From positions 1 through 16,327 of IMG/VR virus record IMGVR_UViG_2609459850_000004: 16,327 bases of DNA; one strand, given 5' to 3'. How positions within the stretch are numbered: position 1 is the stretch's first letter; the number at the start of each line of letters is the position of its first letter. The notes below the pieces were generated by a model. The model did no database searches and was not told the origin of the DNA. It was given only the letters and a program-made list of their open reading frames with translations. The position numbers and the translations under genes were made by a program. Of the stretch, positions 1-16,327 are shown piece by piece. Origin of the DNA: a virus. Lineage: Duplodnaviria; Heunggongvirae; Uroviricota; Caudoviricetes.

Positions 1-756
1 TTATTCAGAATCAATATCTTTTAAATCATCCTGAATCGCTTGTGCGTTCGGATTTTCCTGCGGTTTGAGTTCGCCGCCATTAGCGATGAAATCATGACGC
101 TGGAAGTACGCTTCGCGCACCATAATATAAGGATCGGACGACTGACGCAGCAGACCATCGGAATCCAGCAGCTGAGCGCGGGTTTCGATCCCTTCAAGCG
201 TCCATTTACCCACAGACATCGGCCAGGTCAGCCAGGAAAGAACCGGGTAAAGACCATCCGCCATATCACCACCGTCATCACGCAGCGTGAAGCTACCGTA
301 GAACGGTAACTGAACGTAAGGCCCATAACCCACGCCATAATGACCAAGCGTACTACCGAAGCGGTGAGGTTCAGTCCGTTGCAGTTTCGGGTTCGCCATC
401 CCTGCAACATCAATAAAACCGCCCATCCCCAAAATGGTGTTCAGGAAAAAGCGGGTAAAGTGGACCATCCCCTGATAAGGGTCGCCCTGCAAGAAGTAGT
501 TAACCATCACCGCAGGTTCTTCAAGGTTGCCAGTAAAGTTGCTCAAACCGTTACGCGCCGGTTGCGGAACATAATCACGCCAGGCGACAGCGACCGGTCG
601 AACAATATACGGGTCTAATACATTGAAGTTGAAGTTGTACATGGTGCGGTTGAACCCTTCTAACGGGTCAGAACGCCCTTGCTGATCTGTACCGGAACTC
701 GCACACCCCACCAGAAGCGTAGTTCCCAGAGCAAGCGCCGACAGGCGAAGCTTCAT
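1..756 (-). CDS. mlaA: MlaA (VacJ) outer-membrane lipoprotein of the Mla phospholipid-transport system
   Basis: Complete 251-aa ORF (stop = revcomp of nt 1-3). N-terminus MKLRLSALALGTTLLVGCASS has a lipoprotein signal with lipobox LLVGC. I recognise the sequence as E. coli MlaA/VacJ, and the neighbourhood (yfdC, argW) matches. Confidence 0.93.
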   Translation of the reverse strand: MKLRLSALALGTTLLVGCASSGTDQQGRSDPLEGFNRTMYNFNFNVLDPYIVRPVAVAWRDYVPQPARNGLSNFTGNLEEPAVMVNYFLQGDPYQGMVHFTRFFLNTILGMGGFIDVAGMANPKLQRTEPHRFGSTLGHYGVGYGPYVQLPFYGSFTLRDDGGDMADGLYPVLSWLTWPMSVGKWTLEGIETRAQLLDSDGLLRQSSDPYIMVREAYFQRHDFIANGGELKPQENPNAQAIQDDLKDIDSE

Positions 757-1049
757 AAATGTCTCCCTGTTTTTTTATGGCTTATGCAGTTTGCCATCCA
801 TGACGGAACGATACCGTATCCGCCTGTTTAGGTGTGGGCGATTGTAACAGCACGTCAACTGATGTCCAGACGCCCTGATTTGCTGATTTGATCATAGCCT
901 GGTAATCGCCACCCTGTAGGCTACTTGATTCTATAGAAACAGAAAAAGGCAAACGCAGCCTTTTCTACATTTTCAGAGTAACTCCCGTCAGTTGCGAGCA
1001 AAAAAGCCGCTACGCTTTAGCTATACGTGCTAATTCAAGAGAAGAGACC

Positions 1050-1982
1050 ATGGACAACGACAAAATTGATCAACACAGCGACGAAATTGAAGTTGAGAGC
1101 GAAGAAAAAGAGCGCGGCAAAAAAATAGAAATAGATGAAGACCGACTCCCCTCCCGGGCGATGGCAATTCATGAGCATATCCGCCAGGATGGTGAAAAAG
1201 AGCTGGAACGCGACGCAATGGCGCTACTGTGGTCAGCCATTGCGGCGGGTCTGTCGATGGGCGCTTCGTTACTGGCAAAAGGGATATTTCAAGTCGAACT
1301 GGAAGGTGTGCCGGGCAGCTTCTTGCTGGAGAATCTCGGTTATACCTTTGGTTTTATTATCGTCATTATGGCCCGCCAGCAATTATTTACCGAAAATACC
1401 GTGACTGCGGTACTACCCGTCATGCAAAAACCGACAATGAGCAACGTCGGCTTACTTATACGGTTATGGGGCGTCGTGCTGCTGGGTAATATTCTCGGGA
1501 CAGGTATTGCGGCGTGGGCATTTGAATATATGCCTATCTTCAATGAAGAAACTCGCGATGCATTTGTCAAAATCGGCATGGATGTGATGAAGAACACCCC
1601 CAGCGAGATGTTTGCCAACGCGATCATTTCCGGCTGGCTGATCGCCACTATGGTTTGGATGTTTCCTGCAGCGGGTGCGGCAAAGATTGTGGTGATTATA
1701 TTGATGACCTGGCTTATTGCCCTGGGTGACACCACCCATATCGTGGTCGGTTCTGTTGAAATCCTCTATCTGGTGTTTAACGGTACGCTGCACTGGAGCG
1801 ATTTCATCTGGCCCTTCGCACTACCTACTTTAGCGGGGAACATCTGCGGCGGCACCTTTATCTTCGCGTTAATGAGTCATGCACAGATTCGTAACGACAT
1901 GAGCAATAAGCGTAAAGCAGAAGCACGCCAAAAAGCAGAACGTGCGGAAAACATTAAGAAAAATTATAAAAACCCGGCATAA
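1050..1982 (+). CDS. yfdC: YfdC inner-membrane protein, formate/nitrite transporter (FNT) family
   Basis: 310-aa ORF with an acidic N-terminus followed by multiple hydrophobic segments. Recognised as E. coli YfdC, which lies between mlaA and argW in E. coli; TAA stop at 1980-1982. Confidence 0.88.
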   Translation: MDNDKIDQHSDEIEVESEEKERGKKIEIDEDRLPSRAMAIHEHIRQDGEKELERDAMALLWSAIAAGLSMGASLLAKGIFQVELEGVPGSFLLENLGYTFGFIIVIMARQQLFTENTVTAVLPVMQKPTMSNVGLLIRLWGVVLLGNILGTGIAAWAFEYMPIFNEETRDAFVKIGMDVMKNTPSEMFANAIISGWLIATMVWMFPAAGAAKIVVIILMTWLIALGDTTHIVVGSVEILYLVFNGTLHWSDFIWPFALPTLAGNICGGTFIFALMSHAQIRNDMSNKRKAEARQKAERAENIKKNYKNPA

Positions 1983-2017
1983 ATGGCGAGGGTTTAAGCA
2001 ATCGAGCGGCAGCGTAC

Positions 2018-2046
2018 TTACCCCGCACTCCATTAGCGGGTATACT
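2018..2046 (+). promoter_or_regulatory. Putative sigma70 promoter of the tRNA-Arg gene
   Basis: TATACT hexamer at 2041-2046, 11 nt upstream of the mature tRNA 5' end, with a weak -35-like TTACCC at 2018-2023 (17-bp spacer). Pattern only, no experimental support. Confidence 0.3.
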
Positions 2047-2057
2047 CATGCCGCATT

Positions 2058-2132
2058 GTCCTCTTAGTTAAATGGATATAACGAGCCCCTCCTAAGGGCT
2101 AATTGCAGGTTCGATTCCTGCAGGGGACACCA
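2058..2132 (+). tRNA. argW: tRNA-Arg (anticodon CCU)
   Basis: 75-nt cloverleaf: acceptor stem GTCCTCT/AGGGGAC, anticodon stem AGCCC/GGGCT with loop CTCCTAA (anticodon CCT), T-arm GGTTCGATTCC, discriminator A and encoded CCA at 2130-2132. Confidence 0.93.
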
Positions 2133-2293
2133 TTTATCAGTTCGCTCCCATCCGTACCAGTCCGCAAAATCCCCTGAATATCAAGCCTTCCGTAGATTCA
2201 CAGTTCGTCATGGTCCGCTTCAGATCGTTGACAGCCGCACTCCATGACGGGTAAAAAGTGGATAAAATAATTTTACCCACCGGATTTTTACCC

Positions 2294-3451
2294 ATGCTCA
2301 CCGTTAAGCAGATTGAAGCAGCAAAGCCGAAAGAAAAACCATACCGCCTACTCGATGGTAATGGCCTGTACCTTTATGTCCCTGTGTCAGGGAAAAAGGT
2401 ATGGCAGCTTCGCTACAAGATTGACGGTAAGGAGAAAATCCTGACCGTCGGAAAATATCCGCTAATGACTTTGCAGGAGGCAAGAGATAAAGCATGGACC
2501 GCGAGGAAAGACATCTCGGTTGGCATCGATCCGGTAAAAGCGAAAAAGGCTTCGTCTAACAACAATTCCTTTAGTGCCATTTACAAGGAATGGTACGAGC
2601 ACAAGAAGCAAGTCTGGTCAGTAGGCTATGCAACTGAACTTGCCAAAATGTTTGATGACGACATTTTACCCATCATCGGCGGTCTTGAGATTCAGGATAT
2701 TGAGCCGATGCAACTGCTGGAAGTAATCCGCAGATTTGAAGATCGCGGTGCAATGGAGCGAGCCAACAAAGCCCGCAGAAGATGCGGCGAGGTTTTCCGT
2801 TACGCTATTGTCACCGGCAGGGCTAAATATAACCCGGCACCTGACCTTGCTGACGCCATGAAGGGGTACCGCAAGAAGAACTTCCCGTTTCTTCCTGCAG
2901 ACCAGATCCCGGCATTCAATAAAGCACTGGCAACATTTTCAGGAAGTATCGTATCGCTCATTGCCACCAAGGTTTTACGCTACACTGCCCTAAGAACGAA
3001 AGAGCTTCGTTCCATGCTATGGAAGAACGTCGATTTTGAAAACAGGATTATCACCATCGACGCCAGTGTGATGAAGGGCCGCAAGATTCATGTTGTTCCT
3101 ATGTCAGACCAGGTGGTTGAGCTTCTCACTACGCTAAGCTCCATCACTAAACCAGTCTCAGAGTTTGTTTTTGCCGGGCGCAACGATAAGAAGAAGCCAA
3201 TCTGCGAGAACGCGGTATTGCTTGTGATCAAACAAATCGGCTATGAAGGTCTGGAAAGCGGTCACGGATTCAGGCATGAATTCAGCACGATTATGAACGA
3301 GCACGAATGGCCTGCCGACGCCATTGAAGTGCAACTGGCACATGCCAACGGCGGATCTGTGCGTGGAATTTACAATCATGCTCAGTATCTCGATAAGCGC
3401 AGAGAAATGATGCAGTGGTGGGCGGACTGGCTTGATGAAAAGGTAGAGTGA
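2294..3451 (+). CDS. intS: P4-family tyrosine integrase (IntS-like prophage integrase)
   Basis: ORF directly downstream of the tRNA and reading away from it. N-terminal arm-binding-type region (KPYRLLDGNGLYLYVPVSGKKVWQLRYKIDGKEK), C-terminal catalytic region with conserved R (LRTKELRS), HGFRHEF and a tyrosine (RGIYNHAQY). The ORF track starts at GTG 2258; I prefer ATG 2294 (385 aa) from my recollection of IntS. Confidence 0.9.
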   Translation: MLTVKQIEAAKPKEKPYRLLDGNGLYLYVPVSGKKVWQLRYKIDGKEKILTVGKYPLMTLQEARDKAWTARKDISVGIDPVKAKKASSNNNSFSAIYKEWYEHKKQVWSVGYATELAKMFDDDILPIIGGLEIQDIEPMQLLEVIRRFEDRGAMERANKARRRCGEVFRYAIVTGRAKYNPAPDLADAMKGYRKKNFPFLPADQIPAFNKALATFSGSIVSLIATKVLRYTALRTKELRSMLWKNVDFENRIITIDASVMKGRKIHVVPMSDQVVELLTTLSSITKPVSEFVFAGRNDKKKPICENAVLLVIKQIGYEGLESGHGFRHEFSTIMNEHEWPADAIEVQLAHANGGSVRGIYNHAQYLDKRREMMQWWADWLDEKVE

Positions 3452-3691
3452 GCGACCTTAAACTATCGAATAGCACAAAGCCTTGCAATCCAGTGCAAAG
3501 CTTTGTGCGTATCAGTTTTGTCTGAGTGTTCTACTGAAAACATAGTAAAATCGGTAACAGTTGGAAATCATTCAATACTCGCACTATCAGAAGTTCACCA
3601 GCCAGTCGTAGCCCGTACCTCCGTACGACGTGCTACGGTTTCATTTATCCGGTGCGCCGTAAAACCCCGTCCTTCAGGGCGTGGAGGATGT

Positions 3692-3775
3692 CAACTGGAC
3701 GCACTGGAGCTGGTCGATACTTCCGGTGCGCCAGATATTGAATGGCCTACGCCTCCGGCTGTTCAGGCCAGATGA
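3692..3775 (+). pseudogene. Relic of a second tail-fibre-assembly (Tfa) gene, C-terminal end only
   Basis: Plus-strand translation ends ...QLDALELVDTSGAPDIEWPTPPAVQAR*, the Tfa C-terminal signature (compare the minus-strand Tfa ending VDTSTAPDVIWPEQPEA). The upstream 60 codons of ORF 3503-3775 look like junk. It is convergent with, and overlaps, the 3' end of the intact tfa. Confidence 0.45.
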
Positions 3776-4163
3776 CATCAGGGGCCGTTGACGTATCAAC
3801 GGCTTTCACCGCTTTTTTATGCGCCATCCACTCAGACAATTTCGCTTTATCCTCGTCACTTATATCGCCGAGCATTAATTCACCCCGCCAGTCGGCGGTT
3901 ACTTCGTCAATCTGCTGTAGCCGTTGCTGGCGATATTGTTCTGCCGCCGCTATTTGCTCTTCATGCGTTGGAGGTGGCGCATCGACCCAAGCTGGCAGTC
4001 CAGTGCTATCTGCACCAAGCATTTTACCTTCAGGCCAGGCAATACCAGCAAATTGGCTGTAGAGGTTAACACTGATTTCAATAGCTGATTCAGGAATAAA
4101 CCTGCTTTCAGGTTCAATATAAAATCCGTTATCAACGGCGTCATAAAAGTATCTTTTTTCCAT
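3747..4163 (-). CDS. Phage tail-fibre assembly protein (Tfa, lambda Tfa / P2 gpG / Mu U family)
   Basis: 138 aa; C-terminus KAVKAVDTSTAPDVIWPEQPEA matches the conserved Tfa tail. It follows the fibre gene, with the stop of the fibre gene adjacent to its start. Confidence 0.85.
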   Translation of the reverse strand: MEKRYFYDAVDNGFYIEPESRFIPESAIEISVNLYSQFAGIAWPEGKMLGADSTGLPAWVDAPPPTHEEQIAAAEQYRQQRLQQIDEVTADWRGELMLGDISDEDKAKLSEWMAHKKAVKAVDTSTAPDVIWPEQPEA

Positions 4164-4164
4164 G

Positions 4165-4878
4165 TTAATAACCTATTGCCAATAAACAACCGGCAGCTTG
4201 AGCAGCCGTCCATGAAGTCCCATTAACTGTTCCTAAAGCACGAACTTTGACTGTCGTTCTGGTAGAGCCATTAATATCGAAGCCCCACGTTGTGCCGGAC
4301 GATCCATTCCACGAGCTAGCAGAAGCACCTGAGTCAATCGCAGTGGCATGAAGCAGAGCGTTAGGAAATGCTATAGGTAATGTAACGGTTGCTAATCCAG
4401 TCGAATCGGCAACAAATCCAGAGACCCACTGGAAAATGATATTTTGTTCAACCCCATCAATTAAAGCCGGGATCAATATTCTCCCGGTATTACCAGTTAC
4501 CCCTACAGCAGCGCCAAGTTTTGCCGCTTCTCCCAAACCAAGATTTTCGAGAGCCGTTTCCACCGTGCCGTCCGATTTGATATCGCCAAACGGATTCTTG
4601 CGGCTCAGGTATTCAACAGCAAACCCCGATCCCAGCAATTCAACAAAACCGGGCAGATCACCATTATCAAGCACATCCCGTTGCGTTTTGTCACTTACAA
4701 ACTGGGCCAGAGCTGCAGCAATAAAGCTGGCCTGCCGAATAACCTTATTGACTTGCGCACTGGATGCTTTACCTGCTGTAAATCCGGATAAAAGCGCGGG
4801 CAACGCTTCCCATTCCTCCTGCGATATAACATTGGCACTTCGATCCGTTGCAAACGCTTTAAAGTCATTTTTCGCCAT
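4165..4878 (-). CDS. Phage tail-fibre protein (short; gpH / Mu S position)
   Basis: Position between the gpI-like gene and tfa. Start ATG at 4878 overlaps the stop of the upstream gene (TGATG); the track's alternative start is 4896. Gly/Ser/Thr-rich C-terminal half typical of fibre distal domains. Assignment is by synteny plus composition. Confidence 0.65.
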   Translation of the reverse strand: MAKNDFKAFATDRSANVISQEEWEALPALLSGFTAGKASSAQVNKVIRQASFIAAALAQFVSDKTQRDVLDNGDLPGFVELLGSGFAVEYLSRKNPFGDIKSDGTVETALENLGLGEAAKLGAAVGVTGNTGRILIPALIDGVEQNIIFQWVSGFVADSTGLATVTLPIAFPNALLHATAIDSGASASSWNGSSGTTWGFDINGSTRTTVKVRALGTVNGTSWTAAQAAGCLLAIGY

Positions 4879-5558
4879 CAGAGTAATACTCCCCATGCTC
4901 CTACATCAAAACCACTGATGAATTCGTTATCTATATCAAAACCAAAAAATTTTGAGCCTTCCGATGGGGTTTCCACCGAAGGTGTTTCAATGCCTCCCGC
5001 CCATACCCCGGCGGCTTTTACTGTGAGATACCCCTGTTTAATTGCCGCAATTAACTCACGCGATACATCTGAAATATCAGTATCAGGAAAGACCCAGACC
5101 GATATCGTCATGTCCTGGTTATCGACTATCTGCATTCGCAGTCCGGATCCTGCTGTCGCCGCGTCAAGAATTACCGGAAGCGAATCATTCCGTCCGTCCC
5201 AGTTATTAATCGCAATCTTCGCTTTAAGAATGACACGATAAGTTTCATCGCTGAGATACATGTATCCAGAATCAGGATCATATGGCCCCTGCCATACCCC
5301 CTGATCATATCCAATCCCGTCGGCATCCCAGCTGAAATAGACACCTGAGATAGGCTGGCTGACAACACGGCTGCGTCCGATCCACAATCCAAGAATGTCA
5401 AGTTGCACACCAACCGCAGAGTCAATATCAAATGCAGTAATCAGCCCTCTGGTGGCAGCCGCAACATCAATAAGCGGCCGGGTCATCAGATCAACATGTG
5501 CAAGAAATTTAGGTTTGGTGGCGTGATAGTTTGTGATTAGTTCGGTGTATTTGCTCAT
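4878..5558 (-). CDS. Baseplate protein, P2 gpI / Mu gp48-like (DUF2313/YmfQ-like)
   Basis: 226 aa; ATGA start/stop overlap with the J-like gene; synteny J-I-fibre. Family recognised from memory. Confidence 0.65.
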   Translation of the reverse strand: MSKYTELITNYHATKPKFLAHVDLMTRPLIDVAAATRGLITAFDIDSAVGVQLDILGLWIGRSRVVSQPISGVYFSWDADGIGYDQGVWQGPYDPDSGYMYLSDETYRVILKAKIAINNWDGRNDSLPVILDAATAGSGLRMQIVDNQDMTISVWVFPDTDISDVSRELIAAIKQGYLTVKAAGVWAGGIETPSVETPSEGSKFFGFDIDNEFISGFDVGAWGVLL

Positions 5559-6754
5559 GACTCCACCGTTATAACGATATTTTCCGGGGTACAGGACGCA
5601 GATTCGTTATATCTGATATCAATGTTTGATGACGACAAAGCCCCAGGGGATTTCCCAATCGTCAGTTCCTGAATATCGTAATAGCGTGCATTCCCGCCAC
5701 TCACCACGCCAAGATTCGCCGGTGAGTAAATGCGACTTAAAAGGACCGAATCACCAATCATCAGACTATTGATATAGTCGGAAATAGCCGGCTGGATCTG
5801 CTGCCCTATCTGTGAGGTATAACCCGTAAAAACTTTTAATTTAATCCGGGCATAAACAGGCACATCACTGGAACGCGAGAATTTGATTACATGGGGATTG
5901 CCGTATTTATCCGGAACCGTAACGGATGTTGTACCGTGAGTGGCTGTACCCTGGCCTTTATTCCCTCTAATAGCCTGAGCAATATCCGTCACATCACCGC
6001 CATCCACAATTACAGCAACAGAGTGTGGCGGTAACCCGTTACCGTCCTCCGAACCAGTATCGTTTTCATAGAGTTTGTGGCGGGTTACACCGGTAACATT
6101 AGAAACAGCACCATCCAGTGCTTCAAATGGGGTTATTGATGGCAACGCAACACTTTGCGACTGGCGGATACGTAACTCCGCATCAGTTTCTGCTGGAGTG
6201 CCTACAGTAGCTGCAGCAGGATTGGTTACCGAAACCCAGCCACGGGTCGGTGTGTTAATGGTGGTAATAGTCCCGGCCATCGCCGCAACCGAACCGCTAT
6301 TCGCACATGTGGCCGTCACCAGCACAGTACCATCAACCCCGATTGCTACACTCGCGGGAAAATTCCAGATAATGCCGTTTTTATCCCGTGCGGAGCCATT
6401 CGTGATAGTCGTGCCAGCCGTACCGGTTAACAGAAGGTCAGCAGTAGAGTTTGTTGCTACTTTTCGCGTGATCCCGTTAATTTTCACATTGCTGCTAAGC
6501 GCTGCGGCCTGCGCTGTCGTCGGTGAAAACGAGTTGTAGATCTCGATAGCGGTATTGTTAGCATCATGCACAGCCAGAGCCACCAGCGCGACCATTTGCC
6601 CATCTTTGCTGTCTGGTTCGAGGTAGGCATCACTACCGTAAATCTGCCTGAAATAGCTGGTCAGTGTATCGAGGATTGTCTGGTAATCAGGCGCACTAAT
6701 CCCCTGGGCGGTTACCGTTGCCGATAGCCCCAGCGTGTCGAGGTTCAAAGCCAT
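5555..6754 (-). CDS. Baseplate J-like protein (P2 gpJ / Mu gp47 family)
   Basis: 399 aa; size and position between the W-like and I-like genes, with translational coupling on both sides. Confidence 0.75.
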   Translation of the reverse strand: MALNLDTLGLSATVTAQGISAPDYQTILDTLTSYFRQIYGSDAYLEPDSKDGQMVALVALAVHDANNTAIEIYNSFSPTTAQAAALSSNVKINGITRKVATNSTADLLLTGTAGTTITNGSARDKNGIIWNFPASVAIGVDGTVLVTATCANSGSVAAMAGTITTINTPTRGWVSVTNPAAATVGTPAETDAELRIRQSQSVALPSITPFEALDGAVSNVTGVTRHKLYENDTGSEDGNGLPPHSVAVIVDGGDVTDIAQAIRGNKGQGTATHGTTSVTVPDKYGNPHVIKFSRSSDVPVYARIKLKVFTGYTSQIGQQIQPAISDYINSLMIGDSVLLSRIYSPANLGVVSGGNARYYDIQELTIGKSPGALSSSNIDIRYNESASCTPENIVITVES

Positions 6755-7108
6755 TTATGCCTCGCTTGTTACAGTCGTCTGGCCGTAGATTGTGTCAATG
6801 GAGGAAGTGAAAGTGACGCGTCGGCTGTTGCCGTCATAATTGGTATCGAAGGAAAGAATCGACAGAACGCCCGGCGTGTCCTGTATGCGTTCGCGTATAG
6901 CCAGGATGTAGACGTCTGATCGCTGTTTCCCAAGCACTGACTGAACATACGGCGTACCTTCCGTCAGATCGAGAAACCACTGACCGCGCCACAGCTCGAA
7001 ACGGGTTTTTACGGCCTGGGCGACACACTCCGGACTGTCTATAAGGAAGGTGTCGTCACCCTGCCCGAAAGTGTAATCACCGTCAGCATCTTCTCGTCGG
7101 TATCGCAT
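6755..7108 (-). CDS. Small baseplate protein, gpW / gp25 / Mu gp46-like
   Basis: 117 aa; sits between the V-like and J-like genes and its start overlaps the V stop (TAATG). Assignment mainly by size and synteny. Confidence 0.5.
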   Translation of the reverse strand: MRYRREDADGDYTFGQGDDTFLIDSPECVAQAVKTRFELWRGQWFLDLTEGTPYVQSVLGKQRSDVYILAIRERIQDTPGVLSILSFDTNYDGNSRRVTFTSSIDTIYGQTTVTSEA

Positions 7109-7848
7109 TATTGCGGCCCTCCAGTAGTCCCCCCGCCTGTCTGAACTCCGCCATGTTTATGCGTGGCGACACTTATACCTGAAGCTGTCACATCATTCGT
7201 TACCGTAACCGGCCCAAGCATCGTCGCAGTACCACCACTTTCTCCCATTCCCTGAGACAGGTTACCGTTAATCGTTACGTTGCCGTTCAGCGTGATGGTC
7301 GGGGATGTGATTGTCGTTCCACCTTCAGCCGTAGCCGTAAGCTGGCCCGGCGTTTTAATGGTGATGTTATGTCCTGCAGCGACCTCTACGAACGCCGCAC
7401 CATCATCGGTTCGCAGCTGCGCGGCGCTGGTGCTGATACCACTGATTTTCTGTGCTTGCGACTGCGGGCCAACGATGGCGAACGCATCAGATAAGTCATG
7501 CTGGCGCGGGTCGACGGTCTCCTGAACGCCGCCGCTCTGCCACCAAAAATCAATGCAACGGTCGGCAAAGATCAGCAGGCACTCGTCGCCTTCTTTTACC
7601 GGAAAGGTCAGCGTGCAACCGCCGCCGCGCGGGAAGATAACCGGCACATCCACCAGCGGTTTTAATTCGGTGGAGCCATCGCCAACAATACCGCGAAGCG
7701 CCACTTCTACTGTGCAGGTTACAGCGTCAGGATCGAACGACTGAATGATGCCAGGCATCGCCACGCGCATTTGGGTAGACACTGAATCGGCAATGGCCTG
7801 CGCGGTCTGCTGCTCACCGCCGATCTGTGATTGAGTTGGAATTGGCAT
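7108..7848 (-). CDS. Baseplate spike/hub protein (P2 gpV / Mu gp45 family)
   Basis: 246 aa; C-terminus ...ATHKHGGVQTGGGTTGGPQ matches the gpV apex motif (P2 gpV ends HTHKHPGDSGGTTGSPL) and N-terminal ...MPGIIQSFDPDAVTCTVEV resembles the gpV OB-fold start. An internal Met (MRVAMPGII) could be the true start. Confidence 0.8.
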   Translation of the reverse strand: MPIPTQSQIGGEQQTAQAIADSVSTQMRVAMPGIIQSFDPDAVTCTVEVALRGIVGDGSTELKPLVDVPVIFPRGGGCTLTFPVKEGDECLLIFADRCIDFWWQSGGVQETVDPRQHDLSDAFAIVGPQSQAQKISGISTSAAQLRTDDGAAFVEVAAGHNITIKTPGQLTATAEGGTTITSPTITLNGNVTINGNLSQGMGESGGTATMLGPVTVTNDVTASGISVATHKHGGVQTGGGTTGGPQ

Positions 7849-7858
7849 AAAAACCCCA

Positions 7859-7882
7859 TAAAAAAACCAGCCGAAGCTGGTT
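7859..7882 (-). terminator. Rho-independent terminator-like hairpin (minus-strand sense)
   Basis: Stem AACCAGC (7865-7871), loop CGAA, stem GCTGGTT (7876-7882), preceded on the plus strand by A7, which is a T-run after the hairpin on the minus strand. Lies about 10 nt upstream of the gpV-like start. Confidence 0.4.
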
Positions 7883-8059
7883 TGGTATCAATTACTAAGC
7901 TACATCAGTGTGAAGTAAGGCTTTTCCGCTGCAATGGCACACATTCACAAGGTGTATTAGGATATGTTTGCAACAAGTAAGCATTAAAAATCAATTTCAG
8001 CCATGAAGCCGCCATAGAGTGGACCTGCACCATCGCATTCTTGACTACAGGAGTAACAA

Positions 8060-8350
8060 ATGGGATTTAGATTTCGCAAAAGAATCCGGATTGCGCCCGG
8101 ACTCGCGATCAACATTAGCAAAAGCGGAGTAAGCACTTCGATTGGTGGTAAAGGTTCCACCATTAACATCGGGAAAAAAGGCGTAAAGATGACAAATGGC
8201 CTTCCCGGCACTGGGCTGTCGCATACCACTAACCTTTACTCTCCCGGAAAATCGACAGAAAAAAAACAACTTACTCATAAGCAAAAAATAATTAGAAACA
8301 TCCTGTTCGTAATTATTGTGTTTATTATAATTAAAGCTCAATATTTTTGA
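8060..8350 (+). CDS. Small DUF4236-like protein with C-terminal transmembrane helix
   Basis: 96 aa; RBS AGGAG at 8049-8053 with 6-nt spacer. N-terminus MGFRFRKRIRIAPGLAINISKSGVSTSIGGKG...PGTGLSHT matches the DUF4236 pattern as I remember it; C-terminal ILFVIIVFIIIKA is hydrophobic. AT-rich. Confidence 0.6.
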   Translation: MGFRFRKRIRIAPGLAINISKSGVSTSIGGKGSTINIGKKGVKMTNGLPGTGLSHTTNLYSPGKSTEKKQLTHKQKIIRNILFVIIVFIIIKAQYF

Positions 8351-8355
8351 CGCAT

Positions 8356-8386
8356 GCCCGCCTATCTGGCGGGCTATTTTACTTTT
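8356..8386 (+). terminator. Rho-independent terminator between convergent genes
   Basis: Perfect 7-bp stem GCCCGCC (8356-8362) / GGCGGGC (8368-8374), loop TATCT, then T-rich TATTTTACTTTT. The lipoprotein stop codon lies inside the stem. Confidence 0.6.
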
Positions 8387-9264
8387 CGGCAGTCGTATGT
8401 TGCATACTGTCGCGGCGCATCCATGCTGGCTTGTACCCACTGAGCGTTTAGGATGGCTTTTCCTTTACGTTTAATGTATTCAATACCAACCCAACGACCG
8501 GGCAGACTGGTAGCAACCATCCACTCCATTTTTATATTATCCGGTTCGTTGTTAGTGCTGCCACCAGCACCGATGGGAGTAATTTTTTGCGTCTCTGGTT
8601 TCGCGCCATTAATTCTGGCCCAGCCATCAGCAGAGGAAAGATCTATCCTATACGGTCCACAAACTATTATGTAATTGATGCCAAGTTTTTCGTTGCTGCG
8701 AGCTTTCCTGCTTTTCTCATAATCTTCCTTCGCAACATCATTCATCTTTTGATAGATAGCAGGTTGTTTTAAAGAAAACTCATTCAGCTTCTTAATAAAG
8801 TTTTCTCGCGGAACCTCTGCAAGCCCCATAGATTTTCTATCAAGGATATAGTCATCATATATCTTTGACACAACAGAAAGTGATGACAGTTTTTTAGCTA
8901 AATCATTTGCAAAGTTTAGATAATTAAGTGGTGAGTTGTCTCTTATATCAATAGCTCTAACTCCACCTGTACCGTATTCATGATAAGCAGCATAAAAAAC
9001 AGGTATACTTTCAGGTTTTTTGTTAATCGCTTTAATTAGTCCTTCTGGACCGCAAGACTCTCCACTCCAGTCAATAAGCGACTTCCCTTTCGATTTCCAT
9101 GTTTGGCAATCATCAGCTGATAAAATTAAAATTGGCTGCCACCCCGGGCGTTTTTTGTAACTAACATTCTTATCAGAATTGAAGCCTGCATTTGCGCATC
9201 CAGAAACGAGCAGCACCGACAGGAAAATCACACTGTATCGAAGTCCATTCATGTTCTTATACAC
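8374..9264 (-). CDS. Lipoprotein of unknown function
   Basis: 296 aa; signal peptide with lipobox LLVSGC; strong RBS AGGAGGAGG upstream of the GTG start at 9264 (alternative ATG at 9252). AT-rich compared with neighbours. Confidence 0.65.
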   Translation of the reverse strand: MYKNMNGLRYSVIFLSVLLVSGCANAGFNSDKNVSYKKRPGWQPILILSADDCQTWKSKGKSLIDWSGESCGPEGLIKAINKKPESIPVFYAAYHEYGTGGVRAIDIRDNSPLNYLNFANDLAKKLSSLSVVSKIYDDYILDRKSMGLAEVPRENFIKKLNEFSLKQPAIYQKMNDVAKEDYEKSRKARSNEKLGINYIIVCGPYRIDLSSADGWARINGAKPETQKITPIGAGGSTNNEPDNIKMEWMVATSLPGRWVGIEYIKRKGKAILNAQWVQASMDAPRQYATYDCRKVK

Positions 9265-9308
9265 TCAACCTCCTCCTGAACGAGCTATAGTCGCCTGGCT
9301 AATCAGAT

Positions 9309-9322
9309 GGCACTGTTGCAAA
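9309..9322. repeat. IS26 terminal inverted repeat (14 bp)
   Basis: GGCACTGTTGCAAA, the perfect reverse complement of 10115-10128. Confidence 0.95.
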
Positions 9323-9360
9323 GTTAGCGATGAGGCAGCCTTTTGTCTTATTCAAAGGCC

Positions 9361-10065
9361 TTACATTTCAAAAACTCTGCTTACCAGGCGCATTTCGCCC
9401 AGGGGATCACCATAATAAAATGCTGAGGCCTGGCCTTTGCGTAGTGCACGCATCACCTCAATACCTTTGATGGTGGCGTAAGCCGTCTTCATGGATTTAA
9501 ATCCCAGCGTGGCGTTGATTATCCGTTTCAGTTTGCCATGATCGCATTCAATCACGTTGTTCCGGTACTTAATCTGTCGGTGTTCAACGTCAGACGGGCA
9601 CCGGCCTTCGCGTTTGAGCAGAGCAAGCGCGCGACCATAGGCGGGCGCTTTATCCGTGTTGATGAATCGCGGGATCTGCCACTTCTTCACGTTGTTGAGG
9701 ATTTTACCCAGAAACCGGTATGCAGCTTTGCTGTTACGACGGGAGGAGAGATAAAAATCGACAGTGCGGCCCCGGCTGTCGACGGCCCGGTACAGATACG
9801 CCCAGCGGCCATTGACCTTCACGTAGGTTTCATCCATGTGCCACGGGCAAAGATCGGAAGGGTTACGCCAGTACCAGCGCAGCCGTTTTTCCATTTCAGG
9901 CGCATAACGCTGAACCCAGCTGTCAATCGTGGAGTGATCGACATTCACTCCGCGTTCAGCCAGCATCTCCTGCAGCTCACGGTAACTGATGCCGTATTTG
10001 CAGTACCAGCGTACGGCCCACAGAATGATGTCACGCTGAAAATGCCGGCCTTTGAATGGGTTCAT
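9361..10065 (-). CDS. tnp26: IS26 transposase Tnp26 (DDE, IS6 family)
   Basis: Translation MNPFKGRHFQRDIILWAVRWYCKYGISYRELQEMLAERGVNVDHSTI...GDPLGEMRLVSRVFEM recognised as Tnp26. ATG at 10065 lies 64 bp inside the element end; the track ORF begins at an upstream TTG (10083). Confidence 0.95.
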   Translation of the reverse strand: MNPFKGRHFQRDIILWAVRWYCKYGISYRELQEMLAERGVNVDHSTIDSWVQRYAPEMEKRLRWYWRNPSDLCPWHMDETYVKVNGRWAYLYRAVDSRGRTVDFYLSSRRNSKAAYRFLGKILNNVKKWQIPRFINTDKAPAYGRALALLKREGRCPSDVEHRQIKYRNNVIECDHGKLKRIINATLGFKSMKTAYATIKGIEVMRALRKGQASAFYYGDPLGEMRLVSRVFEM

Positions 10066-10114
10066 GTGCAGCTCCATCAGCAAAAGGGGATGATAAGTTT
10101 ATCACCACCGACTA

Positions 10115-10128
10115 TTTGCAACAGTGCC
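10115..10128. repeat. IS26 terminal inverted repeat (14 bp)
   Basis: TTTGCAACAGTGCC, the perfect reverse complement of 9309-9322. Confidence 0.95.
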
Positions 10129-10154
10129 CGTGCAGTTAAGCAGAGGGCTGAATA

Positions 10155-11306
10155 ATGGTGAACGAGAGACGAGATTATGAGGTTAATTTCCTGTACTACC
10201 CGGAAGTGTTCGCTGCGGCTCTGTCGCGTGTTGAACCAGACACGTCAGTCCTGGGCTGGCTGGGCCAGGCTCGCGCTCTGGCGTGCTGGTGTGAGCTGCT
10301 GAGGCTCGACCCACTGGAGACCTGTGTGGAGTGGTCTGCGCGTGGTGTGAACGCGGGTAAGGCCGACAGGGCAATGTTAGCGTCGGCGCTGCGTGACCTG
10401 GATGACCTCGACCGGCTGGCGGCGGCTGGGGCGTTCCTGCGCTCCTCCGGGGTGGCTGCTGACGTTGCTGCCGGGCGCATCGCTGTTCGTGAGCCCACCG
10501 AGGACGAGCTGGCTGCTCGTCAGGCGCATCTGGTTGCACTACGGGAACGTGCGGCTGCTGCTGCGGCGAAGCTGACGGAGGCTCGCATTAAGGCAACCGG
10601 TAGGGCGCGGATGCTGCTGCATCGCGCCAAAAAGCCGGGGAATGCGGCGCTGTACTGGAAGGCCAAGGAGCGAGCTGCGGAGCGTTTGCTGCCGTGCCCT
10701 GACGACGTGAAGTGCTCGGACTGGAGCACGTTCCTGCCGGTGCTGGGTCGCGTGTGGTGGAATGAGTCGCTTCTGGTGCCGCTGTACGGGGTGAACGAGT
10801 CACTACGGTTGGAGTGTATGTCAGTGGAGGTGATTTGCGGTCGCGCCAACCCTGAGGCGGCAGGTTCGCTGGGCGAGAAGCGTGGCCTCGAGAATGCACC
10901 GCGTGAGGGGCTGTTTTACCCGTTCGACCTGTCCAGCGTCCGTTCTGGTAACCCTCTGGTCATCTGCGAGGGGTTCATGTCGGGGCTGGCGCTCTCTCTG
11001 CTGATGGGCGGCAAGCTGCCGGTGATCTGCGCGATGTCGGTGGGTAACTTCGGGGCGACAGTGCAGACGCTGAATAAGTTTGTTATGGGTGACTCCCCGT
11101 TCGTACTGGTACCGGACATTGGCGGGCAGGATCTGGCTATCGATCAGGCTATCCCGAATGCCCGGGTGATCGACCTGTCGGCGGTACCGGGAGCCGAGGG
11201 CGTGGACGGCTACGACCCGTTCGATCTGCTGGCGCGTCATGGTGTCGAGATGGGACGTAAGTATCTGCGGAGCTTGTTTCGTGAGGCGCGTGACGCGAGC
11301 CTGTAG
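10155..11306 (+). CDS. Toprim-like domain protein (primase-related?), high GC
   Basis: 383 aa; RBS GAGGG 7 nt upstream of the ATG. C-terminal half carries NPLVICEGFMSGLALSLL...PVICAMSVGNFGATVQ...FVLVPDIGGQDLAIDQ, resembling Toprim motifs (DnaG-like EGxxD...DxD region). The Ala/Arg-rich N-terminal half is unrecognised. In-frame stop at 10149-10151 shows the ORF is not truncated by IS26. Confidence 0.55.
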   Translation: MVNERRDYEVNFLYYPEVFAAALSRVEPDTSVLGWLGQARALACWCELLRLDPLETCVEWSARGVNAGKADRAMLASALRDLDDLDRLAAAGAFLRSSGVAADVAAGRIAVREPTEDELAARQAHLVALRERAAAAAAKLTEARIKATGRARMLLHRAKKPGNAALYWKAKERAAERLLPCPDDVKCSDWSTFLPVLGRVWWNESLLVPLYGVNESLRLECMSVEVICGRANPEAAGSLGEKRGLENAPREGLFYPFDLSSVRSGNPLVICEGFMSGLALSLLMGGKLPVICAMSVGNFGATVQTLNKFVMGDSPFVLVPDIGGQDLAIDQAIPNARVIDLSAVPGAEGVDGYDPFDLLARHGVEMGRKYLRSLFREARDASL

Positions 11307-11337
11307 TGGTACCAGGTTTCTCTCTCTCGTTGTTCTC

Positions 11338-11363
11338 AGCCCGCTTCGGCGGGCTTTTATTTG
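11338..11363 (+). terminator. Rho-independent terminator
   Basis: Stem AGCCCGC / GCGGGCT with TTCG tetraloop, followed by TTTTATTTG; 32 nt after the stop at 11306. Confidence 0.6.
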
Positions 11364-11374
11364 AGGATCTCCCC

Positions 11375-11680
11375 ATGACCGACCAGACCACCACCATCGC
11401 CGACCTGGCGCTCTCACAATCCGCGTTTCTCGTCTCTCAGGCTGTCGTTGAGCTGGACGCCATGTTCGGCGAGGGCTATGCCGCTGCTCACCCGGCTGTG
11501 CTGGCTCAATTCCTGCAGACGGCGGGGGTCATCTTCGCCACACAGCTGCAGGCTTCTGCCGCGTTCGACCTTGCCTCGCAGCTCGACCGCCTGATTGGCT
11601 TGGGGCTGGCTTGCTGCAAGCCAATCAGGGTGCCTCGCACTAAAACGCCGGGGCCGGCTGCGATCAGTCCTTTGCTATGA
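11375..11680 (+). CDS. Hypothetical small protein (101 aa)
   Basis: ATG at 11375 preceded by GAGGA at 7-nt spacing, immediately after the terminator. Ala/Leu-rich with no recognisable motif. The track ORF begins upstream at 11306 without an RBS. Confidence 0.45.
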   Translation: MTDQTTTIADLALSQSAFLVSQAVVELDAMFGEGYAAAHPAVLAQFLQTAGVIFATQLQASAAFDLASQLDRLIGLGLACCKPIRVPRTKTPGPAAISPLL

Positions 11681-11828
11681 GGCGACGCCCCAGGGGTTCG
11701 CCCCTGATCAGCTGGAGTCCGTAGACCGGACGTCTGATGCCCGGTGGCGGGCGTTCTACCTCGCCAGCTATGGCTACTGCCTCGAGTACGCGGGGTTTTG
11801 ACCTGGGCGGCGGCTGCCGCGCTACCGG

Positions 11829-12356
11829 TTACTTCAGGTCAGGCATCCGGCGGGTGATCACCGTGTTGATGCGGTCGTTGTTCCATGGGCGACCGTTCGA
11901 CTGCAGGAGCCCTGCCTCGTTCAGCGCCTGGGCGATAGCTTTGTTGTCGTAGCGGAATCCCCGATCGCGCTGCTCCTCCCTCATGCGCCGTATGGTGGCC
12001 ATCACCTCGGCCTCGTCGTAATGCCCCGAAAATTCAGCGCCAGCGGGGCGCTGTGCTGCGTTTTGTGTTTCAGATGAGTTACTAGTCAGCTTTTCAGCCC
12101 GTGGCCTTGTAGCGCGTCCTGTTGGCTTCTGTAGCACATTGTGTTTCAGCGTATTCGAGATGTCCTGCAGCAGCTCCACCATCAGGTCGAGGCGGTTGCC
12201 GCTCTCCCCCTGCGGCTCTGGTATGCCAAGGTATGCACGGAGTGCGTCGGTAATCACGTCGGTGCGGGTACGGTTCGTTTTCTCGGCCAGCTCGTTCGTC
12301 TGCTCGAGCAGGTCGGCGGGGAGACGTAGGCTGAATGTCGGGCTTTTGCGCTGCAT
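11829..12356 (-). CDS. Ribbon-helix-helix DNA-binding protein with recombinase-like C-terminal domain
   Basis: 175 aa from ATG 12356, with AGGAG-containing RBS. N-terminus MQRKSPTFSLRLPADLLEQTNELAEKTNRTRTDVITDALRAYL is a typical RHH (CopG/Arc-like) segment. C-terminus EVMATIRRMREEQRDRGFRYDNKAIAQALNEAGLLQSNGRPWNNDRINTVI resembles the recombinase-family DNA-binding domain pattern (IA..LN..G....G..W....V..I). No serine-recombinase catalytic domain is present. Confidence 0.55.
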   Translation of the reverse strand: MQRKSPTFSLRLPADLLEQTNELAEKTNRTRTDVITDALRAYLGIPEPQGESGNRLDLMVELLQDISNTLKHNVLQKPTGRATRPRAEKLTSNSSETQNAAQRPAGAEFSGHYDEAEVMATIRRMREEQRDRGFRYDNKAIAQALNEAGLLQSNGRPWNNDRINTVITRRMPDLK

Positions 12357-12860
12357 CCGTGTTGCTCCTGTGTGGTCTGGTGCCACCGATTGAAACACGT
12401 TTGTAACTTCTCGTCTATTTCGACGTGTTGCGCTTGTGCTGCATAACCGGTACGGGTCGAGCCCTTCGGCTCGACTCTCTGGTGCCAGTGGACAAGCCCT
12501 GTGGACAATTTGCCGTGTCAGTGAATAAATGCGTGGCGCGATCACGACAGCTCGATAAGCGGTCGCCGTTCAGTGGCGTGAAGGGTTAGGATCGGTTAAG
12601 CTGATCGTCGTTCGTGGATTATGTTGGGTGATCTGCGGGCACAAAAAAAGCACCTGGCCGGGTGCTTTGATTGCCGGGGTTAAACCCCGTAGTTTCGAGT
12701 CAGTGTCTTGACGGACGTACTCGAAGGAAATCATACATCACGTTGGGTGATTCTCAAATCCTCGCTGAGAATTGTATCACGTCGATAAGATCGTGCAAGT
12801 CGATTTCCTCCGTAATCCCCCGCCTGACGCCGACTCCTACGTTTTTAAAGGAGTTGTAAC

Positions 12861-14420
12861 GTGCCAAAAACTAAACAAGAAATAGCCACTGTAACGCCGA
12901 TCACCGCTGCACCGTCACCGCTGTCGCTAAAATTGGGCGATGCGCTGTTTTCTGTCTTGTCGGTGTCTGCGGACTGGTCTGGTGACTACCGCGCTCAATT
13001 CGAGCTGTATGGCCTGAATGTAAAAGCTATCAACTCTGCCGTCGGCACTGCCGTCTGGCACGCTGGCAAGGGGCGGTTCCTCTCTGTCCTAAATGGCTCC
13101 CTGACCGAGTTCGATAAGGGCGACGGAATGAAGCTGCTGGAGGACTCCTGCGGCAAGTTCTGGCACCGCACCGATGCGTTTATCGCCCGCCTGACTGACC
13201 TCAAAATCAAGACCGACGACAAGGTAACCAAGGCGTGTATCGATATGGCTCGGGCTGTTCGTCAGGCGGGGGCTGAGTTCATCATGCTGCGCCGTCAGGT
13301 GGCAGTCGTTCGCCTCGACGTGGACATGTTCGCCACGGCTCCTCGCGTCGAACTGGTGGGTGAAACTGTGACGTTCGTCCGTCCTCATGCTCCCTATCCG
13401 GTGGCTAATGCCGACAGTGACGTGGTGGCTGATTGGCTGGTTCATTTCCCTCAATGCCATGAGTTCCTCGACGCGCTGGTTGCAGCCCGCTTTGCCTCAA
13501 GCCGTAAGAATGCCTACCTGTTTTTCCGTGCGCAGTCCGATTGGGGTAAGGGGCTGCTGTTTGGTGCTGGCGGCGTTCTGTCACGCCTGGGAGCGACGGT
13601 GGAGCTGTCCGAGGGGGAGCTGCTCAACATCCTGAGCGGTGCCAACTCCGGTGTAACGGCTAGTCACTTCATGGGGGCGCTGGCGCTGATCGTCAACGAA
13701 TGCACCAGGGTGACGAAAAAGCACTTTCGTCTTGAGGAGTCGCTGGCTCTGACGCCGAAGTACCTCACGACGCAGTGCGTGAACCTGTACATGAAAATTT
13801 TCACCAGTGCCGACCCGATCCCCGGACTGTCCGACTCCGACGGAATTGACCCGCAGGTGGCGAACCGCTTTTCTATGCTCGATCTGCAGGGCGACATCAA
13901 GACGCGCCCGCTGTTCCTGTCCGACAAGGGACGCTATGTCGACAGCCTGACGTCGTTCTTTGCCGCCGAGCTGAATGCCAGGGTGGCGTCCTATCAGGCT
14001 AAGGGCTTTGAGACCGCTCGCCGCGATGCCGACCATGTTCTGGCTGCTTTCACCACTGCGCATGGGTTGGCGAATGCTGCCGGGCTGATCACCGACGCGT
14101 ATGACGAAATTCGGGCTGAGTGGGTGGCGTTCGTCCATGGGCGTGTTGCTGATGGGCACCCGGACTTCCTCACCTTCGAATCAAAGGCTGGTTTGGTTCT
14201 CCGCTCTCCTGTCGGATGCTGGGGTAAGTTCCTCGACTGGTACGTGGACAAAAGCGAACCGCTGCGCCGTGCTCGCCTGATGCATGACCGCGATCTGATC
14301 ATCGGCTGCGCGAAAAAATACCGCGATGTTGGTGGCGCTGCTGAAGGCAAGGGGGTGCTCATCCCGTTCGTGTCCGGCTCGATGCCCGACAACGTCCACC
14401 GGTTCCGGTACAAAAATTGA
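12861..14420 (+). CDS. Hypothetical 519-aa protein, candidate replication-associated (unrecognised family)
   Basis: Long high-GC ORF with GTG start preceded by AAGGAG at 7-nt spacing, followed by a strong terminator and an iteron array. No family recognised; the replication role is inferred from context only. Confidence 0.65.
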   Translation: MPKTKQEIATVTPITAAPSPLSLKLGDALFSVLSVSADWSGDYRAQFELYGLNVKAINSAVGTAVWHAGKGRFLSVLNGSLTEFDKGDGMKLLEDSCGKFWHRTDAFIARLTDLKIKTDDKVTKACIDMARAVRQAGAEFIMLRRQVAVVRLDVDMFATAPRVELVGETVTFVRPHAPYPVANADSDVVADWLVHFPQCHEFLDALVAARFASSRKNAYLFFRAQSDWGKGLLFGAGGVLSRLGATVELSEGELLNILSGANSGVTASHFMGALALIVNECTRVTKKHFRLEESLALTPKYLTTQCVNLYMKIFTSADPIPGLSDSDGIDPQVANRFSMLDLQGDIKTRPLFLSDKGRYVDSLTSFFAAELNARVASYQAKGFETARRDADHVLAAFTTAHGLANAAGLITDAYDEIRAEWVAFVHGRVADGHPDFLTFESKAGLVLRSPVGCWGKFLDWYVDKSEPLRRARLMHDRDLIIGCAKKYRDVGGAAEGKGVLIPFVSGSMPDNVHRFRYKN

Positions 14421-14426
14421 ACAATA

Positions 14427-14448
14427 ACCCGCTTCGGCGGGTTTTTTT
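14427..14448 (+). terminator. Rho-independent terminator
   Basis: Stem ACCCGC / GCGGGT with TTCG loop followed by T7 (14442-14448); 7 nt after the TGA at 14418-14420. Confidence 0.7.
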
Positions 14449-14454
14449 ATGGCT

Positions 14455-14535
14455 TGGAACCTCGCTGGAACCTCGCTGGAACCTCACTGGAACCTTCTTA
14501 AACCCGCGCCATTGCTGGTTGGAACCTTTGGAACC
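14455..14535 (+). repeat. Direct iteron-like array of heptamer TGGAACC
   Basis: TGGAACC at 14455, 14466, 14477 and 14488 (exact 11-bp period, unit CTGGAACCTCG), plus two more copies at 14520 and 14529. Confidence 0.8.
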
Positions 14536-14606
14536 TGATTTTCTAACCTTCTCTCTCCAATAACGAAAGCTCTCTCAATTTCCCTGATTACTCTTTTTAA
14601 AAAATA

Positions 14607-14696
14607 GGTTCCAAGGTTCCATCGTTGATTTTAAAAGATTTTTTAAGGTTCCAATGCGGTTCCAAGGCGGTTCCACAAGGTTCCAAGGCGGTTCCA
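14607..14696 (-). repeat. Inverted-orientation array of the same heptamer (GGTTCCA)
   Basis: GGTTCCA at 14607, 14615, 14647, 14658, 14669, 14679 and 14690 (10-11-bp period in the last five, unit GCGGTTCCAAG). Separated from the direct array by an AT-rich spacer (14536-14606). Confidence 0.8.
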
Positions 14697-15565
14697 GCTC
14701 AATTCCTGCGCAGTTGACGCGCCGCAGCTGCACCCCGTTGGGGATGCACTTTGCGTGTCGTGTTTGGATCTGGTGTCGCTCTCCCCGGTGCGTGGTTTGC
14801 ACCTGCCGGATCTCCAGCTAAAAAAGCCCGGAGGGAAATGGGGGCAGTTTCCAGTGCTGGCGGGGGTTGGCGGGTGGTTTATGCACGGTGGATCGTGGTT
14901 GGCACCGTGCATTGGTGTTTGGCGGCAATCGCCGCGCCTACCGGTTTGCCAAATCCTGCCCCAACTTTCAGGGGGTACAGGGGCTTAAATGGGGTGCTGT
15001 CGTGTCGTTGGGTTGGTTCGGGGTTGAGGCGCTTAGAATGGCTCTGGTGCGTTCTGGTGGGGGCGTGCTTTCTAACCGGTAGGGGCGCAGCTGTCGCCGC
15101 GCTCCTGGTTGGGGTTAGCGCCAGCGTTCGAGCCGGTACCTGACAGTGATCCCGTTCTTCGACATGGTGTGGACGTAGTCCGGGTTTTTCAGCGTGAGGT
15201 CGATCGCCTTGGTGCGGTGCGTCTTGTATTTGTACCGGGCTTCCTCGGGGAAGTTCTCGCCTGTGACCATCTCATCCCATGACTCTGTTCACAGCGTATG
15301 CCATGCCGAGCGTACTGCGGAAGACAACGCCACGCTGTTGAAGCAAGTCAGCTTCTTAGACAAGCGTGTGACTGTATTGTCGGAGCAGCTGAAGCAGTTC
15401 GGGAACCTCTACAAGCAGAACAGGAGTTAAGACGGCAGAAGAACGAGAACGCTCAAGAGCTGACAAAGTCGGCACCAAAAATCGCCCCTGTGGCATTCAA
15501 GAAGAGATCAGGCCCTGATTATGGGCCTAGCATGTAATGCCAGGATGAATTGCTCTCTGTGCCTT

Positions 15566-15973
15566 TTACAATTCATCTTTTTGTAAAAAACTAAGAAATA
15601 CAGGCAAAATTTCTTCTTGCATGAAAGCTGCTTCCATTTGAGTTGTCGGTAAGGAAGCCGCTCTTTGAGCGAGTTTCAAACAAACTATTTTTAACGCACC
15701 CAAACAATCTTCTCCTTGAATAACAAGGCTATTTTCAGAAGAATAATTTTTCATGAAAGTTAGGGTTGAATGCAATGCCACTGCTTCTGGCATAAGCCGT
15801 TTCCCTTTGTGTTTTGCAAAAACATCGGGCATGGCACGGTACTGATTTATTATTATGACGTGCGCTAAATCAGGCACTTGTAGTTTAAAAAGATTAGGTA
15901 AAAGGCGAAGCTCAGTATCAACAATGGTTTCCACTTTAGAAATATAAAAAATTTCAGCAATGCCACTGAACAT
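15566..15973 (-). CDS. Hypothetical protein (135 aa), low GC
   Basis: ATG at 15973 with GGAGG RBS at 5-nt spacing; 27 nt downstream of the preceding gene on the same strand (operon-like). No motif recognised. Confidence 0.55.
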   Translation of the reverse strand: MFSGIAEIFYISKVETIVDTELRLLPNLFKLQVPDLAHVIIINQYRAMPDVFAKHKGKRLMPEAVALHSTLTFMKNYSSENSLVIQGEDCLGALKIVCLKLAQRAASLPTTQMEAAFMQEEILPVFLSFLQKDEL

Positions 15974-16000
15974 ATCGCCCTCCGGTTACAGTCAAAACTA

Positions 16001-16327
16001 TCAGTATTTACCACCTTGAATAACGCTTAAACCGTTTGATAGAGCCTTTTTATGATTACTTACCGTGCCTTTCCAGCCAAACTGCGGATTCAAGCGGTAG
16101 GTTTTGCTACGCCCGATTTTAGGACCCTCTAAAATAATTCCAAACTCAATGAGGTTTTTCACGGCACGGCTGACATGGGGTTTTTGCATGTTTAAAGCAT
16201 CAGCAATGTCTATCTGCGCTACCTGAATATAATTTTCATAATCAAGTTCAGCTAAAAGAGCCATTAAAACGCGCATTTGATCATGATTTAGTTCATTGGC
16301 GATAGTGATTAGTGCTGCTTGATTCAT
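16001..16327 (-). CDS. Putative winged-helix DNA-binding protein (regulator or replication-associated)
   Basis: 108 aa; start codon is the last three bases of the window. Central segment QIDIADALNMQKPHVSRAVKNLIEFGIILEG has an HTH-like pattern. Family not identified. Confidence 0.5.
   Translation of the reverse strand: MNQAALITIANELNHDQMRVLMALLAELDYENYIQVAQIDIADALNMQKPHVSRAVKNLIEFGIILEGPKIGRSKTYRLNPQFGWKGTVSNHKKALSNGLSVIQGGKY

Follow-up and report, generated by a model that had tools for sequence, protein, structure and literature searches.

An argW prophage and IncR-plasmid DNA on either side of an IS26 copy: a probable composite of two mobile elements in Escherichia coli

Known elements with a recombination module for argW are KplE1 (CPS-53 of E. 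coli K-12), whose published attachment core is CTGCAGGGGACACCAT (PMC2951348), and HK620, Sf6 and CUS-3. In the KplE1/HK620 module, intS lies immediately beside attL and is transcribed away from the tRNA gene, and KplE1, HK620 and Sf6 carry gtrABS and P22-like content. Other relatives are lambdoid E. coli prophages with a myovirus tail, such as the one at bioA-ybhC in FJ_Ec_21 and three prophages at argW (L005, L009 and L011); some of this group use other integrases and attachment sites. As to IS26, which is described in PMC8477213 as moving only via cointegrate formation, it generates cointegrates, translocatable units and pseudo-compound transposons. Finally, there are small plasmids and phages whose replication depends on a primase and a D5-like SF3 helicase, the comparable proteins being those of NrS-1, poxvirus D5/E5 and the PriCT_2 primase-helicases. 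We analysed a stretch of 16,327 nucleotides (hereafter the window) that shares traits with all of these systems, and we consider it probable that two mobile elements, and not the many layers of an island, make up the locus, an argW prophage having been fused to IncR-plasmid DNA by IS26 copy-in. A previous sequence-only reading had described, from left to right, argW, an integrase, a tail block, an AT-rich pair, IS26, a high-GC module and a low-GC operon; all of them were found approximately where it had placed them.

The integration target, argW, encodes tRNA-Arg(CCT) on the plus strand (2058-2132; ARAGORN, Rfam tRNA score of 63 bits), and the order yfdC-argW-intS is that of E. coli chromosomes. 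The 3' end of argW overlaps a 16-nt attL core on the plus strand (2118-2133), which agrees in every base with the core published for KplE1. In strain E89, a relative, the same 16-mer is found at 14118 and again at 28065 of locus L001, where the second copy (attR) follows torI, the RDF gene. No repeat of the argW 3' end of at least 12 nt occurs elsewhere in the window, so that attR is absent from it, in agreement with the earlier statement that the right end lies outside; torI is likewise not in the window, and the source contig stops 825 nt further on. The adjoining intS gene (2294-3451, plus strand, within an ORF open from 2258) encodes the tyrosine integrase of the KplE1/HK620/CUS-3 recombination module. 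Its product has the layout of the P4 family, as had been proposed, with Arm-DNA-bind_3/DUF4102 (PF13356, 2e-25), core-binding Phage_int_M (PF22022, 6e-28) and catalytic Phage_integrase (PF00589, 5e-39) domains. Nucleotide identity with int of HK620, CUS-3 and HK633 is 95-97%, and the copies in relatives are annotated intS. We found intS in 2,506 of 5,426 complete E. coli genomes, and an empty yfdC-argW-dsdC site matching the reconstructed attB in 911 of the same genomes, the listed examples being 100% identical to it. A tRNA gene, an adjacent integrase and strain-variable accessory DNA are thus all present, and the view of argW as a classic integration hotspot, in this case filled with foreign DNA, is borne out. 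This comparison with empty sites, which the sequence-only reading had suggested, shows a region that is accessory rather than conserved core. Nor is its composition uniformly E. coli-like, the high-GC block being atypical.

The prophage unit extends from 2134 to 9308. Where KplE1, HK620 and Sf6 carry gtrABS/P22-like content, this element has instead a baseplate module for a contractile tail (myovirus type), with relatives in vB_EcoM-611R5 and Citrobacter phage Omnitron. Its tail and baseplate genes (3747-7848) are all on the minus strand and encode a tail fibre assembly protein (3747-4163; Caudo_TAP, E = 2e-32), a tail fibre with a gp53-like C-terminus (4165-4896; Gp53-like_C), which is part of a variable host-range cassette, a DUF2612/Phage_Wedge1 baseplate wedge protein (4878-5558; PF11041, E = 1e-46), a baseplate J/gp47-like protein (5555-6754; Baseplate_J), a gp25-like baseplate wedge/sheath initiator (6755-7108; phrog_120, baseplate wedge subunit, E = 2e-36, with PF10934 on the identical gene of relatives) and the baseplate spike gpV (7108-7848; gpV N-terminal domain and Apex motif). 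Between about 3530 and 4525, most relatives do not align.

The AT-rich pair follows. The first gene (8060-8350, plus strand, GC of 0.395) encodes a DUF4236 protein, with PF14020 on the identical gene of relatives and matches to several PHROGs of unknown function. The second (8374-9264, minus strand) encodes a predicted lipoprotein of 296 aa, whose true start is likely the ATG at 9252; the lipobox LVSGC comes after it in the translation. This protein matches phrog_3443 over residues 200-296 only and gave no match in Pfam, NCBIfam or PADLOC; of 5,426 complete genomes, only 4 have the whole gene. In the intact prophages (L005-L014) the pair is flanked by a 355-aa baseplate gene on one side and by gpV on the other, within the tail operon, and is therefore a phage moron and not a separate chromosomal acquisition. 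The lambdoid myovirus-tailed prophages carry the same baseplate genes and the same pair at 99-100% identity. In these relatives the module is uninterrupted and runs on into the 355-aa gene, the genes for tape measure, tube, sheath and head, and a lambdoid control region, whereas here IS26 interrupts the phage genome at 9308. Only the last 44 nt of the 355-aa (E217 gp41-like) gene remain (9265-9308, minus strand), and all intact relatives align to exactly 9308, which is position 9957 of their locus, inside a 355-aa gene that occupies 8933-10000. Positions 2134-9308 are the left arm of a lambdoid myovirus prophage of the KplE1/HK620 type, with IntS and the 16-nt core.

On the other side of IS26, positions 10129-16327 align with L015 and L017 at 99.8-99.9% identity, starting exactly at 10129, and the best-matching records are all plasmids. 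As judged from these alignments, this segment is one contiguous piece of an autonomous 12.7-kb cryptic plasmid, whose family is untyped by MOB-suite. In the source contig, JNMD01000073.1, the piece continues to 16961 and is followed by IS903B. The same block, consisting of IS26, a 6.8-kb fragment and IS903B, is carried by the IncR plasmid p5-S1-CAM-01-A (NZ_CP145712.1), which matches at 99.9% over 9309-15050 (4 substitutions and 1 indel) and at 100% from 15001 to where the contig stops, a stretch that takes in 191 nt of IS903B; both junctions, IS26/plasmid and plasmid/IS903B, are equal base for base. The two differ at the other flank of IS26, where p5-S1-CAM-01-A has a sugar-modification gene cluster and the window has the argW prophage. 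The IncR replicon is located elsewhere on p5-S1-CAM-01-A, and is in neither the window nor the contig.

These alignments also bear on how many acquisitions took place. The sequence-only reading had taken the abrupt changes in composition as a sign of serial acquisitions in at least four blocks, which would make the locus a tRNA-anchored island built by successive integrase-type events, one per block. The steps are real, and argW with its integrase is a hot spot. The high-GC block (10129 to about 15250) has a GC of 0.59 and a GC3 of 0.69-0.73, the low-GC genes (15251-16327) a GC of 0.42 and a GC3 of 0.28-0.36, and the AT-rich pair a GC of 0.40-0.41 and a GC3 of 0.36-0.40. As a reference we took 79 windows of 500 bp from the core flanks, in which GC has a mean of 0.478, an sd of 0.058 and a maximum of 0.568. 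The high-GC block alone, at 0.58-0.65 (z about 2-3), lies outside this range, while the AT-rich pair, with z about -1.5, is unexceptional in bulk GC and clearly low in GC3. However, integrase, tail block and AT-rich pair are contiguous in intact phages and belong to one phage genome, and the high-GC and low-GC blocks are adjacent parts of one plasmid backbone, contiguous in autonomous plasmids; the 12.7-kb plasmid is itself uneven, its 500-bp GC ranging from 0.40 to 0.67. No internal att copies or additional integrases were found in the window, and IS26 is the sole internal boundary. The count of four was thus too high, the blocks reducing to prophage and plasmid DNA, and entry through the tRNA and integrase does not account for everything, since the DNA to the right of 9308 is IncR-plasmid DNA joined by IS26. 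An origin by four or more integrase-type acquisitions is very improbable.

Within the plasmid segment, a 383-aa protein (10155-11306, plus strand) is probably a Toprim-type, primase-like replication protein, as suggested by a match to phrog_2249 (DNA primase, E = 2e-8) and by the motifs ICEG and VPDIGGQD read in its translation; it had no sequence match in Pfam or PDB. It is followed by a ribbon-helix-helix (CopG/Arc-like) regulator of 175 aa (11829-12356, minus strand; Pfam RHH_1 and PHROG Arc/CopG repressors), whose gene is also called in L024. A 519-aa protein (12861-14420, plus strand) is the plasmid's D5-like SF3 replicative helicase. It matches phrog_35045 in its C-terminal part (E = 2e-46), the only family match, none being found in Pfam or NCBIfam at E <= 0.001-0.01. 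Its AlphaFold model (pLDDT 81.6) has as top Foldseek matches MPXV E5, vaccinia D5, the NrS-1 C-terminal region and ASFV PrimPol (E = 3e-8, probability 1.00, but with a TM of only 0.33-0.39). Invariant GK (229-230) and NE (279-280) columns provide the Walker A and B motifs of an SF3 fold. Homologues of 733-838 aa carry PriCT_2, the 519-aa protein corresponding to their C-terminal part, and sibling plasmids have a D5_N/DUF5906 protein in the same slot. In contrast to the PriCT_2 primase-helicases, primase and helicase are here in two separate genes. Adjoining the helicase gene is an origin-like iteron array (14455-14696), found with TRF and a repeat finder, in which six TGGAACC on the plus strand and seven GGTTCCA in the opposite orientation are separated by an AT-rich spacer. 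The window contains 14 matches to TGGAACC against 2.2 expected, 13 of them within the 242 nt of the array, and none of 200 shuffles reached 14. The Toprim-like protein, the D5-like helicase and the TGGAACC iteron origin likely form the replication module of the 12.7-kb plasmid. The low-GC part of the backbone contains two minus-strand genes, which also lie side by side on plasmids of 12-14 kb; one (15566-15973) encodes a 135-aa hypothetical protein with no family match in Pfam, NCBIfam or PHROGs, the other (16001-16327) a 108-aa winged-helix regulator with weak HTH/MarR/Crp-like and phage O N-terminal matches.

Between the two parts lies a complete IS26 (9309-10128, minus strand). It measures 820 bp, is bordered by 14-bp inverted repeats GGCACTGTTGCAAA and has one gene, tnp26 (9361-10065, minus strand; DDE_Tnp_IS240, PF13610), which encodes a DDE transposase of 234 aa. 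Prophage homology ends exactly at 9308 and plasmid homology begins exactly at 10129. The flanks, AATCAGAT and CGTGCAGT, differ, so that the 8-bp target duplication of a simple insertion is not seen; this is expected of one end of a cointegrate or of a rearrangement. A complete IS26 at a sharp junction and with no flanking duplication is what IS26 cointegrates, translocatable units and pseudo-compound transposons present, and in related plasmids (ES3 plasmid) IS26 bounds the adjoining segment. As a difference from these systems, the present structure contains no resistance gene. With respect to canonical copies, this IS26 has two substitutions, at 9921 and 9924, which change Tnp26 to Y48D and R49S and were observed at none of the 22,092 places where complete E. 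coli genomes have IS26. Being clustered, they could be consensus errors. If both are real, the transposase would probably be inactive, by analogy with R49A, which is reported in PMC8477213 to abolish TIR binding, and the junction would therefore be frozen.

These private substitutions also fit an assembly chimera, in which an IS26 located in the argW prophage and a separate p5-like IncR plasmid, whose IS26 adjoins the 383-aa gene, were joined through their common 820-bp element. The source contig, 21.5 kb long, comes from a draft assembly, and repeats such as this one of 820 bp are, when a draft assembly crosses them, classic spots for false joins. From 9309 onward the contig matches a free IncR plasmid almost perfectly. 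The prophage/IS26 junction had no other instance in the genome and metagenome contigs searched, and no complete E. coli genome covers at least 80% of the window. Against this, the contig ends 825 nt beyond the window, within IS903B, yet passes straight through IS26, which suggests real read support, or that the IS26 copy was resolvable or single-copy there. Even a chimera would leave a genuine IS26 in the prophage, brought there by way of a cointegrate. We regard an artefact of this kind as unlikely.

The fusion by copy-in that we favour would have begun with a lambdoid contractile-tail phage, which would have integrated site-specifically at the argW 3' end by means of IntS and the 16-nt core, and whose lineage would have brought the two-gene AT-rich moron within its tail operon. 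IS26 would then have joined the prophage, 44 nt before the end of the baseplate gene, to the block formed by IS26, the 6.8-kb fragment and IS903B, either by a replicative copy-in cointegrate or by insertion of an IS26 translocatable unit, in both cases via the plasmid's own IS26. The copy-in route leaves plasmid DNA directly beside IS26 and no target duplication at a single junction. Against this route, contig JNMD01000073.1 contains only a single junction of the presumed insertion; as it ends 825 nt past the window, neither a second IS26 nor the 8-bp duplication AATCAGAT nor the rest of the prophage is seen. Alternatively, the junction may be real but secondary, the IncR or IS26 DNA having entered the chromosome elsewhere, or the prophage with a normal duplication, before an intramolecular IS26 event (adjacent deletion or inversion), or recombination between copies of IS26 or of IS903B, produced the present order of prophage, IS26 and plasmid DNA and removed the rest of the prophage. 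The missing duplication, the second IS (IS903B) that bounds the plasmid fragment, and the IS-associated deletions by which the IncR plasmids ES3 and p5 already differ in this block are in keeping with such a history; it needs more steps, and the window holds nothing that separates a secondary junction from a primary cointegrate. We consider it improbable. As for the copy-in fusion, its consequence would be the inactivation of the prophage tail module.

The locus is thus an ordinary mosaic, a well-known prophage type at argW cut by IS26. Two events are recorded in the chromosome: a phage integrated, and IS26 mediated a fusion, although the latter could even be an artefact of assembly. It is conceivable, although we hold it to be doubtful, that the chromosome contains a complete and potentially active plasmid replication module (Toprim-like protein, RHH regulator, D5-like SF3 helicase and inverted TGGAACC iteron origin), from an untyped 12.7-kb family widespread in Enterobacteriaceae, locked in place by an IS26 whose transposase is disabled through the adjacent substitutions Y48D/R49S. 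If so, a second, plasmid-type origin would be fixed within a dead prophage.

The only tRNA gene that ARAGORN finds in the window is a tRNA-Arg(CCT) gene, argW, at 2058-2132, and Rfam agrees with this call and detects nothing else there. The genes upstream are mlaA (1-756, minus strand) and yfdC (1050-1982), as in the argW surroundings of E. coli chromosomes, and downstream lies intS (2294-3451), encoding a 385-residue tyrosine integrase with arm-binding, core-binding and catalytic domains. In E. coli strain E89, the 16-mer CTGCAGGGGACACCAT occurs at the 3' end of argW and a second time just after torI, before dsdC. The same 16-mer is present in the window at 2118-2133, where it marks attL; the core published for the KplE1/CPS-53 prophage is identical to it (PMC2951348). 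In HK620, CUS-3, HK633 and further phages, the int region matches intS and the DNA upstream of it at 95-97% identity, and PMC2951348 lists these phages as having the recombination module of KplE1 in common. No repeat of at least 12 nt of the argW 3' region was found elsewhere within the window, in line with the sequence-only reading, which had seen no second copy of the tRNA 3' end by eye. When attB was reconstructed by joining the yfdC-argW end of the window to the DNA following attR in E89, it gave one contiguous match in 911 of 5,426 complete E. coli genomes (100% identical in the examples listed), and intS-like DNA was present in 2,506 of the same genomes. These counts indicate that the DNA after argW is accessory rather than conserved core, and that the argW site is an established and much-used hot spot.

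The sequence-only reading had described a mosaic island at argW, assembled by serial acquisitions, on the basis of its composition blocks. These blocks were seen again in the composition profile, and were sharper when GC3 was calculated per gene: about 0.55 for the core genes and intS, 0.39-0.43 for the tail fibre and wedge genes, 0.49-0.58 for the baseplate J, gp25-like and gpV genes, 0.36-0.40 for an AT-rich gene pair, 0.69-0.73 for the genes in 10155-14420, and 0.28-0.36 for the last two genes. In terms of bulk GC, the high-GC block alone lies above all 79 core-flank windows, the highest of which reaches 0.568. Thus, the anatomy of the island stands, being borne out by the tRNA predictions, the integrase domains, the GC profile and GC3. 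The number of acquisitions, however, had been overcounted, since there is a single prophage, which carries a moron of its own, and a single IS26-linked piece of plasmid DNA, itself of uneven composition.

The prophage part spans 2134-9308. Its tail and baseplate genes (3747-7848, minus strand) are arranged in the order tail fibre assembly, short tail fibre, wedge (DUF2612), baseplate J, gp25-like sheath initiator and gpV, and are followed by the AT-rich pair, formed by a DUF4236 gene (8060-8350, plus strand) and a gene encoding a 296-residue protein (8374-9264, minus strand). The exact 296-residue product was found on many long E. coli contigs that carry an uninterrupted contractile-tail prophage. 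In these relatives the gene order is head genes, sheath and tube, tape measure (SLT), Dit-like protein, baseplate plug, the E217 gp41-like protein of 355 residues, the 296-residue protein, DUF4236 on the opposite strand, gpV and, further on, the tail fibre genes; in several cases (L005, L009, L011 and L013, all intact prophage relatives) the tail fibre genes are followed by intS, argW, yfdC and mlaA. Strain FJ_Ec_21 has the same tail module at the lambda attachment site, as part of a lambdoid phage whose other genes include CI, Cro, CII, Q and nin. The position of the AT-rich pair, flanked by tail genes in uninterrupted prophages, argues that it is a moron within the phage tail operon, and not an acquisition of its own as first proposed.

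The pair is rare: of 5,426 complete genomes, only 4 contain it at full length. The translated 296-residue protein has a predicted lipoprotein signal with the lipobox LVSGC, and its sole match, phrog_3443, covers only the C-terminus. In the relatives, the PGAP annotation covers just the C-terminal third of this gene, as a pseudogene. The PADLOC defence models matched neither the pair nor the plasmid genes, except for weak HTH noise; a role of the pair in superinfection exclusion is a guess.

A stretch between intS and the wedge gene (3452-4526) is not alignable to most of the relatives, although these are otherwise 98-99% identical. Within it lie the assembly gene, the part encoding the tail fibre C-terminus and about 300 nt of non-coding DNA, and it looks like a swapped host-range cassette. 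In K-12 KplE1 this position is occupied by gtrABS, whereas the window has no gtrABS there. In L013, an argW prophage, the DNA next to intS (14289-16141) has two copies of the tail fibre C-terminus and assembly genes in inverted orientation, resembling an invertible host-range segment; no invertase gene is called there.

In all relatives the alignment to the window stops at precisely 9308, a position within the gene for the 355-residue protein, 44 nt from its 3' end. From 9309 to 10128 there is an IS26 of 820 bp with perfect 14-bp terminal repeats. The 8-bp sequences flanking it are unlike (AATCAGAT vs. CGTGCAGT), and therefore this IS26 is not a simple insertion with target duplication. With respect to canonical IS26, it carries substitutions only at 9921 and 9924, which change Tnp26 at Y48D and R49S. 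The two positions are 3 nt apart and fall in helix 3 of the DNA-binding HTH of Tnp26. This double variant occurs in none of 22,092 IS26 places in 5,426 complete E. coli genomes. According to PMC8477213, the R49A change abolishes both terminal-repeat binding and cointegration. This copy is probably inactive, provided that the substitutions are genuine; they may instead be consensus (assembly) errors.

The best-matching E. coli records for 10129-16327 are plasmids, as is every listed match that extends beyond IS26, which indicates that this part is not chromosomal DNA. From exactly 10129, identity to the autonomous small cryptic plasmids L015 and L017 is unbroken at 99.8-99.9%. The repeat unit of L015 (12,710 bp) has an overall GC content of 0.57, which varies from 0.40 to 0.67 in 500-bp segments. 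Given this unbroken match and uneven GC, the high-GC module and the low-GC "operon", initially regarded as separate blocks, are best read as adjacent parts of a single backbone.

The fragment appears to hold the replication module of the plasmid. MOB-suite assigned no replicon type to a sibling plasmid. One protein of 383 residues has weak primase similarity (phrog_2249), and we infer Toprim-like motifs from its translation; another, of 175 residues, is a ribbon-helix-helix protein. A third, of 519 residues, matches the C-terminal part of the phage "DNA primase" family phrog_35045 (E 2e-46), and its longer homologues carry PriCT_2. Because a PDB sequence search with the 383- and 519-residue proteins gave no match, a fold search was carried out with the AlphaFold model of the latter (pLDDT 81.6), which retrieved poxvirus D5/E5, the NrS-1 C-terminal region and ASFV PrimPol helicases (E about 1e-8, prob 1.0, TM 0.33-0.39). 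Sibling plasmids have a D5_N/DUF5906 protein in the same slot. This replacement (L020 8744-10213) is of 489 residues, and some siblings also have a 919-residue SLT-domain transglycosylase (L017 11391-14150; L025 3671-6430), which adjoins a conserved five-gene operon of unassigned function. Directly after the 519-residue gene and a hairpin, an origin-like iteron array at 14455-14696 consists of six TGGAACC copies (11-bp spacing), an AT-rich spacer and seven inverted copies; 13 of the 14 TGGAACC matches in the window, where 2.2 are expected, lie in this array. Head-to-tail dimers or concatemers with a unit of about 12.1-12.7 kb are seen in L015 (metagenome contig ERZ1304100 NODE_1688) and in L002/L016 (NZ_CP195972.1, a complete record of 24,246 bp), and may be either real multimers or assembly products.

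The source contig, JNMD01000073.1 (GCA_000700065.1; 21,480 bp), includes the window at 100% identity and reaches just 825 nt past it. Plasmid homology continues to window-equivalent position 16961; from 16962 there follows an IS903B end, of which the contig includes only 191 nt. From 15001 to the contig end, the IS903B junction included, identity to the IncR plasmid p5-S1-CAM-01-A (p5, NZ_CP145712.1) is 100%, and four substitutions and one indel separate 9309-15050 from the p5 sequence. This identity indicates that the whole block of IS26, 6.8-kb fragment and IS903B pre-exists on an IncR plasmid. A related plasmid of strain ES3 has a longer version of the block, with IS26 at both sides. On p5, this IS26 adjoins, on its other side, a sugar-modification cluster of eight genes (6022-14984), among them GtrA-like, GT2, nucleotidyltransferase, HAD and aldolase genes; a second IS26 bounds the cluster. 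No prophage DNA, which would be a reciprocal product, was found on p5.

According to PMC8477213 and PMC4196232, IS26 moves solely via cointegrates, by a copy-in or a targeted conservative route. If the IS26 of the plasmid attacked the prophage gene by copy-in, the product would be target DNA, then IS26, then the donor DNA that flanked it, which is the junction seen, and the 8-bp duplication would be visible at the far end only. We consider copy-in from an IncR plasmid into the prophage the most likely history, with fair confidence. Two other histories are still to be weighed, because the contig ends before that far end. The contig may be a chimera joined through IS26, which we hold to be unlikely. 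In favour of a true junction, the assembler halted at IS903B and yet passed through IS26, suggesting that in the reads this copy was the only IS26 or could be told apart from others. Exact-pattern scans for the prophage/IS26 junction in genome_contigs and metagenome_contigs gave no match and are uninformative, as these collections do not include the source assembly. A secondary IS-mediated rearrangement would also account for the junction, and to this we give a smaller chance still. A plasmid with captured chromosomal DNA was rejected, since gene order in the left 9.3 kb, starting with mlaA-yfdC-argW-intS, follows that of E. coli chromosomes; the top matches of the whole window are also chromosomal records.

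All the parts are of known kinds and the site is a textbook one; a closer look might be worthwhile only for the unusual IS26 variant and the small-plasmid replicon, which has no assigned type. As a caution, GC steps after a tRNA gene and an integrase are not equal to serial island acquisitions: the same stepped picture arises from phage morons and internally uneven plasmids, and plasmid DNA can be attached to a prophage by IS26. Some independent value attaches only to the uncharacterised small-plasmid replicon, with a split primase/SF3 helicase and an iteron origin, which curated protein and replicon libraries do not yet recognise. If the junction is real, it adds one more case of IS26 moving IncR-plasmid DNA into a chromosome, here without a resistance gene.

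Follow-up and report, generated by a model that had tools for sequence, protein, structure and literature searches.

A tail-end prophage remnant at argW bordered by IS26 and plasmid-derived DNA

The argW prophage family and its locus

The argW locus hosts a conserved recombination module that consists of attL, intS, torI and attR (PMC3509656). In E. coli K-12 the site is occupied by the defective remnant CPS-53 (KplE1), whose annotation begins 15 nt before the end of argW. CPS-53 retains only minus-strand Tfa (tail-fibre assembly chaperone) and fibre-pseudogene sequences from the tail region, separated from intS by gtrABS (yfdGHI) and yodE, and it still holds torI, attR and fragments of the early region. 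An apparently intact prophage occupies the same chromosomal site in strain Ecol_224 (NZ_CP018948.1), in the order argW-intS-Tfa-fibre-DUF2612-J-W-V-DUF4236-hypothetical gene-hub-plug-baseplate-tape measure-chaperone-DUF3277 tube-DUF3383 sheath-neck-head-TerL-TerS-lysis. Here "hub" is our working name for a gene of ~355 aa, of putative function and annotated as hypothetical, that lies between the baseplate plug gene and V in full-length relatives. FJ_Ec_21, SY3626, the induced phages vB_EcoM-611R5/606R2 and Citrobacter phage Omnitron share this gene order, and some full-length relatives are found at other attachment sites (the bio-ybhB, dacD and tadA regions). In SY3626 and phage vB_EcoM-611R5 this structural module is accompanied by antiterminator Q and a holin of the lambda type.

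We compared these elements with a 16,327-nt stretch of viral-record DNA, called the window throughout. The argW site lies between yfdC and dsdC, and the window shows the yfdC side. As in K-12, mlaA, yfdC and argW precede the element, and positions 1–3523, intS included, are 98.5% identical to K-12 (blastn). The prophage is integrated at the 3′ end of argW, with an IntS-type integrase beside attL:

2058–2132, plus strand: argW, tRNA-Arg(CCU) gene (ARAGORN); its 3′ end, 2115–2132, is the prophage attL core
2294–3451, plus strand: intS, tyrosine integrase of the KplE1/CPS-53 module, 385 aa, with Pfam domains Arm-DNA-bind_3, Phage_int_M and Phage_integrase; the longest ORF starts at 2258

intS is annotated in E89, Ecol_224 and K-12. 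The comparison with CPS-53 suggested by a first-pass annotation of this DNA revealed the same locus, attL and integrase, and both elements are defective remnants. Short blastn matches to tfaS/yfdK and yfdL mark the Tfa and fibre sequences that follow intS in K-12. The window differs in lacking gtr genes and in holding intact wedge, J, sheath initiator and spike genes, which are missing from CPS-53; the right side of the window element is replaced at an IS26. No second att core was found in the window with up to 3 mismatches allowed, so attR is absent there, and torI is absent among the window ORFs and the contig gene calls. Both could lie beyond the contig end.

The integrase directly adjoins Tfa at the downstream end of the tail block, as first noticed. 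This adjacency had also been read as a sign of deletion, which does not hold: because the full-length Ecol_224 prophage has intS followed by Tfa, the arrangement is native and carries no deletion scar. In this argW family, an integrase beside tail-fibre genes need not signal deletion.

Six intact baseplate and tail-fibre genes

Simple myophage baseplates have been solved by cryo-EM for Vibrio phage XM1 (7kh1, gp15–17), cyanophage Pam3 (7yfz, gp20–23) and 9zd7 (gp86–89). In these systems the spike, sheath initiator, J-type wedge and second wedge are consecutive, and four window proteins match them in order and sequence. The kinship is distant (E from 1e-33 to 0.06), and theirs are complete virions whereas the window is known from genes alone. 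The matching genes belong to a run of six consecutive, closely spaced and intact minus-strand ORFs at 3747–7848, in agreement with the first-pass annotation:

3747–4163, minus strand: Tfa, tail-fibre assembly chaperone, 138 aa (PF02413 Caudo_TAP, 2e-32; phrog_188, 3e-41)
4165–4878, minus strand: tail fibre, 237 aa (PF21882 gp53-like_C, 5e-9; phrog_11303, 9e-66 over residues 1–128)
4878–5558, minus strand: baseplate wedge protein, DUF2612/Phage_Wedge1, 226 aa (PF11041, 1e-46), in the position of P2 gpI / Mu gp48
5555–6754, minus strand: Baseplate_J wedge protein of the P2 J / Mu gp47 family, 399 aa (PF04865, 4e-16; phrog_6, 5e-74)
6755–7108, minus strand: sheath initiator, functional equivalent of P2 W / T4 gp25, 117 aa (PF10934 Sheath_initiator; phrog_120, 2e-36)
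7108–7848, minus strand: central spike / baseplate assembly protein V, 246 aa (PF18352, 1e-41; PF18946 Apex; TIGR01644)

The block had been described as joined by overlaps of 1–4 nt. From the coordinates, this is accurate for V/W (1 nt), J/DUF2612 (4 nt) and DUF2612/fibre (1 nt, with the fibre start at the ATG at 4878), but W and J abut with zero overlap and a 1-nt spacer separates fibre from Tfa. We took 4878 as the fibre start from the source-contig gene call of 237 aa; the longest ORF would start at 4896.

Profile searches against Pfam, phrog, TIGR01644 and PDB, which had been proposed as a check, placed all six proteins in phage tail families far beyond chance. V is a spike with an OB-fold N-domain and apex of the P2 V / phi92 gp138 type. 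It scores 51.7 bits against a TIGR01644 phage_P2_V cut-off of 46.75 and matches solved PDB spikes, P2 V (3qr8) among them. The 117-aa protein is a gp25/W-type sheath initiator that matches seven solved sheath initiators in PDB (E 7e-10 to 2e-4), the best being 9zd7 gp87 (7e-10), Pam3 gp21 (2e-9) and XM1 gp15 (1e-7). Its PF10934 match was precomputed on the source contig. Our own Pfam scan returned zero matches for it at E≤0.01, probably owing to the older model set used in that scan. The two wedge partners are likewise supported by both Pfam and structural matches. The Baseplate_J protein (gp6/TssF-like) matches 9zd7 gp88 (8e-33), XM1 gp16 (3e-16) and Mu gp47 (9ki1, 3e-6), and the DUF2612 protein matches the solved wedge proteins 9zd7 gp89 (6e-6), XM1 7kh1 gp17 (1e-4) and Pam3 gp23 (0.06).

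The order had also been equated with P2 V-W-J-I-H-G and Mu gp45-48-S-U. The functional order is indeed shared (spike, sheath initiator, J, wedge partner, fibre, chaperone), but membership of a common sequence family with the P2/Mu counterpart is limited to V and J. PF10934 and PF11041 proteins, the type seen in XM1 and Pam3, fill the W and I positions, and neither protein matched the GPW_gp25/GP46 or Tail_P2_I/YmfQ families at E≤0.01 (Pfam). We considered the fourth gene, counted from V, as a Tail_P2_I or DUF2313/YmfQ member and rejected the assignment; Pfam at E≤0.01 gave only DUF2612 (PF11041). Judged by gene position and family matches, the DUF2612 protein is the positional and predicted functional equivalent of P2 gpI / Mu gp48, outside their family. 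A YmfQ protein occupies the equivalent position in the Mu-like prophage of strain C11. The parent phage of the window block is lambdoid in regulation and lysis and has a DUF3383 sheath; it is not a P2-like or Mu-like phage.

V, W, J and wedge proteins of FJ_Ec_21 and Ecol_224 are 98–100% identical to those in the window. For FJ_Ec_21 the values are 100% for V, 100% for W, 99.5% for J and 98.2% for the wedge, and the window genes have no internal stops. So little divergence of these four proteins from their counterparts in full-length prophages means that the cut that separated the block from its prophage is recent.

The relatives have complete sets of hub, tape measure, DUF3277 tube, DUF3383 sheath, head, terminase and lysis genes, which the window does not. 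Sheath, tube, tape measure, hub and lysis genes were absent from ORFs and gene calls across the window and the 21.5-kb contig portion, and head genes from the window, so the earlier statement that sheath, tube and head genes are missing is borne out within the window. We rejected the idea that the block forms a working contractile tail or R-type tailocin: within the contig portion, genes for sheath, tube, tape measure and lysis are absent, and the hub is cut to 44 nt.

The fibre tip and its chaperone

Invertible fibre cassettes of the Mu/P1/e14 type have left relics in the window. DNA for the N-terminal part of the fibre (4527–4878) is conserved among prophages of this type. The C-terminal receptor-binding part (4165–4526) is swapped, and homology to FJ_Ec_21 and Ecol_224 begins at 4527. 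Fibre tips and Tfa proteins of the full-length relatives differ from those of the window (23–56% identity), with whole-fibre amino acid identity of only 52–56%. Two further features lie in this region:

3695–3775, plus strand: Tfa′, what is left of the C-terminal part of a second Tfa gene, convergent with the intact one and overlapping its 3′ end
4528–4553, no strand: 26-bp imperfect palindrome TTCTCCCAAACCAAGATTTTCGAGAG, a crossover-like site at the junction of constant and variable fibre parts

The Tfa′ translation, ending ...LELVDTSGAPDIEWPTPP, resembles the Tfa C-terminus ...AVKAVDTSTAPDVIWPEQP. By blastn, this region aligns with the tfaS/yfdK overlap of K-12 and with the two convergent Tfa genes of vB_EcoM-611R5. 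The palindrome coincides with the homology breakpoint at 4527 and resembles crossover sites of Din invertases (gix/hix/cix type). Its core AAACCNNGGTTT has one match, with 1 mismatch, in the whole window, at 4535–4546 (0.65 expected by chance).

The same fibre-tip/Tfa cassette (96.5% identical) lies in an invertible segment beside a recombinase gene in strain C11, where the host prophage is unrelated and has a Mu-like tail. The full invertible arrangement is present in C11 and vB_EcoM-611R5. The window holds one complete fibre-tip/Tfa set, the 81-nt remnant of a second Tfa and one crossover-like site; no Din-invertase (Gin/Cin/Pin) gene was found there. These comparisons indicate that a host-range cassette made up of fibre tip and Tfa has been swapped here and is now fixed as a relic of an invertible segment.

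The IS26 boundary and the missing upstream genes

The first-pass annotation had seen nothing phage-like upstream of the spike. This proved incorrect, since positions 7849–9308 are still prophage DNA and include a DUF4236 gene, a lipoprotein gene and a hub stub:

7864–7883, minus strand: putative terminator-like hairpin with T-run AAACCAGCTTCGGCTGGTTTTTTTAT, 16 nt upstream of the V start codon (consensus scan)
8060–8350, plus strand: DUF4236 gene, 96 aa (PF14020, 2e-20), a moron in the baseplate operon on the strand opposite to it
8374–9264, minus strand: predicted lipoprotein gene, 296 aa, a moron between the hub and spike genes; signal ending LLVSGC
9265–9308, minus strand: 3′ stub of the hub gene, 44 nt long, with 13 codons, the stop codon and 2 further nt
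9309–10128, minus strand: IS26, 820 bp; transposase at 9361–10065 (DDE_Tnp_IS240, 6e-49)
10129–16327, no strand: non-phage, plasmid-derived DNA, ~60% G+C up to ~15300, then low G+C (GC profile)

Full-length prophages FJ_Ec_21, SY3626 and Ecol_224 carry the DUF4236 gene at the corresponding position. FJ_Ec_21 and E89 share the lipoprotein gene at 100% DNA identity; in its 296-aa product the match to phrog_3443, a family of unknown function, is confined to the C-terminal 97 aa, and the protein had no match in Pfam, NCBIfam or PADLOC. The hub coding sequence of FJ_Ec_21 ends at the equivalent of 9265. By alignment, window positions 8343–9308 are 100% identical to FJ_Ec_21 and E89 and are unrelated from 9309 onward; the FJ_Ec_21 hub gene continues ...CACGAGCGCC, and this continuation is replaced in the window. 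The prophage truncation point is thus located at single-base resolution at 9308, and the divergence point, 9309, is the first base of an IS26 inverted repeat. The element carries an IS6-family DDE transposase and 14-bp terminal inverted repeats GGCACTGTTGCAAA (9309–9322 and 10115–10128), and it is 99.8% identical to annotated IS26 copies. No link between the insertion sequence and the truncation had been drawn earlier.

Beyond IS26, positions 10129–16327 are 99.9–100% identical to plasmid p5-S1-CAM-01-A (NZ_CP145712.1), including the junction between IS26 and this segment. The matching segment on the plasmid likewise lies between IS26 and IS903B. The source contig, JNMD01000073.1, comes from a draft assembly, as does the join across IS26, and it ends 825 bp past the window, inside IS903B. 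We consider it probable (about 0.8) that the locus is an ordinary tail-end remnant of a KplE1/CPS-53-family argW prophage, severed by an IS26 carrying plasmid-derived DNA.

As a rule, transposition of IS26 into a fresh site yields a cointegrate, in which the incoming DNA is flanked by two IS26 copies in direct orientation. Such an event would displace the rest of the prophage, not delete it. It is conceivable, though on the evidence unlikely, that the prophage is interrupted and not reduced: a cointegrate would have placed an IS26-bounded plasmid segment or whole plasmid (20–35 kb) in the hub gene, leaving everything from the 5′ part of hub through attR intact beyond a second IS26, outside the contig. 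On plasmid p5-S1-CAM-01-A this material is enclosed by two IS26 copies in direct orientation, the contig stops in IS903B before the far boundary, and the remnant genes show no decay, all of which fit this arrangement. However, IS26 was assembled with unique flanks on both sides, while the draft contig broke at IS903B. The transposase variant is recorded only on this contig, which together with the unique flanks suggests a single IS26 copy in the genome. In addition, the 8-bp flanks of IS26 differ (AATCAGAT vs CGTGCAGT), so no target-site duplication is visible in the window.

More doubtful still is an assembly artefact: the chromosomal hub gene would have nothing more than an inserted IS26 or a deletion bordered by IS26, which the assembler misjoined through this shared element to plasmid sequence, and the plasmid DNA would have no physical link to the prophage. 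The source, a draft of the 2014 era, consists of short contigs, and the whole right part exists as such on the plasmid. Yet the same contig is recorded for two samples, and assemblers usually break at repeats, as happened here at IS903B, and seldom misjoin them. The left junction at 9308/9309 is real either way, so the hub is disrupted and the six-gene block severed.

Under the preferred reading of a severed remnant, the block would be the part of the late (tail) operon that lies farthest from its promoter, in a temperate myovirus prophage at argW with lambdoid regulation. In the family the order runs from attL (argW) through rightward intS to leftward Tfa, fibre, wedge, J, sheath initiator and spike. 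Beyond these come hub, plug, tape measure, tube, sheath, neck, head, terminase, lysis, Q and, lastly, torI and attR. An IS26 already joined to its plasmid-derived segment would have recombined into the 3′ end of the hub gene, leaving the six distal genes, with the two morons embedded there, disconnected from all that lies upstream, the Q-dependent late promoter among it. Lacking hub, tape measure, tube and sheath, the remnant would be incapable of forming a tail, and for want of torI and attR it could not excise. Its transcription as an operon is unlikely, since the late promoter is gone and the putative hairpin stands just upstream of V. We infer that the upstream part of the prophage, from hub to attR, was lost and not merely moved elsewhere. 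The first-pass reading of a remnant therefore stands insofar as this is an incomplete prophage and not a tail or tailocin, but "reduced to" such a block is too strong, as the missing genes may be deleted or may lie past the insert, outside the contig.

The six ORFs are intact and tightly coupled, and the presence of the fibre-tip/Tfa cassette in the unrelated C11 prophage indicates that such cassettes occur in more than one prophage type. Both points would suit a selected functional unit, whether a donor of host-range cassettes, a module that complements or interferes with infecting myoviruses, or a split tailocin. We give this reading almost no weight. The truncation is private: among 5,426 complete E. 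coli genomes, none has a place covering at least 80% of the window, and the best covers 47%. Recency explains the near-identity to full-length prophages, the late promoter and its activator gene are absent, the terminator-like hairpin precedes V, and sheath, tube and lysis genes are missing. It is very improbable, if marginally less so, that the block is still expressed, perhaps from transcripts that run on out of the IS26 transposase gene or the lipoprotein moron, and donates fibres or baseplate subunits to, or exchanges its cassette with, co-resident or infecting myoviruses. If that were true, a prophage stump generated by IS26 would be a working host-range donor and not dead DNA.

As an ordinary cryptic-prophage remnant, the locus has little importance outside annotation, where the six genes should be labelled as prophage remnant and not as tailocin. 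For one argW (KplE1/CPS-53) prophage allele, truncation by an IS26 that brought plasmid DNA into the chromosome is resolved to a single base. The locus adds a further case in which IS26 has linked DNA of plasmid origin to a prophage in the chromosome.

Chromosomal setting and the tail-tip block

The window is a chromosomal segment of E. coli, and the object within it is of an ordinary, already-understood kind: a remnant cryptic prophage, truncated by IS26, at a classic attachment site. Across positions 1-3523 the window shares 98.5% identity with K-12 MG1655, in which the matching region is the left end of the cryptic prophage CPS-53/KplE1. The argW recombination module (attL, intS, torI, attR) is conserved (PMC3509656). 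A search of the window for attR found no second att core, and torI is not among the window ORFs. Lacking both, the element would be unable to excise.

Features of the window outside the six-gene tail-tip block, with two sites at its fibre and Tfa genes
1-756, minus strand: mlaA
1050-1982: yfdC
2058-2132: argW, tRNA-Arg(CCU)
2294-3451 (or 2258-3451), plus strand: intS
3695-3775: convergent second Tfa remnant, 81 nt, downstream of Tfa
4528-4553: imperfect 26-bp palindrome, crossover-site-like with a AAACCNNGGTTT-like core, where the constant and variable parts of the fibre gene meet
7864-7883: terminator-like hairpin, 16 nt before V
8060-8350, plus strand: DUF4236 gene
8374-9264, minus strand: predicted lipoprotein ORF, 296 aa, signal ending LLVSGC
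9265-9308: 3'-terminal 44 nt of the putative hub gene, 100% identical to E. coli FJ_Ec_21 and E89
9309-10128: IS26, terminal repeats at both ends

The first-pass annotation had described a tightly packed block of six ORFs, which we recovered on the minus strand at 3747-7848. V and W overlap by 1 nt, W and J abut with zero overlap, J and the wedge gene overlap by 4 nt, the wedge and fibre genes overlap by 1 nt (given the fibre start at 4878 in the source-contig gene call), and a 1-nt spacer separates fibre from Tfa. Tfa matches PF02413 (2e-32), the fibre matches a gp53-like C-domain and phrog_11303 (9e-66), the wedge matches DUF2612/Phage_Wedge1 (1e-46), and J matches Baseplate_J (4e-16) and phrog_6 (5e-74). 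V matches PF18352 and the Apex motif and exceeds the curated cut-off of TIGR01644 (P2 V); it was the only one of eight proteins named in an NCBIfam search, the other seven having no match. The 117-aa W protein matches phrog_120 (2e-36) and, in precomputed Pfam results, PF10934 (Sheath_initiator). Our own Pfam scan gave no match for this protein, and its identity was settled by the precomputed match together with PHROG and PDB searches.

We judged sequence matches to solved baseplates to be decisive for identifying the baseplate proteins. In PDB searches, the four core proteins correspond to consecutive components of simple myophage baseplates: 9zd7 gp86-89, Vibrio phage XM1 gp15-17, and Pam3 gp20-23 (spike, sheath initiator, wedge, wedge). 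Mu gp47 and P2 V were further matches. The family assignments and PDB matches bear out the functional order originally proposed for the block. The likeness to P2 and Mu stands at the level of this order, but only V and J belong to sequence families common to those phages and the window. PF10934 and PF11041 proteins fill the W and I positions, unlike in P2 and Mu.

The parent prophage family and its fibre cassette

Related prophages are carried by many E. coli genomes. Strain Ecol_224 has an apparently complete prophage at the same argW site, in the order argW, intS, Tfa, fibre, DUF2612, J, W, V, DUF4236, hypothetical, hub, plug, baseplate protein, tape measure (SLT domain), chaperone, DUF3277 tube, DUF3383 sheath, neck, head, TerL, TerS and lysis. 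Strains FJ_Ec_21 and SY3626 carry the same structural module at other sites, together with antiterminator Q and a lambda-type holin, and phage records, among them vB_EcoM-611R5 and Citrobacter phage Omnitron, contain the module as well. The position of intS beside Tfa had been taken as a sign of deletion. This reading is ruled out by the full-length Ecol_224 prophage, which has the same adjacency; prophages of this type thus natively end in convergent intS and Tfa genes. The suggested comparison with CPS-53 held for the argW/intS end, which is shared, whereas K-12 retains only fragments of Tfa and fibre, seen as short matches to the window sequences.

Two relatives illustrate other histories. 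At the bio-ybhB locus of FJ_Ec_21 (L001 11964-12250), a 287-bp stretch is 92.7% identical to the intS 3' end and downstream DNA and directly adjoins that prophage's Tfa genes. This stretch suggests that the tail-end block may have moved between attachment sites along with an intS fragment. In E89 the allele of this prophage at argW has decayed independently: IS1 and an acyltransferase follow intS, the DUF2612 gene is truncated, a fragment of hub is fused near head genes, and torI-dsdC lies at the far end. This allele shows that the argW locus decays repeatedly, by differing routes.

Homology to related prophages starts at 4527, within the fibre gene, and the fibre tip and Tfa are just 23-56% identical to those of the relatives. 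A Mu-like prophage in strain C11 has the same tip/Tfa cassette (96.5% identical), where it forms the alternate half of an invertible segment adjoining a recombinase gene. The window contains no invertase gene. The palindrome at 4528-4553 and the second Tfa remnant identify the fibre region as a fixed relic of a Gin/Pin-type invertible host-range switch.

Truncation by IS26

The claim that nothing phage-like lies upstream of the spike gene did not survive comparison with relatives. Positions 8343-9308 are prophage DNA, 100% identical to FJ_Ec_21 and E89, and span the lipoprotein ORF and the end of the putative hub gene, a ~355-aa gene annotated as hypothetical that lies between the plug gene and V in full-length relatives. 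In FJ_Ec_21 the hub gene continues ...CACGAGCGCCACGCGCAAAGC. Identity ends where the IS26 terminal repeat GGCACTGTTGCAAA begins, at 9309, and the second repeat ends at 10128. The 8-bp flanks of IS26, AATCAGAT and CGTGCAGT, differ, so a simple insertion with target duplication is ruled out. The sequence from 9309 onward, through the window end and as far as the source contig extends, is 99.9-100% identical to plasmid p5-S1-CAM-01-A, which carries the same segment between IS26 and IS903B. This shared arrangement indicates that an IS26 already joined to plasmid-derived DNA recombined into the hub gene. V, W, J and the wedge are 100%, 100%, 99.5% and 98.2% identical to their FJ_Ec_21 counterparts with no stops, which points to a recent event. 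The truncation appears private to this strain: among complete E. coli genomes, coverage of the window never exceeds 47%, and the source contig is the sole recorded carrier of this IS26 transposase variant (2 samples; 153 billion gene positions).

The source contig (GCA_000700065.1, JNMD01000073.1; 21.5 kb) ends 825 bp beyond the window, within IS903B. IS26 was assembled with unique flanks whereas the contig breaks at IS903B, and the transposase variant is unique to this contig. Both observations favour a single IS26 copy, and with it loss of the hub-to-attR part over a two-copy cointegrate; that this part was only displaced beyond the inserted DNA is unlikely. We regard an assembly misjoin across IS26 as very improbable.

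The block is a remnant, as the first-pass annotation held. Neither a functional tail nor a tailocin is possible without hub, tape measure, tube and sheath, which the window lacks; lysis genes are absent from it too. Expression is probably negligible, since in full-length relatives the Q-dependent late promoter is located well upstream of where this prophage breaks off, the hairpin precedes V, and we found no convincing promoter match between the two.

The transposase (9361-10065, minus strand) reads HSTIDSW at codons near 9919-9924, where the canonical sequence is HSTIYRW. Two neighbouring codons in the N-terminal DNA-binding region are thus each altered at their first position, and blastn against an annotated intact IS26 copy gave 2 mismatches in 821 bp. 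Either a private mutation, possibly an inactivating one, or a sequencing error could account for this change.

Accessory genes and the plasmid-derived segment

Two moron-like genes, for the lipoprotein and the DUF4236 protein, are embedded in the baseplate operon, where they separate hub from spike and lie on opposite strands. Several prophages share the lipoprotein DNA at 100% identity. PGAP annotates just a 288-nt pseudogene there, a PHROG match (function-unassigned family) covers only the C-terminal 97 aa, and the Ecol_224 counterpart is a short form of 114 aa. PADLOC assigned neither moron to a defence family; our guess is that the 296-aa lipoprotein is a superinfection-exclusion protein.

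Past IS26, ~6.2 kb differs in composition, with near 60% G+C. Positions 10129-15285 (~60% G+C) also occur in ~12-kb Escherichia, Citrobacter and Klebsiella plasmids and encode a ribbon-helix-helix protein as well as 383-aa and 519-aa proteins without a Pfam, NCBIfam or PADLOC family. Related small plasmids have a VapE/DUF5906-type protein annotated in the matching region, which makes the 519-aa protein a possible analogue of a replication primase/helicase. A low-G+C module follows (15286-16327, with L005 13468-14292), comprising a 135-aa ORF and a 108-aa winged-helix regulator. The plasmid-segment proteins were assigned to no defence family by PADLOC, apart from weak wHTH-type matches of the regulator to CARF models. 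The module is related to ~3-kb mobilisable plasmids and is followed by an IS903B end, where the draft contig stops; the IS26-segment-IS903B mosaic is found likewise on p5-S1-CAM-01-A.

What the first reader, a model, noticed from the sequence alone, without database searches (positions are those of the whole stretch)
3692..3775. Relic of an invertible tail-fibre switching segment: a convergent second Tfa C-terminus overlapping the tfa 3' end
The plus strand encodes ...VDTSGAPDIEWPTPPAVQAR*, a Tfa C-terminal signature, tail-to-tail with the intact minus-strand tfa and overlapping it by about 29 bp. Convergent Tfa pairs are the hallmark of Gin/Pin/Cin-invertible fibre segments (Mu G segment, e14). 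Here no invertase and no alternative fibre gene remain, and the integrase follows within about 240 bp, implying deletion of the other half.
Basis: partly seen in the sequence, partly recalled or inferred. Interest (0 to 1): 0.45.

Follow-up and report, generated by a model that had tools for sequence, protein, structure and literature searches.

The report
Leftover stub of tail-fibre inversion switch
This is an 81-base dead stub of a second tail-fibre chaperone gene, left when a prophage lost the other half of its Pin-type DNA-inversion switch; it is real but ordinary, and the same stub occurs in phage HK97 and is annotated as a pseudogene in other E. coli genomes.

Summary
Window 3695-3775 (+) encodes LDALELVDTSGAPDIEWPTPPAVQAR*. 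It is 100% identical to the C-terminus of intact Tfa proteins and overlaps the intact minus-strand tfa (3747-4163) by 29 bp. Of its 81 nt, 52 lie outside the overlap, so it is not an antisense artefact.

The adjacent fibre gene keeps one 26-bp Pin/Gin-type crossover site (4528-4553), matching the e14 site at 25 of 26 positions. It sits where similarity to related fibres breaks, at the ENLGLGE codons. The window's fibre-tip + tfa cassette is 96% identical to one half of a two-cassette segment. Two other E. coli genomes carry that segment in opposite orientations between two such sites, next to a pin gene.

The window has no invertase, no second site and no second fibre tip, so the switch is frozen.

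One correction: the truncation is not local. The same breakpoint (3694/3695) occurs in phages HK97 and HK106 and in 7 complete E. coli genomes. Other relatives carry stubs of 12 and 96 codons (K-12 CPS-53) or full copies.

Verdict: a known kind of relic, of low interest.

The parts
3695..3775 (+). Stub (pseudogene fragment) of the alternate tail-fibre assembly gene tfa': the last 26 codons plus stop, LDALELVDTSGAPDIEWPTPPAVQAR*
   Evidence: Homology to intact tfa genes starts at 3695. It is 26/26 identical to the C-termini of intact Tfa proteins. PGAP annotates the equivalent 81 nt as 'tail fiber assembly protein, incomplete, missing N-terminus' in L001, L007 and L008.
3747..3775 (.). 29-bp tail-to-tail overlap of the two convergent tfa reading frames; each frame runs about 9 codons past its own W-P codons through the other
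   Evidence: Coordinates. The same 29-bp overlap is seen in e14, K-12 CPS-53, L001, L002, L007, L012, L013, L014 and L015.
3747..4163 (-). Intact tail-fibre assembly (chaperone) gene tfa, 138 aa
   Evidence: Pfam Caudo_TAP E 2e-32. It is 96% identical at DNA level to the tfa of L013/L014.
4165..4527 (-). Variable, receptor-binding part (Sv) of the tail-fibre gene, with a gp53-like C-terminal domain
   Evidence: Pfam Gp53-like_C E 5e-9. It is unrelated to the 606R2 fibre after the crossover site and 96% identical to the L013/L014 cassette.
4528..4553 (.). Single surviving 26-bp Pin/Gin-type crossover site, TTCTCCCAAACCAAGATTTTCGAGAG, encoding ENLGLGE on the minus strand; it carries one G>A change in the conserved GGTTT half-site that is synonymous (Asn AAC>AAT) for the fibre
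   Evidence: One match in the window, 0 in 200 shuffles. It is 25/26 identical to the e14, L001, L012 and L014 sites. The pattern is validated on the Mu gix sites.
4554..4896 (-). Constant N-terminal part (Sc) of the tail-fibre gene
   Evidence: 94% aa identity to the phage vB_EcoM-606R2 fibre up to ...ALENLGLGE, then none.
3452..3694 (.). Non-coding spacer that replaces the lost half of the segment. It contains the integrase-downstream hairpin 3473-3508, a terminator-like hairpin 3621-3638, and a short dispersed repeat 3638-3694.
   Evidence: Hairpin z-scores are -3.5 and -4.7. 3452-3523 is shared with K-12 downstream of intS. 3472-3649 is shared with HK106, HK633 and the ends of lambdoid prophages. 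3638-3694 is also found just upstream of stx1A.
2258..3451 (+). IntS-type tyrosine integrase next to tRNA-Arg(CCT) argW (2058-2132); this is the prophage end that abuts the stub
   Evidence: Pfam Phage_integrase, Arm-DNA-bind_3. tRNA. 99.2% identical to E. coli mlaA-yfdC-argW-intS.
4878..7848 (-). Upstream tail genes of the same operon: DUF2612 protein (4878-5558), baseplate J (5555-6754), a 117-aa protein (6755-7108) and a spike/baseplate V-like protein (7108-7848)
   Evidence: Pfam hits. About 97% DNA identity over 4527-5600 to 606R2, L001 and L008.

Best explanation
Window 3695-3775 is a non-functional vestige of the second tail-fibre assembly gene (tfa') of a Pin/Gin-type invertible tail-fibre segment of the e14 kind.

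In the ancestral system a serine invertase recombined two inverted 26-bp sites. One site lay inside the fibre gene at the ENLGLGE codons. The other lay beyond a second, oppositely oriented fibre-tip + tfa cassette. Inversion therefore joined either tip, with its matching chaperone, to the constant N-terminal part of the fibre.

The window retains the constant part, one crossover site, one complete tip + tfa cassette, and the last 26 codons of the other tfa. The rest of tfa', the second tip, the second site and the invertase are gone, replaced by a 243-bp non-coding spacer that runs up to the integrase. The switch is therefore frozen in one orientation.

The stub itself does nothing as a gene. 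Its last 29 nt persist because they are also the 3' end of the working tfa on the other strand. The remaining 52 nt are simply what lies inside the deletion breakpoint.

That breakpoint was not made here. It is shared with phages HK97 and HK106 and a few other prophages, so it was inherited or imported by recombination.

Shown: the anatomy, the homologies, the shared breakpoint, and inversion of the same cassette in relatives. Inferred: that the stub has no function, and the order of events.
For: - Stub identity: 26/26 aa to intact Tfa C-termini; the homology starts sharply at 3695.
- Crossover site at 4528-4553: 0 expected by chance, and 25/26 identical to the e14 site. The pattern also finds both annotated Mu G-segment boundaries.
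- Fibre similarity to 606R2 is 94% up to the site and absent after it.
- L013 and L014 carry the window's cassette (96%) in a 1.6-kb segment. The segment is 99.8% identical between them, but inverted relative to both flanks, with the junctions inside the 26-bp sites and a pin gene alongside.
- Relative 606R2 (97% identical tail genes) keeps full tfa', Sv', both sites and a truncated invertase.
- The window has no Pin homologue (best E 2.0), no second tip and no second site.
- The same breakpoint is at 99.2% identity in HK97 and HK106 and in 7 of 5426 E. coli genomes.
- Independent stubs exist: 12 codons (L015, same phage family at argW) and 96 codons (K-12 CPS-53), all with the 29-bp overlap.
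- e14 inversion has been observed experimentally (PMC4272514).
Against: - The window is a single sequence, so the absence of inversion is inferred from the missing parts, not observed.
- The stub is almost undiverged from working copies (1-2 differences in 85 nt). That is unexpected for an old, unconstrained relic. It points to recent origin, repeated homogenisation by recombination, or some constraint that I did not identify.
- That the stub has no function was not tested experimentally.
Confidence: 0.9

Rival explanations
1. The Tfa-like peptide on the plus strand is a by-product of reading the antisense of the minus-strand tfa 3' end, or a chance match; there was never a second gene.
For: 29 of the 81 nt are antisense to tfa. 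Both peptides contain the same VDTS-APD-WP signature.
Against: The conserved VDTSGAPDIEWP part is encoded at 3713-3748, almost entirely outside the overlap. The 81 nt are 97-99% identical to the 3' ends of intact tfa genes and 26/26 identical at protein level.
Confidence: 0.01
2. The stub comes from a tail-to-tail join of two unrelated phage tail modules (for example tandem prophages or an illegitimate inversion-duplication), not from a site-specific invertible segment.
For: Phage tail-fibre regions are highly mosaic. The spacer next to the stub is itself a patchwork shared with lambdoid phage ends.
Against: The same tail-to-tail joint, with its exact 29-bp overlap, is the centre of segments bounded by two crossover sites beside pin in e14, 606R2, L013 and L014. 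The window's cassette is found inverted between such sites. The window's fibre gene keeps its own site at the Sc/Sv junction.
Confidence: 0.03
3. The retained stub and spacer are kept because they do a job. They might act as a 3'-end or terminator element for the convergent tail and integrase transcripts. Alternatively, they might serve as a homology patch that lets the phage capture new fibre-tip + tfa cassettes from resident prophages by homologous recombination.
For: - The stub is nearly identical to working copies, and the same stub is carried by the viable phages HK97 and HK106.
- The tail-to-tail block is conserved at 90-99% DNA identity in phages whose Tfa proteins are otherwise only 35-38% identical.
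- Lambda recombines with defective prophages within tfa (PMC3945230).
- A strong hairpin lies at 3473-3508.
Against: - There is no terminator-like site on the minus strand downstream of tfa.
- Folding of 3620-3760 (-) and 3600-3700 (+) is no better than shuffles (z -1.0 and -0.8).
- There is no Rfam family above threshold.
- Stubs of 12, 26 and 96 codons all exist, which argues against a required length or sequence.
Confidence: 0.06

Closest known systems
Invertible P segment of the E. coli K-12 e14 element (pinE; stfP/ycfK-tfaP and stfE-tfaE)
   Same: - The same convergent tfa pair with the identical 29-bp overlap.
- The stub is 24/26 aa identical to the TfaP C-terminus.
- The crossover site in the fibre gene is 25/26 identical and lies at the same ENLGLGE codons.
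- The fibre tip is of the gp53-like type.
   Different: e14 has both sites, both cassettes and an intact pinE, and is seen to invert (PMC4272514). The window has one site, one cassette plus a 26-codon stub, and no invertase.
tfaS pseudogene of the K-12 CPS-53/KpLE1 prophage (convergent with yfdK)
   Same: - The same chromosomal site (argW-intS).
- The same layout: an intact fibre gene with one crossover site, an intact tfa, a convergent N-terminally truncated tfa overlapping it by 29 bp, and no invertase.
   Different: - The K-12 stub is 96 codons and of the TfaE type, and its intact gene (yfdK) is of the type that is the stub here. The joint therefore sits the other way round relative to the fibre gene.
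- K-12 has gtrABS-type genes between intS and the stub; the window does not.
Region downstream of tfa (gp29) in lambdoid phages HK97 and HK106
   Same: The same stub with the same breakpoint and the same upstream spacer (99.2% over 3650-3780; 3472-3788 overall). It lies between the int/attP region and the convergent tfa. The HK106 stf also keeps a site-like sequence.
   Different: These are siphoviruses with lambda-type integrases and different fibre and tfa genes. In them the stub sits in a viable phage rather than in a truncated prophage.
Mu G segment (S/U, S'/U', gin) and the P1 C segment
   Same: The same logic: a constant fibre part, a 26-bp site at the junction, two convergent tip + chaperone cassettes, and an adjacent serine invertase.
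   Different: - Mu U and U' are separated by 28 bp rather than overlapping.
- The stub does not align with Mu U'.
- The intact tfa is only 31% identical to Mu U over 72 aa.
- P1 was not examined.

Membership tests
Functional Gin/Pin/Cin-type serine-invertase tail-fibre switch | Serine invertase gene adjacent to the segment | tested here: not met
   tblastn of PinE against the whole window gives a best E of 2.0. No resolvase-like ORF is listed.
Functional Gin/Pin/Cin-type serine-invertase tail-fibre switch | Two 26-bp crossover sites in inverted orientation | tested here: not met
   Only one site (4528-4553) is found with up to 3 mismatches. A half-site search finds no partner. The pattern finds two sites each in Mu, e14, 606R2, L013 and L014.
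Functional Gin/Pin/Cin-type serine-invertase tail-fibre switch | Crossover site inside the fibre ORF at the constant/variable junction | tested here: met
   The site encodes ENLGLGE. Identity to the 606R2 fibre is 94% before it and absent after it. Identity to the L014 cassette starts there.
Functional Gin/Pin/Cin-type serine-invertase tail-fibre switch | Two complete, convergent fibre-tip + tfa cassettes | tested here: not met
   There is one complete cassette (3747-4527). Only 26 codons of the second tfa remain, and there is no second tip.
Functional Gin/Pin/Cin-type serine-invertase tail-fibre switch | Segment found in both orientations | not testable with these tools
   The window is a single sequence. 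In relatives the same cassette is found in both orientations (L013 versus L014).
Caudo_TAP (PF02413) tail-fibre assembly protein, applied to the stub | Match to the Pfam model above its gathering score (full domain about 131 positions) | tested here: not met
   19.6 bits against a cut-off of 22.1; only profile positions 111-130 are matched. It is a fragment of a member, not a member.
N-terminally truncated tfa pseudogenes of E. coli prophages (tfaS type) | C-terminal tfa fragment convergent with an intact tfa and overlapping it by 29 bp, with no start of its own | tested here: met
   The equivalent features are annotated in K-12, L001, L002, L007 and L008.

The most novel reading that the evidence does not exclude
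The roughly 85-bp tail-to-tail tfa joint, of which this stub is half, might be kept nearly identical across P2-like, Mu-like-baseplate and lambdoid phages because it is used. It could be a portable homology patch. Even after the invertase is lost, such a patch would let a phage swap in new receptor-binding tip + chaperone cassettes from resident prophages by homologous recombination. On this reading the stub in HK97-type phages and in this prophage is retained by selection rather than by accident.
Probability: 0.12. Interest if true: 0.4.

Novelty: already known. Interest (0 to 1): 0.1.

Why it matters
It matters little beyond correct annotation. 3695-3775 should be marked as a tfa pseudogene fragment, and the 90-aa ORF 3503-3775 should not be called a gene. 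The prophage's host-range switch should be regarded as frozen.

As a comparative example it is tidy. E. coli prophages show a graded series of decay of Pin-type fibre switches, and one truncation breakpoint has spread between unrelated phage types:
- intact (e14);
- invertase truncated or stopped, with both cassettes kept (606R2, L013, L014);
- stubs of 96, 26 and 12 codons.

This fits the established picture of tail-fibre mosaicism.

Tried and rejected
- **Mu alignment.** Mu U/U' do not overlap, so Mu is not the right model; e14 is.
- **Longer stub.** I looked for a frameshifted continuation of tfa' upstream of 3695. There is none in any frame.
- **Opposite-orientation idea.** I tested whether the window's intact tfa is the same gene as K-12's tfaS stub, frozen the other way round. 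Only the last ~20 aa match well (35% overall), so the genes are not the same, although the joint is oriented oppositely.
- **Terminator or structured-RNA role for the stub.** No minus-strand terminator was found, fold z-scores are not significant, and no Rfam family exceeds its threshold (CssrB 23 bits against 76).
- **Apparent recombinase remnant.** An early lead suggested that 3537-3649 is a remnant lying just 3' of a recombinase gene (L002). The same sequence lies at many prophage ends without any recombinase. It is a common non-coding module, not evidence of the lost invertase.
- **Literature.** The primary papers (Sandmeier 1992; Mehta et al. 2004) are not in the held library. Statements about them rest on citations in PMC3945230 and PMC4272514 and on my own knowledge.

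Full report
**Setting.** The window is E. coli chromosome. Positions 1-3451 (mlaA, yfdC, tRNA-Arg(CCT) at 2058-2132, intS) are 99.2% identical to many complete genomes. This is the argW attachment site of CPS-53/KpLE1-type prophages. The integrase (2258-3451, +) is followed by 243 bp without a gene. After that comes a leftward tail operon: tfa 3747-4163, fibre 4165-4896, DUF2612 4878-5558, baseplate J 5555-6754, and further baseplate and spike genes.

**The observation.** The plus strand ends ...LDALELVDTSGAPDIEWPTPPAVQAR* at 3775 and overlaps the minus-strand tfa by 29 bp (3747-3775).
- Aligned with intact tfa genes (606R2 tfaG, K-12 yfdK, e14 tfaP), homology begins sharply at 3695 and runs to the stop. 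Upstream there is none.
- tblastn gives 26/26 identities to two intact Tfa C-termini and no upstream continuation in any frame.
- 52 of the 81 nt lie outside the overlap and are 97-99% identical to working genes. The antisense-artefact explanation therefore fails.
- RefSeq annotation marks the equivalent 81 nt as an incomplete tail fibre assembly protein in other genomes.

**Evidence that it comes from an invertible segment.**
- A consensus for Gin/Pin/Hin crossover sites finds exactly one match in the window, at 4528-4553 (none in 200 shuffles).
- The same pattern finds both annotated G-segment boundaries of Mu and two sites flanking the e14 P segment next to pinE.
- The window's site is 25/26 identical to the e14 fibre-gene site and encodes ENLGLGE.
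- The window's fibre is 94% identical to that of phage vB_EcoM-606R2 up to that motif and unrelated after it. This is the classical boundary between the constant and variable parts.
- 606R2 has tail genes about 97% identical to the window's. It still has a full-length convergent tfa, a second fibre tip, both sites and a truncated invertase.

**The strongest evidence.** The window's own tip + tfa cassette (3695-4605) is 96% identical to one half of a 1.6-kb segment in strains C11 (L013) and 23AR1101 (L014). That segment is 99.8% identical between the two strains. However, it is inverted relative to both flanks (baseplate genes on one side, pin on the other), and the switch points fall inside the two 26-bp sites. 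The cassette kept in the window therefore belongs to a segment that has demonstrably inverted in nature. Inversion of the e14 segment has been seen directly in cultures (PMC4272514). DUF2612 and Tfa genes are statistically enriched next to programmed inversions (PMC9881135).

**What is missing.** The window has no Pin homologue (best tblastn E 2.0), no second fibre tip and no second site or half-site. The surviving site carries a G>A change in the conserved GGTTT. This change is synonymous for the fibre (Asn AAC>AAT), consistent with loss of constraint on the site but not on the protein. The switch is frozen.

**Where the truncation happened.**
- The 3694/3695 breakpoint is not private to this locus. 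The junction 3650-3780 is 99.2% identical in phages HK97 and HK106 and is present in 7 of 5426 complete E. coli genomes, at other chromosomal sites.
- In strain FJ_Ec_21 even the last ~70 nt of the intS-type gene, the spacer and the stub are contiguous, as they are here.
- Other relatives have independently truncated stubs. Strain 1223 (same phage family, also at argW) has 12 codons (APDINWPAPPEA*) abutting the integrase terminator. K-12 CPS-53 has 96 codons (tfaS).
- All share the 29-bp overlap. The joint is oriented oppositely relative to the fibre gene in K-12 and in the window, as expected if different lineages froze in different orientations.

**The spacer (3452-3694)** is a patchwork of non-coding modules.
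- 3452-3523 holds a strong hairpin (3473-3508; z -3.5 and -4.7) and is shared with K-12 downstream of intS.
- 3472-3649 recurs near the int/att ends of lambdoid phages and prophages.
- 3638-3694 is a short dispersed repeat.
- None of the spacer is a remnant of the invertase.

**Function.** I found no sign that the stub works as an RNA element or terminator. Its near-identity to working copies is the one feature a pure-vestige reading does not predict. Recent origin or recombinational homogenisation is the likeliest reason, and lambda is known to recombine with defective prophages within tfa (PMC3945230).

**Comparison and verdict.** This is a relic of an e14/Pin-type fibre switch. It is equivalent in kind to the K-12 tfaS pseudogene and identical in breakpoint to the stub in HK97. 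It is not a functional member of the invertible-segment family, because three defining features were tested and not met. The finding is already known biology and of low interest.

Noticed in passing
window 3638-3694: A ~55-bp sequence immediately left of the stub is a dispersed repeat. The query containing it (3600-3700) matched 3179 of 5426 E. coli genomes, including plasmids. One copy lies 42-98 bp upstream of stx1A in an Stx1 prophage (L009 4001-4057). Its nature is unknown and it has no Rfam family.
   Followed up: partly
window 3621-3650; L007 3845-3953 and 4957-5146: A terminator-like hairpin (CCGTACGACGTGCTACGG + TTTCATTTAT) marks a recurrent mosaic joint. In L007 a GIY-YIG cargo gene is inserted between two copies of this sequence. 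Many matches in other phages start or stop at 3643-3649. It looks like a moron insertion point.
   Followed up: partly
window 3643/3644 versus L001, HK106 (L011) and L007: The window lacks a 25-bp unit (ATTTATCTCCCGAAACTCCATTTGG) that relatives have. The unit is flanked by 7-bp direct repeats (ATTTATC), which suggests a slippage deletion.
   Followed up: yes
window 3473-3508: A 15-bp-arm hairpin lies just after the integrase stop and is significantly stable on both strands. It is conserved downstream of intS in K-12 and in HK633 and Stx2 phage ends. It is a probable bidirectional terminator between the convergent int and tail transcripts.
   Followed up: partly
L010 (phage HK633) 3576-3656, homologous to window about 3545-3625: The HK633 record annotates this non-coding stretch downstream of its IntS/Sf6-type integrase as attP. 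For KplE1-type modules, PMC2951348 describes the intS promoter as overlapping attL, so the attachment site lies on the integrase's 5' side. The HK633 annotation may therefore be mistaken.
   Followed up: no
L012 3899-4249; L013 4829-5095; L014 2538-3092: In three relatives that keep both cassettes and both sites, the invertase gene is itself truncated or carries an internal stop. Loss of the invertase seems to precede loss of the second cassette.
   Followed up: partly
window 3452-3694 versus K-12 (L003 6344-9455): Between intS and the tfa stub, K-12 CPS-53 has the O-antigen glucosylation genes (yfdG, yfdH and a third gene) plus yodE. The window has none of them.
   Followed up: partly
window 9361-10083 and 10100-15000: An IS6/IS26-family transposase gene (DDE_Tnp_IS240, E 6e-49) lies beyond the last tail genes. 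It is followed by a GC-rich stretch (55-63% against about 48%) with large ORFs lacking Pfam matches (383 aa, 519 aa) and a ribbon-helix-helix protein. This looks like foreign, plasmid-like DNA.
   Followed up: no
window 8374-9264 (-): A 296-aa ORF with a lipoprotein-like N-terminus and no Pfam match lies in a low-GC (42%) patch next to a DUF4236 gene (8060-8350). It is probably prophage cargo.
   Followed up: no
L011 (phage HK106) 4875-4900: The side tail fibre gene of lambdoid phage HK106 also contains a crossover-site-like sequence (TTCTCCCAAACCAAGGTTTGTGCGAG, 2 mismatches to the consensus). There is no invertase in the annotated stretch examined (HK106 17355-24697).
   Followed up: no

Follow-up and report, generated by a model that had tools for sequence, protein, structure and literature searches.

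IS26 between an Escherichia coli prophage and a high-GC plasmid module: a possible end of a chromosome-plasmid fusion

The DNA analysed here, a stretch of 16,327 nucleotides called the window, is E. coli chromosome with a prophage on its left and plasmid-derived on its right, and the two parts meet at an IS26 element whose flanking octamers differ. The question raised by this locus is how the two parts came to stand side by side: by fusion of a plasmid, or part of one, with the chromosome, by a later rearrangement, or by an error of assembly.

The element occupies positions 9309-10128 on the minus strand, boundaries that were set by direct reading, a repeat search and comparison with ES3 plasmid4. 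Its left end at 9309 reads GGCACTGTTGCAAAGTTAGCG, is the IRR (9309-9322) and adjoins the transposase stop codon. The right end at 10128 reads TTTGCAACAGTGCC, or ...CGACTATTTGCAACAGTGCC in a longer reading, and is the IRL (10115-10128). The two 14-nt arms are 100% complementary in the repeat search and form the perfect 14-bp terminal inverted repeats of IS26, GGCACTGTTGCAAA; both the length of 820 bp and the repeat size are as given in PMC4471558. The element is the same as the annotated IS26 copies on ES3 plasmid4 at 818 of 820 nucleotides, and at 99% identity or more it has matches in thousands of records. The tnp26 open reading frame (9361-10065, minus strand) encodes a DDE transposase that scores 274 bits against the NCBIfam IS6-family transposase model NF033587 (cut-off 125) and 5e-49 against PF13610. 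The element is IS26 itself, and the original prediction of an intact 820-bp copy with perfect 14-bp inverted repeats is borne out. The "full transposase" of the same prediction is full in length, 234 aa, but not wild type, as helix 3 of its helix-turn-helix domain has the substitutions Y48D and R49S.

The two 8-bp flanks, AATCAGAT at 9301-9308 and CGTGCAGT at 10129-10136, agree at 2 of 8 positions, so that the window IS26 has no 8-bp target duplication, and no 5-mer is common to both sides of the element within 20 nt of each end. Re-inspection found no identical 8-bp repeats, in keeping with the earlier reading of the octamers as different. The sharp difference in base composition reported with it is also present: over 500 nt on each side of IS26, GC content is 0.40 on the left and 0.64 on the right. 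The mismatch of the octamers had been regarded as a signature of certain IS26-mediated events, a view that overstates its significance. Among about 70 IS26 copies in eight genomes, He et al. found none with a target duplication (PMC4471558), and the 8-bp duplication is absent from every IS26 copy in the plasmid p5-S1-CAM-01-A and in ES3. IS26 copies thus normally lack a duplication, and its absence is not a signal; being usual for IS26 (PMC4471558), it does not exclude membership of the element in IS26.

The left part of the window (1-9308) is a segment of the E. coli chromosome with 97.7-99.5% identity to E. coli chromosomes; that of E89 matches positions 1-3444 and 5371-9308. The segment begins with mlaA (1-756, minus strand) and yfdC (1050-1982, plus strand), which are followed by a tRNA-Arg gene (CCT; 2058-2132, plus strand), an argW-type prophage attachment site that was located with ARAGORN and lies beside intS in the E89 annotation. 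The prophage integrase IntS of 385 aa (2294-3451, plus strand) was recognised by the Phage_integrase families on the source contig and by intS in E89, and the rest of the segment contains E217-like baseplate and tail-fibre genes. The "AT-rich" side of the junction is a 296-aa prophage gene of 41% GC (8374-9264, minus strand), which matches phrog_3443. The assembly collection lists the exact 296-aa protein in 402 blocks; all 10 of the places shown are among tail and baseplate genes of such prophages. Between this gene and IS26, at 9265-9308 on the minus strand, lies the 3' stub of an E217_gp41-like tail or baseplate gene cut by IS26, which in the reconstructed reading frame comprises the last 13 codons, the stop codon and 2 nt. 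The insertion is 44 nt before the end of this gene, whose product is 355 aa long in full prophages and 227 aa long in remnant ones, such as that of E89. The uninterrupted target site is found in E89, SY3626 and FJ_Ec_21, where ...GGCTAATCAGAT continues directly into CACGAGCGCC, that is, AATCAGAT into CACGAGCGCC.

Within the prophage, the tail-fibre and chaperone region at 3445-5370 is unlike that of E89, where IS1 and a gene for an acyltransferase occupy this place, while identity in the prophage DNA on either side is about 99%. By its sequence, this difference appears to be the usual mosaic replacement of tail-fibre cassettes. The region encodes a 237-aa tail-fibre protein with a Gp53-like C-terminal domain (4165-4878, minus strand), which was found on only two contigs in the assembly collection, JNMD01000073.1 and Logan SRR1186794_117.

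The right part of the window (10129-16327) is plasmid-derived. It is colinear with a family of high-GC plasmids of roughly 11-14 kb to which no replicon type is assigned, and almost identical to p5-S1-CAM-01-A. The module is present in 20 of 5,426 complete E. coli genomes, plasmid-borne in all 20 and chromosomal in 0. The proposal to look for its source among plasmids thus proved well founded, with matches in this colinear family, p5-S1-CAM-01-A and ES3 plasmid4. The shared module has about 59% GC, and the genes of the family are arranged in the order 61-aa open reading frame, 383-aa, 101-aa, ribbon-helix-helix, 519-aa, 51-aa, 135-aa and 108-aa winged-helix genes, then NikA/MobC-like and resolvase genes. 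The window holds the primase-like replication half of these plasmids. The plasmid family is widespread in Enterobacterales, and some members carry tetR-tet(A).

Of the 61-aa open reading frame only the last 26 nt are left (10129-10154, plus strand), the rest having been removed by IS26, as judged from the pPSS-12_3 annotation and the uninterrupted sequence. It is followed by a gene for a 383-aa primase-like or AAA-ATPase-like protein (10155-11306, plus strand), which matches phrog_2249 "DNA primase" at 2e-8 and whose close homologues are annotated AAA, VapE or DUF5906. Further genes encode a 101-aa hypothetical protein (11375-11680, plus strand), a 175-aa ribbon-helix-helix protein (11829-12356, minus strand; PF01402 at 1e-6), a 519-aa primase-like protein (12861-14420, plus strand; phrog_35045 "DNA primase" at 2e-46), a 135-aa hypothetical protein (15566-15973, minus strand) and a 108-aa winged-helix protein resembling replication protein O (16001-16327, minus strand). 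The 383-aa, 519-aa, 101-aa and 135-aa proteins have no match in Pfam, NCBIfam or PDB. The 108-aa protein occurs in 406 blocks of the assembly collection, never on a contig longer than 50 kb. In plasmids free of IS26 the 61-aa open reading frame precedes the 383-aa gene with an overlap of one base, and the sequence across the site of the element is CTTAAGGCG followed by CGTGCAGT, or by CGTGCAGTTAAGC in the longer reading. As this sequence is uninterrupted there, IS26 must have entered the 3' end of the 61-aa open reading frame, 26 nt before the 383-aa gene. A search for an outward hybrid promoter at the IS26 end directed toward the 383-aa gene found no promoter-like site.

The junction of IS26 with CGTGCAGT is not peculiar to the window. 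It occurs in the same orientation in the IncR plasmid p5-S1-CAM-01-A (NZ_CP145712.1), which is 99.9% identical to the window over 9309-15050 and 100% identical over 15051-16327, in ES3 plasmid4 and in five short-read contigs. What varies is the other side of the element. While the IRL side is constant, the IRR is followed by ACAAAAAC in p5-S1-CAM-01-A and by the chromosome in the window, and in ES3 about 181 bp are deleted there. The donor junction on the IRL flank is old, widely disseminated and inherited from the plasmid side, and the IRR flank is the chromosomal target. The suggestion that IS26 delivered the high-GC module is reasonable, given that the junction between IS26 and the module already exists on IncR plasmids and many short-read contigs. 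A pattern scan for this junction gave no match in genome_contigs, a collection that does not include this strain. As to the DNA missing from ES3 plasmid4, the roughly 181 bp lie beside the IRR of the same IS26 and the IRL-module junction is unchanged; from its sequence the loss looks like an IS26-adjacent deletion.

The reading preferred here, to which about an even chance is given, is that the window IS26 is one end of an IS26-mediated fusion of the E. coli chromosome with a plasmid or an IS26-bounded part of one. In the donor, IS26 would already have stood against CGTGCAGT, ahead of the 383-aa primase-like gene that belongs to a small high-GC replicon, so that this junction would be inherited. 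A cointegrate between the donor IS26 and the chromosome would then have arisen at AATCAGAT, within the prophage tail gene next to argW, by copy-in transposition or, if an IS26 was already at the site, by homologous recombination or the targeted conservative route. Of the flanks of each directly repeated IS26 copy, one would be old and the other new, and the 8-bp duplication would be split between the two copies, leaving no single copy with matching octamers. One and the same IS26 copy in the cell would have both junctions of the window, and beyond the contig there would be a second IS26 followed by AATCAGAT-CACGAGCGCC. With the duplication, the reciprocal junction would read TTTGCAACAGTGCC+AATCAGATCACGAGCGCC.

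Several observations agree with a fusion. Both junctions, both uninterrupted parental sequences and the fitting orientation of IS26 are seen directly. The element thus has an inherited donor flank and a new target flank, with both parental sites known, as is expected of a cointegrate, and the difference of the octamers fits one end of an IS26 cointegrate since the flanks come from two replicons. One study reports that IS26 moves only by forming cointegrates (PMC8477213). Splitting of the 8-bp duplication between the directly repeated copies of a cointegrate, and an unresolved cointegrate without an abutted duplication, have been described (PMC4471558). A cointegrate and its RecA-resolved products have, however, the same four junctions, and evidence at the level of junctions therefore cannot decide between them. 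Against a fusion stands the absence of the module from the chromosome and of this chromosomal junction, or of any IS26 at this chromosomal site, in all 5,426 complete E. coli genomes.

The continuity of the window across IS26 depends on its source. The window is identical, over the 14,878 nt compared, to JNMD01000073.1 (GCA_000700065.1), a contig of 21,480 bp from a 2014 short-read draft. No N interrupts this contig, on which fadI, mlaA, the prophage, IS26, the module and IS903B follow one another; it starts inside fadI, a unique gene, and stops 191 nt into IS903B, and no second IS26 is met before that end. The original prediction had put the end of the module at about 15114, which falls short, as plasmid-derived DNA runs to the end of the window and continues for 634 nt past it before IS903B. 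The IS903B insertion site is common to the source contig and p5-S1-CAM-01-A, whereas in ES3 and the small plasmids a 77-aa gene and one like NikA/MobC follow at that point. A literature search for the source assembly and run accessions found no mention of them. RefSeq proteins WP_032255999 and WP_032256001, from prophage baseplate genes (6755-7848), and WP_032256007 and WP_032256009, from the plasmid module (15566-16327), have numbers that fit a first annotation from this single 2014 genome.

An independent assembly of the reads is available as Logan contig SRR1186794_117 (29,871 bp), which differs from the window at just two positions in 9,338 nt. The chromosome-IS26 junction with AATCAGAT is present in it and is thereby independently confirmed. 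Built with k=31, the contig extends into IS26 for exactly 30 nt (k-1) and then breaks off, which means that the reads of SRR1186794 contain at least two different IRR-side contexts for the element; IS26 is multi-copy in the read set of this strain. The physical link across IS26 is present in JNMD01000073.1 alone, and that a single 2014 short-read draft contig provides it where the Logan assembly breaks is an argument against the fusion. On the other side of the account, JNMD01000073.1 crosses IS26 without an N, and each junction and each parental site is seen elsewhere.

The alternative that survives best, with a probability somewhat short of even, is an assembly chimera in which the assembler left the shared 820-bp IS26 into the wrong flank. 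The chromosome would then have a solitary IS26 in the prophage gene, with AATCAGAT on both sides, from a resolved cointegrate, and the segment from IS26 through the module to IS903B would be on a free plasmid. The mechanisms first listed for this junction, namely cointegrate formation or resolution, IS26-mediated deletion and recombination between two IS26 copies, are sound, but the list left out a mis-join across a multi-copy repeat. That IS26 is multi-copy in the reads and that the k=31 assembly breaks at its boundary are both in favour of a chimera. So are the contigs carrying the exact 383-aa protein. This protein occurs in 88 blocks, in 85 of which the longest carrying contig is shorter than 10 kb; all five of the short-read contigs inspected start at the boundary of IS26 and CGTGCAGT, and the only two other contigs that cross IS26 both lead into a sugar-nucleotide gene cluster of the plasmid. 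The plasmid location of the module in 20 of the 20 complete genomes having it points the same way, and as a cointegrate and its resolved products share their four junctions, nothing at the junction level contradicts a chimera. The protein numbers of the sugar cluster in p5-S1-CAM-01-A presumably date from about 2023, by our own estimate, and judged by RefSeq accession numbers only, this suggests that the cluster is absent from the 2014 source genome.

The quality of JNMD01000073.1 is modest, with breaks in fadI and at IS903B and at least four errors of one type. At 3883, 7129, 12321 and 13270 the contig has a private G, which on one strand always follows GGCGG(G); the Logan contig or related sequences have another base at these places, and we take this to be the classic Illumina GGC-motif consensus error. 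The base at 13270 gives the V137G variant of the 519-aa protein, which was found only on JNMD01000073.1 and is probably such a consensus error, to judge by the sequence. These errors and the breaks in unique sequence would be expected of a low-depth or greedy assembly and thus favour a chimera. Against it, the same assembler stopped at IS903B rather than running through, and the contig has an IS26 that departs from the consensus. A path through a collapsed multi-copy repeat should normally give the consensus, and instead there are two private bases, a point in favour of the fusion. The predicted junction product with an intact duplication was also not found, which is a weak test.

The two private bases are T at 9921, where the other copies have G, and C at 9924, where the other copies have A, in a comparison with the other IS26 copies examined. 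They result in Y48D and R49S, which set this transposase apart from all those copies. Of the two conserved residues of helix 3, R49 is thus replaced by S, with the neighbouring Y48 replaced by D, and W50, which aligns with W50 of Pong et al., is kept. R49 and W50 are needed for end binding and cointegration (PMC8477213), and Tnp26 R49A does not bind the terminal repeats and has cointegration below 1% of wild type (Pong et al., PMC8477213). If R49S is real, the transposase of this copy should not bind the ends of the element, which is an argument against the fusion. Among 153 billion gene positions of the assembly collection, the Y48D/R49S protein was found on JNMD01000073.1 only. The pair would be either a private double mutation inactivating this IS26 copy or a consensus error, and since the variant is unique to one contig, it may be a sequencing error. 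The Illumina GGC-motif error is ruled out as the cause at 9921 and 9924, the context of which does not fit, unlike that of the other four private bases. In either case the two substitutions bear on the activity of the element and not on its identity. That the private bases are real, and that a natural IS26 with a dead helix-turn-helix (Tnp26 Y48D/R49S) stands at a genuine chromosome-plasmid fusion, is considered unlikely. If true, a cryptic primase-type plasmid replicon would be inside a prophage, and one of the bounding IS26 copies would no longer encode an active transposase.

A further alternative, which we hold to be quite improbable, is that the adjacency is real but secondary. The plasmid segment would have entered the chromosome elsewhere, or here first, and the left junction would have been made by an IS26-mediated adjacent deletion or inversion or by recombination between two chromosomal IS26 copies; there would be no reciprocal AATCAGAT junction, and the rest of the prophage would have been lost or moved. 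Intramolecular IS26 transposition is known to give deletions and inversions without abutted duplications (PMC4471558), and within the same IS26 lineage ES3 has lost about 181 bp beside the element in comparison with p5-S1-CAM-01-A. Neither the second IS26 nor the reciprocal junction was found, which counts against the fusion, and the lack of a reciprocal junction also agrees with this alternative. One degenerate pattern covering the junction of the window and the predicted reciprocal had no match in genome_contigs or metagenome_contigs, neither of which includes this strain. The predicted protein of the reciprocal junction, in which the native tail protein to ...DLI is followed by GTVANSRW, was not found in the collection in any of five N-terminal variants, for a strain that is about 0.5% distant from all its relatives. 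With that distance, and with pattern-searched collections from which the strain is missing, the miss is uninformative, and there is no positive evidence for a secondary rearrangement.

A simple insertion with a mis-read duplication is ruled out by the lack of a shared 5-mer within 20 nt and by the continuation of the flanks into different replicons; the original statement that IS26 did not simply enter continuous DNA is correct, the left side continuing as prophage in E89 and the right side as plasmid in IS26-free plasmids.

The phenomenon itself is already known, IS26 without target duplications at replicon boundaries being textbook material, and the importance of the locus beyond its annotation is small. 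If the preferred fusion is real, it adds one more plasmid segment fixed in a chromosome by IS26, in this case without resistance genes. If the contig is mis-joined, it cautions against counting either the Tnp26 variant or the primase-like module as chromosomal on the strength of this contig. Mismatched IS26 octamers in a short-read draft cannot separate a cointegrate, its resolved products and an assembly error.

Among known systems, the window resembles the IS26 copy-in cointegrates and integrated plasmids described earlier (He et al. 2015, PMC4471558; Harmer et al. 2014, PMC4196232; integrated IncHI2 plasmid of Salmonella, PMC9019673). It has in common with them an 820-bp IS26 at the boundary of two replicons with an inherited donor flank and a new target flank, the absence of an abutted 8-bp duplication from the single copy, and an orientation consistent with direct repeats. 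It differs from them in that one end only is seen, in a short-read draft, in its cargo, a cryptic small-plasmid replication module without a resistance gene, and in its target, a prophage tail gene. The IS26-bounded segments of p5-S1-CAM-01-A and ES3 plasmid4 have the same junction of IS26 with CGTGCAGT and a module 99.9-100% identical to that of the window, but a sugar-nucleotide and glycosyltransferase gene cluster on the IRR side, where the window has the chromosome. With repeat-induced mis-joins the window shares a multi-copy 820-bp repeat that is crossed in a draft contig and at the edge of which an independent de Bruijn assembly stops. Unlike in such mis-joins, the copy of the repeat in the window is non-consensus, and each of its two junctions is individually genuine.

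Follow-up and report, generated by a model that had tools for sequence, protein, structure and literature searches.

A GC-rich block beside IS26 is very probably a replication module from a family of small, untyped Enterobacterales plasmids

The DNA analysed here, a stretch of 16,327 nucleotides (hereafter, the window), raises a question in its right-hand part: what is the function of the GC-rich block that abuts IS26? A preliminary description had proposed a GC-rich, four-gene module of 5 kb that might be a captured replicon, a partition system or a defence system. Its account of composition and gene content was sound: GC is 59–63% across 10129–15285 (62.6% at 10155–12356 and 58.8% at 12861–14420), as against 48.5% at 1–9308, and all four open reading frames (ORFs) are intact and agree with how RefSeq annotates plasmids that are identical or related. 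They encode a 383-aa Toprim primase-like protein (10155–11306, + strand), a helical protein of 101 aa (11375–11680, +), a 175-aa ribbon-helix-helix (RHH) protein (12356–11829, −) and a 519-aa protein (12861–14420, +; GTG start), which we call Rep519 and its gene rep. Each gene has its own ribosome-binding site, as had been described: the Shine-Dalgarno-like sequences AGAGGG, GAGGA, AGGAG and AAGGAG can be read directly before the four ORFs. The three reported terminators were likewise found as terminator-like hairpins, namely an intrinsic-type hairpin 3' of the Toprim gene (11338–11355, +), the intrinsic terminator of rep (14426–14443, +) and a hairpin on the opposite strand (12668–12647, −). 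The right-hand end had to be revised: homology to plasmid backbones does not stop at 15114 and instead reaches ~15285, within a truncated 80-aa backbone gene of which the 3' part is present (codons 25–80 and the stop; 15115–15285, −).

No ORF of the block matched an initiator family in Pfam or NCBIfam, Rep_3 and RepC included. In the comparison that had been fixed beforehand as decisive for a replicative function, both the 519-aa and the 383-aa proteins fell in replication families rather than in unrelated ones. Rep519 matches phrog_35045 (“DNA primase”; positions 372–791 of 826, E = 2e-46), and tblastn recovered the primases of Vibrio phages CP-T1 and vB_VchM-138 (5e-38, 27% identity over 83% of the protein); a structural match to phage primase relatives was found in BFVD (TM 0.77). 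Those relatives that are 733–838 aa long begin with Prim-Pol and PriCT_2. The best structural matches of Rep519 were the C-terminal helicase of NrS-1 polymerase and the vaccinia D5 helicase: 289–302 residues aligned, with 11–12% identity, and the aligned part comprises the collar and ATPase domains. Rep519 thus has the hallmark of the SF3 fold, an AAA+-like core with a collar domain before it; it is an SF3 (D5/NrS-1-like) helicase fold related to phage primase-helicases. The initiator of the block would be this helicase-like protein rather than the RHH protein.

The nucleotide site of Rep519 is unusual. At the Walker A position, a strand-loop-helix contains 224-AQSDWGKG-231 rather than GxxxxGK[ST]; Lys230 is invariant in the family and is not followed by Ser or Thr (family pattern GK[DG]). 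The Walker B position reads 275-ALIVNE-280 rather than hhhhD[DE], with an invariant Glu and with Asn for Asp in nearly all family members. Motif C, placed by alignment position alone, is TSAD (315–318) instead of T-S-N, and the sensor Asn is absent. Because all three motifs are non-canonical, helicase activity is not assured. N335-R336-F337 is invariant in the alignment and could serve as an arginine finger. Lys230, Glu280 and Arg336 are all invariant among relatives that span 22–97% identity. A C-terminal domain (residues ~384–501) follows the helicase.

Immediately downstream of rep lies a putative origin. The window contains 14 copies of the heptamer TGGAACC (2.2 expected; none of 200 shuffles reached 14), and 13 of these fall inside the 242 bp from 14455 to 14696, the first of them 35 bp past the rep stop codon. 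Six (+) copies are followed by seven (−) copies, spaced mostly by 11 bp: the left array (14455–14535, +) has four at 11-bp and then two at 9-bp spacing, and the right array (14607–14696, −) has seven. The spacer between them (14536–14646, 31% GC), within which two of the inverted iterons lie (14607–14621), is presumed to be the unwinding element. Beyond the arrays comes conserved, G/T-skewed non-coding DNA of 62% GC (14697–15114), including a block of ~40 bp (14722–14757, GCAGCTGCAC...ATGCACTTTGCG) that every lineage retains, one of them in inverted orientation. The origin-like order of iterons, AT-rich and GC-rich DNA proposed earlier is therefore real, with inverted arrays flanking the AT-rich spacer and the GC-rich DNA next to them. 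In pri-rep-ori replicons, opposed iterons with an AT-rich centre lie right 3' of rep and are read by a C-terminal DNA-binding domain (PMC9371898; PMC6092414); the region described here, directly 3' of rep, has the same two opposite iteron sets and AT-rich centre. The inverted-array geometry recurs in six lineages and in distant relatives.

Do these repeats belong to Rep519? A 94%-identical Rep carries TGTAACC repeats, and a 63%-identical Rep goes with TGTAACC-type repeats; the repeat is CTGTTAAC beside a 41%-identical Rep and AACCTCACC beside a 38%-identical one, and yet other 7-mers sit downstream of Rep relatives of 26–38% identity from other phyla. Array geometry stays constant across the Rep lineages while the repeat sequence differs. 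Judged by this pattern, each lineage's iterons belong with its version of the 519-aa gene. When TGGAACC-type and TGTAACC-type Reps are compared, 25 of 27 discriminating residues fall in 384–501; the DNA exchanged between the two types is a 1.1-kb block (13757–14856) with 99–100% identity on either side. That the C-terminal domain co-varies with the iterons could reflect recognition, or physical linkage in one recombination block. A clean exchange is seen in the sister plasmid pSCZE1. Its Toprim, 93-aa and HTH proteins are the same and its leader is 91–98% identical; a VapE-family gene with GGGTGGAAC iterons occupies exactly the stretch that begins at the start codon and ends with the arrays. 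The VapE protein matches SaPI1 Rep (7pds_A, E = 6.5e-25), a similarity that identifies the VapE-family helicase of the sister plasmids as a homologue of SaPI1 Rep. No sequence similarity was detected between it and Rep519 (hhalign probability 0.1).

The 383-aa protein groups with Toprim_3 primase-helicases, and the earlier Toprim-like assignment stands, as a divergent primase-like protein. It consists of a confidently modelled helical N-terminal domain (1–145) and a C-terminal Toprim domain whose acidic residues are E272 (CEG), D321 and D354/D357 (DPFD) in a weak model (pLDDT 59); the DxD motif reads D-I-G at D321. A zinc ribbon was not found in this protein: there is no Zn_Ribbon_Prim match and no CxxC pair, and the N-terminus is all-helical. 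Its gene lies on the strand of rep, 1.5 kb upstream and separated from it by the 101-aa and divergent RHH genes, and is present in the 38%-Rep lineage and missing from the 41%-Rep lineage. The 101-aa gene follows it in every Toprim-bearing lineage (47% identity in the 38%-Rep lineage), and its product matches phrog_1231 (function unknown; E = 3.8e-5). RefSeq labels the module genes “hypothetical protein”, except that the Toprim protein is wrongly called an “AAA family ATPase”.

The 175-aa protein has an RHH_1 match (E = 2.5e-6), in line with the preliminary description; the recombinase-like domain also ascribed to it did not hold up, as the Pfam matches are sub-threshold (Recombinase, E = 0.007; HTH_62, E = 0.027). 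Its gene is divergent to rep and linked to it in every lineage examined (33–98% identity), and the protein probably regulates transcription in the rep region. The interval between the two genes (12357–12860) is a control or leader region that is 91–98% conserved, also where the helicase gene downstream is swapped. It contains tandem DnaA-box-like 9-mers (12487–12508) and a predicted antisense RNA of ~85 nt (12639–12757, −), with a promoter-like TTGAGA-16-TATGAT (12757–12730), two stem-loops and, as its terminator, the (−)-strand hairpin noted above (fold z −4.1). Equivalents of this candidate occur in three other lineages (fold z −4.4, −4.0 and −1.7); it matched no Rfam family.

Where does the block come from? 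It is 90–93% identical to Enterobacterales plasmids of 11–15 kb, in six of which, the ones examined, neither another recognisable replication gene nor a MOB-suite replicon type was found; this suggests that the block works like the pri-rep-ori replicons of SaPIs, PICIs and P4. The module is carried by ~20 PLSDB plasmids and by 21 of 5,426 complete E. coli genomes, in the latter on plasmids only. Very probably, then, 10129–15285 is a replication module that belongs to a family of small (11–15 kb), untyped Enterobacterales plasmids and is now situated beside IS26. The earlier idea that a replicon fragment was captured from a plasmid or phage-plasmid is thereby supported, given the replication families of Rep519 and the Toprim protein and the cognate iterons. 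The block is a new, unannotated replicon of an already known kind, and it opens no new class of system. Rep519 would act as a self-loading, SF3-class initiator-helicase whose C-terminal domain recognises the 7-bp TGGAACC iteron. By analogy with the SaPI/PICI Reps and P4 alpha, it may assemble on both inverted arrays, melt the AT-rich spacer and turn replicative helicase. The 383-aa Toprim protein, dispensable in one lineage, would supply primers, and the divergent RHH protein, possibly with the ~85-nt leader antisense RNA, may set the level of rep expression and the copy number.

Whether this particular copy still replicates anything is a separate matter. IS26 (9309–10128, −) is a boundary element outside the replicon; its inverted repeat ends exactly at 10128, and E. 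coli chromosome lies to its left. Its transposase differs from that of another IS26 copy by Y48D and R49S. In the source plasmids a 59-aa HTH gene (weak HTH_23, MerR and HTH_17 matches) precedes the Toprim gene; here its last 26 bp remain (10129–10154, +), the rest having been lost to IS26 together with the operon promoter. The proposal that IS26 moved the block fits this truncated left end and not the right, where a truncated gene is joined to a mobD fragment; with no IS26 at the right-hand boundary, such movement is only plausible. The sole plasmid in which this copy adjoins IS26, NZ_CP145712.1, has an IncR rep gene, so this module copy need not be active. These deletions and fusions, the separate IncR replicon and the chromosomal prophage DNA that the block adjoins in the window would all suit an inert relic, carried with IS26-associated mosaic DNA, unused for replication here and with a silent Toprim operon. 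We consider this possible, if doubtful: no damage is seen in the four ORFs, the leader or the iterons, the arrays equal those of the free plasmid L001 bar one spacer base, the origin region (14421–15285) is 99.7% identical to that of L001, and the core conserved in all lineages (RHH, rep and ori) is complete.

Other readings concern what the module is or how it works. It might be the replication unit of a phage satellite or phage-plasmid, the 11–15 kb circles being extrachromosomal satellites with a PICI/P4-style pri-rep-ori unit. An HTH gene upstream of pri, together with the pri-rep-ori layout, is typical of PICIs and P4 (PMC6092414); phage primases are among the Rep relatives, and among the backbone genes of the plasmids is one for a 919-aa SLT-domain protein that matches phage PHROGs for endolysin and tail lysin, beside a series of small unknown ORFs. 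Yet no integrase, capsid, terminase (including terS) or packaging gene was recognised in the source plasmids, which encode a serine resolvase, as plasmids do, and every record of the family was deposited as a circular or linear Enterobacterales plasmid. A satellite is thus unlikely, and would leave the function of the module the same. Alternatively, Rep519 might bind and melt the origin and yet not be the replicative helicase; it would then be a pseudo-ATPase, or a loader bringing in host DnaB/DnaC, in the manner of classical iteron initiators. The non-canonical nucleotide site and the DnaA-box-like 9-mers conserved in the control region would fit, as would the one lineage without any plasmid primase, which implies reliance on host priming; but invariance of Lys230, Glu280 and Arg336 over so wide a range is what a working ATPase would show, the entire helicase fold is kept, collar domain included, and the fused relatives are primase-helicases. 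We regard a loader as quite improbable. The repeats might instead be a partition site bound by a ParG/omega-like RHH protein, in a module that stabilises rather than replicates. RHH proteins are centromere binders in some par systems, and this one has weak PHROG matches to families named “partition protein”; nevertheless, the module has neither a ParA/ParB-type gene nor a ParA/ParM-type NTPase, RHH identity does not follow the repeats (98% with different repeats, 86% with the same), the repeats co-vary with rep, and inverted arrays about an AT-rich core are an origin design. The partition option raised earlier is accordingly very hard to sustain. Nor is there more than a very slight chance of an anti-phage defence or exclusion system, which unannotated proteins, a mobile element and atypical GC had suggested: the four proteins matched no PADLOC family, both large proteins belong to replication families, and gene–iteron covariation has no role in defence.

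A putative plasmid replicon of pri-rep-ori type, the block can be set beside several known systems. As in the SaPI/PICI units (SaPI1 Rep, SaPI5 PriRep5, EcCICFT073 pri-rep), a primase gene lies upstream of rep; unlike them, the block resides in free plasmids with a resolvase and no integrase, has the 101-aa and divergent RHH genes between pri and rep, and encodes an initiator with non-canonical nucleotide-site motifs and no sequence-detectable similarity to SaPI Reps. P4 alpha unites a Toprim-type primase, an SF3 helicase and a C-terminal domain that binds short iterons at the origin in one polypeptide; the block has the same elements, the origin-binding domain being putative, but its primase and helicase-initiator are separate genes. 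P4 replication requires a second repeat region, crr, beside ori; no second, distant iteron array was seen within the window. The “putative primases” of CP-T1 and vB_VchM-138 (phrog_35045) are the closest sequence relatives of Rep519 and have the motifs SDWGK, NE, SA[DE] and NRF in common with it, but these phage proteins are ~730–840 aa long with an N-terminal Prim-Pol and PriCT_2 part that Rep519 lacks, whereas the plasmids combine Rep519 with a separate, unrelated Toprim primase. The NrS-1 and D5 helicases have canonical Walker motifs and, in contrast to Rep519, are not known to have an associated iteron origin. In the archaeal plasmid pRN1, the minimal replicon comprises the small CopG-type RHH repressor ORF56, the primase/SF3-helicase ORF904 and adjacent origin DNA (PMC4234260), a combination that resembles the block; there, however, ORF56 shares a transcript with ORF904, the latter is a prim-pol/helicase fusion, and the origin is not described as a double array of inverted iterons. 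Classical iteron theta plasmids (Rep_3/RepA winged-helix) and IncQ also place iterons beside an AT-rich region, and IncQ (RepA/RepB/RepC) likewise encodes its own priming and unwinding; the iterons of the block differ in being 7-bp cores with an 11-bp period in inverted arrays rather than 17–22-bp direct repeats, and its helicase is SF3, not DnaB-like.

Rep519 and its iterons provide a replicon assignment for untyped plasmids and a marker for typing schemes. The family further offers a specificity series: one scaffold with at least four iteron sequences, a one-base switch within a 1.1-kb block, and a clean VapE-type swap under the same leader. It could be used to learn how self-loading SF3 initiators read origins. 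There is also a small chance that Rep519 belongs with its phage relatives to a separate clade of SF3-derived initiators with a rewired nucleotide site (Walker A GK[DG], Walker B N-E, motif C S-A-[DE]), which might open origins by unusual chemistry, ATP-independent or differently metal-coordinated, or act as loaders. If so, the natural switch from TGGAACC to TGTAACC would map a compact, portable iteron-recognition domain.

The GC-rich, four-gene block with iterons that the preliminary description had placed at 10129–15114 was borne out by its composition, its intact ORFs, its three hairpins and its repeat counts. The GC content is 62.6% at 10155–12356, 58.8% at 12861–14420 and 62% at 14697–15114; that of 1–9308 is 48.5%. 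All four genes are intact ORFs with Shine-Dalgarno-like sequences, and they encode a 383-aa Toprim-like protein (10155–11306, + strand), a 101-aa protein (11375–11680, +), a 175-aa ribbon-helix-helix (RHH) protein (12356–11829, −) and a 519-aa protein, Rep519 (rep; 12861–14420, +). Terminator-like hairpins are located at 11338–11355, 12668–12647 (− strand) and 14426–14443. Of the block's limits, the left edge held, with the end of IS26 falling exactly at position 10128, but the right edge did not: because plasmid-backbone homology extends to ~15285, the block is slightly longer than first described.

The 7-bp iteron TGGAACC is present in 13 copies within 14455–14696. Only 2.2 copies are expected across the whole 16.3-kb window, and the observed count was reached by none of the shuffled sequences (0/200). 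Six + strand copies, mostly 11 bp apart, are followed by a spacer of 31% GC (14536–14646), seven − strand copies and GC-rich DNA. Every relative that we examined has the same succession of rep terminator, left array, AT-rich stretch and inverted right array, and the repeat varies with Rep: it is TGGAACC where Rep is 97–99% identical to that of the window, TGTAACC/TGCAACC at 94%, of the TGTAACC type at 63%, CTGTTAAC at 41% and AACCTCACC at 38%. More distant relatives of Rep (26–38%), found in marine Gammaproteobacteria, Rhodobacteraceae and several MAGs and mostly fused into forms of 800–1000 aa, also have 7-mer arrays directly downstream (e.g., GGTGACA, with five inverted and six direct copies). 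A Scandinavium hiltneri contig (L015; NODE_16, 13,974 bp) encodes a Rep of 38% identity, followed downstream by 11 copies of GTGACCA/TGGTCAC; with an assembler coverage tag of 1167x, it may represent a multicopy plasmid.

Which part of the module recognizes these repeats? Of the 27 residues that separate the TGGAACC-type from the TGTAACC-type Rep, 25 lie within 384–501. The DNA of the two kinds of plasmid is 100% identical over 12857–13756, 55–91% identical over 13757–14856 and 99–100% identical beyond; therefore, one 1.1-kb block, comprising the C-terminal domain of Rep and the iterons, has been swapped as one unit. Judged from these comparisons of sequence, the exchange fits a C-terminal iteron-recognition domain in Rep, although linkage could by itself give the same pattern. 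The RHH and Toprim proteins were rejected as iteron readers because neither varies in step with the repeats: RHH identity is 98% between plasmids with different repeats and 86% between plasmids with the same ones, and a single Toprim accession occurs both in plasmids of the Rep519 type and in those with a VapE-family gene in place of rep. We regard it as quite likely that Rep519 and the iterons constitute an initiator–origin pair. Adjoining the right array is a ~40-bp block (14722–14757; GCAGCTGCAC-CCC..GGGG-ATGCACTTTGCG) that is kept in both the 519-type and the VapE-type plasmids and is reversed in the lineage with the 41%-identical Rep (L007, 6880–6925). It was dropped as a candidate hairpin; its stability was not above that of shuffles (z −1.5 and −0.5).

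Pfam and NCBIfam gave no match for the 519-aa or the 101-aa protein, and by searches of these collections the module is not a replicon of the Rep_3 or IncQ type. The PDB yielded nothing in sequence searches with the single proteins or with a Rep family profile. The family alignment is shallow (14 sequences); a second, word-indexed search with the alignment gained one protein. Rep519 does align to the C-terminal half of phrog_35045, annotated as “DNA primase” (PHROGs, E = 2e-46), and tblastn with Rep519 found primases of Vibrio phage CP-T1/138 and of Pseudoalteromonas phages. Its distant relatives in a large protein database are proteins of 733–838 aa with N-terminal Prim-Pol and PriCT_2 domains. 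From these three lines of evidence, we conclude that Rep519 represents one half of a primase-helicase, the one in the helicase position. Its nucleotide-site motifs are non-canonical yet conserved: A-x-S-D-W-G-K-[DG], hhhh-N-E, S-A-[DE] and N-R-F. At residues 224–231, 275–280 and 315–318 (window 13530–13814), the protein has GK[DG] lacking Ser/Thr, N-E in place of D-E/D, and S-A-[DE] in place of S/T-N; all three of these SF3-fold motifs are non-canonical family-wide. The module as a whole is akin to P4 alpha, but with the primase as a separate protein.

In the sister plasmid pSCZE1 and related plasmids, a gene for a 431-aa VapE-domain protein, which comes with its own GGGTGGAAC/GGGTGGATC arrays, fills the slot that begins at the rep start codon and runs through the arrays (12857 to ~14756). 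The surroundings are shared: the leader is 91–98% identical, the downstream GC-rich DNA is 92–98% identical, and these plasmids encode the same Toprim, 93-aa and HTH proteins. By sequence, the VapE protein is homologous to SaPI1 Rep (7pds_A, E = 6.5e-25), a characterised self-loading initiator-helicase. It matches the helicase part of phrog_2249, and the 383-aa protein matches the primase part of the same family. By hhalign, the Rep family and the VapE cassette protein show no similarity (probability 0.1); the two proteins are related by fold class only.

The block is 90–93% identical over 90–95% of its length to circular plasmids of 12.6–30 kb from Citrobacter and E. coli, and parts of it occur in ~50 plasmids of E. 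coli, Citrobacter, Enterobacter, Klebsiella and Serratia. In PLSDB, a protein homologous to Rep519 is encoded on 21 plasmids, nearly all of them 11–14.7 kb in size and non-mobilizable; no replicon type was assigned to the six 11–15 kb plasmids whose records were examined. Among 5,426 complete E. coli genomes, 21 have the block, which is plasmid-borne in all of them and never chromosomal. Outside the module, the backbones code for a serine resolvase, a 919-aa protein with an SLT domain, and small ORFs that match no family; they contain no replication gene other than the module's. On NZ_CP056203.1 (L001), the 919-aa protein and five or six small ORFs without a family match occupy 6827–9586 and 9616–12105. 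The 919-aa protein has a C-terminal SLT lytic-transglycosylase domain and matches phage endolysin/tail-lysin PHROGs. These source plasmids may be satellite-like in nature. We found nothing in the literature specific to this plasmid family or replicon.

Taken together, Rep homology, the covariation of rep and iterons, and the plasmid origin of the block support the captured replicon that had been the main reading from the outset. Its design matches that of the published SaPI/PICI replicon, in which pri and rep are followed directly by ori, and the ori has an AT-rich region between oppositely oriented iterons (PMC9371898; PMC6092414). There, Rep is a self-loading helicase (SF3 or MCM-like) that reads iterons of 5–6 bp through a winged-helix domain at its C-terminus, and the pri-rep-ori segment replicates autonomously, E. 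coli included (PMC9371898; PMC6092414). The module also resembles pRN1 ORF56/ORF904 (PMC4234260). The element itself is not a PICI, since an integrase and a packaging gene are absent. We have therefore filed the module as a previously unannotated replicon of SaPI/PICI-like design. In such a replicon, Rep would bind and load as a double hexamer, 14536–14646 would melt, and the Toprim protein would presumably provide priming.

In the leader between the RHH gene and rep (12357–12860), a promoter-like site precedes a terminator that is conserved on the − strand. Together, these delimit a candidate RNA element (12639–12757, −) whose ~85-nt product, expected from 12723 to 12640, would be antisense to the rep leader and structured, with two stem-loops (fold z −4.1). 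Comparable elements that differ in sequence lie at the corresponding position in three other lineages (L006 and L007, z ~−4; L005, z −1.7). Rfam has no family for the candidate RNA; within the module, it gave only sub-threshold, terminator-driven matches, and its one match at gathering level is a tRNA outside the module. Two tandem DnaA-box-like 9-mers (AGTGGACAA, TGTGGACAA) lie at 12487–12508 in the same intergenic region. At the equivalent place, L005 and L010 contain a perfect TGTGGATAA and also CGTGGATAA, and L007 contains two copies of TTATCCAC; what is suggestive is this conserved position alone. As enriched elements, the DnaA-box-like and GTTGGGTGAT repeats were dropped, their counts in the window not being above chance.

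The Toprim and 101-aa genes are kept together in the lineage with the 38%-identical Rep (44% and 47% identity, respectively), and both are missing from the 41% lineage, which leaves RHH, rep and ori as the conserved core. The Toprim_3 match of the 383-aa protein is sub-threshold (Pfam/NCBIfam), and tblastn of this protein against phages gave no match. Several RefSeq/NCBI records (P0015, P0016, P0023, P0024) call it an “AAA family ATPase”; no P-loop/AAA domain was found in it, so this name appears to be an annotation error. The RHH gene is divergent from rep in all lineages examined. Its product had been described as an RHH protein with a recombinase-like domain: the former assignment stands (RHH_1, E = 2.5e-6), but the C-terminal recombinase/HTH_62 signal is sub-threshold. 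PADLOC returned no match.

The IncR plasmid NZ_CP145712.1 matches only 9309–16327, at 99.9–100%. The remainder (1–9308) is 99.9% identical to E. coli chromosomes up to position 9308 and includes mlaA, yfdC, tRNA-Arg(CCT) (2058–2132), an intS-type integrase gene (2258–3451) and a prophage with baseplate genes; the notion that the whole window is part of this plasmid was rejected for this chromosomal portion. At IS26, DNA of a chromosomal prophage thus meets plasmid DNA. Because no complete E. coli genome has the module in its chromosome, the 9308/9309 junction is either a real IS26-mediated integration of a plasmid into the argW prophage or an assembly join across IS26. In front of the Toprim gene, IS26 has removed the promoter and a gene for a 59-aa HTH protein. 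At the right end of the block, a truncated 80-aa gene is followed by a ColE1-type mobD fragment (15307–15441), which is 93–97% identical to mbeD/mobD of ColE1-type plasmids of 3–4 kb; its position directly past the truncated end marks the region as a mosaic. Compared with the other IS26 copy of NZ_CP145712.1, the transposase encoded here (9361–10065, −) differs at two adjacent residues, Y48D and R49S.

Follow-up and report, generated by a model that had tools for sequence, protein, structure and literature searches.

SF3 helicases such as E1, SV40 T antigen and the Reps of SaPIs bind their own origins and load themselves. Among the described systems, the origins of SaPIs and PICIs are closest to the locus analysed here. 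According to the SaPI account (PMC9371898), 6-12 short iterons lie directly downstream of rep with an AT-rich centre, at least two iterons stand on each side of that centre in opposite directions, and a self-loading SF3 helicase recognises the iterons with its C-terminal winged-helix domain. The PICIs of E. coli are organised likewise, and the rep-ori of EcCICFT073 drives plasmid replication (PMC6092414). Related arrangements occur in P4, whose alpha protein combines primase, SF3 helicase and C-terminal origin binding and recognises 8-bp repeats in both orientations (PMC2777425), with the crr site directly past the alpha gene and its terminator. They also occur in the plasmid replicon of pRN1, which has a CopG-like (RHH) repressor, ORF56, a primase-SF3 helicase, ORF904, and, directly past the 3' end of the replication gene, an essential cis region (PMC4234260; PMC2777425).

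We analysed a stretch of 16,327 nucleotides, referred to here as the window, that carries two opposed arrays of a TGGAACC heptamer downstream of a gene for a 519-aa protein. From sequence comparison, positions 14455-14696 very probably form the replication origin of a module that we call pri-rep-ori, with the 519-aa predicted SF3 helicase as its initiator. The origin is best read as one of the SaPI/PICI type, which would be served by a self-loading helicase-initiator.

A plasmid module next to IS26

The window is 100% identical, over the compared stretch, to the E. coli IncR plasmid p5-S1-CAM-01-A. The left boundary of a captured plasmid module is marked by an IS26 copy on the minus strand (9309-10128) that has both 14-bp terminal inverted repeats and a transposase ORF (9361-10083); the identical record NZ_CP145712 gives this ORF the IS26 annotation. 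To the right of IS26 lies a GC-rich block (10129-15285, about 60% GC) that is homologous to 11-13-kb circular plasmids of Escherichia, Citrobacter, Enterobacter, Serratia and Klebsiella. PLSDB lists these related plasmids as non-mobilizable and without a replicon type, and pri-rep-ori is the sole recognisable replication module on them. The best reading is that the pri-rep-ori module was captured next to IS26 inside the IncR plasmid, as a fragment whose sequence upstream of pri has given way to IS26 and which may therefore be inactive. Literature searches on this plasmid family yielded only a genome report, in which pOZ182 is named in passing.

The first gene of the module encodes a candidate Toprim primase of 383 aa (pri, 10155-11306, plus strand), which matches PHROG primase families (phrog_2249, E 2.4e-8; phrog_510, E 0.04) and, weakly, Toprim_3 (E 0.07; E 5e-4 for its homologue in locus L014). 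At least 67 PLSDB records carry a homologue of this primase-like protein. It is followed by a small ORF (11375-11680, plus strand), annotated as a 101-aa CDS in NZ_CP145712, whose only family match is phrog_1231, a PHROG of unknown function. An RHH (CopG/Arc-like) protein of 175 aa (11829-12356, minus strand; Pfam RHH_1, E 2.5e-6) is encoded divergently from rep and is most likely a transcriptional regulator of the module. The rep gene itself (12861-14420, plus strand) encodes the 519-aa helicase-initiator, assigned to SF3 by predicted fold. A serine recombinase gene is present on the small plasmids, on which no tyrosine integrase, packaging or phage-induction genes were recognised. Of 5426 complete E. 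coli genomes, 11 contain the rep cassette, plasmid-borne in every case. The replicon type is shared with PICIs, but the element is not a PICI, given its plasmid-only occurrence in these genomes and the lack of tyrosine integrase and packaging genes.

Convergent heptamer arrays flank an AT-rich core

The rep gene ends at an intrinsic terminator (14426-14450, plus strand) made of a 7-pair stem (14426-14443) and a T run, with a DNA fold z-score of -4.5. This terminator is kept in all loci of the 519-aa family and in L020, and an Rfam scan of 14300-15600 returned sub-threshold matches to its hairpin only. The original prediction had let the arrays begin at 14427, a coordinate that falls within the terminator hairpin; the first repeat starts at 14455, which is 35 nt past the rep stop codon and directly beyond the terminator. 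Its description of the repeats themselves agrees with the exact starts that we located, namely six TGGAACC copies on the plus strand, four of them at an 11-bp period, and seven on the minus strand, five of them at a 10-11-bp period. On the plus strand, four copies form a left outer array (14455-14494; starts at 14455, 14466, 14477 and 14488, an exact 11-bp period) and two form a left inner doublet (14520-14535; starts at 14520 and 14529, 9 bp apart), the position of which is the same in all clades. The inverted copies on the minus strand comprise a right inner doublet (14607-14621; starts at 14607 and 14615, 8 bp apart) and a right outer array (14647-14696; starts at 14647, 14658, 14669, 14679 and 14690), so that their spacings in order are 8, 32, 11, 11, 10 and 11. 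The two sets converge across a spacer that had been described as 71 bp long and AT-rich, and we place it at 14536-14606 with 69% AT; it is the proposed DNA-unwinding element. A 32-bp gap separates outer array from inner doublet on each side of this core, and since such gaps approximate three helical turns, the layout is that of a pseudo-dyad.

The 16.3-kb window holds 14 TGGAACC matches where 2.2 are expected, a count reached by none of 200 shuffles, and 13 of the 14 are clustered in 14455-14696. The heptamer shows no variation among these 13 array copies. The base that follows it is T in 10 copies and G in 3, 11 of the 13 copies have T or C in front of it, and with these flanks the unit reads YTGGAACCK. 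Within the entire GC-rich module, duplex stability is lowest in the 60-mer at 14587-14647 (z 4.6), which covers the rightmost part of the 71-bp core as well as the right inner doublet and the AT-rich gap next to it. Across clades the length (71-78 bp) and AT content (0.69-0.77) of the core are kept, and its sequence drifts. There is no DnaA box in the origin or elsewhere in the module right of 12508. Three ORFs that overlap the repeats (14575-14802 and 14643-14912 on the minus strand, 14654-14821 on the plus strand) were rejected as genes, given that their products are translations of the repeats and that all three lack a RefSeq annotation.

Beyond the right outer array, an imperfect hairpin of the plasmid backbone (14716-14760, plus strand; DNA fold -11.9 kcal/mol, z -2.35) adjoins the origin in every cassette type. 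Its stem and a bulged A are kept, its loop is variable, and its orientation is inverted in the clade with CTGTTAAC repeats; it is possibly a priming site or another cis site. The GC-rich backbone DNA that follows (14761-15285, no strand assigned) ends within a truncated 80-aa gene, where homology to the small plasmids stops. Up to 15285 the backbone is 92-99.6% identical to L001, L002, L004, L005, L008, L009 and L010, and in the complete records the interval from the hairpin to the 80-aa backbone gene has no annotated CDS.

The 519-aa protein is an SF3 helicase by predicted fold

Single-sequence and profile searches with the 519-aa protein gave no sequence match in Pfam, NCBIfam or PDB. In PHROGs it matches positions 372-791 of an 826-residue family labelled 'DNA primase' (E 2e-46). 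An AlphaFold2 model of the protein (pLDDT 81.6) matches vaccinia D5 (fold-comparison figure 12.4), NrS-1 (11.6), papillomavirus E1 (10.1), SaPI5 PriRep5 (9.8), SV40 large T antigen (8.5) and SaPI1 PriRep1 (8.3), as well as E5. Its identification draws on these two sources, PHROGs and the fold comparison, and by predicted fold the protein is an SF3 replicative helicase. Among the invariant residues of the family are an N-E Walker B motif and a non-canonical Walker A motif, SDWGK with G or D as the next residue. As S or T would be canonical at that place, ATPase activity of the protein is uncertain.

More distant homologues fall into about 500 representative clusters, mostly of 700-1000 aa, in which the match to the 519-aa protein covers the C-terminal half; some of the N-terminal extensions contain PriCT_2. 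Two fused homologues of 775-779 aa, found on phage-like contigs, show the order gene, terminator, array, AT core and inverted array, with TTATTACCT and TGTAACTTT as repeats. The homologue in Vibrio phage CP-T1 is arranged as a primase gene, then another gene and then a 21-bp tandem repeat, without opposed arrays. The 519-aa family showed no significant similarity to P4 alpha or to VapE, DUF5906 and DUF927 proteins in hhalign comparisons, and its profile showed none to PDB sequences, including those of the SaPI Rep entries 7ola and 7pds.

The repeats switch with the 519-aa gene

We compared the repeats across loci that carry members of the 519-aa family. The offsets of the repeats from the rep stop codon are nearly equal throughout the family, and their sequence differs between groups. 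All copies are TGGAACC in the window, L001, L009 and L010, all are TGTAACC or TGCAACC and never TGGAACC in L002, L006, L007, L008 and L011, and all are CTGTTAAC or near variants in L012, L014 and L017. The same layout recurs next to homologues of 41-44% protein identity, where it is built from CTGTTAAC and GTTAACAG or close variants of these. In L010, whose protein is 81% identical to that of the window, the heptamer positions are identical at 91 of 91 sites, compared with 152 of 217 (70%) for the other origin positions. The third position of the heptamer is G in 13 of 13 window copies and in no copy of the TGTAACC plasmids. Arrays of such purity point to a discriminating binder that differs between plasmids and argue against a tolerant binder shared by them.

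The proteins of the TGTAACC group are 99% identical to the window protein over residues 15-383 and 81% identical over residues 384-519. We consider rep residues from about 384 to 519 (nt 14010-14417) a candidate origin-specificity domain. Between the close TGGAACC and TGTAACC groups 27 residues are fixed differently, all of them in alignment columns 330-505, and the N-terminal variation of the family is independent of repeat type. When the deeper pair L010/L011 is added, six residues track the repeat: N405K, A406T, G455S, K486A, G491T and G492T. Overall C-terminal identity does not follow repeat type, which implicates a few residues and not the whole domain. The linkage of gene and repeat could in part reflect a single recombination block, because the C-terminal coding region adjoins the repeats. 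A structure model of the C-terminal region alone (pLDDT 49.8) is too poor for fold assignment, and a profile of this region has no match in PDB or Pfam or to the C-terminus and origin-binding domain of P4 alpha. The VapE protein of L020 has a weak C-terminal match of the GntR winged-helix type.

Initiator gene and probable origin are exchanged as one cassette

On related plasmids the slot occupied by the 519-aa gene is filled by a VapE protein (L004, L019, L020), a DUF5906 protein (L005) or a DUF927 protein (L023), and past each replacement gene stand opposed repeats of its own, with an AT-rich stretch between them. The repeat unit is GTTCCACCC in the VapE cassette of L004 and L019, GTGTGGGGGT in the second VapE type of L020, AAGTAACCC in the DUF5906/D5_N cassette of L005 and TGGAACCAGT in the DUF927 cassette of L023. 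Aligned with the VapE plasmid, the window is homologous up to 12870 and again from 14716 onwards; what has been exchanged in between (12871-14715) is thus precisely the gene with its terminator and repeats. The repeats of the DUF927 cassette also contain the TGGAACC core, though its initiator is unrelated, and the core is therefore not unique to the 519-aa family. A loose TG(G/T)(A/T)AAC resemblance can be seen among the repeats of several cassettes.

The rest of the backbone provides controls. L004 (VapE, GTTCCACCC repeats) and L008 (TGTAACC) encode RHH proteins that are 100% identical to each other, and that of the window (TGGAACC) is 98.3% identical. For the primase-like protein, identity stays at 100% whether the plasmid has a TGGAACC, a VapE or a DUF5906 cassette, and the serine resolvase is 96-98% identical across cassettes with unrelated repeats. 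With 96-100% identity across repeat types, these three proteins are not the repeat binders; in particular, pri does not set repeat specificity, being identical in three cassette types. The repeats co-vary with the 519-aa gene and with no other gene of the backbone. Of the two candidate binders named in the original prediction, the RHH protein thus drops out, since near-identical copies of it accompany TGGAACC, TGTAACC and GTTCCACCC repeats, and the 519-aa protein is favoured by comparative evidence and by a modelled fold that is typical of origin-binding SF3 helicases.

Alternative readings of the arrays

The arrays might instead be a helper or copy-control site like the crr of P4, at which the 519-aa protein would bind while replication starts elsewhere, with looping or handcuffing. 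The gene order of P4 lends itself to this reading, as the alpha gene is followed by a terminator and by crr with 8-bp repeats in both orientations and ori lies 4.5 kb away. Iteron arrays, moreover, commonly limit copy number too. A split into ori and crr is unlikely here because each of the complete plasmids L001, L002, L019 and L020 has one heptamer cluster and no second cluster of its cognate heptamer; P4 needs two separated clusters. The arrays also enclose an AT-rich, least-stable core of their own, and the equivalent SaPI/PICI site is the origin itself (PMC9371898; PMC6092414). We consider the helper-site reading improbable. On another reading the arrays would be a plasmid centromere of type II (ParR/RHH), which the original prediction had offered alongside an origin, or of type Ib, and the RHH protein would act on it as a ParR-like adaptor in a partition complex. 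In its favour are the phased short repeats, the RHH protein nearby and one PHROG match of that protein, to a family that bears the label 'partition protein ATPase' (E 1e-4). The centromere reading fares worse, to the point that we give it very little credence: no ParM or ParA gene adjoins the repeats or is found anywhere in the module or on the small plasmids, the RHH gene is 2 kb away from the repeats, on the other side of rep, and both the constancy of the RHH protein across repeat types and the purity of the arrays at position 3 speak against it.

The idea of an iteron-type origin survives in part. Iterons around an AT-rich core and a co-varying initiator gene bear it out, but not in the classical form, in which a Rep_3/RepA-type initiator would act with host DnaA, DnaB and DnaC. 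Direct repeats beside an AT-rich stretch are the hallmark of that form; in pSC101, RK2, F and R6K, and likewise in the IncQ plasmid RSF1010, initiator-specific repeats lie beside an AT-rich unwinding element. Their iterons, however, are direct, 17-22 bp long and usually accompanied by DnaA boxes, and replication is initiated by a winged-helix Rep that is not itself a helicase, that role falling to a separate protein. Here the iterons are 7-9 bp long and form two convergent arrays, DnaA boxes are lacking, the module has no Rep_3-type gene as judged by Pfam, and the co-varying gene encodes an SF3 helicase by predicted fold, all of which makes a classical iteron origin highly improbable. Least probable of all, in our judgement, is a recombination or regulatory site such as the res site of a serine recombinase or an operator array. 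A serine recombinase gene is indeed present on the small plasmids, but it is at least 1.7 kb away, is absent from the window and, as noted above, hardly varies across cassettes with unrelated repeats; the site, moreover, lies past a terminator and not at a promoter.

Comparison with described replicons

The replication origin reading leads back to SaPIbov1, SaPI1, SaPI5 and EcCICFT073. These elements share with the present module an SF3 initiator and an origin directly 3' of rep (both predicted here) and convergent short iterons about an AT centre (5-6 nt in 6-12 copies in SaPIs, 7-9 nt in 13 copies here). In these elements a primase gene lies upstream of rep or is fused to it; a candidate in the present module is the 383-aa ORF with its weak primase PHROG and Toprim_3 signals. 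Each Rep is matched to its own origin in the SaPI and PICI work (PMC9371898; PMC6092414), and the sequence comparison suggests the same matching here. The sibling cassettes of the slot, VapE and DUF5906/D5_N, provide a further link, as the SaPI1 PriRep1 chain was deposited as 'similar to D. nodosus vapE'. Unlike these elements, the 519-aa family has no sequence similarity to the solved SaPI Reps or to the VapE and DUF5906 cassette proteins, and it stands outside any Pfam or NCBIfam family. Its hosts are autonomous 11-13-kb plasmids with no recognised tyrosine integrase, phage-induction or packaging genes, and a divergent RHH gene sits between pri and rep.

Compared with P4, the differences are the lack of sequence similarity between alpha and the 519-aa family and the primase, which is fused in P4 and has a separate candidate gene here. 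pRN1 differs in that no iterons were found in its origin, in having a fused prim-pol where the present module has a separate Toprim-like protein, and in its archaeal host. In E1 and SV40 large T antigen the origin-binding domain is N-terminal to the helicase and of another fold, and the hosts are eukaryotic. IncQ plasmids such as RSF1010 are similar in carrying their own helicase and primase. The class of mechanism is therefore already known; what is new is a protein family without sequence similarity to these initiators, its residence on autonomous plasmids and the cassette slot.

Proposed mechanism and implications

We propose that the 519-aa SF3 helicase would bind the TGGAACC iterons through its C-terminal region and assemble on both convergent arrays, probably as two hexamers face to face. 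It would then melt the 71-bp AT-rich core and load itself as the replicative helicase. Primers would be made by the separate 383-aa Toprim-like protein, and theta replication would proceed by the host polymerase without DnaA. Beyond this single module, we lean towards the view that widespread untyped small enterobacterial plasmids contain an unrecognised replicon class, in which one slot accepts at least four sequence-unrelated initiator families with their own convergent iterons and gene and origin are exchanged as an exact cassette; among the four slot initiator families, the SF3 fold was computed here for the 519-aa family.

With these results, plasmids that are untyped by current tools and have replication genes annotated as hypothetical receive a probable initiator and origin. 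For the IncR plasmid of the window the results suggest that another, unrelated replicon has been gained beside IS26, with possible effects on host range, copy number and incompatibility. The SaPI/PICI origin layout now also covers autonomous plasmids and a predicted SF3 helicase family that lacks a Pfam model, and the swapping of whole gene and origin cassettes is a plausible escape from incompatibility between related plasmids. The TGGAACC and TGTAACC variants, with proteins that are nearly identical up to residue 383, offer an experimental handle on the determinants of origin recognition. If the slot and replicon-class reading is true, this pair, with its six tracking residues, would be a ready system for studying how SF3 initiators read DNA.

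Repeat arrays of other initiators

The gene immediately upstream of the proposed origin (12861-14420, +) encodes a 519-aa predicted SF3 helicase-initiator whose nucleotide-binding motifs (residues 226-230 and 279-280, P-loop and Walker B sites, respectively) are atypical among SF3 helicases: across the family, the P-loop invariantly reads SDWGK and then has G or D where Ser/Thr would be usual, and Walker B reads N-E rather than D-D/E. Other initiators occupying the same backbone slot bring their own repeats. In pSYM9 (NZ_CP060068.1; L023:5700-6032 plus L024:1-760), a DUF927 initiator is followed by a small Rop-like gene and then by 13 copies of TGGAACCAGT/ACTGGTTCCA, whose 7-mer core is identical to that of the window repeats. 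BLASTP found no significant similarity between the DUF927 initiator and the 519-aa protein (E 0.05, in the region after the ATPase domain). Repeats of the VapE cassette (GTTCCACCC) and of the DUF5906 cassette (AAGTAACCC) loosely resemble both the TGGAACC and the TGTAACC cores.

Two phage-like contigs, L025 and L026, encode fused homologues of 775-779 aa, with terminase or Cro-like genes close by. Directly 3' of each homologue lies the arrangement seen in the window, namely a terminator, an array, an AT core and an inverted array, and these regions (L025:2409-2860 and L026:6341-6830) are likely phage origins that have so far escaped annotation.

Conserved elements of the small-plasmid backbone

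Immediately to the right of the origin is an imperfect hairpin (14716-14760; GCAGCTGCAC-CCCC-loop-GGGG-A-TGCAC), which is present in the window and next to each origin in L001-L020, whatever the cassette type. Across cassette types the stem and its bulged A are conserved and the loop is variable; in the CTGTTAAC clade (L012, L014 and L017) the hairpin is inverted. Its plus strand folds at -11.9 kcal/mol (z -2.35). This element may serve the conserved primase-like protein as a site of priming, or have some other role in cis. From 14761 to roughly 15115 follow ~370 bp that are rich in GC (0.57-0.61), show a strong positive GC skew and are 92-99.6% conserved between all cassette types; the complete records annotate no CDS there.

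Homologues of the primase-like protein occur in at least 67 PLSDB records from seven enterobacterial genera. The small-plasmid backbone consists almost entirely of uncharacterised genes, as judged from the whole record of one such plasmid, NZ_CP056203.1. This plasmid encodes a serine recombinase, a 919-aa SLT-domain protein with matches to the PHROGs for phage endolysin and for lytic tail protein, five small ORFs that form an operon and match no family, and several ORFs of 60-116 aa; it has no recognisable genes for mobilisation or partition. Two Enterobacter roggenkampii plasmids with neighbouring accessions (NZ_AP022468.1 and NZ_AP022469.1), both of 11,238 bp and matched by the query at the same coordinates, may be duplicates or isomers; their backbone also encodes a serine recombinase.

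Capture of the module in the IncR plasmid

Homology to the right of 14761 enters an 80-aa backbone gene and ends inside it at 15285. The genes beyond, for a 135-aa ORF with no family match (15566-15973, -) and a 108-aa winged-helix protein weakly matching MarR, HTH_36 and Phage_rep_O (16001-16327, -), are IncR plasmid context outside the small-plasmid module. The window's cassette also occurs in two other records, 32 kb and 92 kb in length (NZ_JCAPUP010000005 and NZ_CP193798). At the left side of the module, the primase-like ORF begins right next to IS26 (9309-10128). The plasmid-derived module (10129-15285) is truncated at both ends. Its capture gives the IncR plasmid a second replication module, of uncertain activity.

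Follow-up and report, generated by a model that had tools for sequence, protein, structure and literature searches.

The oriV of the IncQ plasmid RSF1010 consists of iterons followed by the priming hairpins ssiA and ssiB, and replication takes place in the leading-strand mode only. ssiA comprises about 40 nt, in which a 5′ hexamer of specific sequence is followed by a hairpin at nt 7-27 and a GTG just 3′ of it (PMC8567376). Plasmids in which one strand always serves as template have a continuous compositional bias without a shift point (PMC2804667), and a strand that is kept single-stranded turns G/T-rich via deamination of C and A (PMC3269012).

The DNA considered here, called the window, is a stretch of 16,327 nucleotides from a record classified as a tailed virus (IMGVR_UViG_2609459850_000004). 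Positions 10126-15285 are a piece of an Enterobacteriaceae plasmid family of about 12.5 kb, and within them positions 14700-15114 form a non-coding modular spacer that separates an iteron origin from the 3′ end of an operon read leftward. A first-pass annotation had described this stretch as a possible single-strand initiation site, G-quadruplex (G4)-forming DNA or a non-coding RNA.

The plasmid family and its origin

The family was found on plasmids only and occurs in 20 of 5,426 complete E. coli genomes. No match to the spacer sequence was present on the chromosomes of these genomes, and in the phages searched the region did not occur outside the plasmid family. The GTDB species representative genomes contained one stray contig with a match outside the family, and a copy of the stretch with 100% identity lies on a plasmid contig of E. 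coli ES3. The family is undescribed; the literature on it consists of genome announcements, and no functional work was found.

The plasmids encode an initiator of the helicase type, which is swappable, and a primase-like protein of 383 aa, which is conserved. The hits of the initiator are helicase- or primase-related (PHROG 35045 'DNA primase', C-terminal part; VapE; DUF927), a PDB sequence search with Rep gave no match, and no HUH rolling-circle initiator was detected in the family by Pfam and PHROG searches. Since the primase-like protein is without a match in Pfam and PDB and its Toprim-like motifs were read by eye, it is not considered a RepB′-type enzyme. The pSYM9-type plasmids encode in addition Rop and ProQ/FinO RNA-binding proteins. 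Chi sites were not found in the family.

In the window the gene of the 519-aa Rep (12861-14420) is followed by an intrinsic terminator on the plus strand (14426-14447; stem CCCGC/GCGGG, then T7), which marks the left boundary of the origin and on which the weak Rfam hits within 14400-15300 exclusively fall. The iteron region that had been suspected beside the stretch is a genuine iteron origin, as the repeat positions confirm (14455-14696; repeat families D1-D5 and I1-I8). It is composed of TGGAACC copies with an 11-bp period at 14455-14535, an adjoining A+T-rich centre and GGTTCCA copies in inverted orientation at 14607-14696. The iteron sequence switches in relatives with the initiator type (GGTTACA, GGGTGGATC or ACTGGTTCC); VapE-type iterons GGGTGGATC were seen in L006 and L007. 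On the other side of the spacer lies the 3′ part (15115-15285, minus strand) of a conserved 80-aa gene, the last one of the leftward operon, which is annotated in relatives as a 243-bp CDS. Its stop is at 15115, and at 15285 it is cut by a junction with unrelated DNA that is also present in L023 and L033.

Strand bias of the replicon

The spacer is indeed G- and T-rich and poor in A, with A 0.123, C 0.243, G 0.376 and T 0.258 at 14700-15114 (G+T 0.634, GC skew +0.215, AT skew −0.354). The strand asymmetry is real as well, but it is neither local nor the mark of a discrete structured element, as had been proposed, since it belongs to a bias of the whole replicon. Over the entire plasmid part of the window (10126-15285) A amounts to 0.165 versus T 0.243, and G to 0.318 versus C 0.274, in contrast to the rest of the window, whose composition is strand-symmetric. 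At four-fold degenerate sites, read on the top strand, A makes up 5-12% and G 41-49% in genes of both strands (A 0.05-0.07 and G 0.41-0.42 in top-strand genes, A 0.10-0.12 and G 0.45-0.49 in bottom-strand genes). This holds in two backbones, one of them that of pSYM9, with primase-like proteins that are only 31% identical.

Furthermore, the AT skew is negative in nearly all intervals across 13 kb, and T exceeds A in 81-98% of the 500-nt intervals in ten family members. The cumulative G+T excess rises monotonically round the circle, to +1530 over 13,256 nt without a turn, and is steepest in the first kb past the conserved hairpin A. Even the non-homologous filler and the helix-turn-helix (HTH) gene that occupy the slot in relatives have the same composition as the spacer. 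In pSYM9 four-fold sites become poorer in G+T the farther they lie to the right of the origin, from 0.73 down to about 0.59 (site-level r −0.10, P 1.2e-5; per-gene rho −0.76, P 7e-4), and the origin was the best among 51 anchors tried. A bias of one sign without a shift point, which includes the synonymous sites of genes on both strands, is the pattern expected from asymmetric replication.

The bias is most likely due to an asymmetric mode of replication, in which DNA synthesis would start at the origin and move to the right while the top strand persists for a long time in single-stranded form. On this exposed strand C would deaminate to U/T and A to hypoxanthine/G; the top strand would lose A and C and gain G and T everywhere, including the synonymous sites of genes on both strands. 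Exposure would last longest just right of the origin, the position of the spacer. It is fairly likely that the spacer owes its skew to such replicon-wide mutation pressure, its composition being the local, origin-proximal peak of the bias in unconstrained DNA and not the property of an element. However, L028, the closest full relative, shows a weak gradient (P 0.11 by site, 0.08 by gene), and its skew has a local maximum in the primase-like gene, a long way from the origin. The lack of a HUH initiator also speaks against this explanation, and inverted iterons round an A+T-rich core would suit bidirectional melting. In addition, the skew of the spacer is about twice the plasmid mean and its G+T content is 0.63 versus 0.55 in other intergenic DNA, so that some local selection for G-richness is possible.

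Modular structure of the spacer

Just 9 of the 44 matching PLSDB records align over at least 75% of 14716-15114. In six other variants that were inspected the slot contains a minus-strand gene for a 155-aa HTH protein (HTH_Tnp_1-like) together with unrelated filler (A 0.12-0.13, G 0.37-0.41). The G/T-rich filler of the window (14760-14964) is lineage-specific and replaced in relatives; at word size 7 no homology was found between it and the HTH gene or filler of the relatives. L002 and L004 are without the 19-nt stretch 14756-14774 and 2 nt at 14739-14740. Only three short blocks, namely hairpin A, a core and hairpin B, are kept family-wide, and the roughly 200 bp between them are replaceable filler.

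The core TGAGGCGCTTAGAATGGCTCTGGTGCGTTCTGGTG (35 nt, 15025-15059) is conserved across the family. It contains TCTGGTG twice, 10 bp apart (15043-15049 and 15053-15059), and a −10-like TAGAAT at 15034-15039. Most aligned versions are identical, L003 and L006 are one base off each, and the flanks have about 75% identity. The near-invariance of the core and of the stem of hairpin A shows selection on parts of the stretch, which is a point against a purely passive origin of the spacer. Three unrelated metagenome or viral contigs share a 19-mer with the core, at four loci, and these matches are regarded as chance at that database size.

Two further palindromes lie in the filler. A perfect 10-bp inverted repeat at 14881-14912 (ATGCACGGTG/CACCGTGCAT, 12-nt loop) is visible in the sequence and in the folds of both strands. 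Its loop holds GGTGGATCG, which resembles the VapE-type iteron, and the substitutions of relatives are found only in the loop (14895) or the closing pair. The small hairpin GCGGC-AATC-GCCGC at 14922-14935 is a paralogue of the hairpin B motif (direct-repeat family D6). A Xer site (cer/dif-like) considered at GGTGCGT was rejected by eye because it has no XerD arm.

Possible Rho-dependent termination of the leftward operon

Rho acts on untranslated C-rich, G-poor RNA. It is possible, though on balance doubtful, that the 3′ UTR of the leftward operon contains a Rho-dependent terminator, which would be compatible with asymmetric replication as the source of the skew. Between the operon and the iterons there is no intrinsic terminator for leftward transcription, hairpins A and B being without U-tracts in that direction. 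Hairpin B (GGGGCGCAGC-TGTC-GCCGCGCTCC, 15082-15105) lies 10 nt past the stop codon of the leftward gene, and a GC-rich hairpin was present at this site in every version inspected. Changes in its stem keep the pairing, with a fully paired GCAGC/GCTGC in L007 and L013 and GGGGCGG/CCGCCCC in place of GGGGCGC/GCGCCCC in L031. Just past the stop and hairpin B the minus-strand transcript becomes C-rich, G-poor and rut-like (14970-15080): per 78-nt interval (15067-14970) C reaches 45-49% and G 13-14%, with a C/G ratio of 3.2-3.6. Untranslated RNA of about 78 nt with C clearly above G, the composition expected of Rho terminators, is thus present, and a second C-rich, G-poor minus-strand stretch follows at 14820-14927.

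Under such a scheme the mRNA would have its 3′ end shielded by hairpin B, and Rho, loaded on the C-rich, G-poor RNA, would halt transcription ahead of the origin; the HTH gene of relatives would be attenuated by the same leader. However, the bottom strand is C-rich all over the plasmid, so the rut-like composition may be a by-product. Stable hairpins in the RNA would hinder the loading of Rho, and degenerate rut sites do not account for a near-invariant core of 35 nt.

Hairpin A as a candidate priming signal

The hairpin A block (14716-14759, plus strand) comprises 44 nt and forms the left conserved boundary of the spacer, directly beside the iterons. Its stem-loop extends from 14729 to 14748 (TGCACCCC-GTT-GGGGaTGCA). 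All family variants examined have the hairpin, irrespective of their Rep type, and pSYM9 has retained it too. Among 9 distinct versions all variation falls within alignment columns 21-26: the loop is hypervariable (GTT, GCT, ACT, TTC, TGC or TGA) and the stem has 4 or 3 G-C pairs. Hairpin A is a candidate for a priming signal or for a weak rightward terminator.

The proposal of a single-strand initiation site (ssi) survives in reduced form, as it may apply to the candidate hairpin A block alone. On the displaced top strand hairpin A would be recognised by the 383-aa primase-like protein and prime the complementary strand. We consider this unlikely but worth retaining; it would be compatible with the mutation-pressure explanation, for about 45 nt of the stretch only. 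The block abuts the iterons and stays when initiator and iterons are swapped, it has the primase-like gene as conserved partner, and its invariant stem carries a loop of six forms. The layout is like that of ssiA as described, in that the 20-nt hairpin is preceded by a short 5′ flank and has a GTG 7-9 nt past it. Furthermore, a top strand that persists in single-stranded form, as the one-sign skew and the gradient of pSYM9 imply, would require a signal of this kind. Against this proposal, a second copy on the complementary strand was not found within the origin, unlike in IncQ plasmids, whose ssiA and ssiB are two inverted copies. The sole inverted partner of 14716-14736 is the hairpin B sequence, which is imperfect, lies 345 bp off and gives way to a different hairpin in pSYM9-type relatives. 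As top-strand DNA the whole region did not fold significantly better than shuffles (z −1.58), and the primase-like protein lacks resemblance to the RepB′ type.

A possible promoter in the core and RNA structure

It is improbable that the TAGAAT of the core belongs to a rightward promoter which drives a short G/U-rich RNA ending near hairpin B. Such a transcript would lie antisense to the leftward operon at its 3′ end, and in pSYM9-type plasmids the promoter would drive an annotated rightward 84-aa ORF. The core is near-invariant across divergent backbones, its hexamer varies only as TAAAAT in pOZ182 and TACAGT in pUL-CPE-08, with TAnnnT kept, and Rop and ProQ/FinO proteins in pSYM9-type plasmids mean that RNA-based control exists in the family. 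However, an acceptable −35 or extended −10 is missing, and a scan for sigma-70 consensus promoters was empty in the window and in two relatives. In pL73-3 part of the core is deleted and the hexamer absent. Hairpin B is followed by a U-tract on neither strand.

The suggestion of a non-coding RNA was not borne out by the analysis of RNA structure and covariation, which yielded no Rfam match, promoter or compensatory pairs. Within 14700-15114 nothing was found in Rfam at the gathering threshold or at E-values up to 10. Alifold analysis of 12 distinct variants, whose low divergence limits its power, gave 0 double-sided changes on either strand, and a conserved RNA structure across the whole region was rejected for lack of compensatory pairs. 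As RNA the plus strand folds no better than shuffles (z −0.47); the value of the minus strand (z −2.99) is due to DNA palindromes common to both strands.

G-runs and G-quadruplex prediction

Many G-runs had been noted, and 13 runs of three or more G stand against a median of 4 per 415-nt interval. Their number is nevertheless what the composition predicts (13.7 ± 2.5 in mononucleotide shuffles, P 0.67). Runs of four or more G are mildly enriched, at about twice the expectation (10 versus 5.1, P about 0.01-0.02), which also counts against mutation pressure as the full explanation of the spacer. It is very improbable that a G4 of the top strand has a role at the origin, such as the loading of a helicase, the stabilisation of an R-loop or the pausing of a fork. 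G4 prediction found no canonical motif, that is, four tracts of three or more G with loops of 1-7 or 1-12 nt, on either strand of the whole window; arrangements of four tracts exist at 14833-14874 and 14971-15012 if one loop of 15-17 nt is allowed. Both G4Hunter peaks of at least 1.5 in the 16-kb window lie in the spacer (14853-14883 and 14968-14998) and none elsewhere, but their height and number are again as predicted by composition, since the maximum of 2.00 is reached by 11% of the shuffles and 14 positions of at least 1.5 by 20% (P 0.11-0.20). In relatives the tracts are eroded at 14840-41, 15023, 15062 and 15111, and the homologous leader of the HTH variants is without the tract arrangement.

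Coding potential

The statement that the stretch is non-coding and that the ORF at 14751-15143 does not look protein-like was upheld. This ORF is not the only one there, as had been stated, because open frames of 48-141 codons exist in all six frames; stop codons are rare in all of them since the top strand is poor in A. That the ORF, or its part from the ATG at 14838 to 15143, encodes a small hydrophobic protein is hardly credible, although its frame is open for 141 codons in 5 of 6 aligned sequences, a GGAGG precedes the ATG by 3 nt and the predicted product has hydrophobic stretches. The ATG at 14838 is ATA in pOZ182, and the pSCZE1 lineage has a frameshift by a 1-nt deletion at 14927, in the loop of the small hairpin at 14922-14935, followed by a stop. 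Synonymous to non-synonymous changes amount to 6:9 and 4:16 in the ORF versus 4:2 and 5:1 in the adjacent 80-aa gene (15115-15285), which was used as coding control, and non-synonymous changes at least equal synonymous ones in all six frames of the spacer. Pfam and PHROG searches with the product gave no hits, and the PGAP annotation of relatives and of the ES3 contig has no gene in the stretch, except for a 69-aa ORF in a single record. Conservation as a gene is therefore contradicted by the broken start and frame in relatives and the missing synonymous excess, and the protein-coding ORF was rejected on account of start loss, frameshift, substitution pattern and absence of family hits.

Comparison with known systems

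As the spacer shows, a conspicuous composition at one site can arise passively from mutation pressure on the whole replicon. A G-rich spacer should be compared with the synonymous sites of its own replicon before it is called a G4, ssi or RNA element.

The sequence past the leftward operon is similar to Rho-dependent terminators with a protective stem-loop in the order of a stop, a GC-rich hairpin and about 100 nt of C-rich, G-poor RNA. In contrast to them, it includes a near-invariant core of 35 nt that is atypical of rut, and its composition may reflect the replicon-wide bias. The heavy strand of vertebrate mitochondrial DNA shares the G/T-rich synonymous sites irrespective of gene orientation and, as far as pSYM9 is concerned, the gradient relative to the origin. 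However, the replicon is a plasmid of bacteria, only one of the two backbones analysed has a significant gradient, and the replication mode is deduced from composition.

With rolling-circle plasmids and their sso the family has in common the continuous one-sign bias without shift point and a non-coding, hairpin-rich stretch that adjoins the origin; a HUH initiator and a nick site are absent, and the origin is of the iteron type. Thus a family without rolling-circle initiator displays a bias resembling that of rolling-circle plasmids and mitochondrial DNA, and this strand bias yields a concrete prediction on its replication mode. A search for a priming signal would best begin with the 44 nt of hairpin A.

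Like IncQ plasmids, the family has its own helicase-type initiator and, as a separate product, a primase-like protein. The iterons are followed by a conserved hairpin about 20 nt long and, a few nt farther downstream, by a GTG, as in the description of ssiA, and the composition fits a displaced single strand. The differences concern the signals as well as the proteins. One conserved hairpin lies beside the origin here, compared with two inverted 40-nt signals in IncQ. The initiator is fused to a helicase-like domain and predicted to bind inverted iterons, and the primase-like protein is not recognisably RepB′-like. Furthermore, the one-sign skew suggests unidirectional and not two-way displacement. 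A tentative and, as a whole, rather unlikely scheme would combine unidirectional strand displacement from the iteron origin with the swappable helicase-type initiator, the Toprim-like primase and hairpin A as ssi. If it were true, the leading-strand-only mode of IncQ plasmids would have been reinvented with unrelated proteins, and the spacer would be its mutational footprint.

Make-up of the window and of the plasmid piece

The 16.3-kb window is a mosaic of segments of differing origin. Positions 1-10128 are unrelated to the plasmid and comprise a match to the E. coli chromosome from mlaA to intS (1-3507, with a tRNA at 2058-2129), a match to phage baseplate genes (about 4500-7650) and an IS26 transposase (9361-10083); this left 10 kb is a mosaic generated by IS26 or else a chimera of the assembly. 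The plasmid-family piece (10126-15285) is followed by an unrelated low-GC replicon, which truncates an 80-aa gene at 15285 and carries an HTH/Rep-like gene on the minus strand (16001-16327). The identical 15285/15286 junction occurs in the E. coli ES3 plasmid contig NZ_JCAPUP010000005 (100% identical) and in a metagenome contig.

The family consists of 'non-mobilizable' plasmids of about 11-14 kb from Escherichia, Citrobacter, Enterobacter, Serratia and Klebsiella. The plasmid piece carries four genes: one for a primase-like protein of 383 aa (10155-11306), a small one, a minus-strand ribbon-helix-helix gene and, from 12861, the gene of a 519-aa Rep, which in its C-terminal part matches a phage 'DNA primase' PHROG. 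An intrinsic terminator (14426-14447) lies 3' of the Rep gene. The iteron origin is composed of a left arm of TGGAACC copies (14455-14535), an A+T-rich centre and a right arm of GGTTCCA copies in the opposite orientation (14607-14696). The stretch under study (14700-15114) has this origin on its left; on its right is a leftward operon, whose last gene ends in the stop codon at 15115-15117. The closest full relative (L028) encodes at 6827-9586 a 919-aa SLT-domain protein that shares 47% identity, along its whole length, with proteins of the ~95-kb phages ECML-606-1 and phiT5282EW, which may hint at a phage link or a satellite relationship for this 'non-mobilizable' plasmid.

Strand bias of the replicon

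The G/T-rich, A-poor make-up of the stretch is confirmed (A 0.123, C 0.243, G 0.376, T 0.258), and the central result is that this composition is replicon-wide. In two complete relatives, whose primase-like proteins are mutually only 31% identical, the whole top strand has A 0.16, C 0.28, G 0.32 and T 0.24. AT skew is negative in nearly all windows across 13 kb, T exceeds A in 81-98% of 500-nt windows (ten family members), and the G+T excess, summed along the sequence, climbs monotonically (+1530 over 13,256 nt), most steeply in the first kilobase past the origin; outside the plasmid piece, the window is strand-symmetric. Four-fold degenerate sites, read on the top strand, show A 0.05-0.07 and G 0.41-0.42 in top-strand genes and A 0.10-0.12 and G 0.45-0.49 in bottom-strand genes. 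Because the skew is common to both gene strands, third-position preferences are opposite in the genes' own sense, which excludes codon usage and transcription as causes; the bias points to strand-specific mutation pressure. With a G+T of 0.63 the stretch lies near the synonymous-site value (0.65-0.67). The first-pass annotation had read the asymmetry as suggesting a structured element, a proposal not supported, given the same bias throughout the replicon and at synonymous sites of both gene strands.

In pSYM9, synonymous-site G+T drops from 0.73 to about 0.59 with distance rightward of the origin (site level r -0.10, P 1.2e-5; per gene rho -0.76, P 7e-4), and the best anchor among 51 tried is at the origin. 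The lineage of the window itself shows a trend in this direction too, but a weak one (P 0.08-0.11). Where plasmid replication always uses one strand as template, the bias is continuous and has no shift point (PMC2804667), and a single-stranded strand turns G/T-rich via deamination of C and A (PMC3269012). The family's skew matches this published expectation for asymmetric replication. The heptamer TCTGGTG has eight occurrences in L028 (whole, in window orientation), all of them on the top strand; the Chi site GCTGGTGG was not found in five family members.

As a whole, the stretch is most likely a spacer whose composition records the mutation pressure of the replicon, at its strongest just right of the origin. 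We infer that synthesis may run rightward from the iterons and leave the top strand single-stranded for long. Against such asymmetric synthesis stand the family's lack of a rolling-circle initiator and the inverted iterons, which would suit bidirectional melting equally.

RNA, G-quadruplex and coding readings

A non-coding RNA had also been suggested, and a structure and covariation check gave this reading no support. An Rfam search of the region gave no match, and folding of the G-rich strand is no more stable than that of shuffles (z -0.47). The z of -2.99 for the C-rich strand is due to palindromes, which are equally present in the DNA. Alifold on 12 variants of low divergence found 0 double-sided changes on either strand.

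The abundance of G-runs stands in comparison with the window (13 runs of G3 or longer, median 4) but not with composition-preserving shuffles (13.7 +/- 2.5); a mild excess is confined to runs of G4 or longer (10 vs 5.1 expected, P about 0.01-0.02). G-quadruplex-forming DNA fails its defining tests, since prediction yielded no motif with loops of 12 nt or less on either strand, and the two G4Hunter peaks, the sole ones in the window, are equalled by 11-20% of shuffles.

A protein encoded by the ORF at 14751-15143 is likewise rejected: the ORF is spurious, as suspected, judging from start loss, frameshift, substitution pattern and absence of family matches. In pOZ182 ATA replaces the ATG at 14838, loss of 1 nt at 14927 in the pSCZE1 lineage causes a frameshift that runs into a stop, and two relatives (L002 and L004) lack 19 + 2 nt near the annotated start. 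The conservation and codon check argues against a genuine conserved gene, with synonymous:non-synonymous changes between lineages of 6:9 and 4:16 in the ORF frame (similar in the five other frames) vs 4:2 and 5:1 in the adjacent real gene. Pfam and PHROG searches of the ORF gave no match, and PGAP annotates no gene in the region save one 69-aa ORF in a single record. It is not the only ORF here; other open frames exist, since the scarcity of A on the top strand keeps stop codons infrequent in each of the six frames.

Modular anatomy and candidate signals

The comparison covered the whole region in twelve distinct versions, plus some ten versions that are more distant. Initiator and iterons are swapped as one cassette among related backbones; GGTTCCA or GGTTACA iterons go with the 519-aa Rep, GGGTGGATC iterons with a VapE initiator, and ACTGGTTCC iterons with a DUF927 initiator plus Rop. 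The exchange loci are 12861-14696 in the window, 1359-3000 in L006 (VapE-type iterons), 10675-12706 in L029 (pSYM9-type) and 1-2070 in a further relative, L032. These swaps leave the sequence right of 14716 unchanged, and the primase-like gene and hairpin A are retained. In pSYM9-type members a Rop-domain protein (PF01815, E 1e-16; L029 12462-12647) lies directly 3' of the DUF927 initiator, and a ProQ/FinO-domain protein (E 4e-15; 4394-5035) is also encoded; to judge from these domains, the pair hints at RNA-based control in a non-ColE1-type replicon.

Only 9 of 44 PLSDB records align over at least 75% of the region including the filler at 14760-14964. In the six other versions inspected this slot holds a 155-aa HTH gene (minus strand) and unrelated filler of the same composition. 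The filler of pL73-3 contains three kinds of short tandem repeat (L030 3050-3180; ACTGGTTCC, GGGTGTAAT and GGTGGATCGG, three copies each), some of them matching iterons that belong to other Rep types; these repeats may be relics of module exchange or additional binding sites.

Hairpin A, the core and hairpin B are the three blocks that recur among the versions. Hairpin A (14716-14759) is invariant but for its loop, of which six forms occur. It would be the best candidate for a priming signal, itself an improbable one, because it is conserved with the primase-like gene and not with the initiator. Two further hairpins (14881-14912 and 14922-14935) vary only in loops or a closing pair. Within the 35-nt core (15025-15059) lie two TCTGGTG copies at a spacing of 10 bp and a hexamer of the form TAnnnT; the core may act as a weak promoter directed rightward or may bind a protein, and consensus promoter scans found none. 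Its 19-mer GCGCTTAGAATGGCTCTGG also occurs in three unrelated contigs at four loci with dissimilar flanks (L010, L026 and L011/L027, the latter two being one contig), probably by chance given the database size. Past the core, a hairpin has the loop TTCC in L008 (about 1363-1381) vs GGAA in its L017 equivalent, with identical stems, a loop inversion such as template switching within an extruded hairpin would produce. The stem of hairpin B (15082-15105) is kept through pairing-preserving changes. Together with the RNA that follows it, rich in C and poor in G (C/G up to 3.6), hairpin B could plausibly, if less likely than not, mark a 3' end with a putative Rho-dependent terminator shielding the origin.

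Comparison with known systems

The G-quadruplex, RNA and coding readings fail, and the region does not show the two inverted copies of the IncQ ssi class; it therefore ranks as an ordinary spacer, and the plasmid family that carries it is undescribed. The replicon-wide strand bias of this family is a more interesting by-product than the spacer. The closest parallels are the oriV of IncQ plasmids, which has ssi hairpins (PMC8567376), rolling-circle plasmids with sso regions and a skew of one sign, and mitochondrial DNA with its G/T-rich heavy strand.
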